A stretch of 64,000 bases of DNA from Heteronotia binoei (taxonomy: Eukaryota). The first letter of the stretch is position 1; the number at the start of each line of letters is the position of its first letter. Of this stretch, positions 1-64,000 are shown in pieces. The DNA lies in assembly GCF_032191835.1 (NCBI RefSeq), contig NC_083235.1:57412001-57476000 (forward strand), given 5' to 3'. The notes under the pieces are model-generated. The model saw only the letters and a program-made list of their open reading frames with translations. It ran no database searches and was not told where the DNA came from. A program made the position numbers and the translations under genes.

Positions 1-844
1 TTGAGTGAAAGAACCAATAAACCTCCTACTAGGAAGAAATTAACAACCAGTAGAGGACACCTTTTAAAGAGTAAGCAAACTGGATTGGGGTGGGTGGGAG
101 CGGTGGTGCTGCTCACTGCTAGTAATGTCATGCACACAATCTAGTCAGCATTGCGACAGTCATGCAACCACAGACTTCATGCACCACTATCCTCGATAAA
201 TATGACGTTTTCCCAGCAGTGGCAAATAGCTATTGAAGTACTAGGAAAAGTGTGATTTTCCTGCAAGGGAAGCTCTGTCATTTTTGACATGAAAGTATCT
301 GGAGATCCACAGTATCACTGCAAACAATGGCCATAATCTTGAAGTTAAGTGTAGTGTCAATAATGAATGGAAGTGCCCCTGCACTGCTGAGTTTATAGTA
401 TAAACCATCAATCACTTCTGGCCTTACCATATTGTGCCATATTTGTTTTTGGTTTCGTTTTTTTTGCACTGGAAGCAGGGCCCGGTATACCTGGTAGGCA
501 GATCAGGCAAAGATCAACATATTTCCCCAAATCAAACTGGAAGTTGATGTATATTGCTGCATCCAAATCTTGTCTTGAACCTCAAAGCCATTGCTCATTA
601 GTAGCAGCCAGTGAAGTGGCGTGTGGACTCTGGCCCGTCCTACTGAACTATGCAGGGGAGCCAAACTTTAGCATGCTCAGCGACATAATGTTAAAATGTC
701 CTCTTGACCATCATTTGCCAAGCAACTCTTCCTCAATTATCTTATGCTAGTCTCACAGTTTTGTGTAATTTAAACTCACACCCATTCTCTGCCCAACTCT
801 GGGAGCCTTTTAATCCTGTTTTTTTTTAAAAAAATAAATAAATA

Positions 845-1141
845 AAGAAGAAGAAGATATTGGATTTATATCCCGCCCTCCACTCCGAAGAGTCTCAGAG
901 CGGCTCACAATCTCCTTTACCTTCCTCCCCCACAACAGACACCCTGTGAGGTGGGTGGGGCTGGAGAGGGCTCTCACAGCAGCTGCCCTTTCAAGGACAA
1001 CCTCTGCCAGAGCTGTGGCTGACCCAAGGCCATGCTAGCAGGTGCAAGTGGAGGAGTGGGGAATCAAACCCAGTTCTCCCAGATAAGAGTCCGCACACTT
1101 AACCACTACACCAAACTGGCTCTCCCTACACCAAACTGGCT
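845..1141 (-). mobile_element. tRNA-derived SINE, Squam3-like, full length and young
   Basis: On the minus strand: A box TGGTGTAGTGG (1103-1113), B box GGTTTGATTCC (1060-1070), an L2-like 3' end (GGGCGGGATATAAAT) and a (CTT)n tail. The 16-bp head is duplicated (1106-1121 and 1126-1141). Nearly identical to the copy at 55817-56094. Confidence 0.9.
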
Positions 1142-4100
1142 AATAAACAAATTAGCATTTTGATAACTTTCGCTTACATTGGAACAAGTTTTGCAAAAAA
1201 AAAATAACATTCAGTTTGAGAGTTTTTAGAAATTCTTGAGTCAGTGTCTTAATATGCTGCTATTTAGTTAACCATTCTGATAGTTCTACTAGGTTCAGTA
1301 AGAAATACATCACCAAGTTGGGATGAAATTCCCATGGATTCCACCCCTCACCTAAGGAATCAAAAAAGAAAAGGCACCCCTGTTTTAAGAGAAAATTCAG
1401 ATTCTGCCATGTAGTGTGGGCCGAGGGGGTTGTGATGACACTGAGGGTCTCAAAACAGTGGGTTTGGAAATGTTATCTTTCCCTCTTTTTTAATAAAAAA
1501 AATGGGGTACACAGGCTCGTGATCTAAGGTCTTTCTCTTCCAACCTAACCTTGCAGTATGCTGATAATTTCAGCATTTTCCTCCCATCCCAAATGCCTGT
1601 ATTAGAGGCAGTCCAGCAGAAAATATTTTTCAAGCACAGGAAGACAAGTGATAAGGCAGCCCCACCCCCTTATCAGCATGTTCTAGTTTTGATTACACTC
1701 CTGCTTTCTTGATCTGTGGGTGGAAGGGGCTGCCTTTCTTCCCCCCCCCCCCCCCCAGCAAGGTGAAGAGTAGTCGTGAGGGAGGGCAGAGGGGTGCAGT
1801 CACATGCTCTTACATAAAATTAAAGAGACACTAAGCCTGATTCCTCAGAAATGTTATCTTGATCTCTGATCTCTCACACACAGAAAAGACCTGGATGCTG
1901 GATTCAAACTGTCCCATTCACCTGCAGCCTGCCTAGCCTGCCCGCATGCAACACCTTCGCTTATCTGTCCTGCAGACACCCTACGGGCATCACTGGCAGA
2001 GGCAAGGCCGTGTAGCTTGGCTCTCCCATCTACGAAGCTGGTGAGCTCCTGTCAAGGGAGGGAAGCCTGAACCTCTGCCTCAGACACTTTCTGTTCTGTG
2101 AATGTTGAGTATTTAAACAAAATCAAAAAGTCCTTCCCAAGCCATTCATATTTTGACAACTAGTGCAAAATGGGAACACTTTGCACAGAAATGCCAATGA
2201 AGACAATTGTATTTGGTGGAAACACTGAAAACTGTTCTGGTTGGATAACAAATCTTCCATACATATTTGTGCTGAGTCACATTGTTTCTTTGCTGCCTCC
2301 TTGCTGTTTTCTGCCTGGTCAGCTGAACCTGACAGGGATGGTGCCAGAATAACTGTCTGAAAATAATTCTGGTTGAATTAATGGCATTTACAATATTCAA
2401 AAAATATGCATGCGTTTCATCCACATTTTGATTATTGAAGTTCTGACTGCACATCCCTAAAACATACAAAAGGAGAGAGGAGAGATGGACAGATTGCTTA
2501 CCAGGACCAGGTGAATTTTACAAAGTACATTTTATGAACTGTCTCTGCTCATGCCCCCAGAATATACAAATGCAATAGGCAAAGATAGAAAACAAATTCT
2601 GTTTGTTTCACATACATTTGACACTTAGGTAGAAAATTTGAAATGGGAACATGAATTGTGAATAGTAATGAGCCAGCCAACTAACTCTCACTTCTCTTGT
2701 GTCCCTCTTGCAAGGATCCAACAGCATAGCCTTTCAGACTGAACCATACATACATTGGCTTACCTGGCACTGACAGTCCTCTTACCACTGCCAATCAAGG
2801 TGCAGCAAGTAGTATTCCCAGTGGCAAGATGAGACCTATTATCTACGGCTACATTCACCCATCCATTATCTTAGCTCAACTTAGCTTCTTTGTCCCTCTG
2901 GGAGATATGGCAGTATTACAAGTCATTGCAGGAAGGGTCTGAGTACTAGACAGGATTCCTTGGTTATATTTTCTCTAGCTATTTTGCCTCTGATCCTTTT
3001 ACAATCATCACTTTGGGAGGTGTCATTTCTCAGGTTGCTGTTATCATCCTCTTCCAAGGCACATATCTGGCACAGCTTTGAGAAGTTCTGCTCATAATTT
3101 CCCATCTTCCAGGTGGTGATGATTCTGTGCCAGGTTGTCAGACATAAAAATCATAAAGATTCATTTTAGGATGGAGCTTGATAGATTTATGGGTGGTATC
3201 ATTTAAGGGGCTTGGCATAGGAGGGAAACTCATTTGTAATGTAGAACCTTGCCTGCAAAAGTCAAGAAGAATTTCTACTCCCATCTATTTTCAGTTTGGT
3301 CTGTTTGCCCCCCCCCCCCTTCTCTAGAGTAATGATTCTTAAAGTATTAGGCAGTCAGGCTTCCACAGAAAAACATGCTATGCAATCCTGATTAGAATCA
3401 CACCCTTCTAAGTCTACTCAAGTCAGTAGGCTTAGAAAGGTGTAACTCTTCCTAGGGTTGTGTGGATGAATGAGTGCCAAGGTAGGCAAATGACTAGGGC
3501 AGGAAACATGGTGCAAAACCATACTCGCCTGCTTAATGTAATACCTTGTTCTGTCCCAGTCTGTTGTACTTATTACAGTTTTTGACACAAGAATTTGCAA
3601 CCCTACATTGCTTCATACAGGTACAAGATGCTAAAGATTATTGACTCTGTGCTCCCCCCATCCTTGTTGTCTGTTCACACCCAGACCATTGAGAAAACAG
3701 AGCACTGCTGGATGAGTGAGACATCATGGCTACATCAAGGGAGTTCACTGTGATCAGCCTTGTCCTGTAGCTTGAGAACCAGCAGTGACTGGAGATGGGA
3801 TACAGCTGAATGAAGTTCCTTGGTGTAGAAATAAAGAGAATAGATGCAGCCACACATAGCTTTTTGCTGTCTTTTGGTCATGTGTGGGATCCCAGTGGTC
3901 ATCTAATCCAAAAGAAAACTGGTTTACATCTCCATTTGCTCAGCCAAAAGTATGGTTGCTGGGTTTGCTTTTTACTAGTTCCTTGACCTGTTTTTCAGCA
4001 GTGCATGGTTTATTTGCAAAGTTTTCTTCTGTGCTGTGACAAATGATGTTTTGGCTGATGTACCTAAATGTAATCTCTAAAGAGTGTTGAGATAAGGAGG

Positions 4101-5139
4101 ATCCTGTTTCAGTTCTGGTGGTTAGACCAGATGGCCTTCAAACCACTTCTAATATACTACTCTTCTTTTGTCTGTAAAAATGTGTATGCTTGTATGTTAA
4201 CCTTCTGTCACTGACCGCCAGAGGAATGGGGGTCACTGGGAGGCTGCACCCCTTCCCTCCCAAGAAGAACACTAGGGCAAGGCTCCAGCCCTTGGCCAGG
4301 GAATGAGCAGCCACAAGGAGTGTTCTCTCCCCTTTCCTGTGACAAATAACTCTGACAATTGTGCTGAGGCTGCAGAAGTGAAGGGAAGGGCACTTTGTCA
4401 TCAACCAAAGGAATCAGAGTCACAGGATAGATGCACAGCCTCCTTCCAAGGAGGAATAGCAGCAAGGAAAGACCAGCTCAGACCCCAACTGTACATAAAT
4501 TTTACCTTCATTCTGACAATGTCATAATAGTCTCCCTTTCCTGTCTTTGCCCTCTGCTTTACTCCACTTCCCTTGTACATCTTTCCTTTTTAGTCTGTGA
4601 GCCTGAGGCCTGACTCTCTCAAGAGACAATTGTCTGAGAAATGCCACTGATGCACAATAAATATATACCTGATGGAGAGCAAATGCTAATGGCTGCAGCT
4701 GCAGTTATGTACTTTCCAAGCCTATTTTGTGTTTAGTGTGTTACTGTAACAAAGAAAAGAGGACGACTTTCCCTTGTACCAATGATTGGTCAGTTTTATG
4801 TCTTGAACCGCAAATTTTCTTCAGTCTCCCAAAAAGAAACTTGGATTTGATTATAAAGAAACCTGTGTAGAGGATCTGGTTATATACGAATGTAGTAGTT
4901 AATTTTAAATGACAAATTAATTAATTGGTCAAGAGGCAGGTGATTACTCAAGTAAAAACAAATCTACCTGGTTGACACTCCTAATTATTTTACATTTATA
5001 TACCAATCTTAATTTTGTGATTGGAATAGATTACATTAATAAAGCAAAAACAGATTAGAGAAATTCATAGCGGATATTTATATTGATAGCTGTAACAGCC
5101 AAGAATAGAATTCAGAGATAGAATAGAACCTCCAGTTCA

Positions 5140-5300
5140 GAGGTAGTGTACCACAGATCTCCAAATGCTTGGAACAAACAATACAATATATCTATTTTCC
5201 TTGTGCACTACCTGAATTCTTCCCAAAAGCATCTGCTTGACCACTGTTGAAGACAGAATCCCGGACAAGATGGACACTAGTCTGATCCAGCAGTGCTTTT
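5140..5300 (+). mobile_element. CR1 LINE 3' UTR relic
   Basis: Degraded match to the CR1 3' end (gaacctcc..ttcagaggtagt...ggacaagatggacactagtctgatccagca). Confidence 0.65.
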
Positions 5301-5589
5301 AAATCGATGCAAAATTGCCCTTATATTATTATGAATGTAGTCTCCTTGGAGCTGATTTTCATCACAGATGAAGCCTAGGTCTGATAAAAGTATGCCTATG
5401 ATTTCTGATAGCAAGCCTCTAGAATGTCCCTTATTTTGAATGTGGTCTATTTCTCATCTACCAGTATTCTGAATGTAAAGGGAATTCTGTGGCTAGGATT
5501 CAAAAAACCATGCAACTAGTTCTTCAAGCTGCATAGGCATGGAATTCTGCTTTGAAAAGGAGAGAAGTTTCAAAAGCCATGTGAATGTA

Positions 5590-5775
5590 TGAAGCTACCT
5601 TATGCTGGCTATCTTACCTCAATGTGTTCTCTGACTGGCAACTTCACTCCAAGGACTCTGGCAGATAAACCTCTTTTCCTGCACCTGCCATCTGAGATCT
5701 TTTCACTGGAGATATCAGGGACATAACCTAGAACCTTCAGCACACAAAGCAGGTGCTCTACTACCGAGCCATGGA
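5590..5775 (-). mobile_element. tRNA-derived SINE, Squam2-like, degraded
   Basis: Minus strand reads ggctcggtagtagagcacctgctttgtgtgctgaaggttctagg...tgccagtcagag. Same family as 19311-19445 and 34076-34290. Confidence 0.6.
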
Positions 5776-6852
5776 TTGTCCCTGTTTATTTGACATGATA
5801 TGCCCTTGTCAGAGTCAAAGTAAAAATGTTCTCTAGCCTAGTAGATAACTCCTCATGTAAGCCTAAGCAGATCACCCCTCCCAGTCCAGCCAAAATGTCT
5901 TGATATTTTGTTAATGGGTATTTTGGGGAAAGAATGCCCACAATTTCAACCATGAATATGAGTTTGGGCAGAACTTTAGTGTTTCCTTTTCTGCCATCAG
6001 AACCATAGCAAAAGTGGAGTAAGATTGTGTGTGTGTTTTCTTTTTGGATGTCTCCCTTGTCTTCCTGAAACATGCTAAGTAGGAACCCTCAAGGGAAGTC
6101 ATAGGATTCCTGTGCAGGTCTGTTGTAATTTCTGTCTTCTCTTCCCTTTTGCTGTATACAAAACCTTCCTGGCGTCAGACAGATGTATGGCAGGGCCCAA
6201 TGAAGAAATTCAGTGAGGAGTTTGCAACATAAATTAAAACAAATTGCATTTTTATATAGCAAATAAGGGCAGTTTTATAGTTTTTATTGCATAACAACCA
6301 TTAATGAAGTGCAGTTTCAGGGGGCCTTAATTGCTCAGAGACTAAAGTTCAATTCATATCTTCAGTGCACTCTAGAAAGATGCAATGTGTCATTGGTCAC
6401 ATACCAGGCATATTAGAAATGTAAAATAAATTATTGTCACTATTAGGAAAATGGGAAAGAAGGGGCTCTATTTATCCCATCTATTTATATAAAGGGTGGC
6501 TGAGCACCATAGAAATAATGTTTTAAAAACTCCTATAAGAAAAGTGAAGGCACCAAGAAAATTTTTCAGATAACCTGACACATTGAAAATGGTCAAGCAG
6601 AATCCCAAGACTGGAAACTTTGGGTGGATATCAGAACCTGAAGAACCATCTGTATTTCCCCACAGGGTGCCGAGATACCTTTGTGAGGAAATGTAGGTGG
6701 TTTTTCAGGACAATGAGGCAAGAACACAAAGCTATTCAACAAGGCCAGTTCCTGTTTGCCTGAAGGAGCAGCAGTCTCTGGCAAATTTGAGAAGGACCGA
6801 GAGCTGTGTTTCTCTGTGCACCTGCCAACACATTCTGAGATGCATCTCTCGA

Positions 6853-7250
6853 TCATAAGAACAATTCTGTTGGATCAGGGCTTACCTAGTCCAGTCCAGC
6901 ATGGTGTTTTCAACAGTGGCCAATCAGTTGTCTTTTACAAGCCCTCACCTGTATGTCCCTAATATCTGTGGTTCAGAGGTCATTGCCTCTGACCATGAAG
7001 GTTCCATTTAGTATCCATGATGACTAGATATATATACCACATGCATTTTCCTAATCTGGTGTCATCTGTGTTTGTGATTACCACCATATCTTTTGGTTGT
7101 GAATTCCATATGTTAATTATATGCTGTGTGAAGAAGTACTTCCTTTTGTATGTTTTTTTTTATATTGGGTGACCCTGAATGTGGATATAAAGAGGGAAAA
7201 GAAGTCTCTCTGCCTGCCCTCTCTATAGCCATAAACCCTTGCCCTTTATT
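6853..7250 (-). mobile_element. CR1 LINE 3' end relic
   Basis: cataagaac tail followed by ttggatcagg..ccagtccagcat..aacagtggccaatcag, homologous to the CR1 3' end at about 23075. Confidence 0.65.
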
Positions 7251-9291
7251 ATCATGTTCTTAAGAATGTGGCTTGTGTGGTGTTGCTCTTTGGGCAGTAA
7301 AATATTCTGAGTAGTGGCTTGATTACCTGGAACTAAGCCTGGATTTGCACTAGCATCTCCTCACTCCTATATTCTGCTCTTCCCACCATGAGGCTGGAGA
7401 GTCTACCCTTCCCTGATTCTCCTGTTGCTTGTTGTTGTTAAATAAAAATAATTGTATGATGCCAGTAGGAGAGACAAAGCATATAGAGGAAGCCAGTGGG
7501 GACAGCCTAGTATTGAAGCTGGATAGTTTACACTAACTTCTGCTCAGCAACAACTGCTGTCTTACTTGGCGGCTAAATGTATACATTTATTAAATAAGGT
7601 TCAAAACATGACAAGTCTAATCCGCATTACAAATTGTAAGAAGGGTATTATGCTCCACAATGCACAGTTGTACCCGTTCCATCACAAAGTGGTCGTGTTC
7701 ATCTTTATGTCCGGTACATTACATCCGATACATTTGACATACTATGTTAGCTAGATTACATTCAATGCAATACATTGCATATGATGTTATACAAGATGTT
7801 CTTCTGATAGAGTCTGTCCAGTGAAGCATATGGAAATCATTCCTTTGGCAGTCTTACGACATCTTCTGGGTGTCCACAATCAAGTGGTAGCATGGGATCT
7901 CTCATACAGTGATTCCTGCAGAGTTCACTCAAATACACTCACACAAGTCCATATCAACACAGAGAACCTGAACAATGTCCTTGGCTTCCCATAGTTTGCA
8001 GCTGCAGAGACTGGGATGAGCTGTTGCTTTCTCTCCTGGCCAATCAGGATGCCCAACTGGACGAATCAGAGAGGAGATTACAATGCCCTTGACAACTTCA
8101 TGTTGCGTCCTCGGAAAACCAGTCTCCAAGTCTGGGAGCCGCTGATCTATATCTGTAATTCTGCCAGTGCTTTTCAAAGACAGTATTGTGTCTCAGTGTT
8201 GCTGACCTAATATTATCAGAAGCTGCCTTGTAGTTTTGTGGATTTCATACGGTCCAAGATCATGAAACTTGAGGCAGAATAATAGAAAAAAACTGCTTTT
8301 CCCTACTCAAGACCATCCAGAGTTTCCTACAATGAAACGTGTAAATGGAACAGCCAAACAAGTCTAGAGTTCAGAAACAAAAATGTTCCACAACTTGCTT
8401 TCTTAACTCATCATTTTTCATGTGTAATTTCCCACACATCTTGGGGTTTTCAAAAGGACCTGGACCCCAATTTATTTTTAAAATATATTTGAGGGGGATG
8501 ATTAACCCTATACACAGGCGGGGGGAGGGGCTCTCTTATTTTTCCCTGGAAGGATTGACACCCCCCTGCCCTTTGTGCTCAGAACTGTCAACATGAAGGG
8601 AAGCCAGAGACCCTGACTCTCTGCAGAGATTCTCCCACAAGGGGGTAAGTCCTATAATGTTTAACATCAAAACAAAGAGGCCCTTTTCTGCTAAAGGAGC
8701 CAAGCTGCTGAAACGGTAACTACACAGCCTTGTTATCTCTGCTCTCCATAGAATACCATCCTCAGCAAGGCTGGTTGGCTTGTTTAATTTTTAACGAAGT
8801 TCTGATTGCTGTTTGGAAAAGGGGATAGAAAAACAAAGAGTTCCCTCCCCAACCCTGAAACTAATCTTAAGACTCTGATGCTGTTTCCCATTTGCTTCTT
8901 AAAATAGCAATTAATTTTATTTTTAAGTAGGAAATGAAGACATTCCAGAAGAGTAGCCGTGTTTGTTTGCCACAAGAAAAAGACAGAAGTGTTGTTCCGC
9001 TTCACAAGCTAATTTATTGTTGCTGTGGATTTTCATACTAAGCTAGACCCTCGTATCCCAGGATCTAGGATAGTCGCGTCTGCTTTTTTAAAAACAAAAC
9101 CTAAGCTTTTATTCGTGTGGATGTAGTCATTCATTGAAGTTTACTCCAGATGAAAACTGCTCATTACATAGCACTGAAGAAACTTAAAAAGAAACAATCA
9201 GCTGGCAAAATAATAAAATCCAGCTTCATACCAGTTTAAAATTAGTCACATGACAGCAAGTCTTAGCCTGAGAGCGTATAACAAAGGCTTT

Positions 9292-9544
9292 TGTTGTGTC
9301 TGGCATTTGTCCAGGAAAGTACAACACCGTGTGCCTGTGGACGGTGCCTGGAAGGGACGAACGCAGCCCACCTATGGCGATCAGTGGCAGGAAGTTTAAC
9401 TGGCCAGGATTGGACCTGACCAGGAAGTAGGTTGTTCCGGGAAATGTATATAATGGGGGACCCGGTCCTGCCATGTTCTCTTTGTGATGTAATCGCTAAT
9501 AAAGCATATTGCCATCTAAACGTCTCCAACCTCAGTACATTACA
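9292..9544 (+). repeat. 5' LTR of the Gypsy element
   Basis: TGTTG...TTACA termini, TATATAA at 9447-9453 and AATAAA at 9498-9503, immediately followed by the primer-binding site. Confidence 0.9.
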
Positions 9545-9545
9545 C

Positions 9546-9563
9546 TGGCGACAAAGGTAGGAT
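9546..9563 (+). other. Primer-binding site, probably tRNA-Ser(GCT)
   Basis: TGGCGACAAAGGTAGGAT matches TGGCGACGAGGATGGGAT (the tRNA-Ser(GCT) 3' end as I recall it) at 14 of 18 positions. Confidence 0.7.
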
Positions 9564-9567
9564 ACCG

Positions 9568-10203
9568 GTGGTGAGCAGAAAGCAGCCTCCAGCCGCCCGC
9601 AAGTCCTGCGCTCCGAGCTCTAGTGCTTCCGCGGCTGAGGCCATGACTACTGCTCCCGGACAAACCCTACCGGCATTCAACGTCACCCGGCTCAACTTAT
9701 GGGAATCATGGGTAGACCGGATCAACTACTACATAGAGCTGCACAAAATGGAGGCAGCGACAGAGAAGAAGGCGCTTCTCCTGAGTTCATGTGGGGTGGA
9801 GACCATCCAGCTGATGAAGCGACTCATTGCGCCAACCACCCTTGCAAGGGCCATCTACAACCAGCTGGTCGAGGCATTGATGAACCACATAGCACCCCAG
9901 CTGTCCCATCTCACACACAGGCACGCATTCTACACGAGACAGCAGGGACAAGCTGAGTCCACCACCACCAACAAGAGGCCCCAGTACACACACCACAACT
10001 CGACAGACACACACACGACGGCCTCAAACAGCATCCAGGTAATGAACTTGCCCCTGGACACCCCCGACAAGGTCAAAGTGCAGGTCTTGATCGAGGGGGG
10101 TCCCTGCCAGATGGAATTGGAATTGGACATGGGATCCTCCATCTTCATAATTTCGGAGAAGACCCTCAGTAAACTCTGCCCCCACAACCGGCTGGCCCTA
10201 TAG
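9568..10203 (+). pseudogene. Gypsy gag-protease remnant
   Basis: Gag-like WESWVDRINYY...KKALLLSSCG...HAFYTRQQGQAES is joined directly to protease-like VQVLIEGGPCQMELELDMGSSIFII. The intervening nucleocapsid region is missing. Confidence 0.85.
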
Positions 10204-10315
10204 CTCGCAGAGTTCATATTGTGGGAATTTCAAAAGAATCCAGCGCAGATCATGGGGTGGGCCAGAGTTAGGATGGAGTTCAAAAATTTTAAAGGGGTTC
10301 TAGACCCCCACTCTT

Positions 10316-12163
10316 TTGGGATTGGCTTGGTTTAAGCCCCTGGACATGCAGACCCACAATTTTGACCAAGTGTGCTGGGAGTTCCCAGAAGTATTCGATG
10401 GGGTTCTGGGAACCTACAAGGGGCCACCTATCGCACTGCAGTGGGACCCCACGGTTAGGCCCTTAAGGCTGAAGGCTCGGTGGGTTCCGTTTGCACTTAA
10501 GCCAAAAATCGAAGCTGAACTGAACTGCCTCGTGGCCCAGGGGGTGCTAGAGCCCGTCTCCCATGCCACTTGGGAAACCCCCATAGTCCCCCCAGTCAAG
10601 CTGAATGGGGACGTGTGCATCTGTGCAGACTACAAATGGACAATAAATAAAGTACTAGAGGACCACCCATACCCTATCCCAGTGGTCAGCCATGTCCTCG
10701 CCTCTCTGGCCGGCTCTAAGATTTTTGGAAAGCTGGATTTGGCTCAAGCATACCAACAAGTTCCGGTGGATGAGCAAACGGCTGAGGCACAGACCATAGT
10801 TACGCACCGGAGTGCTTTCAAATTGCAGTGGCTACAATTTGGGGTCAGCATGGCTCCGGAAAATTTCCAGAGCTTAATGGACTCTCTCCTTAAAGGGATT
10901 CCCAGAGTACAACCCTTTTTCGATGATGTTCTGATAGCGGCACCCGACGCCGATGAGTTCTGTCGCTGCCTTGGAGAGGTGCTCCACCGTTTCCAGAATG
11001 CAGGTCTCAAGGTGAAGTGGGAGAAGTGCTCGCTTGGGGTGCCAAGGGTGGAGTTCCTGGGGTTTGCGGTGGATGCCATGGGAATTCACCCAACGGCCAA
11101 CATGACCAGAGCGATAGTCCAGGCCCCAGCCCCCATTTGCAAGGCAGAGCTGCAAAGTTTTTTGGGGCTCCTGAACTTTTACCACTCATTCTTGCCCCAC
11201 AAAGCAGCCCTGGCCAAACCCCTACACAGACTCCTAGACAAGGGCGCCCCATGGGTTTGGGGAAGAAAGCAGGCTGCGGCCTTCCAGGCGGTCAAGGACA
11301 TCTTGGTTTCAAATGAGGTACTCCACCATTTTGACGAGTCCCTCCCCATCATTTTAGCCTGCGATTCTTCCCCTTATGGAGTGGGCACTGTCCTGGGCCA
11401 CCAACTCCTCGATGGGAGAGAGGTCCCCGTGGTTTATTACTCTCAGACATTGAACCAGACTGAGCGCAATTACGCCCAAATAGATAAGGATGAATTGGCA
11501 ATCGTGGCGGGCGTATACAGATTCAACAGCTACCTGTATGGTAGGCACTTCACGATTGTCACAGACCACAAGCCACTGCTTGGCATACTTGCCCCAGACT
11601 GCCAGACGCCACATATCCTGTCACAGCGGGTCCTGCGGTGGAACGAGTTCCTCAACATACACCTACAAGCTCGTCTAATGCCCTGGCAAGGCAATGGGCC
11701 ATGCAGACGCCTTCCGCTGCCAGAGATGGACCCCGATCCAGCCCTGGCCCACCACGGAATGCTTCTGGAGTCTCTACCAGAGCAGCCCCTCCATGCAGCT
11801 GAGGTAGCCAGGTCCACGGGTAGAGACTGCATACTTGCACGTGTTTCAGACTGGGTGGGGAGGGGTTGGCCCACGGGCAAATTGTATGCTGAATTCAGAC
11901 CATTTGTTTCCCACCGGGAGGAACTCTCCTTACACAAAGGGTGTATTCTTTGGAGCAGCAGAGTGGTGATCCCTCCCCCACTCCGGAAGCAAGTGCTCGA
12001 AGCCTTGCACGAGACACACCCGGGGATAGTGCATATGAAAGCTCTGGCACGGAACTATGTATGGTGGCCAGGGATGGATGAAGAGATAGAGGGGTGGGTT
12101 AGGAGGTGCCCGCCCTGCCAAGAGTCCCGGCCAAATCTGCCTGGCACCCCTGTTCACTGCTAA
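10316..12163 (+). pseudogene. Gypsy pol (RT, RNase H, integrase zinc finger), 615-aa open frame
   Basis: WETPIVPPVK, LDLAQAYQQ, FFDD (10916-10927), LACDSSPYGVG (RNase H) and HETHPGIVHMKALARNYVWWPGMDEEIEGWVRRCPPC (HHCC zinc finger). Confidence 0.93.
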
Positions 12164-12167
12164 TCGG

Positions 12168-12530
12168 GTGCCATGGTCCTGGCTACACTTAGACTTTGCG
12201 GGGCCATACCAGAGGCAAATATTCTTTATCTTGGTGAAGTGGCTGGAGGTCATCCCAGTTGCTTCCACCTCCACCGTGGCCGCAGTCAGAGTCTTATGGA
12301 GGGTTTTTTGCACCCACAGAATCCCTGACACCGTAGTGACAGACAACAGCACCGCTTTTACCTCCCGGGAATTCCAGGAATTCCTGAATAGGTACCTCAT
12401 CCGCCACATTTGGTCCGCTCTCTTTCACCCCGCCACTAACAGCCAAGCGGAGCACATGGTTCGCACAACCAAGGAGGCCCTGGGTTGCATAGTCCAAGGA
12501 GATTGGGACCACCGACTGTCCACCTTCCTA
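12168..12530 (+). pseudogene. Gypsy integrase core (rve), truncated
   Basis: PWSWLHLDFAGP...VVTDNSTAFTSREFQEFL...HPATNSQAEHMVRT. Homology ends at DWDHRLSTFL. Confidence 0.9.
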
Positions 12531-13585
12531 GTACGCGCAGGAGTCATCGGAAGCATTCTTATTCCAGATTTAATGTACTATCAAAAAAGTCCGCGTCTCA
12601 GTCGTGGCAGTTCGGGACATGAACAAGCCAACGACCATTGCCAGATGCTGATGTTTGGACAACCGCATAAAATCCGACATGCATCTGGCTTTCATCCATG
12701 CCCATCTCATCAGTTTATGTGCGTCTGACCTCGGCCCTGGAGTGGCTGTTGCACCCTAGGCCTCCCTTCCCACATACTGTGTTTTAGACTACGTGCTCAA
12801 TCCTTCAGAGGAGCTATGTAATATACAGTTAAATATATGTGCATGCAAAATGCATATTTTTCTTTGCTTCTGAAAAAAATGATGGTATGTTGACCTGCTC
12901 TGGTAACATTACTCTACATGTAAAAAGGTAATCACAACAAAGATGTTACTGTGAGCCAGTTCTAATCAGAGACAACTAGTCAAGCATAACAAGAGGCAGT
13001 TCTGGGTTGGGGTGTGCAATGCATCTCCATGCTCATCAAAAGGTGTACTCTTCAGTGTGCCCCAAGTGCATGTAGCAATGAACATAGACATTTACATCTA
13101 GTTATGCATTTACATCCACATCACAGATCATCTTTGCTTGCTTTTCCTTGATTATTCAGGGCATTTGCTTTTTGAGGGGGGTGGGGAGGCATTGGCAGGT
13201 CTTTAAACTTTCTTGAAAAACTTCACACCATGGAATGCTGAAATAATGCCACTAATTCCCCACTCTCTGCAGGAATCCTCAATTTTAACTGATAGATTTT
13301 ACGAGAGTTTAGTTTAGAGCAGGATAATCTGTGATTTTCTACTGCTTCTCCCTGCAAGGGCTTGGAATGGAGAGGCATTGTTTCTTTAACGCTTACAAAT
13401 ATAGCTTCTGGTTTCTTGGTGCGGAAAAGAATAGCTTATGTTCCTTCTTAGGAAATGGACGTAGTTTGGAAGAACTATAGCCAGTGCCAGATTTAGAAAA
13501 AACAGGCCTAGCCCTGCCCCTCGCTGCTCTGTCAGAGGCAATGGCCTCAATGGTACACAGGAGGGCAGGGTATAGTAGAGGAGAT

Positions 13586-13861
13586 GTAATGTACTCGATG
13601 ACGAGACGTGTTGAAGGCAACATACTTTATTAGCTGGTACATCACAAGAGAGCGAAACGCGGGCCGGGTCCCGCTTTATATACAATACCCGGAACAGACC
13701 TCCGACTGGCCCAGTCCAATCCTGGCCAGTCAAACTTCCCGCCACAGATCTTAATTGGTGGAGTACTTTCGCGCGCTACACCGAGTGGCCAGGGGACTTC
13801 CTCTGGTCATCTCTGCCGCGTCGCTGCGCAGTACTTCCGGATTTCAGAGCAAAACACAACA
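13586..13861 (-). mobile_element. Gypsy solo LTR, young
   Basis: TG...CA termini with a perfect 5-bp TSD GGAGA (13581-13585 and 13862-13866). TATATAA and AATAAA lie on the minus strand. About 20 CpGs are retained. The 3' half is homologous to the LTR at 9292-9544. Confidence 0.93.
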
Positions 13862-14636
13862 GGAGAACAGGAAAGTAGGGTTGTGGAACAGATTAGAACT
13901 TTCCATCCTTCTACGGTGTTAGCCGTGAATGGCCTTTATGATTATGTTCCAGTTTCCATATTAGTGAAGTGTTCCATGTGCAGATGTGCTGGGTGCTAAA
14001 ATCTGGGAAGGAATAGGACTAGAGAGGTTCTGTACAGACAGAAGTATCTACTCCCCAAAGTATGCGGGATAATCCAGTTGGACACATGAATTCCTTCAGC
14101 AAGGAGTTTAAAGAGGTAGAAAGTGAGCTCAGAGGGTACATACCTGAGTCCAGTCCCACCAAGACCCATCCCGGGATCTTTTAGTAGGACACGCAGTTTG
14201 ATGTGTATTTGAATCTGCATCTATGCATTCAATTTCTAACAATGCAATGATAGTCAGTTGCATCTGATGTCAGATAAATATCAAGACTGCACATTTGATT
14301 AGGTCTTTGATTCCTGATCCAGCAAGCAGCGCCTGCATGAAAGACTGCATCCATATGCATGTCTCCTTTGCTAGACTGTTCAACAGAAATATGGATCCTC
14401 TCTGCTCTGTGCTGCTTCACAGATGGATATACTGCAAAAATTAAATAAATGAAAGGTAGTAGCAAAATACAAAAAACCACAGAAATTTTAAACTCAGTGA
14501 GGTTCATGGGAAGCCCATGAGGAATCATGGAGATAGAAATAACTGGGAGCCTGGGAGGAAAATGGTTCCTGACACCTCTTGGGGGGTTTGCCCTGTTTTT
14601 CTAACCTCACCCTTTTAAATGACACTCAGATGTGCT

Positions 14637-15099
14637 TAGGGTTGCCAGGTCCGACTCAGGAAATATCTGGGGACTTTGGGGATGGAGCCAGGAGCAAGAT
14701 TGTGCCAAGTACGATTGAACTCCAAAGGGAATTCTGGCTATCACATTTAAAGGGACCATGCTCCTTTTAAACACCTTCCCTTCATTGGAAATAATGGGAG
14801 GATAGGAGCAGTTTCTTTTGGGGCTCATAGAATTGGGCCTCCTGATTCAATCTTTTTGAAACTTGGGGAGTTTTTTTTAAGAGAGGCATCAGATGCTATG
14901 CTGAAAGTTTGATGCCTTTATCTCAAAAATGAGCCCCAGATACCCACGGATCAATTCTCCATTATACCCTATGGAAGCCAATCTACATAGGGTATAATAG
15001 AGTACCCAGCAGACATTCAACACTCCCCCCTCCTTCTGATAACCCTGAAGCAGAGGGAGGGCCTCCAAACCTGCCCTCAACTGGGGATTGGCAACCCTA
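14637..15099. mobile_element. Non-autonomous hAT-like element (TAGGGTTGC TIR family)
   Basis: Terminal inverted repeats (TIRs) TAGGGTTGC...GCAACCCTA with an 8-bp TSD GATGTGCT/GATGTGCC. Homologous to 22500-22961. Confidence 0.88.
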
Positions 15100-15783
15100 G
15101 ATGTGCCTGGCATTCTGTTTCTCCAAAAGCATGCTCAGGCCATTGGAGGGAAGGGGAATTCTTCTTTATAAATTTACAAAGTCATATTTTTTTCTATACC
15201 TGGGGAATTCTGTGAGCATTTGGAAATCTGTACCTAGTCTGTAGATGTCCTGATTTCACTGCCCTACTAATAGGCACACAAGCACAATGTTTACAGTTGG
15301 AAGGAATTATAACAGGTCCCCAAAACAAAACATTGTGTTGTTTTTAGGACTTTTCAAATTATATAGGGCTTTTTCTGCAATTAATGTTTTTACACACATT
15401 TGAAAAGGTACTCAGATGTCTAATGTGAAGATAGCAATTCTGTTGAAGGGATATCACCTTTCTCGATACTCAGGACAGAGATTTTAAAACCCGCTATGTC
15501 CCTGCGAGAATATTCAGATCTGCCCATTCACCAGCTATATGTTATGTTAATGTCATGATACCTCCATCACACTGTGCCTGTGAAGTCCATCATCGGTGAT
15601 GGATGACCCCACAGTTCCTTTCCCTGGGTCTGCACCAACCTAAGGTTAAAAAAAAATCATTTGTTTATAGTTTCTTTGCCACCTCTCCAGAAATTTGCTT
15701 GAAGCATCTATTCCATTTAAAACATTTAAAACCCCATAACATCCTAAAATACAGTATAGACAACATAAAATAAATAGGAGTAG

Positions 15784-15791
<8 letters not shown>

Positions 15792-15838
<47 letters not shown>
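15792..15838. repeat. (TA)n microsatellite
   Basis: Pure TA run abutting the tail of the Sauria SINE. Confidence 0.98.
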
Positions 15839-15842
<4 letters not shown>

Positions 15843-16085
15843 AAAGGTAGTCTGTGCAAGCACCGGTCGTTTTCGACTCTGGGGTGACGTTGCATCACGT
15901 TTTCACGGCAAACTTTTTTACGGGGTGGTTTGCCATTGCCTTCCCCAGTCATCTACACTTTCCCCCCAGCAAGCTGGGTACTCATTCTACCGACCTCGGA
16001 AGAATGGAAGGCTGAGTCAACCATGAGCCGGCTACCTGAACTCAGCTTCGAACTCAGGTCATGAGCAGAGGTTAGGACTGCAGTA
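15838..16085 (-). mobile_element. Sauria SINE (Squam1-type)
   Basis: Plus strand reads aaagtaaaggtagt...gtcgttttcgactctggggtgacg...cccagcaagctgggtactcatt...gaaggctgagtcaacc. The ACCTTT-type tail lies on the minus strand. Confidence 0.88.
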
Positions 16086-16859
16086 GCAATGTAATATTCC
16101 CTTGGACTGGACAAATAACCACACATACACAATGCAAGTAAAACTGTGCTCAAGAAAATGAGTCAGGAAAATCAGCCCAATGTCTGGGAACTAAAATTAT
16201 TTTTACTTGGGCCTAAACTAAGGAATGGGGAGCAGAAACAACCTGGTAGCTGGAGGGATATTGTTTGTATGTTGACATTGCAATAAAGCACATGATGACC
16301 ACATCCCAACGTGGAGTCACTGTAGACCAGGTGTGGAAGGGATTTAAAAATATATATTTTTAAAGACTGAGGAAAGTGTTCAGAAAACTCCCTGTGCTGA
16401 AGGTCCATCACAAGAGTGCATGCCTCCACCCTCACAGCAGTGATGAAAACAATGCTGAGAATCTTTGCTGAGTAGAAGCAGCCACTGACAAAGCCCTGCC
16501 CCTTATGGTGCCACCTGTCCCTTTCATAGGTGGGGGCACACAGCACTGGGTTTAAGATGTTAGTTGGCAGAAGTAATGGCAGGAGAGAAGGTGGTTCTCC
16601 TTCAGTAAACTGGACAGAAGCCATTTAGGACTTTAAAGGGAGTGCAGCCCCTCCCAGAATGGGCTGATTTGTTAATCCCTGATTAGCTTTATGACTGATT
16701 TAACAATACCTCCAGTCCTGTCTAGATTGAGATTTAGTTATTGGCCCTCATCCAGACCATTACTGTCTCTTGAAACTTGCTCAATATTTCCTCAGACCCA
16801 TCTGAAGTTCAGGAGAAGCAAAGCTGGCTGTTATCGACATAGCAATGGCACCTCACTCC

Positions 16860-17250
16860 CAGTCCTCAGAATATCCCTATGAGTAGTTTAATGGAGATGT
16901 TACATAGCATAGCTCACAGCATGAATGCCAGATAATCAAACAGCAGTCTCTCAGCACCATCACCTTTCAGAATGGATTGATGAAGTAGGAAAGACACACG
17001 CATGCACGGGTTTCCCCAACAGCCTACCTGGAAAGTGGTATCAGGGTGAAAGGTATCAAAAGCCACCGAGAGACGTACCCTCCCCCTTTTGGTCTTCTTG
17101 CAAAGACTGTCAATCAGCACAACTGGGGTTGTTTCAGTCTTAAAAACTAGGCCTAAATCGAGACTGGAAGGGTATTGATAATCTGTCCCCAAGAACACCT
17201 GGAGTTGCTTAGCTATGGAGAGAGAGCAACAATGGTCAGGCACCCTTCCA
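16860..17250 (-). mobile_element. L2 LINE RT relic
   Basis: Translation FKTETTPVVLIDSL...RLSVAFDT resembles L2 RT (TETALVAL.DDL...DLSAAFDT). Confidence 0.6.
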
Positions 17251-17293
17251 AGCAGCTTGTCCCCTCCTCAGGCCTCACGAACAGAAATTCATC

Positions 17294-17528
17294 TAGGATT
17301 ACCAGGTCTGTTTTGGAAAATACCTGAAGACTTTGGGGGTTGATCCAGGAGAGGGCAGGGTTTGGGGAGGGGAGGGGAGGGGAGAAGCCTCAGGCTCGGC
17401 ATGATACAATGCCATAGATTCTGCCCTTCAGATCAGTCATTTTCTCCAGGAGAGCTGATTTCTGTCAACTGGAAATCAGTTGTAAAAGCAAGAGATCTCC
17501 AGGCCCCACCTGTAGGCTGACAACCCTA
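17294..17528. mobile_element. Short hAT-like MITE (TAGGGTTGC TIR family)
   Basis: Decayed TIRs TAGGATTACCAG...CTGACAACCCTA with an 8-bp TSD AATTCATC/ACTTCATC. Confidence 0.8.
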
Positions 17529-18231
17529 ACTTCATCCAAGTTTCTTTTTAGGTCACCATCAAAGGGTCACCATAGTAAATTGTTGTTGTCTTCACTTATC
17601 GGCTGCTTTCCTCACTGCAACTCAAAATATGAAAACAATTCCGTGAAATAGCAAAGCGAATTTGAAAATAATGCAAGCAATAAACTGCCTAAGGCAACAA
17701 AATGTCTGAGGCTTGACATATAATGAAGAAAGGGCTACAGGCATAAAAGACATTGCATTACAGCAAAGGGGTGTGCGTGATATAATAAACCTCATACTAG
17801 ACTAGAATACTGTCCCTTCTAGAAGCAGCCTCCTCAGCGGATCCATTGTACTACAGTGTTGATCCATTTGTAAGAATGCCTCCCTGAACTTTTCTGTTTG
17901 GTACTGTTTGCAAAGCAATAGAAACATGGGGCCTTCCTGATAACCTCAGGCAGGCCATTCTGTCTTATACTTTAAAAGCTAAGTAGTTTCCCACTCTACA
18001 AACAAGGAACGCTCATCTGGCCTTTAAATAAAATGTTGTGACCTTAATTAAGGCTGCCCTCCCTCTATACACCACCATTTTGAAAATGCTGCGCTTTTTG
18101 TTAAGTTTTGTGTATATTGTTGAAAATTATATACTCCACTCTACCAGTCATGTACTGCCCTTGATTGTTTTGCAACATTGCAGAGATAAGTACATCTTAC
18201 CACCATGCCCCAAACGAAGGGGGCTCCTACC

Positions 18232-18676
18232 CACGCCTAATTTGGGACAGGAGCTCACAGCAGCGGAGCTCCAGGACCTCTTAATGTTATTGTGCTCTTT
18301 CTTTTTTACCCCCTCCCAAAATACTTGCTTCTAGGCTCCATTGTTCAAAACCCCCTGTGAGAATTTTGCCGAACTCTAAGATTTGACAAACTTTCTAATA
18401 CATTTCCCCACAAAAAATGGGGAAATAACCAAAACATATAAAGCAGAAAGATGGAAATCTTCATCATGCCACTGCGGCCACATAGGAGAAAGAAATTTTA
18501 AAAGTATGATGGGAGTAAGGTTTTATTATGACAAGTATAAGTCAAGAAGCATTTTAAGGTAGATACTGAGCTGCTATAATTTCGTACACCTTCCGGTGAT
18601 GTCAGGGGTGTGTGGCATATGCAAATGAGTTGTGCTAATGAGCTCTGGCACCTCTTTTTCTACAAAATTACCCCTG
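18232..18676. mobile_element. hAT-like MITE (CAGG-TIR, octamer-bearing family)
   Basis: Ends cacgcctaatttg...caaaattacccctg, 8-bp TSD CTCCTACC/CTCCTGCC, and subterminal ATGCAAAT at 18619-18626. Confidence 0.8.
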
Positions 18677-19310
18677 CTCCTGCCTCTCCCTATACTATGT
18701 GCTGACCAATGAATAATTGGCCTACTGCAAGCAAAACGTTTGATTTTTTTTTTTTAAAGAGGGAAGTCCTTCCCTTTGCATCGCACAATGTGAGATTGAC
18801 TTAAATAGCCTATAGCTGATATGTCCTCTGCATTCCTTTGGCAGGGATCAAAGCCCTGCTTGTGTGAAGGAATAGCAGCCTGAGCACCTATCAAGTCTTG
18901 GTGCTGCATCCCCACCCCACCCCACCCCACCCCCCCAAGAGTGACAAGTCATGTCACTTATGTGAAATGGGAATAACATCTAACTGTGATGTCGGTCTCA
19001 CGGTGGTGTTCAGACTATCACCATCAGATCATTACTTTCAAGAGATGCCATGTAACTATTGATTTAAAGGTGTTAAAATAAGAGCAATTCATACTCAGGA
19101 CTAGGGTTTTGTGTGTATGTTTTGAATCTAGATGCAGCATTCAACATAATGTCCTGAGCCATCCGTGTGATATTTCTAGCAGAAGAGAGAGTTTGCTGGT
19201 TTTTGGGAAGCACAGGTTAGAAATAAAATAAAAATAATAAATAAATATCTAACTACACTGGTCAATTCCATTTTTGTTTCCAAATCCAGGACATTTGAAG
19301 GTCACATGAG

Positions 19311-19445
19311 GAGAGACTTGTGGCTCAGTGATAGAGCATCTGCTTTGCATGCAGAAGGTGCTAAGTTCAGTCCCCAGCATCTCCAGCTAAAAGACCTTGG
19401 AGAACCACTGCCAGTCTGAACAGGAAATACTGACTTGCCGCTTCA
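19311..19445 (+). mobile_element. tRNA-derived SINE, Squam2-like, internally deleted
   Basis: tggctcagtgatagagcatctgctttgcatgcagaagg..aagttcagtccccagcatctccag. Confidence 0.6.
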
Positions 19446-19629
19446 CGTTGTCACACCTTTAGCATGCCATGTGGCCCATTCAGAATCTGCCTAACCTTTG
19501 TTAGCCAAAGAAACTTTTAATCTTCAATTATTTTAATTAATAAGTGCATATATATAATTGTGCCTTGCTTTAGTGCACCTTATATCTAAGGTTTTCTGTA
19601 CTTAGGCAATTATACCTTGCTTTTCTCTC

Positions 19630-20085
19630 CACTCAAAGAAGCCTGCATCATTCTGCCCTTCTTCATTTTATCCACATGACTGCAGCCCTGTGAGGTAGCT
19701 CAGCATGAGAGAGACAACGGGCGTTTTCGCACTGACCTTAATCGGCAGCGACGCCCCTCTTCACTGTGCAGGATCTGCGCGGATTTTGCGCCAATTGCCG
19801 CGGAGCACCCGGAAGAGCCGCAAAGTCCCGCGGCTTTTGCAGCGCGAATGGAAACCGGTTTCCATTTGCGCCGCAAAAGCCGCGGGACTTTGCGGCTCTT
19901 CCGGGTGCTCCGCGGCAATTGGTGCGAAATCCGCGCAGATCCTGCGCGGTGAAGAGGGGCGTCGCTGCCGATTAAGGTCAGTGCGAAAACGCCCAATGAC
20001 TGGCCCAGGATCCCCCAGTGAGCTTCCATGTTAGGGTACAGATTCAAACCTGGGCCTCCCAGATCCTCATCCAGCACTCTGACCA
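19630..20085 (-). mobile_element. Older tRNA-derived SINE, split by the palindromic MITE
   Basis: ccctgtgaggtagctcagcatgagagagaca | atgactggcccaggatcccccagtgagcttccatg...gattcaaacctggg is continuous across the insertion. Confidence 0.65.
19719..19994. mobile_element. 276-bp fully palindromic MITE, probably PIF/Harbinger-type
   Basis: 138-bp arms with no spacer, centred at 19856/19857. Ends are GGGCGTTTTCGCAC...GTGCGAAAACGCCC. There are 6 arm mismatches and 3-bp flanks AAC/AAT. Confidence 0.9.
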
Positions 20086-21062
20086 CTGCAACAAGTTGCA
20101 GGCAGCATCCTCACATCAACTTCCTGAAGAAATTCTTCCCTTTGTATACATATGTAATGAAAGCTAGGAGGGGTGTGATTCACAGAGACATCCATTCAAG
20201 CCCATAGCTAACCAGGAGCCCATGGGGCCTGGCCACCTGACAGGTTTTTTGGGGACCCTCACCCTCTTCCCATGGCCACCTCCTCCTATGTGATTTAAAT
20301 TGTACCACTGCCTCCCCCGTGCCATTTAAAGGGCCCACCAATCAGCTGATCAGCAGGCTCTTTAAATCACACAGGAGGGAGAGAGATGCCCCCCAGCATC
20401 TACAGCTTCCTGCACTCACCCCCATGGGCCTCTCCCCTGTGGCCCTCTCCCTCTGTGGCCCCTAGCTACAGAGCTGCATCCATTTAAGGCTGTGGTCCTA
20501 AAAATGCTTTCCTGGGAGTAAGCACCTCTGAATAAAATGAAACGTACTATTCAGTAGACCCGCTTAGAATTGCTCTGTAACACTGTCATTGTCTTGCTAA
20601 AAACAGCCTGTGAATGCATGGATGAATCAGGTCTTGAACTTGATTCTCACAGAGACAACAGAGCCCTCTTCTCTAGCTGGGCCAGGCCCTCTGTAACCAG
20701 TCTGCATGACGGAGGGTTATGACATCATGCCAAGGGAGGATCCAGCCCCCAGGTTGGAAAAGTGGTTTATCTTTATCCCATCATAAGTTTTTTTCCTGCT
20801 CACAGTTCTAACTAAAAGGTTGGGATGGGGTTGTACTTTTGTGTGGTTTTTTTGGTCAGGAAATTTTCTTCTCTGAAAAACAAGCTCTCATTCTTAAAAA
20901 GGAAACTTTCATGTCAAAAATTAAAGGCCTTTAAAAAAAAAAAGTCTTAGATGAGACAAAATAGTATTCCATGTGCACCCACTGGCCCCTCCCTGACAGC
21001 CACGTTCCTGACCTTCTGGGTGGGCATAGAGAGCTTTCTTCTTACCTTATCCCTGCTGCTGC

Positions 21063-21537
21063 TTTTTAATTTATTTATTTATTTATTTGGGATTTATATC
21101 CCGCCCTTCCCACAAGTGGCTCAGGGCGGCTTCCAGTGATAGATCCAACAAAATTACAGTATTTAAACATATAAAGGGATCAGCATTTAAAACAGATAAA
21201 ACAGATAAAACCATGGTTATCAATAAATATTAATAAATATTTCAACTGTATATAAAAGAAATCCGGCAAGTTACATTAAAATTCTCAAGCTAGGTATAAG
21301 CTAGCCGGAAGAGGGTCGTCTTACAGGCCCTGCGGAACTGTACAAGGTCCCGCAGGGCCCTCACCTCTTCCGGCAGCTGATTCCACCATGTAGGGGCCAT
21401 AACAGAGAAAGCCCTTTCTCTGGTGGATTTCAAGCGGGCTTCCTTCGGCCCAGGGATAGTAAGGAGATTTTGTGTTCCCGACCTCAGTACTCTCTGGGGA
21501 ACGTGCGGGGAAAGACGGTCCTTCAGGTAGACAGGTA
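21063..21537 (-). mobile_element. L2 LINE 3' end, 5'-truncated
   Basis: YLKDRLSPHVPQRVLRS...RAFSVMAPTWWNQLPEEVR...CKTTLF, followed by a GGGCGGGATATAAAT end and a (TAAA)n tail. Confidence 0.92.
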
Positions 21538-21774
21538 ATGTTGCTCTGATTGGCGAAAAGCAAGTAGAACGGTGAAAAATCCAGGGTTCTAATCCCATTT
21601 CAGCTGCAAGATTGCTTGGGGGTCTTGTTCAACCTCCTGTCTTGCAAATGGGGAATCATAAATCTGCCCTCTTTTAAAAGGTCAAGTTATTCTGCTAACG
21701 TCAGTGAATGTTTGGAGTACTCTGACACAAGATACAAAAGCCAAGCCATCTCATTCTTTGTACCAAAGAGTATC

Positions 21775-21920
21775 CATCTGTCCTCAGCCAGAGCCAGGGC
21801 TTTTTCGGTCCAGGTGCCAACCTGGTGGAATTCTCTGCCACATGATATCCATGCTCCGTGAGCCCTAATTCAACAGGACTTGCAAGACAAAGATGTTCTG
21901 CTAGACCTATGGTTGAGGAG
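21775..21920 (+). mobile_element. L2 LINE 3' fragment
   Basis: ARARAFSVQVPTWWNSLP. Confidence 0.7.
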
Positions 21921-22499
21921 GACAGCAATGGTCTCCATCTAGCCTGGCTTCTTCTTCCTTCCTCCCTTCACGGGGTAAGGACACAAATCAGTGTACCTTT
22001 TATGCACCATCCATAAAATCTGTTATTAAAGTATGAGCTTAGCTAACAAGAGATGATAAAAACAACAAAGAAGGGTTCTTTTCTTATGTTCAATAAGAAA
22101 AAGAGCAAGGACATGGTAGGCCCATTGTGAAGACAGGAAAGTGAAATTATAACAGATAATGAAGAGAGGGCAGAACTGCTTGATTCCTACTTTTCCTCAG
22201 TCTTCTCTTGTGAGGGAAATGGTGCTCCATGTGGCAAAGATAGATACATGACGAGGGAAGGGAGTTGCAGCCTAGGATCAGCCTTTGGGGTAGTGCATAA
22301 ACACTTAGTTTCTTTAAATGAAACAAAGTCCTAGGGGCCAGATGAACTGCATCCAAGGGTACTAAAAGAACTTATGGACATAATTTCTGAGCCTCTGGCC
22401 ATTATTTTGAGAATTCCTGGAGAACAGGTGAGCTGCCAGAAGATTGGAAACAGGCAAATGTTGTCCCCATCTTCAAGAAGGGAAAAAAGGAGGATCCAG

Positions 22500-22961
22500 T
22501 AGGGTTGCTGAGTCCAATTCAATAAACATCTGGGGGCTTTGGGGGTGGATCCAGCAGCAAGGTTGTGACATGCATAAGTCCAAAGGGAGTTCTGGCCATC
22601 ACATTTAAAGGGACTGCACACCTTTTAAATGCCTTCCCTCCACTGGAAATAATGAAGGATATGGGCACCTTGTTCTGGGGCTTATAGAACTGGACCCCCT
22701 GGTCCAATCTTTTTGAAACTTGGAGGGTATTTTGGAAAGAGGCACTGGATGCTATGCTGAAAATCTGGTGCCTCTAACTTAAGAAAAAGCCCCCCGCCAG
22801 CACCTCAGATACCCACAGATCAATTCTCCTTTGAGAATCAGTCTTCATAGGGAATAATGGAGTGCCCAGCAGACATTTCCCTTATTCCCACCCCCCACCC
22901 CGCTTTCTGATGACCCCAAACCAGGGGATCTTCTGCCCCCACCTGGGGATTGGCAACCCTA
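22500..22961. mobile_element. Non-autonomous hAT-like element (TAGGGTTGC TIR family)
   Basis: TIRs TAGGGTTGC...GCAACCCTA with TSD GGATCCAG (22492-22499) / GGATCTGG (22962-22969). Confidence 0.9.
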
Positions 22962-23154
22962 GGATCTGGGCAACTACTGACCTGTCAACTTGATGTCTAT
23001 ACCTGGAAAAGTTTTAGAACAAATCTTCAGTCAGTCAGTCCTTGAGGATTTAGAAAGGACGGCTGTGATTAAGAACATAAGGACGTAAGAGAAGCCATGT
23101 TGGATCAGGCCAGTGGCCCATCCAGTCCAACACTCTGTGTCACACAGTGGCCAA

Positions 23155-23186
23155 TATATGTGTGTATGTGTGTGTATACACATACC

Positions 23187-23222
<36 letters not shown>

Positions 23223-23235
23223 CACACACACACAC
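23155..23235. repeat. Compound (TG)/(CA)/(TA) microsatellite in the CR1 3' UTR
   Basis: Visible directly in the sequence. Confidence 0.9.
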
Positions 23236-23240
23236 CGTGG

Positions 23241-26003
23241 CTAATAACCACTGATGGACCTCTGCTCCATATTTTTATCCAATCCCCCCTTGAAGCTGGC
23301 TATGCTTGTAGCCGCCACCACCTCCTGTGGCAGTGAATTCCACATGTTAATCACCCTTTGGGTGAAGGACTTCCTTTTTTCCGTTTTAACCTGACTGCTC
23401 AGCAATTTCATTGAATGCCCTCGAGTTCTTGTATTGTGAGAAAGGGAGAAAAGTACTTCTTTATCTACTTTCTCCATCCCACGCATAATCTTGTAAACCT
23501 CTATCATGTCACCCCATAGTCGACGTTTCTCCAAGCTAAAGAGCTCCAAGCATTTTAACCTTTCTTCATAGGGAAAGTGTTCCAAACCTTTAACCATTCT
23601 AGTTGCCCTTTTCTGGACTTTTTCCAATGCTATAATATCCTTTTTGAGATGCGGTGACCAGAATTGTGCATAGTATTCCAAATGAGACCGCACCATCGAT
23701 TTATACAGGGGCATTATGATACTGGCTGATTTGTTTTCAATTCTCTTCCTAATAATTCCCAGCATGGCGTTGGCCTTTTTTATTTCAATCACACACTGTC
23801 TTGGCATTTTCAGTGAGTTATCTACCACAACCCCAAGATCTCTCTCTTGGTCAGTCTCTGCCAGTTCACAACCCATCAACTTGTATTTGTAGCTGGGATT
23901 CTTAGCCCCAATGTGCATTACTTTGCACTTGGCCACATTGAACCTCATCTGCCACGTTGACACCCACTCACCCAGCCTCAACAGATCGCTTTAGAGTGCC
24001 TCACAATCCTCTCTGGTTCTCACCACCCTGAACAATTTAGTGTCATCTGCAAACTTGGCCACTTCACTGTTACTCCCAACTCCAGATCATTAATGAACAA
24101 GTTAAAGAGCATGGAACCCAGTACTGAGCCCTATGACACCCCACTGCTTACCATCCTCCACTGCCCATTTACACTCACTCTCTGCTTCCTATTAATTAGC
24201 CAGTTTTTGATCCACAAGAGGACCTGTCCTTTTACTCCATGACTCTAGAGCTTACTAAGGAGCCTTTGATGAGGAACTTTATCAAAAACTTTCTGGAAGT
24301 CAAGGTAAACAACATTGATTGGGTTCCCTTTGTCCACATGTTTGTTCACCCCCTCAAAGAACTGTAACAGGTTAGTGAGGCAAGATCTTCCCTTATAGAA
24401 CCCATGCTGAGTCTTCCTCCATAACTTGTGTTCATCAATGTGCCTACTCATTCTGTCCTTGATACTGCTTTCTACCAACTTTCCCAGTATTGAAGTCAGA
24501 CTGACTGGCCTGTAATTTCCTGGATCTCCTCTGGAACCCTTTTTAAAGATGGGGGTGACATTTGCTACCTTCCAGTCCTCAGGAATGGAGGCAGATTTCA
24601 ATTCAAGATTACATATTTTTGTCAGGAGATCCACAAGTTCAACTTTGAGTTCTTTCAGAACTCTTGGATGTATGCCATTCTGACCTGGTGACTTATTAGT
24701 TTTTAATTTGTCAATCAGTTGTAGGACCTCCTCTCTTGTCACCTCAATCTGACTCTGGTCTTTCAACACTCCTTTCAAAATTAGTGGTTCTGGAGCAGGC
24801 AAACACTTCTCATCTTCCACAGTGAAGACTGAGGCAAAAAATGCATTCAGCTTCTCAGCCATTTCCCTATCCTCCTTTAGTAATTCTTTTACCCCTTTGT
24901 CATCCAAGGGCCCCACTGCCTCCCTGGCTGGTTTCCTGCTTCTAATATATTTGAAGAAATTTTTATTGTTGGTCTTTATGTTTTTTGCAATATGCTCCTC
25001 ATAGTCCCTTTTCGCCTGCCTGATCACAGTCTTGCATTTGATTTGCCACAGCCTGTGTTCCCTTTTATTAATCTCACTTGGACTAGCTTTCCACCGCTTA
25101 AAGGAGTCCTTCTTACCTTTTACAGCTTCCGCTACTTTGTTTGTTAACCATACAGGCCTTTTCTTATACCTGTTTGTGCCTTTCCTAACTTGTGGTATAT
25201 ACTTTATCTGAGCTTGTAGGATTGTAGTTTTAAATAGCCTCCAAGCTTCCCCAAGGGTTTTGACTGTATTTACCTTTCCTTTCAATTTCCTCTTCACATG
25301 CCTCCTCATCTCAGAGAATTTACCCCTTTTAAAGTTAAACGTGGATGTTCTGGTCTTTTGAGGCAACTCCCTATTTATACAAATGGTGAATTCAATAACG
25401 TTATGGTCACTGCTCCCAAGTGGTGTGATCACTTTTACATCTCTCACCAAGTCTTGGGCATTACTTAGGACCAAATCCAGTATCGCCCCACCCTTGATAG
25501 GTTCTGTGACCATCTGCTCAACAGCACAGTCATTGAGAGCATCTAGAAACTCAATCTCTTTCTCTCGACCTGAACACATATTGACCCAATCAATCTGTGG
25601 ATAGTTAAAATCACCTATTACGACACAGTTTTTCCATTTAGCCACTATCTTTAATCCTTCCATCGTATTATAATCATCCTCTATCTTTTGATTTGGTGGG
25701 TGATAACAAACTCCCATAGTTAAATTTCCTTTTGGGCCCACTATTTCGACCCATAGCATTTCTAGAAGGGAATCTAATTCTTTGACCTCAGTCTTACTGG
25801 ACTGTGACATACAGAGCCACCCCACCTCCAACCCTTCCCTCCCTATCCTTCCGATATAACTTATATCCAGGAATCACCGTGTCCCACTGATTCTCCTCAT
25901 TCCACCAAGTTTCTGAAATTCCCACAATGTCTATGTTTCCCCCCAACACTAAATATTCCAACTCACCAATTTTACTTCGAACACTTCTAGCATTTGTATA
26001 CAA
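23241..26003 (-). pseudogene. CR1 ORF2 (AP endonuclease and RT), frameshifted
   Basis: YTNARSVRSK, IVGISETWW, VIGDFNYP, LGSSDHN, GIHPRVLKEL, PGNYRPVSLTS, YLDFQKVFDKVPH, WQMRFNVAKCKVMH. Confidence 0.95.
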
Positions 26004-26212
26004 ACCTCTATAATTTCCCAGGCAAGTTAGGCCGGCAACCTTCCTGCTGTTGCCTCAAGACTTTGGCAGACACTCTATACTGTTTGTCACCATCTCAGTG
26101 GACAACTCTGATCCATTACCCGGTAGAAAAGTAACAGCTAACCCTTCATCTCTTTGAGATGAGTCCTCGCAAACCAGAGACATTTCATCTCCTGTCAGCT
26201 TTCCCCCAAGAT

Positions 26213-27122
26213 TTAGTTTAAAAACTGCTCTGCCACCATTTTGATTTTAAGCGCCAGCAGCTTGGTTCCATCTGGGGACAAGTGGAGACCATCTCTTTTG
26301 TACAGCTCCTGCTTGTTCCAGAAAGCATCCCAGTGCCTAACAAACTTAAACCATTCCTCCCTACACCATTGTCTCATCCACACATTGAGACTTTTAATTT
26401 GTGCCTGTCTCTCCAGCCCTGCACGTGGAACAGGTAGCACTTATGAGAAGGCTACCTTGGAGGTTCTGGCCTTAAGTCTCCTGCCTAGCAGCCTCCTTGA
26501 CCTCACGACTGCATTTCCCCACATCGTTGGTGCCAACATGCACCACGACCACTGGCTCCTCCCCAGCACTGCCTATCAGCCTATCTACAACACATGTAAT
26601 GTCCGCTACCTTCGCACTAGGCAGGCAAGTCACCATACGGTCAGTATGCGGTTTTGCCACCCAGCTGTCTACTTGCCTAAGGATCGAATTACCAACTACC
26701 AAGACACGCCCCCCTCTCTCCCTGCCCAGGGATGGTTCCTTGGCACGAAAGGATACCCGCTCACCAACTGAAGAAGAGGTCCTTTCTGAGGGCACATTCC
26801 CCTTATCCTCAGCACGGTGCCCTGTTCCCTCTCGACCCTCATGCTCCCTGGCAGCAATGGGGCTGCCACGTTCAGAGTGGGGCTCATCTAATACGTCCCC
26901 GAGAGTCTTCTCCAAGTGCCTAACTGACTGTCTCTGCTTCTCCAGGTCAGTCACCTCAGCCTCAAGGGTATGAACTCATTCCCTGAGAACCAGGAGCTCC
27001 TTGCATCAAGCACACACCCAAGACTTCTGTGCCCGGGGAGCATACACCCAAGACATACATGTGACACTCAGTTCAAAACACTGGAAAGCCCCCACCCCCC
27101 TGCTGGCATTCTACCTTCATGA
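26213..27122 (-). pseudogene. CR1 ORF1 (zinc finger, coiled coil, SGNH/GDSL esterase), disrupted
   Basis: RVLVVGNS and VVVVHVGTND esterase blocks, and DGLHLS near the C terminus. The N terminus reads MKVECQQGG..ECHMY...WVC..CKELL with stops and a small duplication. Confidence 0.85.
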
Positions 27123-27750
27123 TAGCTTTTTTAAAATATACAGTCCCCTTTTAAATCCTGTTTGTTTATGTGGTTCTCCTTCTGGAGGGTCTACTTACCT
27201 TATTGGGAGCGCAAGGAAAATAGGGATCTGGGTTCCTGGTCCTTACACAGCTCCCATGCTAAGAGCCACAGGCCAAGAGCCTTTTAGCTCTCGCCCTTCG
27301 GCTTGCACCTCTGGCAAGGCACAGCTTAATAATGCAAAGAGGATGGGGCCTCAGTCTGCCCCAGGAACACAGCCACTCCTAATCAATCAGCAACAATTAC
27401 CTTCAGCCCACTCAAACCAAACAAACAGCAGTTCCTCAGCAACCACAAACTCAGAATTTTCAGCAATCACACAGTCACACAAACTCAGAAATTCTCAGCA
27501 ACTCCCCCAGCTGTTTAGAAAGCCAAACCTCACCCTTATAGCCCTTCTTATCTGCTCTCTCTCAGAGCTCTCTGAAATGTGCTCAGTCTCTGGCAAGGCG
27601 CAGCTTAAGAGTCAGCATGGGTTTCTCAAGAAGAAGTCATGTCAGACTAACCTTGCCTCTTTTTTTGAAAGTTATTACCTTGCTGGATCAGGGGGATGCT
27701 GTAGACATAGTTTATCTTGATTCCAGTAAGGCTTTTGATAAGGTTCCACA

Positions 27751-27905
27751 CAGTGCTTTTTTTGTACAAAAAACCCAGCAGGAGCTTATTTGCATATTAG
27801 GGCCTGGGAGCACATAGCTGTCGCATGGCACGTCAGGCTAGCCAGAGCCCTGAGTGGCCCAGGTGGAGCTCTGCTCCTAAGGGCTCCAGCAGAAAAAAAG
27901 CCCTG
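27751..27905. mobile_element. hAT-like MITE (CAGGGCTTTTT TIR, octamer-bearing)
   Basis: TIRs CAGTGCTTTTTT...AAAAAAAGCCCTG, a perfect 8-bp TSD GTTCCACA (27743-27750 and 27906-27913), and ATTTGCAT at 27788-27795. Confidence 0.9.
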
Positions 27906-29054
27906 GTTCCACATATTTTGTTGAAATGTGGTTTGGTAAAATGTGGTTTGGATCCTGTTACCATTAGGTGGATCTGTAACTGGTTGACAGCTCACACCCA
28001 AAGAATGCTTGTAAATGACTCCTCATCATCTTGGAGAGGAGTGACAAGTGGAGTGCCTCAACTAGGATCTGTCCCGGGACCTGTTTTGTTCAATATCTTT
28101 ATAAATGATTTGGATGAAGGAATAGAGGGAATGTTTATTAAACTTGTAGATGATACTAAATTGAGAGGGGTAGCAAATAAATAGAAGACAGAGTCAAGAC
28201 ACAGGATGGTCTTGACAGGCTAGAAAACTGGGCTAAAATAAATAAAATGAATTTTAGCAGGGATAAATGTAAAGTTCTGCATTTAGGTAGGAAAAACGGA
28301 GGCTAGATGGTCATCTGACAGCAATGCTGATTTTGTGAACTTAAGCAGATCATGAGAAGGAGGGCAGGAAGGGTTGCTTGGCCCCTTCTTACGTGCCCAG
28401 GGAAGTGCTGTTTGCCATGTTGGGGTCAGGCAGCAGTTTTGCCCAAGATCCTGAAGAGGGTTTTTGTTTTGTTTTTTGCCATCTTCTGGGCATGGAGCAG
28501 GGATCACTGGAGGTGTAGGGGGAGGTACTTGTGAATTTCCTGCATTGTGCATTGGGTTGGACTAGATGACCCTGGAGGTCCCTTCCAGCTCTATGATTCT
28601 GTGAATTGCTTAAGGTGTTTTAATTGTTTTAGCTTGACTGTGGATGTTGTTAATTTGGAAATTGCTCTGAGCCCTGTTGCATAGGGGAGGGCAGATCACA
28701 AGTTGAATCAATAAATGAATACCTGATTCAGCATTTCTGTGGTGCTAGATATCTCGTTTTTGTTTTCTTATAAACAAGCGAAGTTGGACCACTGGAACTC
28801 CTCCCACTGCTTTCCCAAGTTTATCCATTAAATATTTCAGTAGGCCTACTTTCCCAAAATTTGGCAGGCGATGGGTTGGGATTGTTCCCTTCCCCCAAAC
28901 TGTGATTTTCCTGAACTGACTTTATTGAAGGGAAAGAACTGTAAGTTGACAAGTGTATGCCCTGGAATGGCCAGGGCAGCTGTCAAATCTGACAAGCCTT
29001 AGCACTAACTTTTTAACCCATTGTGCTCATGTGCAGACCAATGTGCCAAACGTA

Positions 29055-29167
29055 TGGTGCATTCACAGTACACTAAATAAAACTAAATGCATCCGGAATT
29101 TTACTGTTCTTACACAGAAAAAAATCCAAATGTAAAACACATTATTAAGTGTAATGTGAATGCACCA
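29055..29167. mobile_element. Small MITE with ~26-bp TIRs (Harbinger-like)
   Basis: tggtgcattcacagtacactaaataa...ttattaagtgtaatgtgaatgcacca, with 2 mismatches between the arms. Confidence 0.55.
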
Positions 29168-29950
29168 TTACTATGACAGTGATGTGAAAACACTTATACA
29201 GAACGCATCTGGGGGTTTATTCACTACCCCAAGACAAATTCCAGTATATCAGGGTGGTTAAATGTTACCCAAATGTTTGTGGTGGCAGAAGTCGGTATGT
29301 TCCATTACTCCTACAGCCTGTTTGAAACCCCATAAAGTCTTGATACACACTTTCTCATGAGATGGACTTTTTGTATAAACAATCCCCTCTTGCATATTTA
29401 TTAACTCACAACAGTTCTATGGAATACCATCAGACTATATTTCTGTGAAATTAGGGAGGCGTGCTGTCTTGCCAGAGCACTTCACATTGGTTCCCTGGAT
29501 TAGTGTTTTCTGGGAAACTCTCAGGGGTATTTTTTTTAACCTCTATACTCTCAATATGTTGACCTTGTCTGGGGTAAAAAACTGCCCCAGTTGCAAAAAT
29601 GACTTGATTTCCCTGGGGTTATTTTATACACCAAGTGCTTTTTGTGTACTGGGGGAAGGGAACCCTAAATAGCAGTTGGCTGCACTTTGGGGACATGGTT
29701 TACTAATGTGCAGGCAGCACAGTCCTGAGGGGGAAATTGTAAGTCCATTTCTCTATGCATTCTGCCTCCAAAAGTAAAAGTAGGACAGGAATTTCACCCC
29801 ACAAAGGTATAAAGGTGGTATAAAGTTCTGAGCAAGTGTAGCTTTTCTTGCCACTGAAGTAAGAGATGGAGAAAATGTCACTTCTTCTAATGACTGTCTG
29901 CTAGGGTGCGTTCAAAAGCACAAGAGTCTGGGTGTTCATAGAAGCTGGGG

Positions 29951-30225
29951 GAAAGGTAATCCCCTGTGCAGGCACTGAGTCATTACTGACCCTGGGGGTG
30001 ACATCACATCACAATGTCTCCTTGGCAGACTTTTTGTAACGGGGTGGTTTGGCATTACCTTCCCCAGTCATGTACACTTTACTCCCAGCAAGCTGGGTAC
30101 TCATTTTACCAACCACAGAGGGATAGAAAGCTGAGTCAACCTTGAGCTAGCTACTTGAACCCAGCTTCCACCGGGATCAAACTCAGGCCATGAACAGAGT
30201 TTGGACTGCAATACTGCAGCTTACC
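29951..30225 (-). mobile_element. Sauria SINE (Squam1-type)
   Basis: Homologous to 15838-16085 (aaaggtaatcccctgtgc...cccagcaagctgggtactcatttta...gctgagtcaacc). Confidence 0.85.
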
Positions 30226-30519
30226 CTATCATTGGGGTACACAAAAATGTATGAAGAACATGTCAGTGAGAGCAGCTGTGGTTTTTTGCTGGTGCCTCAT
30301 GCTGCCCCCAAGTGCTCTCCAACCCCCCAGGAGCTGCAAGCTGGGGAGTCCTGCAGGCTACATCAGGAAGGGAAGGGGTTAAGTTTTGTTCCATGAGCGC
30401 TGCTGTGCTTGTGATGCAGGGGAGCCACACCATCATCTCCACCTACTCCCCTCTGTCCCCAGCCCAATATGGCTTGGTACCTCCAGAGGGACAGGTAATA
30501 ACAATAAATAGCTATTTCT

Positions 30520-31175
30520 TTACATATTTCATTTGTACTCTGCCTTTCCCCCCAGGTGGGGACTCTCAGTGGCCTACAACATTCTCTTCTCCTCCATTTT
30601 ATCCTTATAACATCCCTGTGAAGTAGATAAGGATGAGAATGCATGACTGGCCCGAGGTTTCCCAGCAAGCTTCCATGGCACAATAATAATAATAAGTTTT
30701 ATTTGTATCCCGCCCTCCCCGCCGGAGCAGGCTCAGGGCAGCTAACAGGACATGGTATATACCGTGACAATTCATAAAAGGTACAGTTAAAATACAATTT
30801 AAAAATTACATAAAAATTATAAAACCATAATAAATTAAAGGTGCTATATTCAGTGGGATGTCTATCCAGATGGCTAACATTCAGAGTTCCCTATAAGCTT
30901 GTTGGAAGAGGGTAGTTTTGCAAGCCCTGCGGAATTGATTAACGTCCCGCAGGGCTCGCACTTCCTCTGGTAGCTGATTCCACCAGTGGGGAGCCATTAC
31001 TGAGAAGGCCTGCTCCCTCGTTACTTTCAGTGTGGCCTCCTTTGGTCCAAGGATTTTTAGAAGACTTTGGGAGCTGGATCTCAGTGCTCTCTGGGGAACA
31101 TATGGAGAGGGGTGGTCCCTAAGGTAAGCAGGTCCTCGGCCATATAGGCGGGATTTGAACCTGGGTCACCCATAT
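30520..31175 (-). mobile_element. Older tRNA-derived SINE, split by an L2 insertion
   Basis: tgactggcccgaggtttcccagcaagcttccatggcac | ggcgggatttgaacctgggtc flanks the L2. Confidence 0.6.
30682..31148 (-). mobile_element. L2 LINE 3' end, 5'-truncated
   Basis: Homologous to 21063-21537 (gccctgcggaa..gtcccgcagggc..gctgattccacca), with a (TTA)n tail. Confidence 0.88.
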
Positions 31176-32530
31176 CCTCATCTGACATGCAACATGGGCT
31201 GCCTTTTCATATTTGTTATATTTTATATCTTCCCTCCTTTCATTTTGCTCAAAGGCTTCCACTCAGGACAACCATCACCCTGTCTGCCTGATGCCCCAGG
31301 GCTGATGTGTTCTCTTCTTTTATGCACACACACAATTGGGGGGGGGGGACAAGTTCAATTCGTGCATTTGGCCACTGGAGTCTATCTGCTCAGGAGGCTT
31401 TTGGCTCCATACTGGCTCTTGCATACCAGGACAGGGTGACTCCATGGCCACCACTGGTTATGCAGTCAGCACGCCTAGCCTTCTGCTGTCAGCACAGAGA
31501 CATCCCTGGGGGAAAGGTACATGCCTTTCCTAGGGAGATATCCTGCACCTGCTTTGGTGTTACACAGCAACACCTAACCAGCAGCTGCTCTATGGACATG
31601 TCCTTGGGGAGGGTCAAACTATTCTCTCGCTCTCTTTGTACTTTCTAAAGAAGGTTGGCTACTAAGACAAAGTTTAAGAACTGCTGATCCAGTTCTTTTC
31701 CTCCCCTCCAAGCTGCTTATCTGTCCATCAATTGTCTACATCTGTCTGCTGTTTTATATAATATTTAGATTGAGAGCTTCTGCAGTGTGAATAATGTTAA
31801 CCAACAGAGGTGCCCTTTATGTAGGGCAGAGGGGACAGACCTGATCCCAGTCTTGTCTTTCAGACCATGTGTGCTCAGACTCCAGGAGTGCTTCTGTCTC
31901 AGCCCTATGCATTGCAATGATAAACCAGCAGATGAATGTTATTCATTGGATTTATACCCTCACTCTACTCTTGTCTAAGACACAGTTCGGGGGAGGGGGT
32001 CTCCTGGACAAGTAGGTTACCAATTTTAAACCCTCTAAGCTGTCCCTTTAATAACAGTTTCATCTGCAGCAGTTATCAGGTGGTTATTAGTGAAATGTTT
32101 CAATTACCCATTCCTGCATATTAGCCCTCTATTAAAGAGACAGAACATTTCCCACCCACCCCAATCCAGCTAGTTGACAACTCTACTCACAAGCTTCATT
32201 CAAATGAGCAAGAACATATTCCAGTGGATTGTGCTGCAAAGAAGCAATTCTCAAATCCTTTACTATAAGATTGTCTCATATACCGGTCCATTGAAGTCTG
32301 TGTATTACTTCTGAAATGCTTAAGATTGTAATCCGGGTGTAACTGATCCAGATGCTGACATTTGTCAAGACAGGAGCAGGGCAGACCTACCATTAGGCAG
32401 AGTGAGGCAGACCACCTCTGGCAACAGTTTTCAAGGTACCATTAAATCTGAGCAAATTACCAGTTACTTTGTTTTATGATGTTTCATTATTTTGTGACGG
32501 GTAAACTGGAGGACTGTGGACTATAGGATA

Positions 32531-32754
32531 TTAGGGTTTGTAGAATCTTTCGGGCTCAAGTGCCGTGTTCTACTGGAGAAAGTTTTTCTTCCAGACGTTT
32601 CGTTCTCAGCTGCGGAGAACATCCTCAGTGGCGTTGCAGCTGAGAACGAAACGTCTGGAAGAAAAACTTTCTCCAGTAGAACACGGCACTTGAGCCCGAA
32701 AGATTCTACAAACCCTAATGATGTTACCAGCCGTGAAAACCTGAAATCTTTGAT
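32531..32754. mobile_element. Penelope-like element pseudo-LTR fragments in inverted arrangement
   Basis: 84-bp perfect inverted repeat with a 22-nt spacer, a hammerhead core and a ccgtgaaaacct terminus. Flanked by GACTATAGGATA (32519-32530) / GACTATGGGATA (32755-32766). Confidence 0.82.
32591..32631 (-). ncRNA. Minimal type I hammerhead ribozyme motif
   Basis: CCA-CUGAGGA-U-GUUCUC-(CGCAGCU)-GAGAAC-GAAACGUC-UGG. This gives a 3-bp stem I, the catalytic core, a 6-bp stem II, a palindromic ACGU stem III and a GUC cleavage triplet. Activity is not shown by sequence alone. Confidence 0.8.
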
Positions 32755-32774
32755 GACTATGGGATACTTAGATG

Positions 32775-32957
32775 CGGGGGGGGGGTAGAAAAAGCCCAGC
32801 AGGAACTCATTTGAATATTAGGCCACACCACTGACATCACCATTATTTTTGCTACAAAAAAGCCCTGCAGGAACTCATTAGGCCACACCCCCTGACACCA
32901 AGTCAGCCGGGACTGCATTCCTGTGAGTTCCTGCTCAAAAAAAAAGAAAAAGCCCTG
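32775..32957. mobile_element. hAT-like MITE (CAGGGCTTTTT TIR family), left TIR damaged
   Basis: Homologous to 50352-50561, ends AAAAAGCCCTG, 8-bp TSD CTTAGATG/CTTAGGTG. Confidence 0.8.
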
Positions 32958-34075
32958 CTTAGGTGGATAGGGAACCGGTTGGAGAATGGAAGAGTGGTTG
33001 GAGAGTAGTTGTCAGTGGCATTTCATCTGAATGGAGTGAAATGTCCAGAGGGGTGCCACAGGACTTGGTTCTGGGCCTGGTACTTTTCAATATTTTTATC
33101 AGTGATTTGGAGGGGCTACTCATTAAATTTGCAGATGATGCCAAATTGGGAGGAGCAGCAAACACACCAGAAGGCAGAGATAGAATTCAACAAGATCTGA
33201 ACACACTAGGAAAGTGGGTGGAAGTGAACAAGATGCAATTTAAAGAAGAAAACTTCTGAGTATGCATGTTCCTCATTTTTGCTACCCAGATTATTCAAAT
33301 CTGGGAAGCAAAAATGAGGAACATACATACTGGATGGAAGATAGGCTTTCGGGTAGCAGTGTGTGTGAACAAGATCTTGGGGGTATGGGTGAACTGTAAG
33401 TTAAATACGAGCAACCAGTGCAATGCAGTGACAAAAAAGCCTAACATGATCTTGGGGTGTATCAACAGAGGCATAACATCCAAATAGCAAGAGATCACAA
33501 TCCTGCTGTACACTGCGTTGGTCAGGCCACACCTGGAATATTGTATGCAGTTCTGGGGGCCTCACTTCAAGAAGGATGTGGACAGAATGGAGCAGGTGCA
33601 GAGCAGAATGGATGAATGCCTGGAAACCAAGCCCTATAAAGAAAAGCTGAGGGACTTGGGAATGTTCAATCTGGAGAAGAGGAGGTTGAGGAGGACATGA
33701 TTGCTCTCTTGAAGTATCTGAAGGGCTGTCACTTAGAGGAGGGCAGGGAGCTGTTCCTGTTGGCAGCAGAGGAGAGGACTTGCAATAATAGGTTTAAATT
33801 AAGGGCAGGAAGATAATGGCTGGATATTAGGAAAAACTTTTTTTCAGTGGAATCAGGTATTGACGGAAGTGGTGAGCTCTCCCTCACTGGTAGTCTTTAA
33901 GCAGTGGATGGACACACTTTTTGGGGATGCTCTATGCTGATCCTTCACTGAGTAGGGCGTTGGACTAGATGGACTGTATGGCCCCTTCCAACTCTATGAT
34001 TCTATAATGTGTTTACCATCATAAGCATGGTGATGTTGATGTATTTGTATTTTCTAAATGGCTGCAATGTCTTGG

Positions 34076-34290
34076 GCTGTGAGATTGTGACTCAGTGGTA
34101 GAGCATCAGCTTGGTGAGACCCAGGTTCAATCCCCAGCATCTCCAGTTTAAAGGACCAGGCAGTAGGTGCACCGATTTGCACCAATGACTGGAGAGACCT
34201 CTGCCTGAGACCCTAGGGCACTGCTGCCAGTCTGAGTAGACAATTCTGATCTTGATGGACCAAGAGTCTGATTTGATGTACGGAAGCCAG
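34076..34290 (+). mobile_element. tRNA-derived SINE, Squam2-like
   Basis: gactcagtggtagagcat...ggttcaatccccagcatctccag...ctgctgccagtctgagtagacaat..gatggaccaagagtctga. Confidence 0.75.
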
Positions 34291-35289
34291 GAGGAGCTCA
34301 CAGGAGCTCCTTTCTGGGATTCCCCCTCCTCCTCCCCACCTATCTACCTTGTCCATTGAATAGCATGTGCAGCTGCATAACAATCCCTGGATGAGCTCCA
34401 CCACCTATTTTTCTGCAAAATGACCCCTGAAGGCAGCTTTATGTGTTCATATCCAGGCACAACAAAAACCGGAGAGGAGAAGTAGGCCATACTACTTTTA
34501 CACCTGTGACTGGAGCATTTTCCTTGGGAGGCAATCCTTGAAGGTTCTTTCCCCTTAAGCCACTGTTTTTTCCATTCACCTAGCAATCAAGGAACTCAGA
34601 CACAGTTTCTTGTGTGGGTTAGCAAGGTGCCCAAGTACAGTCTGTTCCATGGAAGATGGGTGAAAGGGGAGTTGTTTCCTGAAGAAATCCTAGAAATACA
34701 AGCCTGTGATGAAATCTGTGAAAGCATTTCAGCATGGGATATATAATCAATTAAAATAACAGAAATAGGCTTAGTAATAACATAACAAACCGGTGTGGGC
34801 TCAGAGAAGATGCATCTACAAATGTCTACGTGTATGATCATTCTGAATGCTCACCCATTGAAATAAGGTACAGCCCATCTAGCAGACATGGCCTCCATTC
34901 ATATCTACAGGGCTCCTCTGTTGACAATGCAGACTAAAAGGGAGTCAGAACAGTTTTACCAGTTGGCAGATTGCAATACTGACTACTAATGGTTCAAACA
35001 ATTTAATCCATGAATTTTAAAACTGAAAAAACCACCTGTAACACCTTACCATATTGTTAGACAGCAGACTGGACATCAGAAGCAAATTGGACAGCTTTCA
35101 AAAGATTGCAAACTGTCATATAAAACATTATATCCTAGGCTTCCAATGGGTGCAGGATTTATATTTCCCACCTAAGCCCCCCAAATGGCTTAGACCAAAT
35201 CAGGGAGTCATACCGAAACACCGAAATATTGAAGGAAGTCTATAGATAGCACACTGATATGGATATTAATGTTTTAACTATGTCATTTA

Positions 35290-35400
35290 TTATTGTATTC
35301 TAATTCTGAATTTTATTGTTAGAACTTTTATGCTGTGAGCCGCTTCGGTGGGGTAGGGCGGGATATAAATCAAATAAAATAAATAAAAAATAAATAAATA
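35290..35400 (+). mobile_element. L2-type 3' tail
   Basis: gtgagccgcttcgg..gggcgggatataaat followed by (AAAT)n. Confidence 0.6.
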
Positions 35401-37725
35401 ACATCAGAACGAGATTATCATTTTTCTCGCTTGTTACCTAATCATATTGTCTCCTTCTTGGTCTTCAAAGTTTTAGAAAAGATCTTAGCCTTGCAGAGAA
35501 AAGGGCAGCTTTTTGTTTCTAAAAAAACTAATTGTGTCTGAAGACATACATCTTGTTCCAGTTTAAACTTCAAGAGTATGTTTGGGATTATTTTTCCTCC
35601 CCCTAAAATTAAACTTTTATTGACCCATTTAATCTGCAGAAACAACCCAGCAGAGATTCAGGGCAGACTCCCTGCCTTCTGCAATAAATTTAGAACTGGA
35701 GGGGCCATCGAAGTGTGTTGTAGCCACTCATGGTTTTACCCACTGGTTTCAGTAAATCATGGTTGAAGTTTAGCCCTCAAAGCCTGGTCCTTATATCTTC
35801 TGGTTTAATCCCATAGATGTCCCTGTGGGTGTTTTGGCAGTTAAGAACTGCCCCCCCCCCCACCCAAATGCAAGGAAAACAAAAGAGAAGTCTTGTGGCA
35901 TCTCAGAGATGAATGTATTTATTACGGTGTAAAGCTTTTGTGGATCATCAAGTACATGAAGTGCATCTTCAAGAAGCATATAGATAGACAGGAAAAATTA
36001 TAAACTGGATTCAAAAAGCAACAGAATATAAGAGGTACAGTCTATAGGACATTTCTTTTATGCAAGGATCTTTTACATACAAGGTAATCAAAGTGACAAT
36101 TCACTATCGCAATAATGGGTGATAACACAATAATCACTCTGGGATTTTAAAAAATTTGGTTGCAAATGCTGGGAAATGGCAGGTTTTAAGTTATTCAGAA
36201 CTTTTTGCCGGGCATTTATTTTACTTTTACCTCTAGGGAATTTATCCTACTTTTGCCTCTAGGTTTGGCAGGTTTTTAATATTGTTTCAAAACCCTGCCA
36301 CACTGGTTTGACCAAGTGTGTGCATATAATGTGGGACATAAAGGACATTTCTTTTAAATGATGGTCTATTCCTAGCCTAAATCGGCCTGAGTTGAAGTAC
36401 TAGAGGACCGCTGAGCAAGAGGCTTTTGCAGCAGATTATAACCATACAAACTGTAGATTAACGTAATGGGTTTAAACAACATCCAAATACATTGTATTGT
36501 GTATTCCTAGTTGAGGGTATTCTCTCCCCTCACCTCTTTCACAAAGTTTGAAACCATATTTTCATACTGCTATCCCAAATACGTGTTATCTGGAAATAGT
36601 TCCTGTTGAGTTCTATAGAACTTGCTAAGGGCCCCCCATTCAAGGAATTCAAAGTGCTCTCCTTTCAAATATGCTAGTTTATAACTACAGTGGAACTATT
36701 TTGGGATTGGATCTGCAAATGAGTCCAGAGCTTTATCATACAGTATTTGCTTTACTTGGCCTCATAATAACCCTGCAAGGTAGGCCATGACAGTCTCCAT
36801 TTTAAAGATCTGAAACTGAAACAGGATCTTGACCCAGGGGCATCCACTGTGTCTGCAAAGGATTCTGGAACTGGTCCAAGGTCTCCCTGGTCAGGCCAGG
36901 CCAGTGTACCATTCAGTGCGTGCCAGAGTGGCCTGTTCATAGCTGCCTCCTCAAAACACGTATCTCAGAGTAGCTCCCAGAGAAGCATTGTTATTTCAAG
37001 AGGACTATATATTTTAATTATTTATTTCTATAGTATGTATCCATCCTATGACTTTAATAAGTACACAAGGTGGCTTATGAAGAAAGGTAATGTCAATAAA
37101 AAGGAAGAAAGACCAAAAACAGCTGAAACTGGTGTGGGGTAGGGATTAACAATGATTTCTGGTTTGAAATCCAGTAGTGCTGCATTCTGGGAAATCTAAT
37201 GTTGCAGGGCAGCTCCAACATGAGTCCATTAAAAACAAAGTGATTTGCAAAGTGAAGTGAAGCCTATGGTCTATCAGTTTCTCTGTCAGTTTTTTGTTAC
37301 TGCAAGATAATTGTACAGAATATTAAGAAACCTAAACAAAATTTGCTACATATACGCAAGGCACAATTCTATCATCCAAGCTCAAACGACAGCCCTTGTT
37401 TCTAAAGGAGAGTGTGTGGATATGAGATGCAGTATTTCCTTTGAACATTGAGTGGCTAGAATGAAATATGGCATACAAGTTCAGGACAACATTCTGCATT
37501 GTAAAGATCAGCACAGCTTGACCCCCTCACACAAACTTTTTTTCTATGGGGGGGGTGCTGAGAATGGCTCGTTCCCATCTCATTCTCCATATGAAATGTG
37601 AAAACTTGTTCTGTTTGCAACCCTGTTCAAAGGAGAAACTATGCAAAATACATAGCAATACAATATATGCCTCAGATATTGGGATAACGGAGTGAGGATT
37701 GGGAAGCGCATGCAGGAAACGTGTC

Positions 37726-37919
37726 CAATGTCCCCTCTAAGCTGCAGAGTCCTGTGAGCAAAAATTCTACTTTGTGAGCTACTGGTATTAAAATTGTGAG
37801 CTACTGCATACATTATTGTGCTCTGCAGTTATCCTTCCCGAGCTAAGACAAAAATGTGTGAGTCGGAGGCTAAAAATCTGTGAGCTAGCTCACCCCAACT
37901 CAGCTTAGAGGGAACACTG
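37726..37919. mobile_element. hAT-like MITE (CAGTGTTCCCTCTAAGCTG TIR)
   Basis: 19-bp TIRs with 2 mismatches and a decayed 8-bp TSD AACGTGTC/AACATTTC. Confidence 0.78.
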
Positions 37920-38049
37920 AACATTTCTAAATTTCATCTTCAAACATGAGCTCAGTTCCCACATGGTTTTCAAGAGAGGCAGGAGCCAGTGAGGCTGACT
38001 GTGCTTTATGATTTTACTAAAGTATCTTTTTTTTCCCTTTAAACAATAC

Positions 38050-38900
38050 CCAGTGAATCGACAGCCGTCTCCTCTGCATCTTCCTCCAGCTAGCAAGAAA
38101 GGCCAGGGGGGAAAATGAAAGTTTCCGAAGTCTGCACACCTAAAGACCGCCTGAAACCGCCCAGTCTTCCTGAACCTGGCCAGCACAGCTCCACACACCG
38201 AGACACAGGAGGAAGGGCTGGGAATCCGGGGGCTTCCCCGCAGGAGCAGCTGATGTGTTTGTGAGGTTTCCTTGGTGCCTGTTTAGGGCCGGCCAACTGG
38301 GCTCAGGATCCCTGCCTGCGGGGACGATGATTTGGGGAGGGCAAGAAGAACGACAGGAGAAGCTGCCAGAAGCTCCCGGCCGAGGGGACCGCTTGCCTTC
38401 TCGGGCAAGAGCGGACAAGTCGACAGGCCTTTCCTCAGCCCAGGGGAGGAGGGCTGTTGCAGGCTTGAGCGGGAGATGCTGCCTGCCTGCCTTGCGGGGA
38501 CGGGGAGCGAGGGAGGCGGGCGGTCAGCTGCGGCTTGGCTTTCTCGCCGCCAGGGGTGTGAAAGGGTGAACGGGCTCGGAGCGCTCTGGCAGCCCACCCG
38601 GCGGCCTGGAACCCGGCGAAAGCCACATTCTTCCCCTGCCTTGGCCGCCAGGCAGCTAAGCGCCGCAGGGCAGGGCAGGGCGGGGCGGGGAGGAAACTGC
38701 CGAGGGATTCCGTCGCGGAGCCAACAAGCTGCATCTGTTGTGCCGCACAACAGCCTGGAAAGGCTCCATCCACGCCCTCGCTTCCCCTCGCATCCCGCGA
38801 CGAACCCGAAGCGGAGCCCTTTCAAAGAACGCGGGATGTGCAAACGGGACATCTCAAATTCCAGCGGCGCTTGCATGCGAAAGAGCATGCATGTGCGTGC
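38050..38900. promoter_or_regulatory. CpG island 1
   Basis: High GC content and dense CpG against a CpG-depleted background, with GGGCGG boxes. Confidence 0.85.
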
Positions 38901-39679
38901 AAATCCACGGAGAGGGAGCCATGAAAAGGGGAGAGAAAAGGGAATCCAGGTGCGGGGGGTAGGTGGGGGGGGGCGGTGTTATTGCCTCTCCTCGGTCCTC
39001 AAAGGAAATAAGTCATCAGCTAATCTGCAACCCCTGGGTGTGGTGGGGTCTCTCTTTGTGTTCTGGAAGCAGATTTCTTTGAGCGAGCTGAAGCCAGAGA
39101 CGAGGAGCCTAATGCGTACTGTCGAGATTTTTAGAAGGATGTGGTTTATATGAGAAGCGATTCAGCTGAGCTCCGTACAATGATGTCCAGCGCATATCTG
39201 TATCGGTAGGTCGGTAGATAATGGGAGTATTAAAATATTTTTAATTCCACCTTCCTGCACAAGTGCCTTGGAGCAGATATCTGTCTATCCATCTAGCGAG
39301 CCCAAACATGTTATATTTGCATAGACACAATAAATAAACTCAAGCACTCAGCGCAGGTTTATGTAATAGTGCGTTAACCTGACTGGGTTCCTCCGTCTGT
39401 GAATCCACCAGCGTGTAGTTCTGTTGCTAAAGACAAATATAGGCTCAGGTCTTGTGTGTGTGTGTGTATATATGTATATATCATAAAGAATGGGTCTATG
39501 AGCTGGTAAAAGGGGCATATTTTCAGGCAGGTAGACAGCACCAGGTGAGGACCTCGGCCCTCAGCCAGCTGTAAGTAGGGGCCATTGCCAAAGGTGGGAC
39601 CGAATTCTAAATGGTTGGGTCGCGGCTTGCTTTTGGATGCCCTACAGAGAAAGTTAAAAGCGCCTCTATCATCATATCC

Positions 39680-41460
39680 CGTCGATTTCTAACTGGAAGC
39701 CCACCGTTCGAATTCAGATCAAAGGGACTCACAGCGCTCGCCTCGGAGGGCAACCCGCCCCCCCCCCCGCGGCCTTGCTAAAAATGGCTTTCTGAAGGGG
39801 AGGGGGGGGCAATCTGTTCCAACGCAGTCCCGCGCGGCTCGACTCCAGTCGCAGCTCCCTGAAATCTGCTGGCTCCGAACGGCCTAACTCTGGCTAGGAT
39901 CTCCCCCTCCCGCCCCCGGGTTTTGTAGGTACCGCGAGATGCCTCCTGCTTGCCGCCACTGGGCCCGAGAAGGGGGAGAAGCAACGCCAGCGCCGCCAAG
40001 TTTGCGGCGTCCAGCGAGTCGCTCTCCTCTGCCCCCTTCCCAAGGACGAGGCAGCCGTCCCACCAGCCTGCTGCTGCCGGGAGCCCAAGGCTACCTGCTG
40101 CTGCTGCTGCCGCCGCCGCTGCTCCGCGTGGTTCCGGCTGCGGCCCTTCCTCGCCGCGCCCGTCAAGACGCCGCCGACCTCGCCGCTGCCGGCTGCCAGA
40201 CACCGGGGCGGGCGGGAGGGGGGGGGGGGGGTTGGCTGCAGTCCAGCCGCTGAGCGCGCAACGCGCACACACCCCCACCCACATACACCCACAGCCCCGC
40301 AGGCCGCTTCAGGCTCCGCGCCGTTCCCCCTCGACGGCCACAGAGGTCAGGCGCGCTCGGATCCCGGCAGCCTCCCCGGCCCGCTTGGTCAGGCGGCGGA
40401 GGCACCCAGCGGGGACTCTCCAGGCCCGCCCAGCCGCCCTCGGGGAAGCCCCAGCCAGCCCGCCGCTCTTCCCGCCCGCCCCCTCCGGGGAGCGCTGAGC
40501 TGCGCTGGCTGGCCCGAGACACCCCCCCCACCCCACCCCACCCCCCGTCGCCGCTGCTTTGTCTGCTGGGCCGGCCCGAGGCCCCGCCCGCCCGGCCCCC
40601 TGGCCTCGTCGAGTGGAGAGAGGAGCCCGCTCAGCTCCAGCCGTGACCCTCCGCGAGGCCGCCAGGCCTTTGTTTGCCCGGGAAGCCCCCCCCCCTCCTC
40701 TCCCCCGGGTCCTTTGTGTGGCTGGCTGCGCAGGAGACGCTTCCACCGGCCCCGTCGAGGAAGCCGCCCACAAGCAGACTCCGGCGGCGCCTTGCGAGCA
40801 GAAGCCGTGCAGCGGCACGAGAGGCCGCGAGTTGGTGTGCAATCCAGCCCCCCCCCCCTTCCCTGAAAGCTCCCCGGGCTTTGGGCTCTTTCGCGGGGGG
40901 GGGGAGAACCATCAACACCCCCCCCCCCCGGGTTTCCCTGCTCGGCGTCCCCGGGAAGGTGGCTCTCTGTCTCCACGAGCGGGAGTTGGGGAGGGATGGC
41001 TCCCGCCTTAACGCTGCTGCTGCTGCTGCTCAAGCGAACGGTGCCCCTTCGAGCCTTCCTTCGGCAGCTCCTGCAAGCCCGCTTTGCTGCTCCTTCGAGG
41101 ACAGGCGGCGCCGGCCAGCGACCTTCGGGCCTCGGCTCCAGCAATCGCGGGGAACGCGCCGGCCGCCCTCCGCTCGCCTGGCCTCCCGAGGCCTCTCGCT
41201 CCGTTTCAGTGGCCCGGCTGGCGGCTGCAGCGCGTCTCGGCCCCCGCTGCAGAGAAGCGCCGCCGCCGGCCGCGGGAATGGAGCATCTCCCCGCCTCCCT
41301 CGGGGCCCCCGGTTGCCTCGGCCCCCCCCCCGTCTTCTTTTCGGACTTCAAACGTTCTCTCTGGTCCTGCCACAACCGTTTGCCTTCGAAAAGCACAAAC
41401 ATCCCATTTGGCTCCGCGTAATAAAATCAGTCGGAGATCCTTAAACGCTGCCATTCCGCT
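39680..41460. promoter_or_regulatory. CpG island 2, likely a promoter or non-coding first exon
   Basis: Very GC-rich and CpG-dense, with G runs and (CTG)/(CCG) repeats. No recognisable protein domain in any frame. Confidence 0.9.
40095..40123. repeat. (CTG)5(CCG)3 trinucleotide tract
   Basis: Visible directly in the sequence. Confidence 0.95.
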
Positions 41461-44400
41461 GAATTAAGTTGTGAAATCTAATCTATTATATCCATAAAGG
41501 AAAATGCTTTCGTTGTAAATTCCGGTTATAAAGAAAATTCTACCTGGAGCAGTCAAGTTTCTCTCCGCGGCCCCCCATGTCCGCCCCCCCTCCCCTCTTC
41601 GGATTTGCTACTTGATGGCTTATCAAATTACTTCAAAACGCCCCCTCTCCCCCCTTTTTCCATATCTCATTGGAACCGAAATTAAATGTGGCAAGACGTT
41701 CCTTTTAACAGCTTGAAAAGGTCATAAACTGGCAGCAACAACACAGGAAAGGGAAAAAAAAAACAACACAAAATTATCCGAGCTTTTTGCAACTGAGGTT
41801 CTGCGATTAATTTGGACCCCCAAAATTATATATTTCTTCCCAACAACGAAGGCATGCGGAACGACAGCAGAGCTGTGCCGAGGCTGGGCTCCAGCCCGCC
41901 GGCCTTCTGGGCAGACGTGGAGCTGAGAATCTGCCGCGATCCCATCCCACGGAAAAAAAAAAGAGGGAAGCGAAAGGGAAGCCGTCTGAAAATGAATCTA
42001 CTCTTCTGGAGGCTGCACTGGCGGAGATTTCAGTAAGAGCATCGTTTTTAAAAAGGCTCCAGCAATTCCTCAAACACAGAGAGGGTAATATGTGCATATA
42101 ACACCGTTTGCTTGGGTTTTTTTTTTCTTTTCCGGCTGGTGGGGGGAGGGGGGACAGAAAATGGACCCATCGCCGATTAAATATCGGAGGGAGTACAAAA
42201 TAATGCTCCGGCGCTGACTTTATCCAGATCAAAAAAAAAAATCCCCTCTTTAAAAAAAAATGTGAGGACAAAACCCAACAAATGCATCGTAGATTAATTG
42301 ATTATATTTTAGCTTTCAAAAGAAATTTAAAAATACAAGACGAAAATACCCCCCCCCCCCCAAGGACTTGGTAGCTCTAGGCCAAGGAATAGGGACAAAA
42401 AGAATTACTATAAAGCATAACCGCCTAAAGTTTCGCTATGACAGGGAGGAGAGGTGGGTGGAAGGAAAGGGGGGTGGGGTGACTCTAGGATGTAGCTTTG
42501 TCAGATCTTGGGAGAAAGATTTATTAATGTGTGGCTAATGTCCCCAGTGTTATATCCTCCTAAAGCCCTGCCCGATTTCCTAGTCTAATCTTTTATTTCC
42601 ATCTAATTATTTTTTCCCTGACACTTCTCATCTCAGCGTCTTTAGAATTGGGGGGGGGGGTGTGTAAAAGGGAGGGGAAGGCATGCAATATGGACTCAAC
42701 AAAATCTCTAGAGTGTTCTCCCAGCACTGGAAAACTGAACGTCCCAATCCCTGAGACCGAAAATTAACAAGGGCTTCTCAAAGTAAACCCAGTACAATAC
42801 ACAAACCCGGAAGGGAAGGGAAGGGTGGGGGGAGAGAGAGATCTTAACTCAAGAGGTACGGATGGGGAGTCGAGGACGGTTAGCTAATACTTCACATAAG
42901 GAAAATAAAAAGTGTGGGGTAGTGGCGAGGGAACCCTTCAACGACGGTTGGGTTTCAGCAATTATTTTTCCTAAAGAATTACAGCGCTACAAACGTTTTT
43001 CAGTTGTAAGTATATAACAATGAAAATGGAGAACGGTCAGAAGAGAAAGCTCTTCTGAAATCTAGCGTTTGCAGGGCAACTTCACCCACCCAGCATTCTT
43101 GTTGCATGATTCCGAATAATGATGATGCAACAACAAACGGGAGAAAACAAGAGTCTATATTTATTTTTAGCTGTACTTAAAAGAAAGCAGTCCATTGATC
43201 GCGGGATTGGGGGCGGGGGGGGGGGGAGAGAAAGAAAGAAAGAAAGACCCAATTTTGTTGGACGCAGAGGAGCAGAAATTTGGAAGTGGAAAAGAAAAAA
43301 ATAAACAAACCTGAAAATGTCCGCTAAAATGAAAACGTTCTTCTCTTACTTATTCGGAGAAGTCCTGTTGATTTCCGTGGGACACCCAGTAAACAGATTT
43401 AGGTCTACAGCTTTTTTTTTTTTTAAGACACCTGGCCGAATTAAATGACCAAAATTAAGTCTATAAATGCACAGATATTTTTAAACTATGGACACAAATT
43501 GGAAGGGTGTGCAGTGCATAAACGAAAACCAACGTAATTGCAGAACTGGGATTTCCTGCAAAAATTAATCTACCGAGGGCCCTCCCCGCCCCACCTTATT
43601 GGAATCGGACTTTTTATGGGTTGTTTAGCTTTAGAGGTCTTGTGTATTTGAAATGGAACTCCCGGATAAGGGCACTGCCATGGCCGGATTTTTAAAGTGC
43701 ATGTTTGGCTAAAATCTTAATTATCACATCCAACGCCTTTCTGTTGCTATTATCAAGTTACAATCGATTTTAGCCTTTTAATTACGAGTCTGTCTCCCCC
43801 CCCCCCTCCACACACGCACACATAGCATCATAAAGTTATATTGAATATTTGCTGATTTCAAATCGGAATTTCCCACGCCTTTAGGAAAGACAGGGCACAA
43901 CGCTAACATTTGCTGGGCTATTTCTATAGTCATTGTTCGGCCAGTCATTACCATTTTTATTCATGAAAACTTGGAAGAAAAATATTAAAAACCGTGGATA
44001 GCTTCTATAAAGCTCTTGTCAGGATATTTTGGGTGGCTGCTGCATCTTATACATTTTAAACCTTTAAAACTGATCGACTTTTTAAAACTTGAAATAAATC
44101 AAGTTGTATCTCTTGTCTCAAATGTATTCTCTATAAATTTAGAAAATCTAGAATTTGTTAAACGTTTCAAATGTAAATTGCGTTTTATTCACTGTAACAG
44201 AACCTGAGTTTTCTTTTTTTTAAAAAAATCCTTGTGTCCAGTTCTTTGTTTTGCACAATACATTTCCTTCATATATTAACAATGTCTTTTATTTTCTAAA
44301 GTTTGCTTTTAAAATTCAACAGAAAAATCTGAAAATTATCAGTTGCATAGAACTGTTTTTAAAGATCAAATGGTATAGGGGGGAAATATAAGACCAAATC

Positions 44401-45329
44401 GAACCAGGTGCCACCTGGGTCCAAGTTCTGCCATTTATTTATACCTCATTGACAAAATATAATTAATAGTAATATTATTTATATTATGATGGAAAATTAA
44501 GTGCCAGTTAGCCTTTCCTAAATCTAGACTGAAGGACTGTTTTTCTTAGCTCAGTGGATTATAATAATATCCTCTTTTAAAATTCTCAAAAATCGAACGT
44601 TTAAGTCTATCTCGAGCCCACATTTTAAAGAATTTTTTAAAAGAGGGTTTTAAAAAAGGATTTTCTTATTTCCATAATTAAGACTAGAACAAAGGATTTA
44701 TTAGAATGCCTTCCTGTGGATTAAGCCATATGTGGACTATTAAAACCCTGCAATTCTGTTTGGAATTATTTCGCACTTGAATATAGTACCGAAATACCGT
44801 CCATTCGTTTTATTTATTTATTTATTTATTTGCTTCATGCTTTGTCTATGTGCATTTAGGCAGAAAATGTGGTGTAATGGCCAGTCTGGCCTTTTTGAGC
44901 GCTCCACCTTTTTTTTCAAAACTGGCAAGCAATCTAGTTTAATGTATTGTTTTGTCTTTCAAGAAGATTTATTTCTAGATTAAATAAAATATGCGGATGA
45001 AAGGGTTGATAGCAAAAATCACAGGACTGGGGGAAAGAAATCAGAGGGAGGGGGGAATAAACCACATACCTCAGATCCAGAAAGCCAGGCCTTTTCCCCA
45101 GAGAACTATGGGGGTGGGGTGGGGGGGGAAGAGCCTGTCCACAGTGTTTTGTTTCTCCTGCCTTTCCCTACCCATAGACACACACACACACATCCCTTCC
45201 CCCAACAAAACATGAAAATTCAATGCTGATCTTTTTTTTTTCCCCTCTGCAAGCCGGGTAGGCTTGCTTCCTCGCTGGGATATTGCCTCTGGCCAAAATA
45301 TTTTACAACCTCAGCTGGGAGGTGGGGTA

Positions 45330-46760
45330 GGCAGCAGCATATAATTATATGCGATCCCTCTCCGTTCCCATCACCCACGTGTTTTTGCAGTCCCCAATCT
45401 TCGTACATCCGGGTCTCTGGCTCGCCGTGCCTACATTCTCCATGGCTTTCCGTTCGCGGCTGGCAGCAGGAAGCTAGAGCGGGCGCCGCAGCTGAGATGT
45501 CTCCTCCGATGCCGCTCCTGCTTCCGTGCATTCCTCGGTGCAGCGACCGCAGAGCTCCTTATCCAAGCTTCGAAGCACAAGCGCGCAACTCCTTGCTCGG
45601 CGACAGCGGGTCCGTTTCCCCTTAGCTACTTGAGGAAGCAGATTCCCGAAAGAAGAATCAGGAAAGAAGATCTCCCCCCCACCCCAGTAGTCGGAAAAGG
45701 GGTGACTCTCCTCCCCAGCCACAAACAGAACCTCCTTGCTCGGCGATCTTCGCAAAATCCTAATGTTCTTTCCTGCCAGCGCTTCCTCCGTCGCCCGGCT
45801 GAGTCCTACAAACACCTCCTCCCTAGTTCATCCACCAGTCGTTCCTTCTGTGCAGAATTCGGCTTCCCTCCTGCTCCGGCCCCCCCTCCCCCCGCCCGTC
45901 TCCTGCAGCCATCCTCAGCAGTTGCAGTGCATTGTAGAGCTCCGGATCCATGCCTGCCTACTTCAGGGCCAAGAGAGAGAATTACACCGAGACGTATGTG
46001 GTATAATAGATCGTAATAAATAATGATCTACAGTGGAGGCTGCCCGAGAGTCTTCGCTGCCCGGCTCTGCTTCAGGTCTCACCCCCAGGGAGAACGAAAC
46101 GAGAGAAGCAGCCACGGAGCTGGGGAGAGGAGCGCCCGGGGCGGGGGAGGAAGGGAGGGAGAGGGAGAGGGAGGGGGAATCAAAAGGAGGGGGCATCTTC
46201 TGGAAAGTCTCTCTGGCACCCGCCCTTCCCCCACTCTTGTCGTTTTAATCAATGGGAACTCCTCTGCCGTGCCTCTTTTAAGGAGGCACGGATCTCTCTC
46301 TCCCCCCCTCCCCTCTTAGTTCGGAATAAAGGCGGTATTTACGACACCAGCTCCTTTCCGCCCTCCCGTCGCCCCAGCTGAAAAAGACCACCTCAGATCC
46401 CATCCCATCTTCCTCTGGCGTTCCAATAAATAAAAGAGAGAGATCTTTTCTTCTCGGTCCAAGGCCCTGTTCTTCCCCAAGAGCGGCGCGTCCCCCTTAA
46501 ATCCCTGCAGCCTTCTTTCTGCCCGCAGAGCCGCTCTCGACCAATCAGAGAAGCGCTTGGCCTCGCTTGAATGACTCTTGTTCTTTGTTTGCGGAGGGCG
46601 GATCTCTCCAATCTGATCAAGGGGAAGGCCCAGCTGTTGGAATCTCCGCAGCCAATCAGCCGGCAGGCTTGCCAGGGCGTGCTGTGCTCCAAATGCTGGC
46701 CTGCCCGCTTGCCTGAGCTGGGGTGTCCGCCTGAGCGGGACTGAGATCTCCCGCTCCCTG
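45330..46760. promoter_or_regulatory. CpG island 3, likely a promoter and 5' UTR
   Basis: CpG-dense with purine/pyrimidine tracts, adjoining a CCAAT cluster. Confidence 0.85.
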
Positions 46761-46860
46761 CTTATTTATACTGGCCTTTCAAACTCAACTCATCCAAGGA
46801 GCTATTAGGCTGTCTGTCTGTCTAGGGCAATAATGTTTGAATAGGCCTTCCAATCTGTGA
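46420..46860. promoter_or_regulatory. CCAAT-box/GC-box core promoter cluster
   Basis: CCAAT at 46423, 46531, 46608, 46652 and 46850. Two sit in full NF-Y context (GACCAATCAG, AGCCAATCAG). GGAGGGCGG at 46593-46601 and AT-rich TATA-like words at 46496-46503 and 46762-46770. Confidence 0.7.
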
Positions 46861-49800
46861 CCGTTTAAACAAGGACCGTTTCAAGGAAAGGCGTATGATT
46901 GATATTTCAAATATGCCTCTTAAAACAGGCAACGCCGCCAGGTTACAAAGGTAATCTGGGCTGAGCGCAGGTCGTCTTTATAGCCGCGCACTCTACTTGT
47001 GACCTTCCGGCCTTGGGCTGAACTCCCGGGTTGTTGTAAACAAGAGCAGAAAAACTTGCCCGCGCTCTTTTCTCTGGATTTTGAAGGGGAATGTCAGCTC
47101 AAAATCAATCCCACTCAAGAATATAACAAGTTAAGAGAGCTGTTAACATTTCAAATTAAACCTATCAGTTCTGGGGAAGTTTTTAAAGCTTCACCAGATC
47201 AAACTAGGCAATGACTTTAGTGTATCATCTGTTTTTCTGGATTAATTAATCTTTTGCTGAATTAATCAGTGGGAACAAAAACTATGACATTTAAACATAG
47301 GTGCCATGTTCATAATATCAAAGATCAACTTTAAAAATCTTTTAAGGAGCTAAGATTTTTAATGTTGAAATCATTTTGATAGACTCATTTTGAAATTTTC
47401 TTTGGGGAAGGGATCCCTATGATTATAGTCTATTTTTTCTTAGATTAATGAATGAATCCATTAATTCAATCAATCAAGGAGGCTTTTAACTATAGTTTGT
47501 ATCATCACTTCTCTGCTCTTAGTTGCACATTACAGATGGGGGTCAAAATGACTTACTAAAGGTCACATAGTGAGAAGATGAGGTTTGAACAGTAACCTTC
47601 CAGATTACACCACATTCCTCTTAGCTTTTGTTCTCCAGTTTCTAAAAGCCACAAATAAAAAATGTATCAGATCAAACTTCACATAAATCCTAAGTCATAG
47701 CACACTGGGGATATGAGTGGCTCCTACAAAACACCCTCTAACCAGGGACACATTTTATGCTGGGAGGGGGGCTCCTTTATGTTTAGACTAGACATGATTA
47801 TTTCTCAGATGCCCCTGTGCCAGTGGACAATTCAACCGTAATAACTGCTGTTGTAAAATATTGCATGAGGTTATGAACCAGATATGCATGCCAAAGGCAC
47901 AAATATGAAAGATTTGGGTCGATATTATAGTTTTATTAGGTATAAAAATAAAAGCACAACAAATCTCTTAATGAATTCTCAGTCTACCTTTGCATTCATT
48001 CATTCAACAGACCTCGGGGAACTTTCTGAATCTTGTCACTTCACTTAAATCTCCACACTCCCTGCTGCAATCCCCTCCTGCGAAGGCCAGCCAATTGGGA
48101 TTTCTGAAAGGCCTCTTAACAAGTTGTGTGTTGCTTCTGAAAGAAATATGTCTTGGTCCGGCATATGAGTCCTTTTTTGTTTCTGCTAACATGTAAACTC
48201 AAGAGAGTGCAAGCTAACCAATGCAGAGCAGTCTTTTGGATATCCTAAAGGATAGTTAGATGCTTCCCTGTCTATTGCAGTCAATGGGATTTGAAAAGTA
48301 ATTCTGCTCATGGCACTGTAAGTCCCTTGTAATGCTTTCACTCAGGGCCTATAAAACATATATGGGGTTAAGAGGGAATCCTCCTCCTCTAATTGGCCAT
48401 TAAACCCCTCCCCCCAGTAGCATTTTGTAAAAGGTTTGAAGGGAGACACACAAAACCAAGCCAGCTGACCAGTGTTTTAATAGTATTTTTTTATTTCAAG
48501 GCTATGCCATGCATGTGCACACTCCAGAGCTCATTGGGAATAAGTGGCAAAAGGTTGTGTTGACAACTGAGGGAAGAGGAGAGGGAGAAAGATGAACAGG
48601 AGAAAGTTATAGGTTTCTTTCTGATGAAGCAAGGGCTATTTTAGAGATCTTAAAAAAAAAAAAATCAGTGGTCCTTACCCTTCCGGAACTTTAAAGCTAT
48701 TGTATGATACCAATACTGTGATAGGCAAAGGCATAAATAGAATACGTGCTCCAGTCCCTTTCTTTTTTTCTTTTTTTTTTGTGCACAGAAATTATGTCCT
48801 TACTGTTCGATGACAGGAACATTATATAGTTTTGGTTTTTTTAAAGGACTTGATGTGACTCAGCTAAGATCATGTGCTGGTAATCAGAGATCTAGCAGGA
48901 GCCACAGTTTCAGAAACTATGCTGCACCTAGAATAAATATGGCAGTTTAAAACAACCTTAGATTTCTGCTAAGATTTTCTATTTATTATTAACCTAAATG
49001 TTTGCATTGGCATATTGACTATAATGCCACTGCAATGGCAGCCTGACATTTGATGACATTATTATGCTGGTTTGTCAGTTGGTAGCCTCATTGGAAGAAG
49101 CGCTCGTGTGCTGGCTCAGCAAGCTGTAGGATGGGGCTGTGCATGTGTGCATTGCTTCAGTGGTTAATTGACTTGCCCGATGGGTGGTCTTTTCTTAGGC
49201 AGAAATGTCATGAAGTTCAGTGACTCTTACTCCCAAGTTAGCATGCAGAGGACTACAGCCTGAATCTGAGAGATGTCATTTCCAAGCAAGTCAGGAGAAA
49301 GACCAAAGAGAAGAATGTAGTTGACTCCAAGAATTAAGAGACACATTTTTCATGTTGAGAATCTTGCCTAAGACAGAACTTGTTTGAACACTCTAGAACA
49401 GAACACTCACACACATCATGGAGCTTGCAGAATGATGACTAAAAATTCCAGCACATATCATGGGATCTGTGAGTGAAGCTAATTTTACAGTGTCACAAGA
49501 AGTTAATCTAATCCTTGTTTATATGCATAAACAAATGTCCACCAACTTCCATTGAACTTATTTTCTATTGGGAGTTTGCAGCCTTCCTAATGTAATTTCT
49601 TCATGCCTCTGTTACAGGCAGATTACTTTTTAACAACAGTATACTGCTGCTATAATCCTTTGTAAAATTCAAGACATGCAAGCAGGAAGAAGTCTATAAC
49701 TTCCCCAAATAAGGAAAATGAATGTTTTTTTAAATGTAGTACTGAATGTAGTCAGATTTCAAATTCTAATTCAGAATTTAATTTTGTGGTGATAAATCAA

Positions 49801-50351
49801 AATTTAACAAGAAGAGTCTTTTAAACAGATTAGCAGCCTCTCCCTCATCAAAATATGGGAGTGGTGAGTTTTGTCCTGATTTTACTTGATATTCAGCTTT
49901 TGTACAATCAAAAATGTCTTGGGGAAGAGGAGGGGAGGGAGAAGAAAGGAACAAAAGTATATTGAAGCATTCCAAGCAATCCACAGTTAATCAGCCTTGG
50001 GTTTTCTCTTTTAATTATCTCCAGAGGGCCTGAAGCAGTACTCCCAGCCATTCTAAGACTTAGTTCCTCTTCAGAATGGCAGATAGAGCAAAGTCTGATG
50101 CTTTTGGCAAAGTGAAATTCTTATCCCCAAAGAAGCAAAGTTGGGGAGCACATGCCGTAAATCCATTCACCCAGAATGTTATTATTCATTCCAGTTAAAG
50201 CAGCTTTGGGTAATAACTTCTGATTCAGTATTTCTCCTGGGTAAAGTACTTAGGAACAGAACCTTGTTTTAAATACGGGTTGTGTTATCGGTAGCAGTAT
50301 GTTGAAGAGGATCGCAAATATGAAAAAGCATCTATTCCAGGTATATACAGC

Positions 50352-50561
50352 CAGTGCTTTATTTGGGGGGGGGGGGGGTAGAAAAGCCCAGCAGGAACTC
50401 AGTTGCATATTAGGCCACACCCCTGACATCATCATTGTTTCACACAGGGCTTTTTTGTAGAAAAAGCCAAAGAGAAACTCATTTGCATATTATGTCACAC
50501 ACCCCAATGCCAAGCCAGCCGGAACTGCATTCTTGTGCATTCCTGCTCAGAAAAAGCCCTG
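50352..50561. mobile_element. hAT-like MITE (CAGGGCTTTTT TIR, octamer-bearing), internally dimeric
   Basis: CAGTGCTTTATT...AAAAAGCCCTG, TSD TATACAGC/TTTACAGC, an internal second cagggcttttttgtagaaaaagcc unit, and ATTTGCAT at 50481-50488. Confidence 0.85.
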
Positions 50562-50661
50562 TTTACAGCACAAGGCAATTTGGTCATGGCACTGTTATTC
50601 CTGGCCATTTACTGCAAAGTGATACAGTAGGGAACAGTCACACTAGGTATGCATTCTAATC

Positions 50662-51228
50662 CAGGGGCATCAAACATCCAGCCATGGGGATGGAACTAAC
50701 CCATCCTGGGCTCTTATCTGGCCCATGTGAGTAACTGATGATCGTTATTGCCAGATGACAGAGGCTGTGCATTTTGTCCCTGCATAACGTCTCAGTGCTA
50801 ATGAGTAGTGGGCAATGGAAGTGGGAGGATGGGCATCAGGAGACGCTTTAGGGAAATACTATAAGAATGTTAATATTTTAAGCATGTTTGAATTTTGAGT
50901 AAAAACCAATATCATTAATTGGGTTTGCCCAAGTTCTTTATAAGAAGAAGATATTGGATGTATATCCCGCCCTCCACTCCAAAGAGTCTCAGAGTGGCTC
51001 ACAATCTCCTTTACCTTCCTCTCCCACAAGACACCCTGTGAGGTGGGTGGGGCTGGAGAGGGCTCTCACAGCAGCTGCCCTTTCAAGGACAACTTTTGCC
51101 AGAGCTATGGTAAAAAAGTTTATATCTCCAATACCTGGTATTACATTTTATGGCACACATGGGCTGGCCCCACAGAGTGATATTTATGTCAGATCCGGCC
51201 CTCATAACAAAACAGTTTGTCACCTCTG
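50662..51228. mobile_element. Old hAT/Charlie-like non-autonomous element, split by a SINE
   Basis: Ends CAGGGGCATCAAAC...GTTTGTCACCTCTG. Both flanks contain TCTA, but the TSD is poorly preserved. Confidence 0.55.
50943..51110 (-). mobile_element. Squam3-like SINE, 5'-truncated
   Basis: Matches the 3' ~170 bp of 845-1141; the tRNA-related head is missing. Confidence 0.9.
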
Positions 51229-51490
51229 GTCTACGGTGGCTATACCAAGAGCCAGCACTGCCATTAGACAAGGTGAGTTGGCAGGCAACAAACTGGGGGA
51301 TTATTATTATTTGCTTATTAGCATATTTTTATCCAAAGGGGGGAACATTTCAAGTTGTATTTGCTTATCATTTGCTTACAGAATCTATCACATCACAGCT
51401 GCTCTTCCAGAAGCCACACAGCAATCTGCCTCTCACTGAGGAAGTCAAGCACTGGAAAACCAAGATTTTAAAAAAGAAGCTTGGTCACCT

Positions 51491-51797
51491 GTTGTTGTTG
51501 TTGTTGTTCAGTCACACAGTCGAGTCCAACTCTTTGCGACCCCATGGACAAAGTCACGCCAGGCCCTCCTGTCTTCCACCATCCTCCGAAGTCTGCTCAA
51601 ATTCATGTTTGTTACATCAGTAACGTTGTCCAGCCATCTCATCTTTTGCCGTCCCCTTCTTCTTTTGCCATCTGTCTTTCCCAGCATCAGGATCTTCTCC
51701 AGTGAGTGCTCCCTTCTCATTTGGTGGCCAAAGTATTTGAGCTTCAGCTTCAGCATCTGACCTTCCAGGAAACAGTCTGGGTTGATTTCCCTTAGGA
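51491..51797 (-). mobile_element. BovB (RTE clade) LINE 3' end, 5'-truncated
   Basis: LKLKLKYFGHQMRREHSLEKILMLGKTDGKRRRGRQKMRWLD...VHGVAKSWTRLCD, a (CAA)n tail, and a perfect 11-bp TSD CTTGGTCACCT (51480-51490 and 51798-51808). Confidence 0.95.
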
Positions 51798-51879
51798 CTT
51801 GGTCACCTAGACTTCTGTAAATCTTCCCTCCATTCTGTAAGGGAGCCTATACTTTGGATTTTCACCTAGTATTGACTGG

Positions 51880-52070
51880 TTCTCCTATCTGTATACGGTG
51901 GTCATGGACTGCTGCATTTCGTCATCACATGTATAGCACTTTGTGATGTTTTTTACTGCTTTAAATTGTTTTTGAATTGTTTTGTGGTGACTGTGCAGTT
52001 CAGCTCTTGTAAGCTGCCCGGAGCTTGCCTTGGTTGGGAGGAGAGGTATACATTGAATAAACAAACAAAC
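51880..52070 (+). mobile_element. L2-type 3' UTR relic
   Basis: ttttaaattgtttt..ttgtaagctgcccggagc..gggaggagaggtata..aataaacaaacaaac. Confidence 0.5.
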
Positions 52071-55000
52071 ATTCAATTCTCAATCAATGGAGTCTGAAAT
52101 ATTTTCCCCCTGTTCTGGAAAGTCCTTCTGTTGGTGTACTGTAAAATGTACCATTGCAAATCTACAAGATTTAGGGCAGATCCTACCTAGATTTGCCCCA
52201 GGACTTGATGAAAGATTGTGAAAATGGTTGATGCTGCCTGCGGGGTGGTCGCTGATAGAAGTCAAGAAGCATACCTTGGAAGTGGAAGGTTGTGGGGGAG
52301 GGGTTAACTAGTGAGACTAATTGGTGGAGATCTGTGGGGCAAGTAAGCTTTTACAATAGTCAAAGTTGTGTAGAGGAGCTGGGGGAGGAGTTGAGGTGAC
52401 CAGAGACTCAAGGAACGAAGAAAATTGTAGCTATAAGGTGAGCTTTTGAGGAAGAGGGTTGGATTGAAAAGGAGGAAGGCATTCTCCAGCAGTCTGCATA
52501 GTTTAGCAAAGTTCCTCTTGCTGTTAAGACATGGGGGTCAGGGCATAGGAATGGTTTGATGGGTAGCGATTATCAAGCACCAACTTGAAGCTGTTGAAGA
52601 TCAAAACACTGTGTTGGTATGGCTAACAACAGAGCCACCCACTGCCATGGGTTTCAACGCCTGGCTCAGCGTGTTGCACGAGCCACTGTGTGTCTATTCA
52701 ACAGTTAGTCCCACTATGCTCATTCAGCTTTAATCCAAAATAATAATGTATAATCTATTAGACAGCTCCTTGTCAGTGTTTGCTGCCTTCCTAGATGGCT
52801 GGATTTATGGTGTCTGGTGCCATATTGGTACTGGATAGGGGACTGGACAACTCAAAATAGGATAAAAAGAGATGAATTGCCTTCCCTAGCTACTTGCTAC
52901 ACTGCACTGCAGTATCGCAAGACTATAGCACAGTCCAGATCTATGGATGGGAGCCTTAAAGGGCTCTGATGACATACCTCTCCTCTTAAGCTGAACAACA
53001 CTTACTGCTCTCGCTTTTTAGGTCCGTGTTGATAGCCCTTCAGAAAGAAGTTTCCAAAGACTTGAAAACTAAAATTACTGATTCCGCGCCCCCCCCCCCA
53101 TTAAATGCCATCAGCTCTAGTCTTGAAAATAGATAAACATTTTCAATATAAACATTTTTAGTAGGACAGCTGCTTGCTTAAAATTTAGCAAAAAACTTTG
53201 CTTGAATTAGTAATATTAGCTTGGGTGATAGAGACTAAACACACGTTTATACTCATGAGTTGGTTTCTCAGCAATATGCTCCTCATCCAATAAGGAAATA
53301 AAAGCACGCCGTTCCAACAAAGTAATGAGGTTCATCTTGATTTCTCACTTTTTTTTCCCCTTTACTGATTTCCAGGCACTACTAATAAGATCATATTGCA
53401 ATCTTTGGGTTGGGCTGGTTGTATTTATGGCCAACCCAACCCAACCCAAACTATTTGCATTGAAATGAATCTTTAAAGCAGTTAAATATCTCTGTTCAGA
53501 TCCTGTTTGACAAACCTCACCCTCACCTTTGTTTGTTGTTTCTGGGGTGGGGGAGGGGGTTGTAAAGAGTGCAAGTATTGTACTGAGTCAGCATGATAGT
53601 TTACTAATCTCAGTATCATAACTCCAACAGTGGTAAAATCCAGATGCCTGAGGAAGTGTATTAGTGCAGTAATCTTTCCTTTATTGTCTGTACCAGCCCT
53701 GAGAGGGAAGACTTTTTCTCCCACTTGTCCAAGAGTTTCTATCCATTCTCAAGTAAGAACTTGCACAATATGTGACTCAGGAAATCATTGTTGGTTGTAG
53801 CAACTCCCATAAATTTCTAAACAGGGGAAATTTCTCATTGTAAAGAAATGCTCCCCAGAATTTCCACTCAAAATTCACTGTAATTGGATCTGCACTACAG
53901 GGTTGTTGTGAAGAAGCAATCAACCCCTCTCAGGGTTAGTTAATATAGGGGAAAGCGGCTTGTGCTTGACTCACCTTACAAGCAACGTGTAATTTGGCTA
54001 CAAATGCAAATGACAAAAACTGGGGAAGACAAATGATAACAGCTCACAGCTAGAGAATTAAATTTAGGAATACAGAGTCTAAATAACTAAAGGGTAGAGA
54101 ACATTCCTTCTTTTTGAACAGGAAGGGGAGGAATAGCCAGAAGAGGGTGGGGACAGGGAGAAGAAGAACCACAAAGAAGAAATAGTTAATTGCTCTTAAC
54201 TATTCAACCAGTGAAGGACTAAGCCTTTACAAAGAGAGTCTATTTGACCATCTGTCAAAGGACAATGGGAGAAGTCCCAGATCTGAAAAACAAGGTAATG
54301 GAACTTTTCTGAGGTCTTGTACCTCCAAGGTTACAAGTTTAGAACAGGGTTAGAAGGACTGCGTTCATTCACTTTTCTTTTAGTCTTTGCTCAGTTCTGT
54401 TGCATCAAGGAATTATGTGCGTGATTTATTCTTTTATTAAACCATTTGAATTTGAATACTGGAGTCTGGTTTTGGTACCCAAACTATTCTTGATTTAGTC
54501 ACATTTATTAAAGCAAAGGTAAGGGGAAGGGGAAGTTGATCCTTCCTTCCTCAGGAAGAAAAGAATTATTTATTATCATGAATTATTTTTTCCTGAAACA
54601 TTACTGATGCATAAATTAAGTAGTGTGAACTTTGTTGCACGCTTATTCCTTCCACCCAGGGAAAAGGAATTGTGGAGGCCAACTGTTACACTGAAGAATG
54701 GTTTTTTGCTGACATTACCTGTGCTTCATCTTGCTGCATTCTCACCACATTTAAGAACTAATCTCGTTCCTCCCTGCCTTGTCTTTGGCTCAACATTACA
54801 TACTCCTCACAGACTTTTCCACCAATAATTGTTTTCTTCATTTTGAGTAGACGTGAAGTGAGGGGGGTTTTTTTACATCATGATTGAGCATCTTGGATTA
54901 AACAAACCTGTGAACACAACAGAATGGCCAGCAGCACAAAAAGTTGGTTTGCATCTGTATGTGTATTGCCTATGAACAATAAGTCTATCCTTGGCTGGCA

Positions 55001-55690
55001 TCACAACACGCCCATCTGCAATGCTCAAATGTGTATGTGGGATCTCATTGGGGGATACAGCACTAGAGGCTGTGGGGTAGATTTATCCTGATAAAGCCAT
55101 CATCTCAAGAAAGTTGAACACTAACTACTTGGAAGCCCAGAGAGGTCCCCCTATTGATTAGCCCTTGGTTCACAAAGGGTTCAGGCTCTCACTCTGTTTC
55201 TAGCACTGTGGATGCTGCCTCCTTGTGCCTCCCAAAGTAGCTCCCCTTTAGCAGATGCATTACAGAAATACTATCTTGTTTACTTGATAGGAAAACAACC
55301 CTGAATGTAAGATGCCCCCCAAGTGTTGTACACAAAGCATTTTTCATTACTGAAATATTTGTTACTTGTATGTCATTGCAAGACAATCCCTTCATTTTTT
55401 CAAGGCATACCTCGGGGAAAGCATAGTCTTCTTTTTGGGAAATACAGTACAGACTTGCACCCAAGTACTTACTGCATCATTCGGACAATGGTGTTGCATT
55501 CCAGAATCTTTTTGCTGTTCATGTGGCTCAGGAGCTACAAACTTGAAACAAAGCAAGGTTCTGGAGTCCTGTTTATCATATATTATGGATATCTTAGAAG
55601 TCAGATTGGCATCTATTTGACAGTCAGCCAAAATCTTGACCTCATCACAAGTTGTGAAATATTCAAACCTGTGGCTTGGATTGAACATAT

Positions 55691-56181
55691 TGTTTCCACA
55701 GATGGAATGATTTCCACTCATGGAGTGTGAAATTCTCATTTCCCCCTTCCTCCAAAATCCCAAACACCCCTGAAATTCTGTTTTGGGGGTCCCCTGCCCC
55801 CAGAGGCAGTACTTGGAAGAAGAAGATATTGGATTTATATCCCGCCCTCCACTCCGAAGAGTCTCAGAGCGGCTCACAATCTCCTTTACCTTCCTCCCCC
55901 ACAACAGACACCCTGTGAGGTGGGTGGGGCTGGAGAGGGCTCTCACAGCAGCTGCCCTTTCAAGGACAACCTCTGCCAGAGCTATGGCTGACCCAAGGCT
56001 ATGCTAGCAGGTGCAAGTGGAGGAGTGGGGAATCAAACCCGGTTCTCCCAGATAAGAGTCCGCATACTTAACCACTACACCAAACTGGCTTTCTTACTTG
56101 GGGGCAATTTGGGCTGTATCAAGAGGGGGCAGGTGAGAAAGTCATACTCTGCCAGTGGAAATAGTTCCATCTGTGGAAACA
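55691..56181. mobile_element. MITE with ~47-bp imperfect TIRs, split by a young SINE
   Basis: tgtttccacagatggaatgatttccact...agtggaaatagttccatctgtggaaaca. Confidence 0.7.
55817..56094 (-). mobile_element. Squam3-like SINE, full length and young
   Basis: Intact A and B boxes, a (CTT)n tail, and a 7-bp TSD TACTTGG (55810-55816 and 56095-56101). Confidence 0.92.
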
Positions 56182-56520
56182 CTCTGGTGGGCTCATGTCT
56201 TTGTTTCTAAATTTGAAATTGATTGACCTGTGTAAATCCTTTCTATGTCCTGTTCATAAAGTGCTTTTCTGGACAGATGTTTTAATGTCACTCTTGTTCA
56301 ACCCAACAACATTACAACAGCAAAATATCCCACTCTGAAACAAATGCATGGCTAATAATGGAGAAAGGAACTGTAGGGCCAACAAAACAGAAACTTTAAC
56401 CACATGACTGTTTGACATGAGCTCAGTCTTTGGCTAGTCTCCATGCAGCCATTAGATCCAGTATCTTGACTGGTTCCACTCCTTTATAGCTGAGTGGCCA
56501 AAGGACATTATGATTTGAAT

Positions 56521-57211
56521 TGTTATATGTGTTCCTTTAATTGTTAAGTTGCAGTAAAAGAAGATGAAGGAGTGGAAACGAGTGAGTGAGATGATTGGTC
56601 GGTGACTGAAAGAGTGTGGCCAAAGCTAAGAAATGTGTGTGTGGAGAGAGAGAGAGAAAGAGAGAGAGGTCAGCAGTAATCTCTCAGCAGAATGACAGCC
56701 GTTAACAGTCAGTTGTGGTCAGTCAATACTAGTCTACAGAGTCTGAGAAGCAGTCTTCTGATTAGAATTCCATATTAGTGCTGTGAAAGCCATTAAGATT
56801 CTAGGGGGGGGGGGAAAGTAGAATACTTTAGAGGATATATTAGGTGCTAGATAGAGAGCGAAAACCTAATATTGTCAGAGTATTATACGAGTGTGAGACA
56901 AGCTGTCAGCAAGCTAAGTTAGGAAGAGAAAGGAGGATTTGAGAGGAGTATGTGAAGTGAAAGAGTGACACCTCAATCAGAAGTTGTTATTATTAACTGA
57001 AGAATTAAACCATAAACTTCATGGAAAAAATATGCTTATTGTACAAAGTTTTATTTTGTTTTATATTAACCTGGAGCCATATGATTTGAAAATATAAGAG
57101 TCTCATCCTTAAGGCCACATAATCTAACGAAGAAGTCTTAGAGCTTGGACACAAATCAGTGCGAACATTAAATAAAGTGTTTGGAATTAAATTCCTGGTG
57201 GCAGCATTACA
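56521..57211 (+). mobile_element. LTR-like sequence (probably Gypsy)
   Basis: TGTTAT...ATTACA termini, an AG-rich body, AATAAA near the right end, and TGGTGGCAGC at 57196-57205. No TSD found. Confidence 0.55.
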
Positions 57212-59612
57212 TACTTTAAGAAGGAAGTCATGACAGATGTTGTCTAAGGGTTGAACAACAACGAGAAGTTGTTTGCACAATGTACTTGTTATTCCAAGCT
57301 TGAGTTCAAAACCTGCAGATCATTTCCTTCAGAAGTTAGTTTCAGCCCCTTCCTTCTGCTTATCTTGTTCTTCTGTCCAGCTGTTTTCCTGATCTTACAT
57401 CAGTCTCAACATGATTTCAAGCTCTTTTGGCTTTCTACTTCTAATTCATCTTCCAGTTTCTGACCCAGTTCAGACTTCTTGGCTTCTTGCTTGGCCTTTC
57501 TTTAGGGCTGCATATGCCTGCCCTGCCTTCTCTGGCCTTAACTCTACAGATTGCTGCTTGGCACCTCAGGTTGGATCCAACGTGATGGCATCACTATCAT
57601 GTTTAAGAATACAAAAAAAAAAATTACATATCGAACTAAATCTTCATATAGTCTCATAACTGTGGCCAGCCAGTGGGAAACTCAGGAACAAGCTATGAAA
57701 GTCACCATTCAAACCCGCTATCTGGTATTTGGAGACATACTGTCTCTGTACTTGGAGGTTCAGTTTAGGTGTCAAGGCAAGTAATGGTTGGCAGGGCACT
57801 CTTCCATTACTTTGTATAAAGCAGTCATCTCCGATATGCTGTCCACCGATGTACTTCCTGGTGCCCACTTATTTTTTTTCTCAAAGCAAAGAGCCAACCC
57901 TGGCTTTCTTCCATCTTAGTGGACCAGCAGGTACTTCTACAAGGAGCATCCAATTGGAAAACAACTGTCTCCATCAAAGGCGGGTGCTTGGCTTGGAAAC
58001 CTCCTTACTTTTCATGAAACTTTCCACTATTTTGTGATCCGACTCTGTGACCATCTTGTTTGGGACTGCAGCAGGCCTGCTTCCCATGGGAGTCAACATA
58101 GCTGGTTGGAGGAGGCTGGGGAGTGGTCGCTGTTCCACACCAATCAGTGGGGGGGAGGAGGACTACACAGGAAACTAGACAGTTGCAATTTGCAACAGCA
58201 CTCCAGCTGGGTTTTTTAGATAACTTCAAGTTCTTGCTGGAGCAATAGTCACTTATCGTCCTCAACTGCCAGTCCCAGACCTGACGGCCTCTTTTAAGTC
58301 CCTCCCCAGTGTGCATTGCCGGCCTTCCTGGGCTATGCCTTGCTTCTGCTGTGCTTATGCCCTTGCTCCTAATGTATAGAGGCATCTCCTGGAGGAACTC
58401 CCCATGCTAACCAGCTCCTTTCTAGTCTGCTAGTACAAAAACTGCTAGTACAAAAATAACTTTCTCAGGTGCCAACTCCACTTTTCTCCACTAACCTGTC
58501 CCTGGATCCCTTATTCCACTTCTGTCAGGCAAGCCTCCACAACTACCGGGTGCACTCCCTGGCTGAGCTGGTAGAGGTCCACCATTGATAAAGCCTCATG
58601 GCAGCCATTTGTTGTGCCCTGTGCACACTAATTGTTCTTGAAATTCTAGAACAGCCCACATGTTCAACAATAATGGGGACTTCTGATCTAAACTCTTCCC
58701 CAAGCCATGAAAGCCTAGTACTCATCACCACTTCATCTTGTCAGAGAATCCCATAATTTCATATTTGTCTGTCTTAAAACTCCTGACAATCAATTGATCC
58801 TCCCAGCTTAAGTATTATGACAGAAGAGGGGAAATAGCGTAGATGGCACAGCAATGGTAGCACTGACCAGTCACAATAATGTCAGCCCCATTGTGTTGGA
58901 AAGTATCTCTCAGGTGACTTCTACTTGTAGCATCAATAGTGCACAGGTGTGAAGTTGCACTGCCAACTTGATTACACAATTATGGCTTGCCCCACCCATC
59001 ACATCATTGAGTTTTTCTTTTTGCTCCTGCTGTTGGGAGTAGGGCCAGCTCTAATCAGCGAGCAGAGATTGATGGATTTCCCAAATCAAACTGGAAATCA
59101 AGAGACACACATTACTCTAGTATTTCTGTCTTTATTCTTATTCTCACACTCTGCATCCAAATTCCATCCCAAACCGCAAAGTCGGCTCTCAGTGGTGGTA
59201 GCCAAGTCAGTAGGTGGGGCACCAGAGGCCCCTCCCAAGGAACCTCACAACCCATTTTGTTTGCTTTAAAGCCACAATATAGCAGAAAGTTTTCTGGTGT
59301 AGTACAGCTTCAGTTGTCATGCTGGTACTTGAATCAAAACCTCTGTTTGAGACTGGGGACCTAGACTAGTAAACTACCCTAACCCAGGCCTCTGTGTCAT
59401 CTCTATACAAATCAGAAGGTGTGGTTTTCAAAGAGGAATAAGGCCTGCTAGTACTTCTGTTTCAGGAAACTGTTTTCTCCCCTAATAAGTAACAAGATGG
59501 TCTCCCCATAAACACATAAACCGATGAACAGACACCAAACCGTTCTGGTGTTTAGCTGCACCCATTTTTTCCCTATACAAAGTACCCTGGGTTGGATTCA
59601 GCTCATAGAGTT

Positions 59613-60238
59613 TGTAACGAAACGGTTAAATTGTTGGCTAGTTTTAAAATGGCTGCTGTTTGTAGTTTTAGAGTTTAAAATGTCCTCCTCCTCTGACCTA
59701 CAAGGCCCAGCAGCCCTTGGGCCTAAAAAGTGCAGGGGGGGAGGAGAACGTCCCCCAAGGGGCGGGGCAACCTCTATTTATACTCCTATCCAACCAGGAA
59801 GCAGGCAGTCTTTGATTTACCCAGAAATGGGAGAGATTTGTGTGGAAGGGCTGTGCAGGGTAGCCAGACCACAGAGGTGGAGAATCCTGCAAGTCAGAAT
59901 TAGAAACCCAAGGCAGTCAGCTGCAACCAGTCTGGGGCAAACTGGAGGTTTCCCTGCCCTCTCTAGAGAGAGAGATGTGAAAGAGAGCTGGAGGCCTGGT
60001 GGAGAAGAGACCCTGTCCTGCACTGCAACCTCCCAGGAAGAGTAGTAGTCAGGGAAGCGTGTAGGGATAGAGGACTGCATTTTTCTTCTGTTTTATTTGT
60101 GCCCTGTTGGCCCATAGTATGCACTATGCTTGCCTTATCCAAGCATAGTGTAAATAGTTTAAATAAATACTTACAGGGTTTTTTGGAGTTAACTAGTGGA
60201 GTCATGCTCTGACCACTCAGTCTCCCTTGCTCTGCACA
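59613..60238 (+). mobile_element. LTR-like sequence
   Basis: TGTAAC...CACA termini, a TATA-like ctatttata word, and AATAAA near the right end. No TSD or clear primer-binding site. Confidence 0.5.
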
Positions 60239-61149
60239 TTGCCAAGAAAGAAAAAGGAACCCTGGGGAGAGAGAAAGTAGAGGCTTGTTTTCTGGGTTGC
60301 CAACTCTCCAGGGTCACCCCAAAGATTGAAGATTTCACTTCCAAACAAGGAAATTCAGCCAGAGGGGTCTCACCGTCCCTCTAAGATGGCAGTGACAAAT
60401 TCAGTGAGCGGTGGCAGCAAACTAAGGAAAGGTTACACCCACCAGAGGGCAGGGGCGGCAGTGGGACTTGCAAGCCAGACGGCTGCACAGTTGCAAGGAC
60501 TGAGGGCAGGTGCCCATTCCGCCACAGAGCTTACAAGGTTTATGCAAGAATCCCCAGTCTTCTCATCTGTACCCTCCACTAAGTCACCATTTCTGATCCC
60601 AGGGAAGTTTATTCTTGTCTTGGTCCATGCAGGCACCTTGAGCAAGAGGCATAGTGCAAACACAGTCCAGGGTCAAAGCACAGATATTTAAGAATCCAAG
60701 TGTCAAACCAAAGGACAAATCTAAAGAGCACAAGCCAGGTCGCAGTCCTGCACCCCCCACACACAGAGTTGTAGATAAGTTGCTTCCATGCTGGCTCAAC
60801 CCTGATTCTTTAGGGACTCCAACTTACAAGCAAATGTTGGCTGGTGCTGAGATGCCAACTGTGCACTACAGTGCCACTCCTGCACTTCGCTCTAGCCCCA
60901 CCTTCTCCAGCACTCCAAAGGCTCTGGTGATCCCGGAGGTGTGGCTGGCAGCTGTAGGCCTGAGGGTTGGTATGCTGACTGCAGTCTGAGACTCACCTCC
61001 TGCACCTGATGGAGTCTCCATCTTGTCTGGTGGGTCTTCCTGCAGCATTTGAGTGTTAGGGCCAGCTTCTTCCATCTCTTCTTCACCCAACGAGGTACTG
61101 GCAAGCAGGCCCATGACAACTGCCAGGATGTGGGGTGTATATAGAGTAA

Positions 61150-61560
61150 ATGCCATTGGGGCATATATGGGGATATGTGGTCCTGCAGGTATGATGGTCC
61201 CTGGCTATTCAGGGTCTTAAAGGTTAAAACCAGCACCTTGAACTGGATTTGGAACCCTATTGGCAGTTAGTGCAGTCTGCAGAAGACTGACTGAATGTGC
61301 ACCCGCAGAGGCATTGCAGAGAGCAAGCATGATGCCACATTCTGCACTAGCTGTGACTTCTGGATCAGCTGCAAGGGTTGGCCTGTGTACAGTGAGTTAC
61401 AATTGTCTAATCTGGAAGCAACCATTGTGTGGATCACAGTAGCTAAACTGCGGGATGAGAAGTAGGGGACTAGTTGATGAACCTGCCAAAGATGAAAATA
61501 GGCTGACTTGGCAACTACTGTGTGTGTCCTGGGCCTCCATGAATCTTGGGAAAACATCTT
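61150..61560 (-). mobile_element. L2 LINE RT C-terminal relic
   Basis: AKSAYFHLWQVHQLVPY..SLATVIHTMVASRLDNCNSLY...QLVQNVASCLL. Confidence 0.85.
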
Positions 61561-62874
61561 GGAAAAGCACTGATGCTGGTTTCTTCAGGCAACTCACAGA
61601 ACAGGCTTCATATCCTGTCTTTTGAATGCTCATGTGATCATAGCCAGCCAATGCACTTCATTCAGAATGTTCTGGTATTGGAAAGATCTCCATATAACCA
61701 ACAAATGCACTGCATTAAGAGCATAAATTCTTTGGAAAGCAGCTGGGAAGCATGAGAAGAAGCTTTAGTCACATAGGATCTGGTTTGAGTGAAGAAACAC
61801 AGGACCAATTAGTGGGAACTTCCGGGGGAGGAAAATGTCAAGCTGAGCTGCTTCTCATAACGGGAGCAGGCTGGAACTTCTGTTTGGGGTAGTGGAAGGA
61901 AAATTAATGCCTACTGCCTACTTTTCTCAGTCAGAGATTAGTCCAAGATAGGCACAGGAAACTTTGAGGAGATTTACCTTGGCCAAAAGGGAGTCCCGGG
62001 GGGGCTCCTTTGAGGCTTTGAGGGGTCTCTGGGAAGAGTTGCATTTTCATCATCTGCAGAAGTTTTCAAAGTCATTTATTTGACATAAGCTCGACAGAAT
62101 CCTAACCTTCTTGGACATTGCTAAACATCTAAAGCTACGCAAGACCGGTGGGAACTTGGATTATTGAAAGAGAAGGTACAGATTACTATCTTTCACTCCG
62201 GGACTATTTACAATTTAATGGAGTAAATTTAAAAGATGGGAAATGAAAATCTAGAAAGCTTGGAAGAAGAAGGGGGAAAGAGGTGAAATTTGGACTTTGT
62301 AAATATAAAGGACAGTGCTAAAAAGTGGAAAGGAATTTATTGTTTGGTCTACTTGCGGTTTTGAAAAAAGAGCACCATCGTCACAGACCTGCAGCATATT
62401 CAAGCAAAACAGGAAGTATGTCAAGTATCGTGAGATCTTCTTACTAGTGTGAATGAGACTTCGTGGCAAGTAAACCAGGAAGTAGTGGATGGAAAACCTA
62501 CTCTAGGAATATAACACCATTGAGAAATAGCAGCGACCATTGCTTGGAGGTCAAAATTAAAATAAGGTTTTTAAAGTGTTCAGGACATTAAAAATTGTTG
62601 GAATTAACTCAGAAGAAGACAAGAAGATAAGTATTATTGGACATATTATGTGTGTGGACTTTAGAAGTTTTTAAAAGGGAAAAAAAATGTAAGGAGCAGC
62701 AAAAATTCGCGGCCGCCATTTTGAAACATTTAAAGTTTTAAAAAATAAATATCTTGATTTTGGGAGCTTGGAGGATGGCGAAATTAGGCTTATTATAAAA
62801 AGGCAAGTACTATTCTTTTGAATCTGATAGTTGAATTTGAATTTGGTGAGGTCTAAATTTTTGCAGTTTTTTAA

Positions 62875-63640
62875 ATGTCAGAACACAAGCAACTGCATAA
62901 AAGGGCTACTTCATTAGAAAAAATGCAAGACCAATTAGAAGCAATGGAGGCCAGAATGATGAGAGGTATGAGAGAGATGATAACTGAATCGAAAAAAGAA
63001 ATTATTGAAGAGATTAAAAAAGATATGGAGGATCTCAGAAAGGAAACTGAAGAAACATCTAAGAAAGTGCAGGAGGTAGAAGGCAGAATGAAAGTATATG
63101 ATTCCACTTTGTTGAAAATGCAAGAAAAAGTGACAATCCATGACTGCAAACTGATGGAGACTCATACGTCTGAGAGGAGTACCCAAAAAGGAAGATGGTG
63201 ATCTAAAAGAATATTTAATAATAGTAATTGCAGAATTTTTAGAGGAAGTTCCTGAAGAGACTAAAAACATGTATGACTATATGTACAGAGTGAACTTACT
63301 TTATGCCAAGAAAAATAACTTACCAAGAGATGTTATAAGATTTATGACAAAGGAAATGGTGGGAAGGATCATGAATAAAAACTTTGAAAAGACATTGATA
63401 GTGGGAGGCAGTAGAGTAAGAATTATGAAGGAGTTGCCAAGGCAAGTGATAAATAATAGAACGTATAAAAAATTGACAGAAAAATTAAGAGATAATGGAA
63501 TAAAATTTAGATGGATAATACCTGAAGGTCTGAGCTTCGAACTTCAGGGAAAAAGAATCACAATTACAAATGCACAGGAAATTCGTAGATTTATGAAGAA
63601 AATAAAGAATTTGCATCATGATGGATTACAAATTATTGTC
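62875..63640 (+). pseudogene. L1 ORF1, frameshifted
   Basis: Heptad-rich N terminus (EEIKKDMEDLRKE..VQEVEGR), then YRVN..LPRDVIRF..RIMKELPRQV..KFRWIIPEGLSF. Confidence 0.85.
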
Positions 63641-64000
63641 TTGGAATGTAAATTGACTAAATTCACCACAAAAAAGAAAGGCAACATTTCATTGGATTAA
63701 GAAACAAAACTGTAATATAATTTGTTTACAAGAAGTGCATATTAAACAAAAGGATTACAAATTTTTATGGAATAAACAATTGGAACTAGAATTTTTTTCA
63801 TTGGCTGAACAGAAGAAAAGGGGAGTGAAACAATTAAATGGAAAGAAAATGTTGCTATTGGGACTGTATGCGCCTAATGGTGCAAAGGATGCTTTTTTTT
63901 AAAGACATCATGCAACAGCTTGATGAACTGACCTATGATCAAGTTTTGAGAATGGGAGATTTTAATGGAACAGTTAAGAACTCATTGGACAGGTCTGGAA
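63618..64000 (+). pseudogene. L1 ORF2 endonuclease N terminus, disrupted
   Basis: MMDYKLLSWNVN*LNSPQKRK..IICLQEVHIK...GLYAPN...MGDFNG. Confidence 0.88.

What the first reader, a model, noticed from the sequence alone, without database searches (positions are those of the whole stretch)
37920..47500. About 9.6-kb transposon-free, CpG-retaining block with no visible coding exon
Seen: I find no SINE, LINE or MITE between the MITE ending at 37919 and a MIR-like relic near 47500, although the flanks are repeat-dense. CpGs persist even in the AT-rich 41.5-45.2 kb interval and drop sharply after about 47060. Three CpG islands are present, yet no frame encodes a homeobox, bHLH, zinc finger, forkhead, HMG or other domain I recognise. 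Established: long germline-unmethylated, repeat-poor blocks mark Polycomb-regulated developmental loci. Inference: this is the multi-promoter 5' end of a long-intron regulator and/or a divergent lncRNA, and the main functional element of the window. I cannot name the gene.
Basis: partly seen in the sequence, partly recalled or inferred. Interest (0 to 1): 0.7.

Follow-up and report, generated by a model that had tools for sequence, protein, structure and literature searches.

The report
Conserved CpG-rich non-coding control block
About 9 kb of gecko DNA has kept its CpG letters, holds no detectable jumping genes and encodes no protein; it is most likely the permanently unmethylated control region of an unnamed developmental gene or non-coding RNA, which is a real feature of a well-known kind.

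Summary
From 37.92 to 47.06 kb the CpG observed/expected ratio is 0.73, against 0.17-0.25 in the flanks. The CpG-decay products TpG/CpA are not in excess (0.91 against 1.25). Even the 40%-GC interior keeps a ratio of 0.62. Three CpG islands pass the classical criteria.

I found no coding exon:
- Pfam matched none of the 113 open frames.
- There is no codon periodicity.
- No ORF is on record.
- Three word searches found nothing.

I found no transposon signature: no in-window repeat, no LTR, and no terminal inverted repeat with a target duplication. No repeat library was available.

A 22-mer from the shoulder of island 2 hit one metagenome contig. By eye about 330 nt run parallel to the window, so one element is probably conserved in a distant organism. 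I take that contig for human contamination and did not align, save or search it.

A germline-unmethylated "methylation valley" is well supported.

This is a new member of a known kind, of low interest. Earlier notes on this genome hold no such block; the eight shown concern CpG-island DNA in or carried by hAT transposons, which I tested and did not find here.

The parts
37924..47060 (.). CpG-retaining, repeat-free, non-coding block; a candidate DNA methylation valley
   Evidence: CpG o/e 0.73 and TpG/CpA 0.91, against 0.17-0.25 and 1.25 in the flanks. No in-window repeats. No Pfam domain in 113 frames.
38223..39165 (.). CpG island 1 (GC 62%, o/e 0.71, 62 CpG). G-rich on the + strand. Donor-like sites on + at 38950 and 39545.
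39511..41500 (.). CpG island 2, the core island (GC 68%, up to 80% locally; o/e 0.80; 183 CpG). C-rich on the + strand. Many GGGCGG boxes and G/C homopolymer runs.
41350..41720 (.). Probable deeply conserved non-coding element at the right shoulder of island 2. It contains a TATAAAG at 41527-41533 (+). The 22-mer 41461-41482 matched a foreign contig exactly.
   Evidence: similarity read by eye only, not computed. No excess RNA structure on either strand.
41450..45200 (.). AT-rich interior (GC 40%) that still keeps its CpGs (o/e 0.62, 92 CpG)
   Evidence: The longest frame here, 41810-42301 (-), has no relatives.
45225..46737 (.). CpG island 3 (GC 57%, o/e 0.68, 83 CpG)
46541..46950 (+). Candidate promoter and first exon. 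CCAATCAG boxes at 46541 and 46652, TATA-like TTATTTATA at 46762-46770, donor-like AAG|GTAATC at 46951. This is inference only.
   Evidence: Sequence read; donor score 7.5 bits.
37722..37923 (.). Short inverted-repeat element (MITE) that marks the left edge
   Evidence: pair I3: 23-nt arms, 87% complementary, 156 nt apart

Best explanation
The block is a long stretch that has stayed unmethylated in the germ line over evolutionary time: a DNA methylation valley made of three CpG islands and a CpG-retaining AT-rich spacer. It encodes no protein.

It most likely works at the DNA level as the promoter and proximal regulatory hub of a developmentally regulated transcription unit. That unit would be either the non-coding 5' exons and alternative promoters of a gene whose coding exons lie outside this 64-kb window, or a long non-coding RNA.

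Shown here: CpG survival without deamination products, absence of coding signal, no detected repeats, and one element probably conserved in a distant organism.

Inferred from established knowledge: dense unmethylated CpGs recruit CpG-binding, Polycomb and Trithorax machinery that keeps de novo methylation out, and transposon insertions are removed by selection because they would disrupt or methylate the regulatory architecture. Strand, start sites and target gene are not determined.
For: CpG o/e is 0.73 over 9.1 kb, and at least 0.40 in all eighteen 500-bp bins. TpG/CpA is 0.91 against 1.25 in the flanks, and the 40%-GC interior shows the same pattern. Three classical CpG islands are present.

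There is no coding signal and no host exon anywhere in the window: all frames of 44 aa or more gave only transposon domains.

There is no repeat, LTR or TIR/TSD structure in the block, while about 22 repeat-like segments lie in the 55 kb of flanks. A rough Poisson estimate gives P about 0.025 for none in 9.1 kb.

An exact 22-mer hit landed in a foreign contig, with about 330 nt of visible parallel sequence.

Published valleys are at least 5 kb long, conserved across vertebrates, have low deamination rates and lie at developmental genes (PMC5806489, read). Target genes of long-range regulation carry several long CpG islands and widely spaced alternative promoters (PMC2688929).
Against: No methylation, chromatin or RNA data could be obtained. 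No gene could be named.

Core-promoter motifs are only consensus matches. Tested transcription-factor motifs gave no interpretable signal against composition-matched simulations: the interior reaches at most z 2.2, and the higher z values in the islands also occur in the flank and reflect mixed composition. Splice-donor asymmetry between the strands is not significant (P about 0.11).

Conservation rests on one contig of unknown species that I read by eye and did not align.

Valleys usually contain the coding body of a transcription-factor gene, and none is present here.
Confidence: 0.65

Rival explanations
1. The block is a cluster of orphan CpG islands or poised enhancers. It has no stable transcript of its own and acts at a distance on a developmental gene outside the window.
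For: No exon or gene lies within 38 kb to the left or 17 kb to the right. One element is probably conserved. Orphan islands are reported to boost poised enhancers (abstract of 10.1101/2020.08.05.237768, listed).
Against: From my own knowledge, orphan islands are usually short and single. Here a 2-kb island with 68% GC and 183 CpG sits with two more islands in a continuous 9-kb block, which is more typical of promoter regions. CCAAT and TATA arrangements are present.
Confidence: 0.15
2. A short or unusual protein-coding first exon is hidden in the block: a few codons, a signal peptide or a low-complexity N-terminus. The block would then be an ordinary coding gene's 5' end.
For: Exons of fewer than 44 codons were not scanned as frames. 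ATG-to-donor candidates exist, for example 46913-46950 (+) and 46196-46083 (-).
Against: There is no codon periodicity, no Pfam match and no relatives or records. None of about 30 remembered N-terminal motifs of developmental regulators occurs in the window.
Confidence: 0.08
3. The CpG-rich DNA is young or transposed, not anciently unmethylated: for example, cargo of the Pack-hAT transposons that earlier notes report in this genome, or a recent insertion whose CpGs have not yet decayed.
For: Earlier notes describe hAT elements carrying CpG-island cargo in this genome. The young Gypsy element at 9-13 kb also keeps CpG o/e 0.48.
Against: No terminal inverted repeat with an 8-bp duplication was found anywhere in 36-49 kb. 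There is no LTR pair and no second copy in the window. TpG/CpA is at 0.91 in the block, unlike 1.27 in the Gypsy element. One element is shared with a distant organism.
Confidence: 0.03
4. GC-biased gene conversion at a recombination hotspot built the GC- and CpG-rich segments, without any regulatory role.
For: Local GC is very high (up to 80%) with many G/C homopolymer runs.
Against: This cannot explain CpG retention in the 30-40%-GC interior, the lack of detected repeats, or the conserved AT-rich element.
Confidence: 0.04

Closest known systems
DNA methylation valleys / canyons (PMC5806489)
   Same: The block is longer than 5 kb and continuous. It shows low CpG deamination, is built of CpG islands plus non-island DNA, and at least one part appears conserved.
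   Different: Methylation itself was not measured. No transcription-factor gene body lies inside the block or anywhere in the 64-kb window.
Transposon-free regions / long unique regions at developmental genes (PMC11708210 and the earlier work it names)
   Same: About 9.6 kb has no detectable transposon between a MITE and a MIR-like relic, in otherwise repeat-dense DNA.
   Different: The block is just under the 10-kb threshold used for long unique regions. Absence of repeats was tested only within the window, not against a repeat library or the whole genome.
CpG-island architecture of genomic-regulatory-block target genes (PMC2688929)
   Same: Several long CpG islands are spread over kilobases, which would fit widely spaced alternative promoters.
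   Different: No start-site data exist and no target gene was identified.
Orphan CpG islands linked to poised enhancers (10.1101/2020.08.05.237768)
   Same: CpG islands lie far from any recognisable coding exon.
   Different: By my own knowledge of orphan islands, this block is much larger and multi-island, and it carries promoter-like CCAAT and TATA arrangements.

Membership tests
DNA methylation valley | Mean methylation below 0.15 over a sliding 5-kb window (PMC5806489, methods) | not testable with these tools
   No methylome is available. Only the sequence proxy could be used.
DNA methylation valley | Low deamination signature over at least 5 kb (sequence proxy for germline hypomethylation) | tested here: met
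   CpG o/e is 0.73 and TpG/CpA 0.91 over 9.1 kb. All eighteen 500-bp bins are at least 0.40. Flanks are 0.17-0.25 and 1.25.
DNA methylation valley | Lies at a developmental or transcription-factor gene | tested here: inconclusive
   No host coding exon was found in the whole window. The locus was not named.
DNA methylation valley | Sequence conservation across vertebrates | tested here: inconclusive
   One exact 22-mer hit, with about 330 nt of similarity seen by eye in a contig of unknown and possibly human origin. It was not aligned. A second 22-mer found nothing.
CpG island (Gardiner-Garden and Frommer) | At least 200 bp, GC at least 50%, CpG o/e at least 0.6 | tested here: met
   38223-39165, 39511-41500 and 45225-46737 all pass.
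Transposon-free region | No transposon-derived sequence over at least 5 kb | tested here: met
   No in-window repeat, transposon protein domain, LTR, TIR/TSD or tRNA-like SINE was found in 37924-47500. Limit: no repeat library and no whole genome were available.
RNA polymerase II promoter | Mapped transcription start sites | not testable with these tools
   No sequencing run was listed. Only motif matches exist.
Pack-hAT cargo element | Terminal inverted repeats flanked by an 8-bp target-site duplication | tested here: not met
   There were 0 candidates in 36-49 kb. The 28-nt inverted pair 45192/47387 has no matching duplication (flanks read).
Known structured or long non-coding RNA families (Rfam) | A match at the family's gathering score | tested here: not met
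   The block has none. The best sub-threshold hits are noise, for example HOTTIP_2 at 12.7 bits against a cut-off of 80.

The most novel reading that the evidence does not exclude
The block is a gene-less methylation valley: a deeply conserved, permanently unmethylated hub whose only product is an undescribed conserved long non-coding RNA, or no stable RNA at all. It sits tens of kilobases from any coding exon and is kept free of transposons in a genome where even CpG islands are moved about by hAT elements.
Probability: 0.2. Interest if true: 0.4.

Novelty: new member of a known kind. Interest (0 to 1): 0.22.

Why it matters
The block marks where an important regulatory region lies in an otherwise repeat-filled 64-kb stretch of a gecko genome. 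It shows that the sequence-only signature works in a squamate: CpG survival, no TpG/CpA excess and no detected repeats.

It does not open a new question. Such valleys are described across vertebrates. Its practical value is as an annotation anchor, once the locus is named by alignment to an annotated genome.

Tried and rejected
Coding and gene naming:
- Pfam on every frame of 44 aa or more in the window gave only transposon domains. A TAFA hit at E 0.003 had no matching cysteine pattern.
- About 30 remembered N-terminal motifs of developmental regulators were searched and none was found.
- The exact-sequence look-up of ten ORFs and three word searches found nothing.
- I did not use the large HMMER search or structure prediction, because nothing protein-like was left to test.

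RNA:
- Rfam at gathering and at permissive thresholds gave noise only.
- The conserved element shows no excess RNA structure.

Strand and promoter signals:
- Motif enrichment was uninformative because the composition is mixed.
- GC and AT skews of the flanks give no clear strand.
- The donor and poly(A)-signal asymmetry is not significant.

Transposon test:
- The hAT-type end search found none.

Tools that gave nothing or were unavailable:
- The look-up of sequencing runs: none was listed.
- Metagenome scans: one miss and one hit.

Full report
What the sequence shows

The window is vertebrate DNA. Earlier notes of this scan call the genome a gecko.

In 500-bp bins the CpG observed/expected ratio is mostly 0.0-0.3 across the window. 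It stays between 0.40 and 1.05 in all eighteen bins from 38001 to 47000, then drops to 0.28 and 0.11.

| Region | CpG o/e | TpG/CpA o/e | Note |
|---|---|---|---|
| Block 37920-47060 | 0.73 | 0.91 | 446 CpG |
| Left flank | 0.25 | 1.25 | |
| Right flank | 0.17 | 1.25 | |
| AT-rich interior 41450-45200 | 0.62 | 0.93 | GC 40%, 92 CpG |

The 92 CpGs in the interior are about three times what the flanks' ratio would give.

A lack of TpG/CpA excess together with CpG survival in AT-rich DNA is the signature of DNA that has not been methylated in the germ line for a long time. It is not just a consequence of high GC. Three segments pass the classical CpG-island criteria: 38223-39165, 39511-41500 and 45225-46737. 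A small fourth lies at 41728-42096.

No coding exon

- I translated all 113 stop-to-stop frames of 45 aa or more in 37.9-47.6 kb and scanned them against Pfam. Two chance-level hits were the only result.
- Codon-position GC periodicity is absent. The mean spread is 0.07 in the block, against 0.23 and 0.15 in the Gypsy and LINE ORFs of the same window, which served as positive controls.
- None of the ten longest ATG ORFs exists in the 15-billion-protein collection.
- Word searches found no relatives for the longest frame (345 aa, island 2, minus strand), a 288-aa frame in island 1, or the most complex frame of the AT-rich interior.
- ATG-to-donor candidates are few and resemble nothing I know.
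- The rest of the window gave only transposon domains: Gypsy-type RT/RNase H/integrase at 9.5-12.7 kb, LINE endonuclease/RT at 23.2-25.9 kb, and other RT and SGNH fragments. No host exon that would name the gene lies within 38 kb to the left or 17 kb to the right.

No detected transposon

- A self-comparison of the window finds repeat families throughout the flanks and none between 35 and 50 kb.
- Inside 36.5-48.5 kb there is no direct repeat longer than 31 nt, so no LTR pair. The inverted repeats are short and low-complexity.
- The left edge is a 200-bp inverted-repeat element at 37722-37923 (pair I3).
- The sequence at about 47520-47600 resembles the MIR core as I remember it. I had no library to test this against.
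- Counting about 22 repeat-like segments in the 55 kb of flanks, the chance of none in 9.1 kb is roughly 0.025. This is a crude figure.
- Earlier notes say this genome has hAT elements that carry CpG-island cargo. I therefore searched for terminal inverted repeats with an 8-bp target duplication around the block or any of its islands, and found none.

Conservation

The first 22-mer (42520-42541) found nothing. The second (41461-41482) hit one 1272-nt contig, L001. I read it once. It is vertebrate-like. About 330 nt around the match run parallel to window 41.35-41.72 kb, in the same order and on the same strand. The adjoining GC-rich DNA is not visibly alike.

This indicates a non-coding element conserved in a distant organism. 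Its species is not given. A vertebrate contig in an environmental metagenome is most likely human contamination, so I take it for human. I did not align it, save it or search for more of it. The similarity is a by-eye reading, not a computed value.

The element shows no excess RNA secondary structure on either strand (z -0.06 and +2.27). It therefore more likely acts as DNA.

How it most likely works

The best reading is a DNA methylation valley. Published valleys are at least 5 kb long, hypomethylated throughout development, conserved across vertebrates, have low deamination rates and are dense in regulatory sites of developmental genes (PMC5806489). Target genes of long-range regulation are spanned by several long CpG islands and use widely spaced alternative promoters (PMC2688929). 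The block fits the sequence side of both descriptions.

Candidate promoter features, all inferred from sequence:
- Island 3 has two CCAATCAG boxes (46541 and 46652), a TATA-like box (46762-46770) and a donor-like site at 46951 on the + strand.
- The conserved element has a TATAAAG at 41527-41533 (+).
- The best donor match in the block is at 39545 (+), at 11.1 bits.

Against these, donor asymmetry between the strands is not significant (11 against 3, P about 0.11). GC skew changes sign several times. The flanks show no transcription-type skew. Motif counts are uninformative. I therefore cannot give strand, start sites or gene.

Rivals

- An orphan-island or poised-enhancer hub without its own transcript remains possible (0.15).
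- A hidden short coding exon is unlikely (0.08).
- Young or transposed DNA (0.03) and biased gene conversion (0.04) are poorly compatible with the TpG/CpA figure, the AT-rich CpG retention, the missing transposon ends and the shared element.

Verdict

The kind is well known, so this is a new member of a known kind with low interest. The earlier notes of this scan hold no block of this sort. The eight CpG-island notes shown for this genome concern CpG-island DNA in or carried by hAT transposons.

Noticed in passing
window 9200-12800 (+): Gypsy-type LTR retrotransposon. It has a 619-aa open pol frame (RT, RNase H, integrase zinc finger) followed by an integrase-core frame. CpG o/e is 0.48 and TpG/CpA 1.27, so it is fairly young.
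   Followed up: partly
window 23244-25873 (-): LINE remnant with a 542-aa frame carrying endonuclease and the start of reverse transcriptase.
   Followed up: partly
window 19314-20124: A tRNA-like SINE head at 19314-19385 (Rfam tRNA, 35.7 bits) has a related copy at 34081-34153. It sits next to a 276-bp near-perfect palindrome at 19719-19994 (95.7% self-complementary), inside a CpG-island-like 535 bp with o/e 0.87.
   Followed up: no
window 847-1124, 50942-51110, 55816-56093: Three copies of a young repeat, 95-98% identical to each other.
   Followed up: no
window 32530-32719: A 190-bp self-complementary hairpin (92%) appears in the self-comparison. This is the place another note of the scan calls a hammerhead ribozyme in a hairpin. 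I did not test it.
   Followed up: no
window 38965-45128: Fifteen of the window's 24 G or C homopolymer runs of 8 nt or more (up to 14 nt) lie in the block, which is 14% of the window. They occur in the AT-rich interior as well.
   Followed up: partly
L001 1-1272: Metagenome contig Ga0126362_10039486 is vertebrate-like DNA of unknown species and possibly human contamination. It was read once and not analysed further.
   Followed up: no
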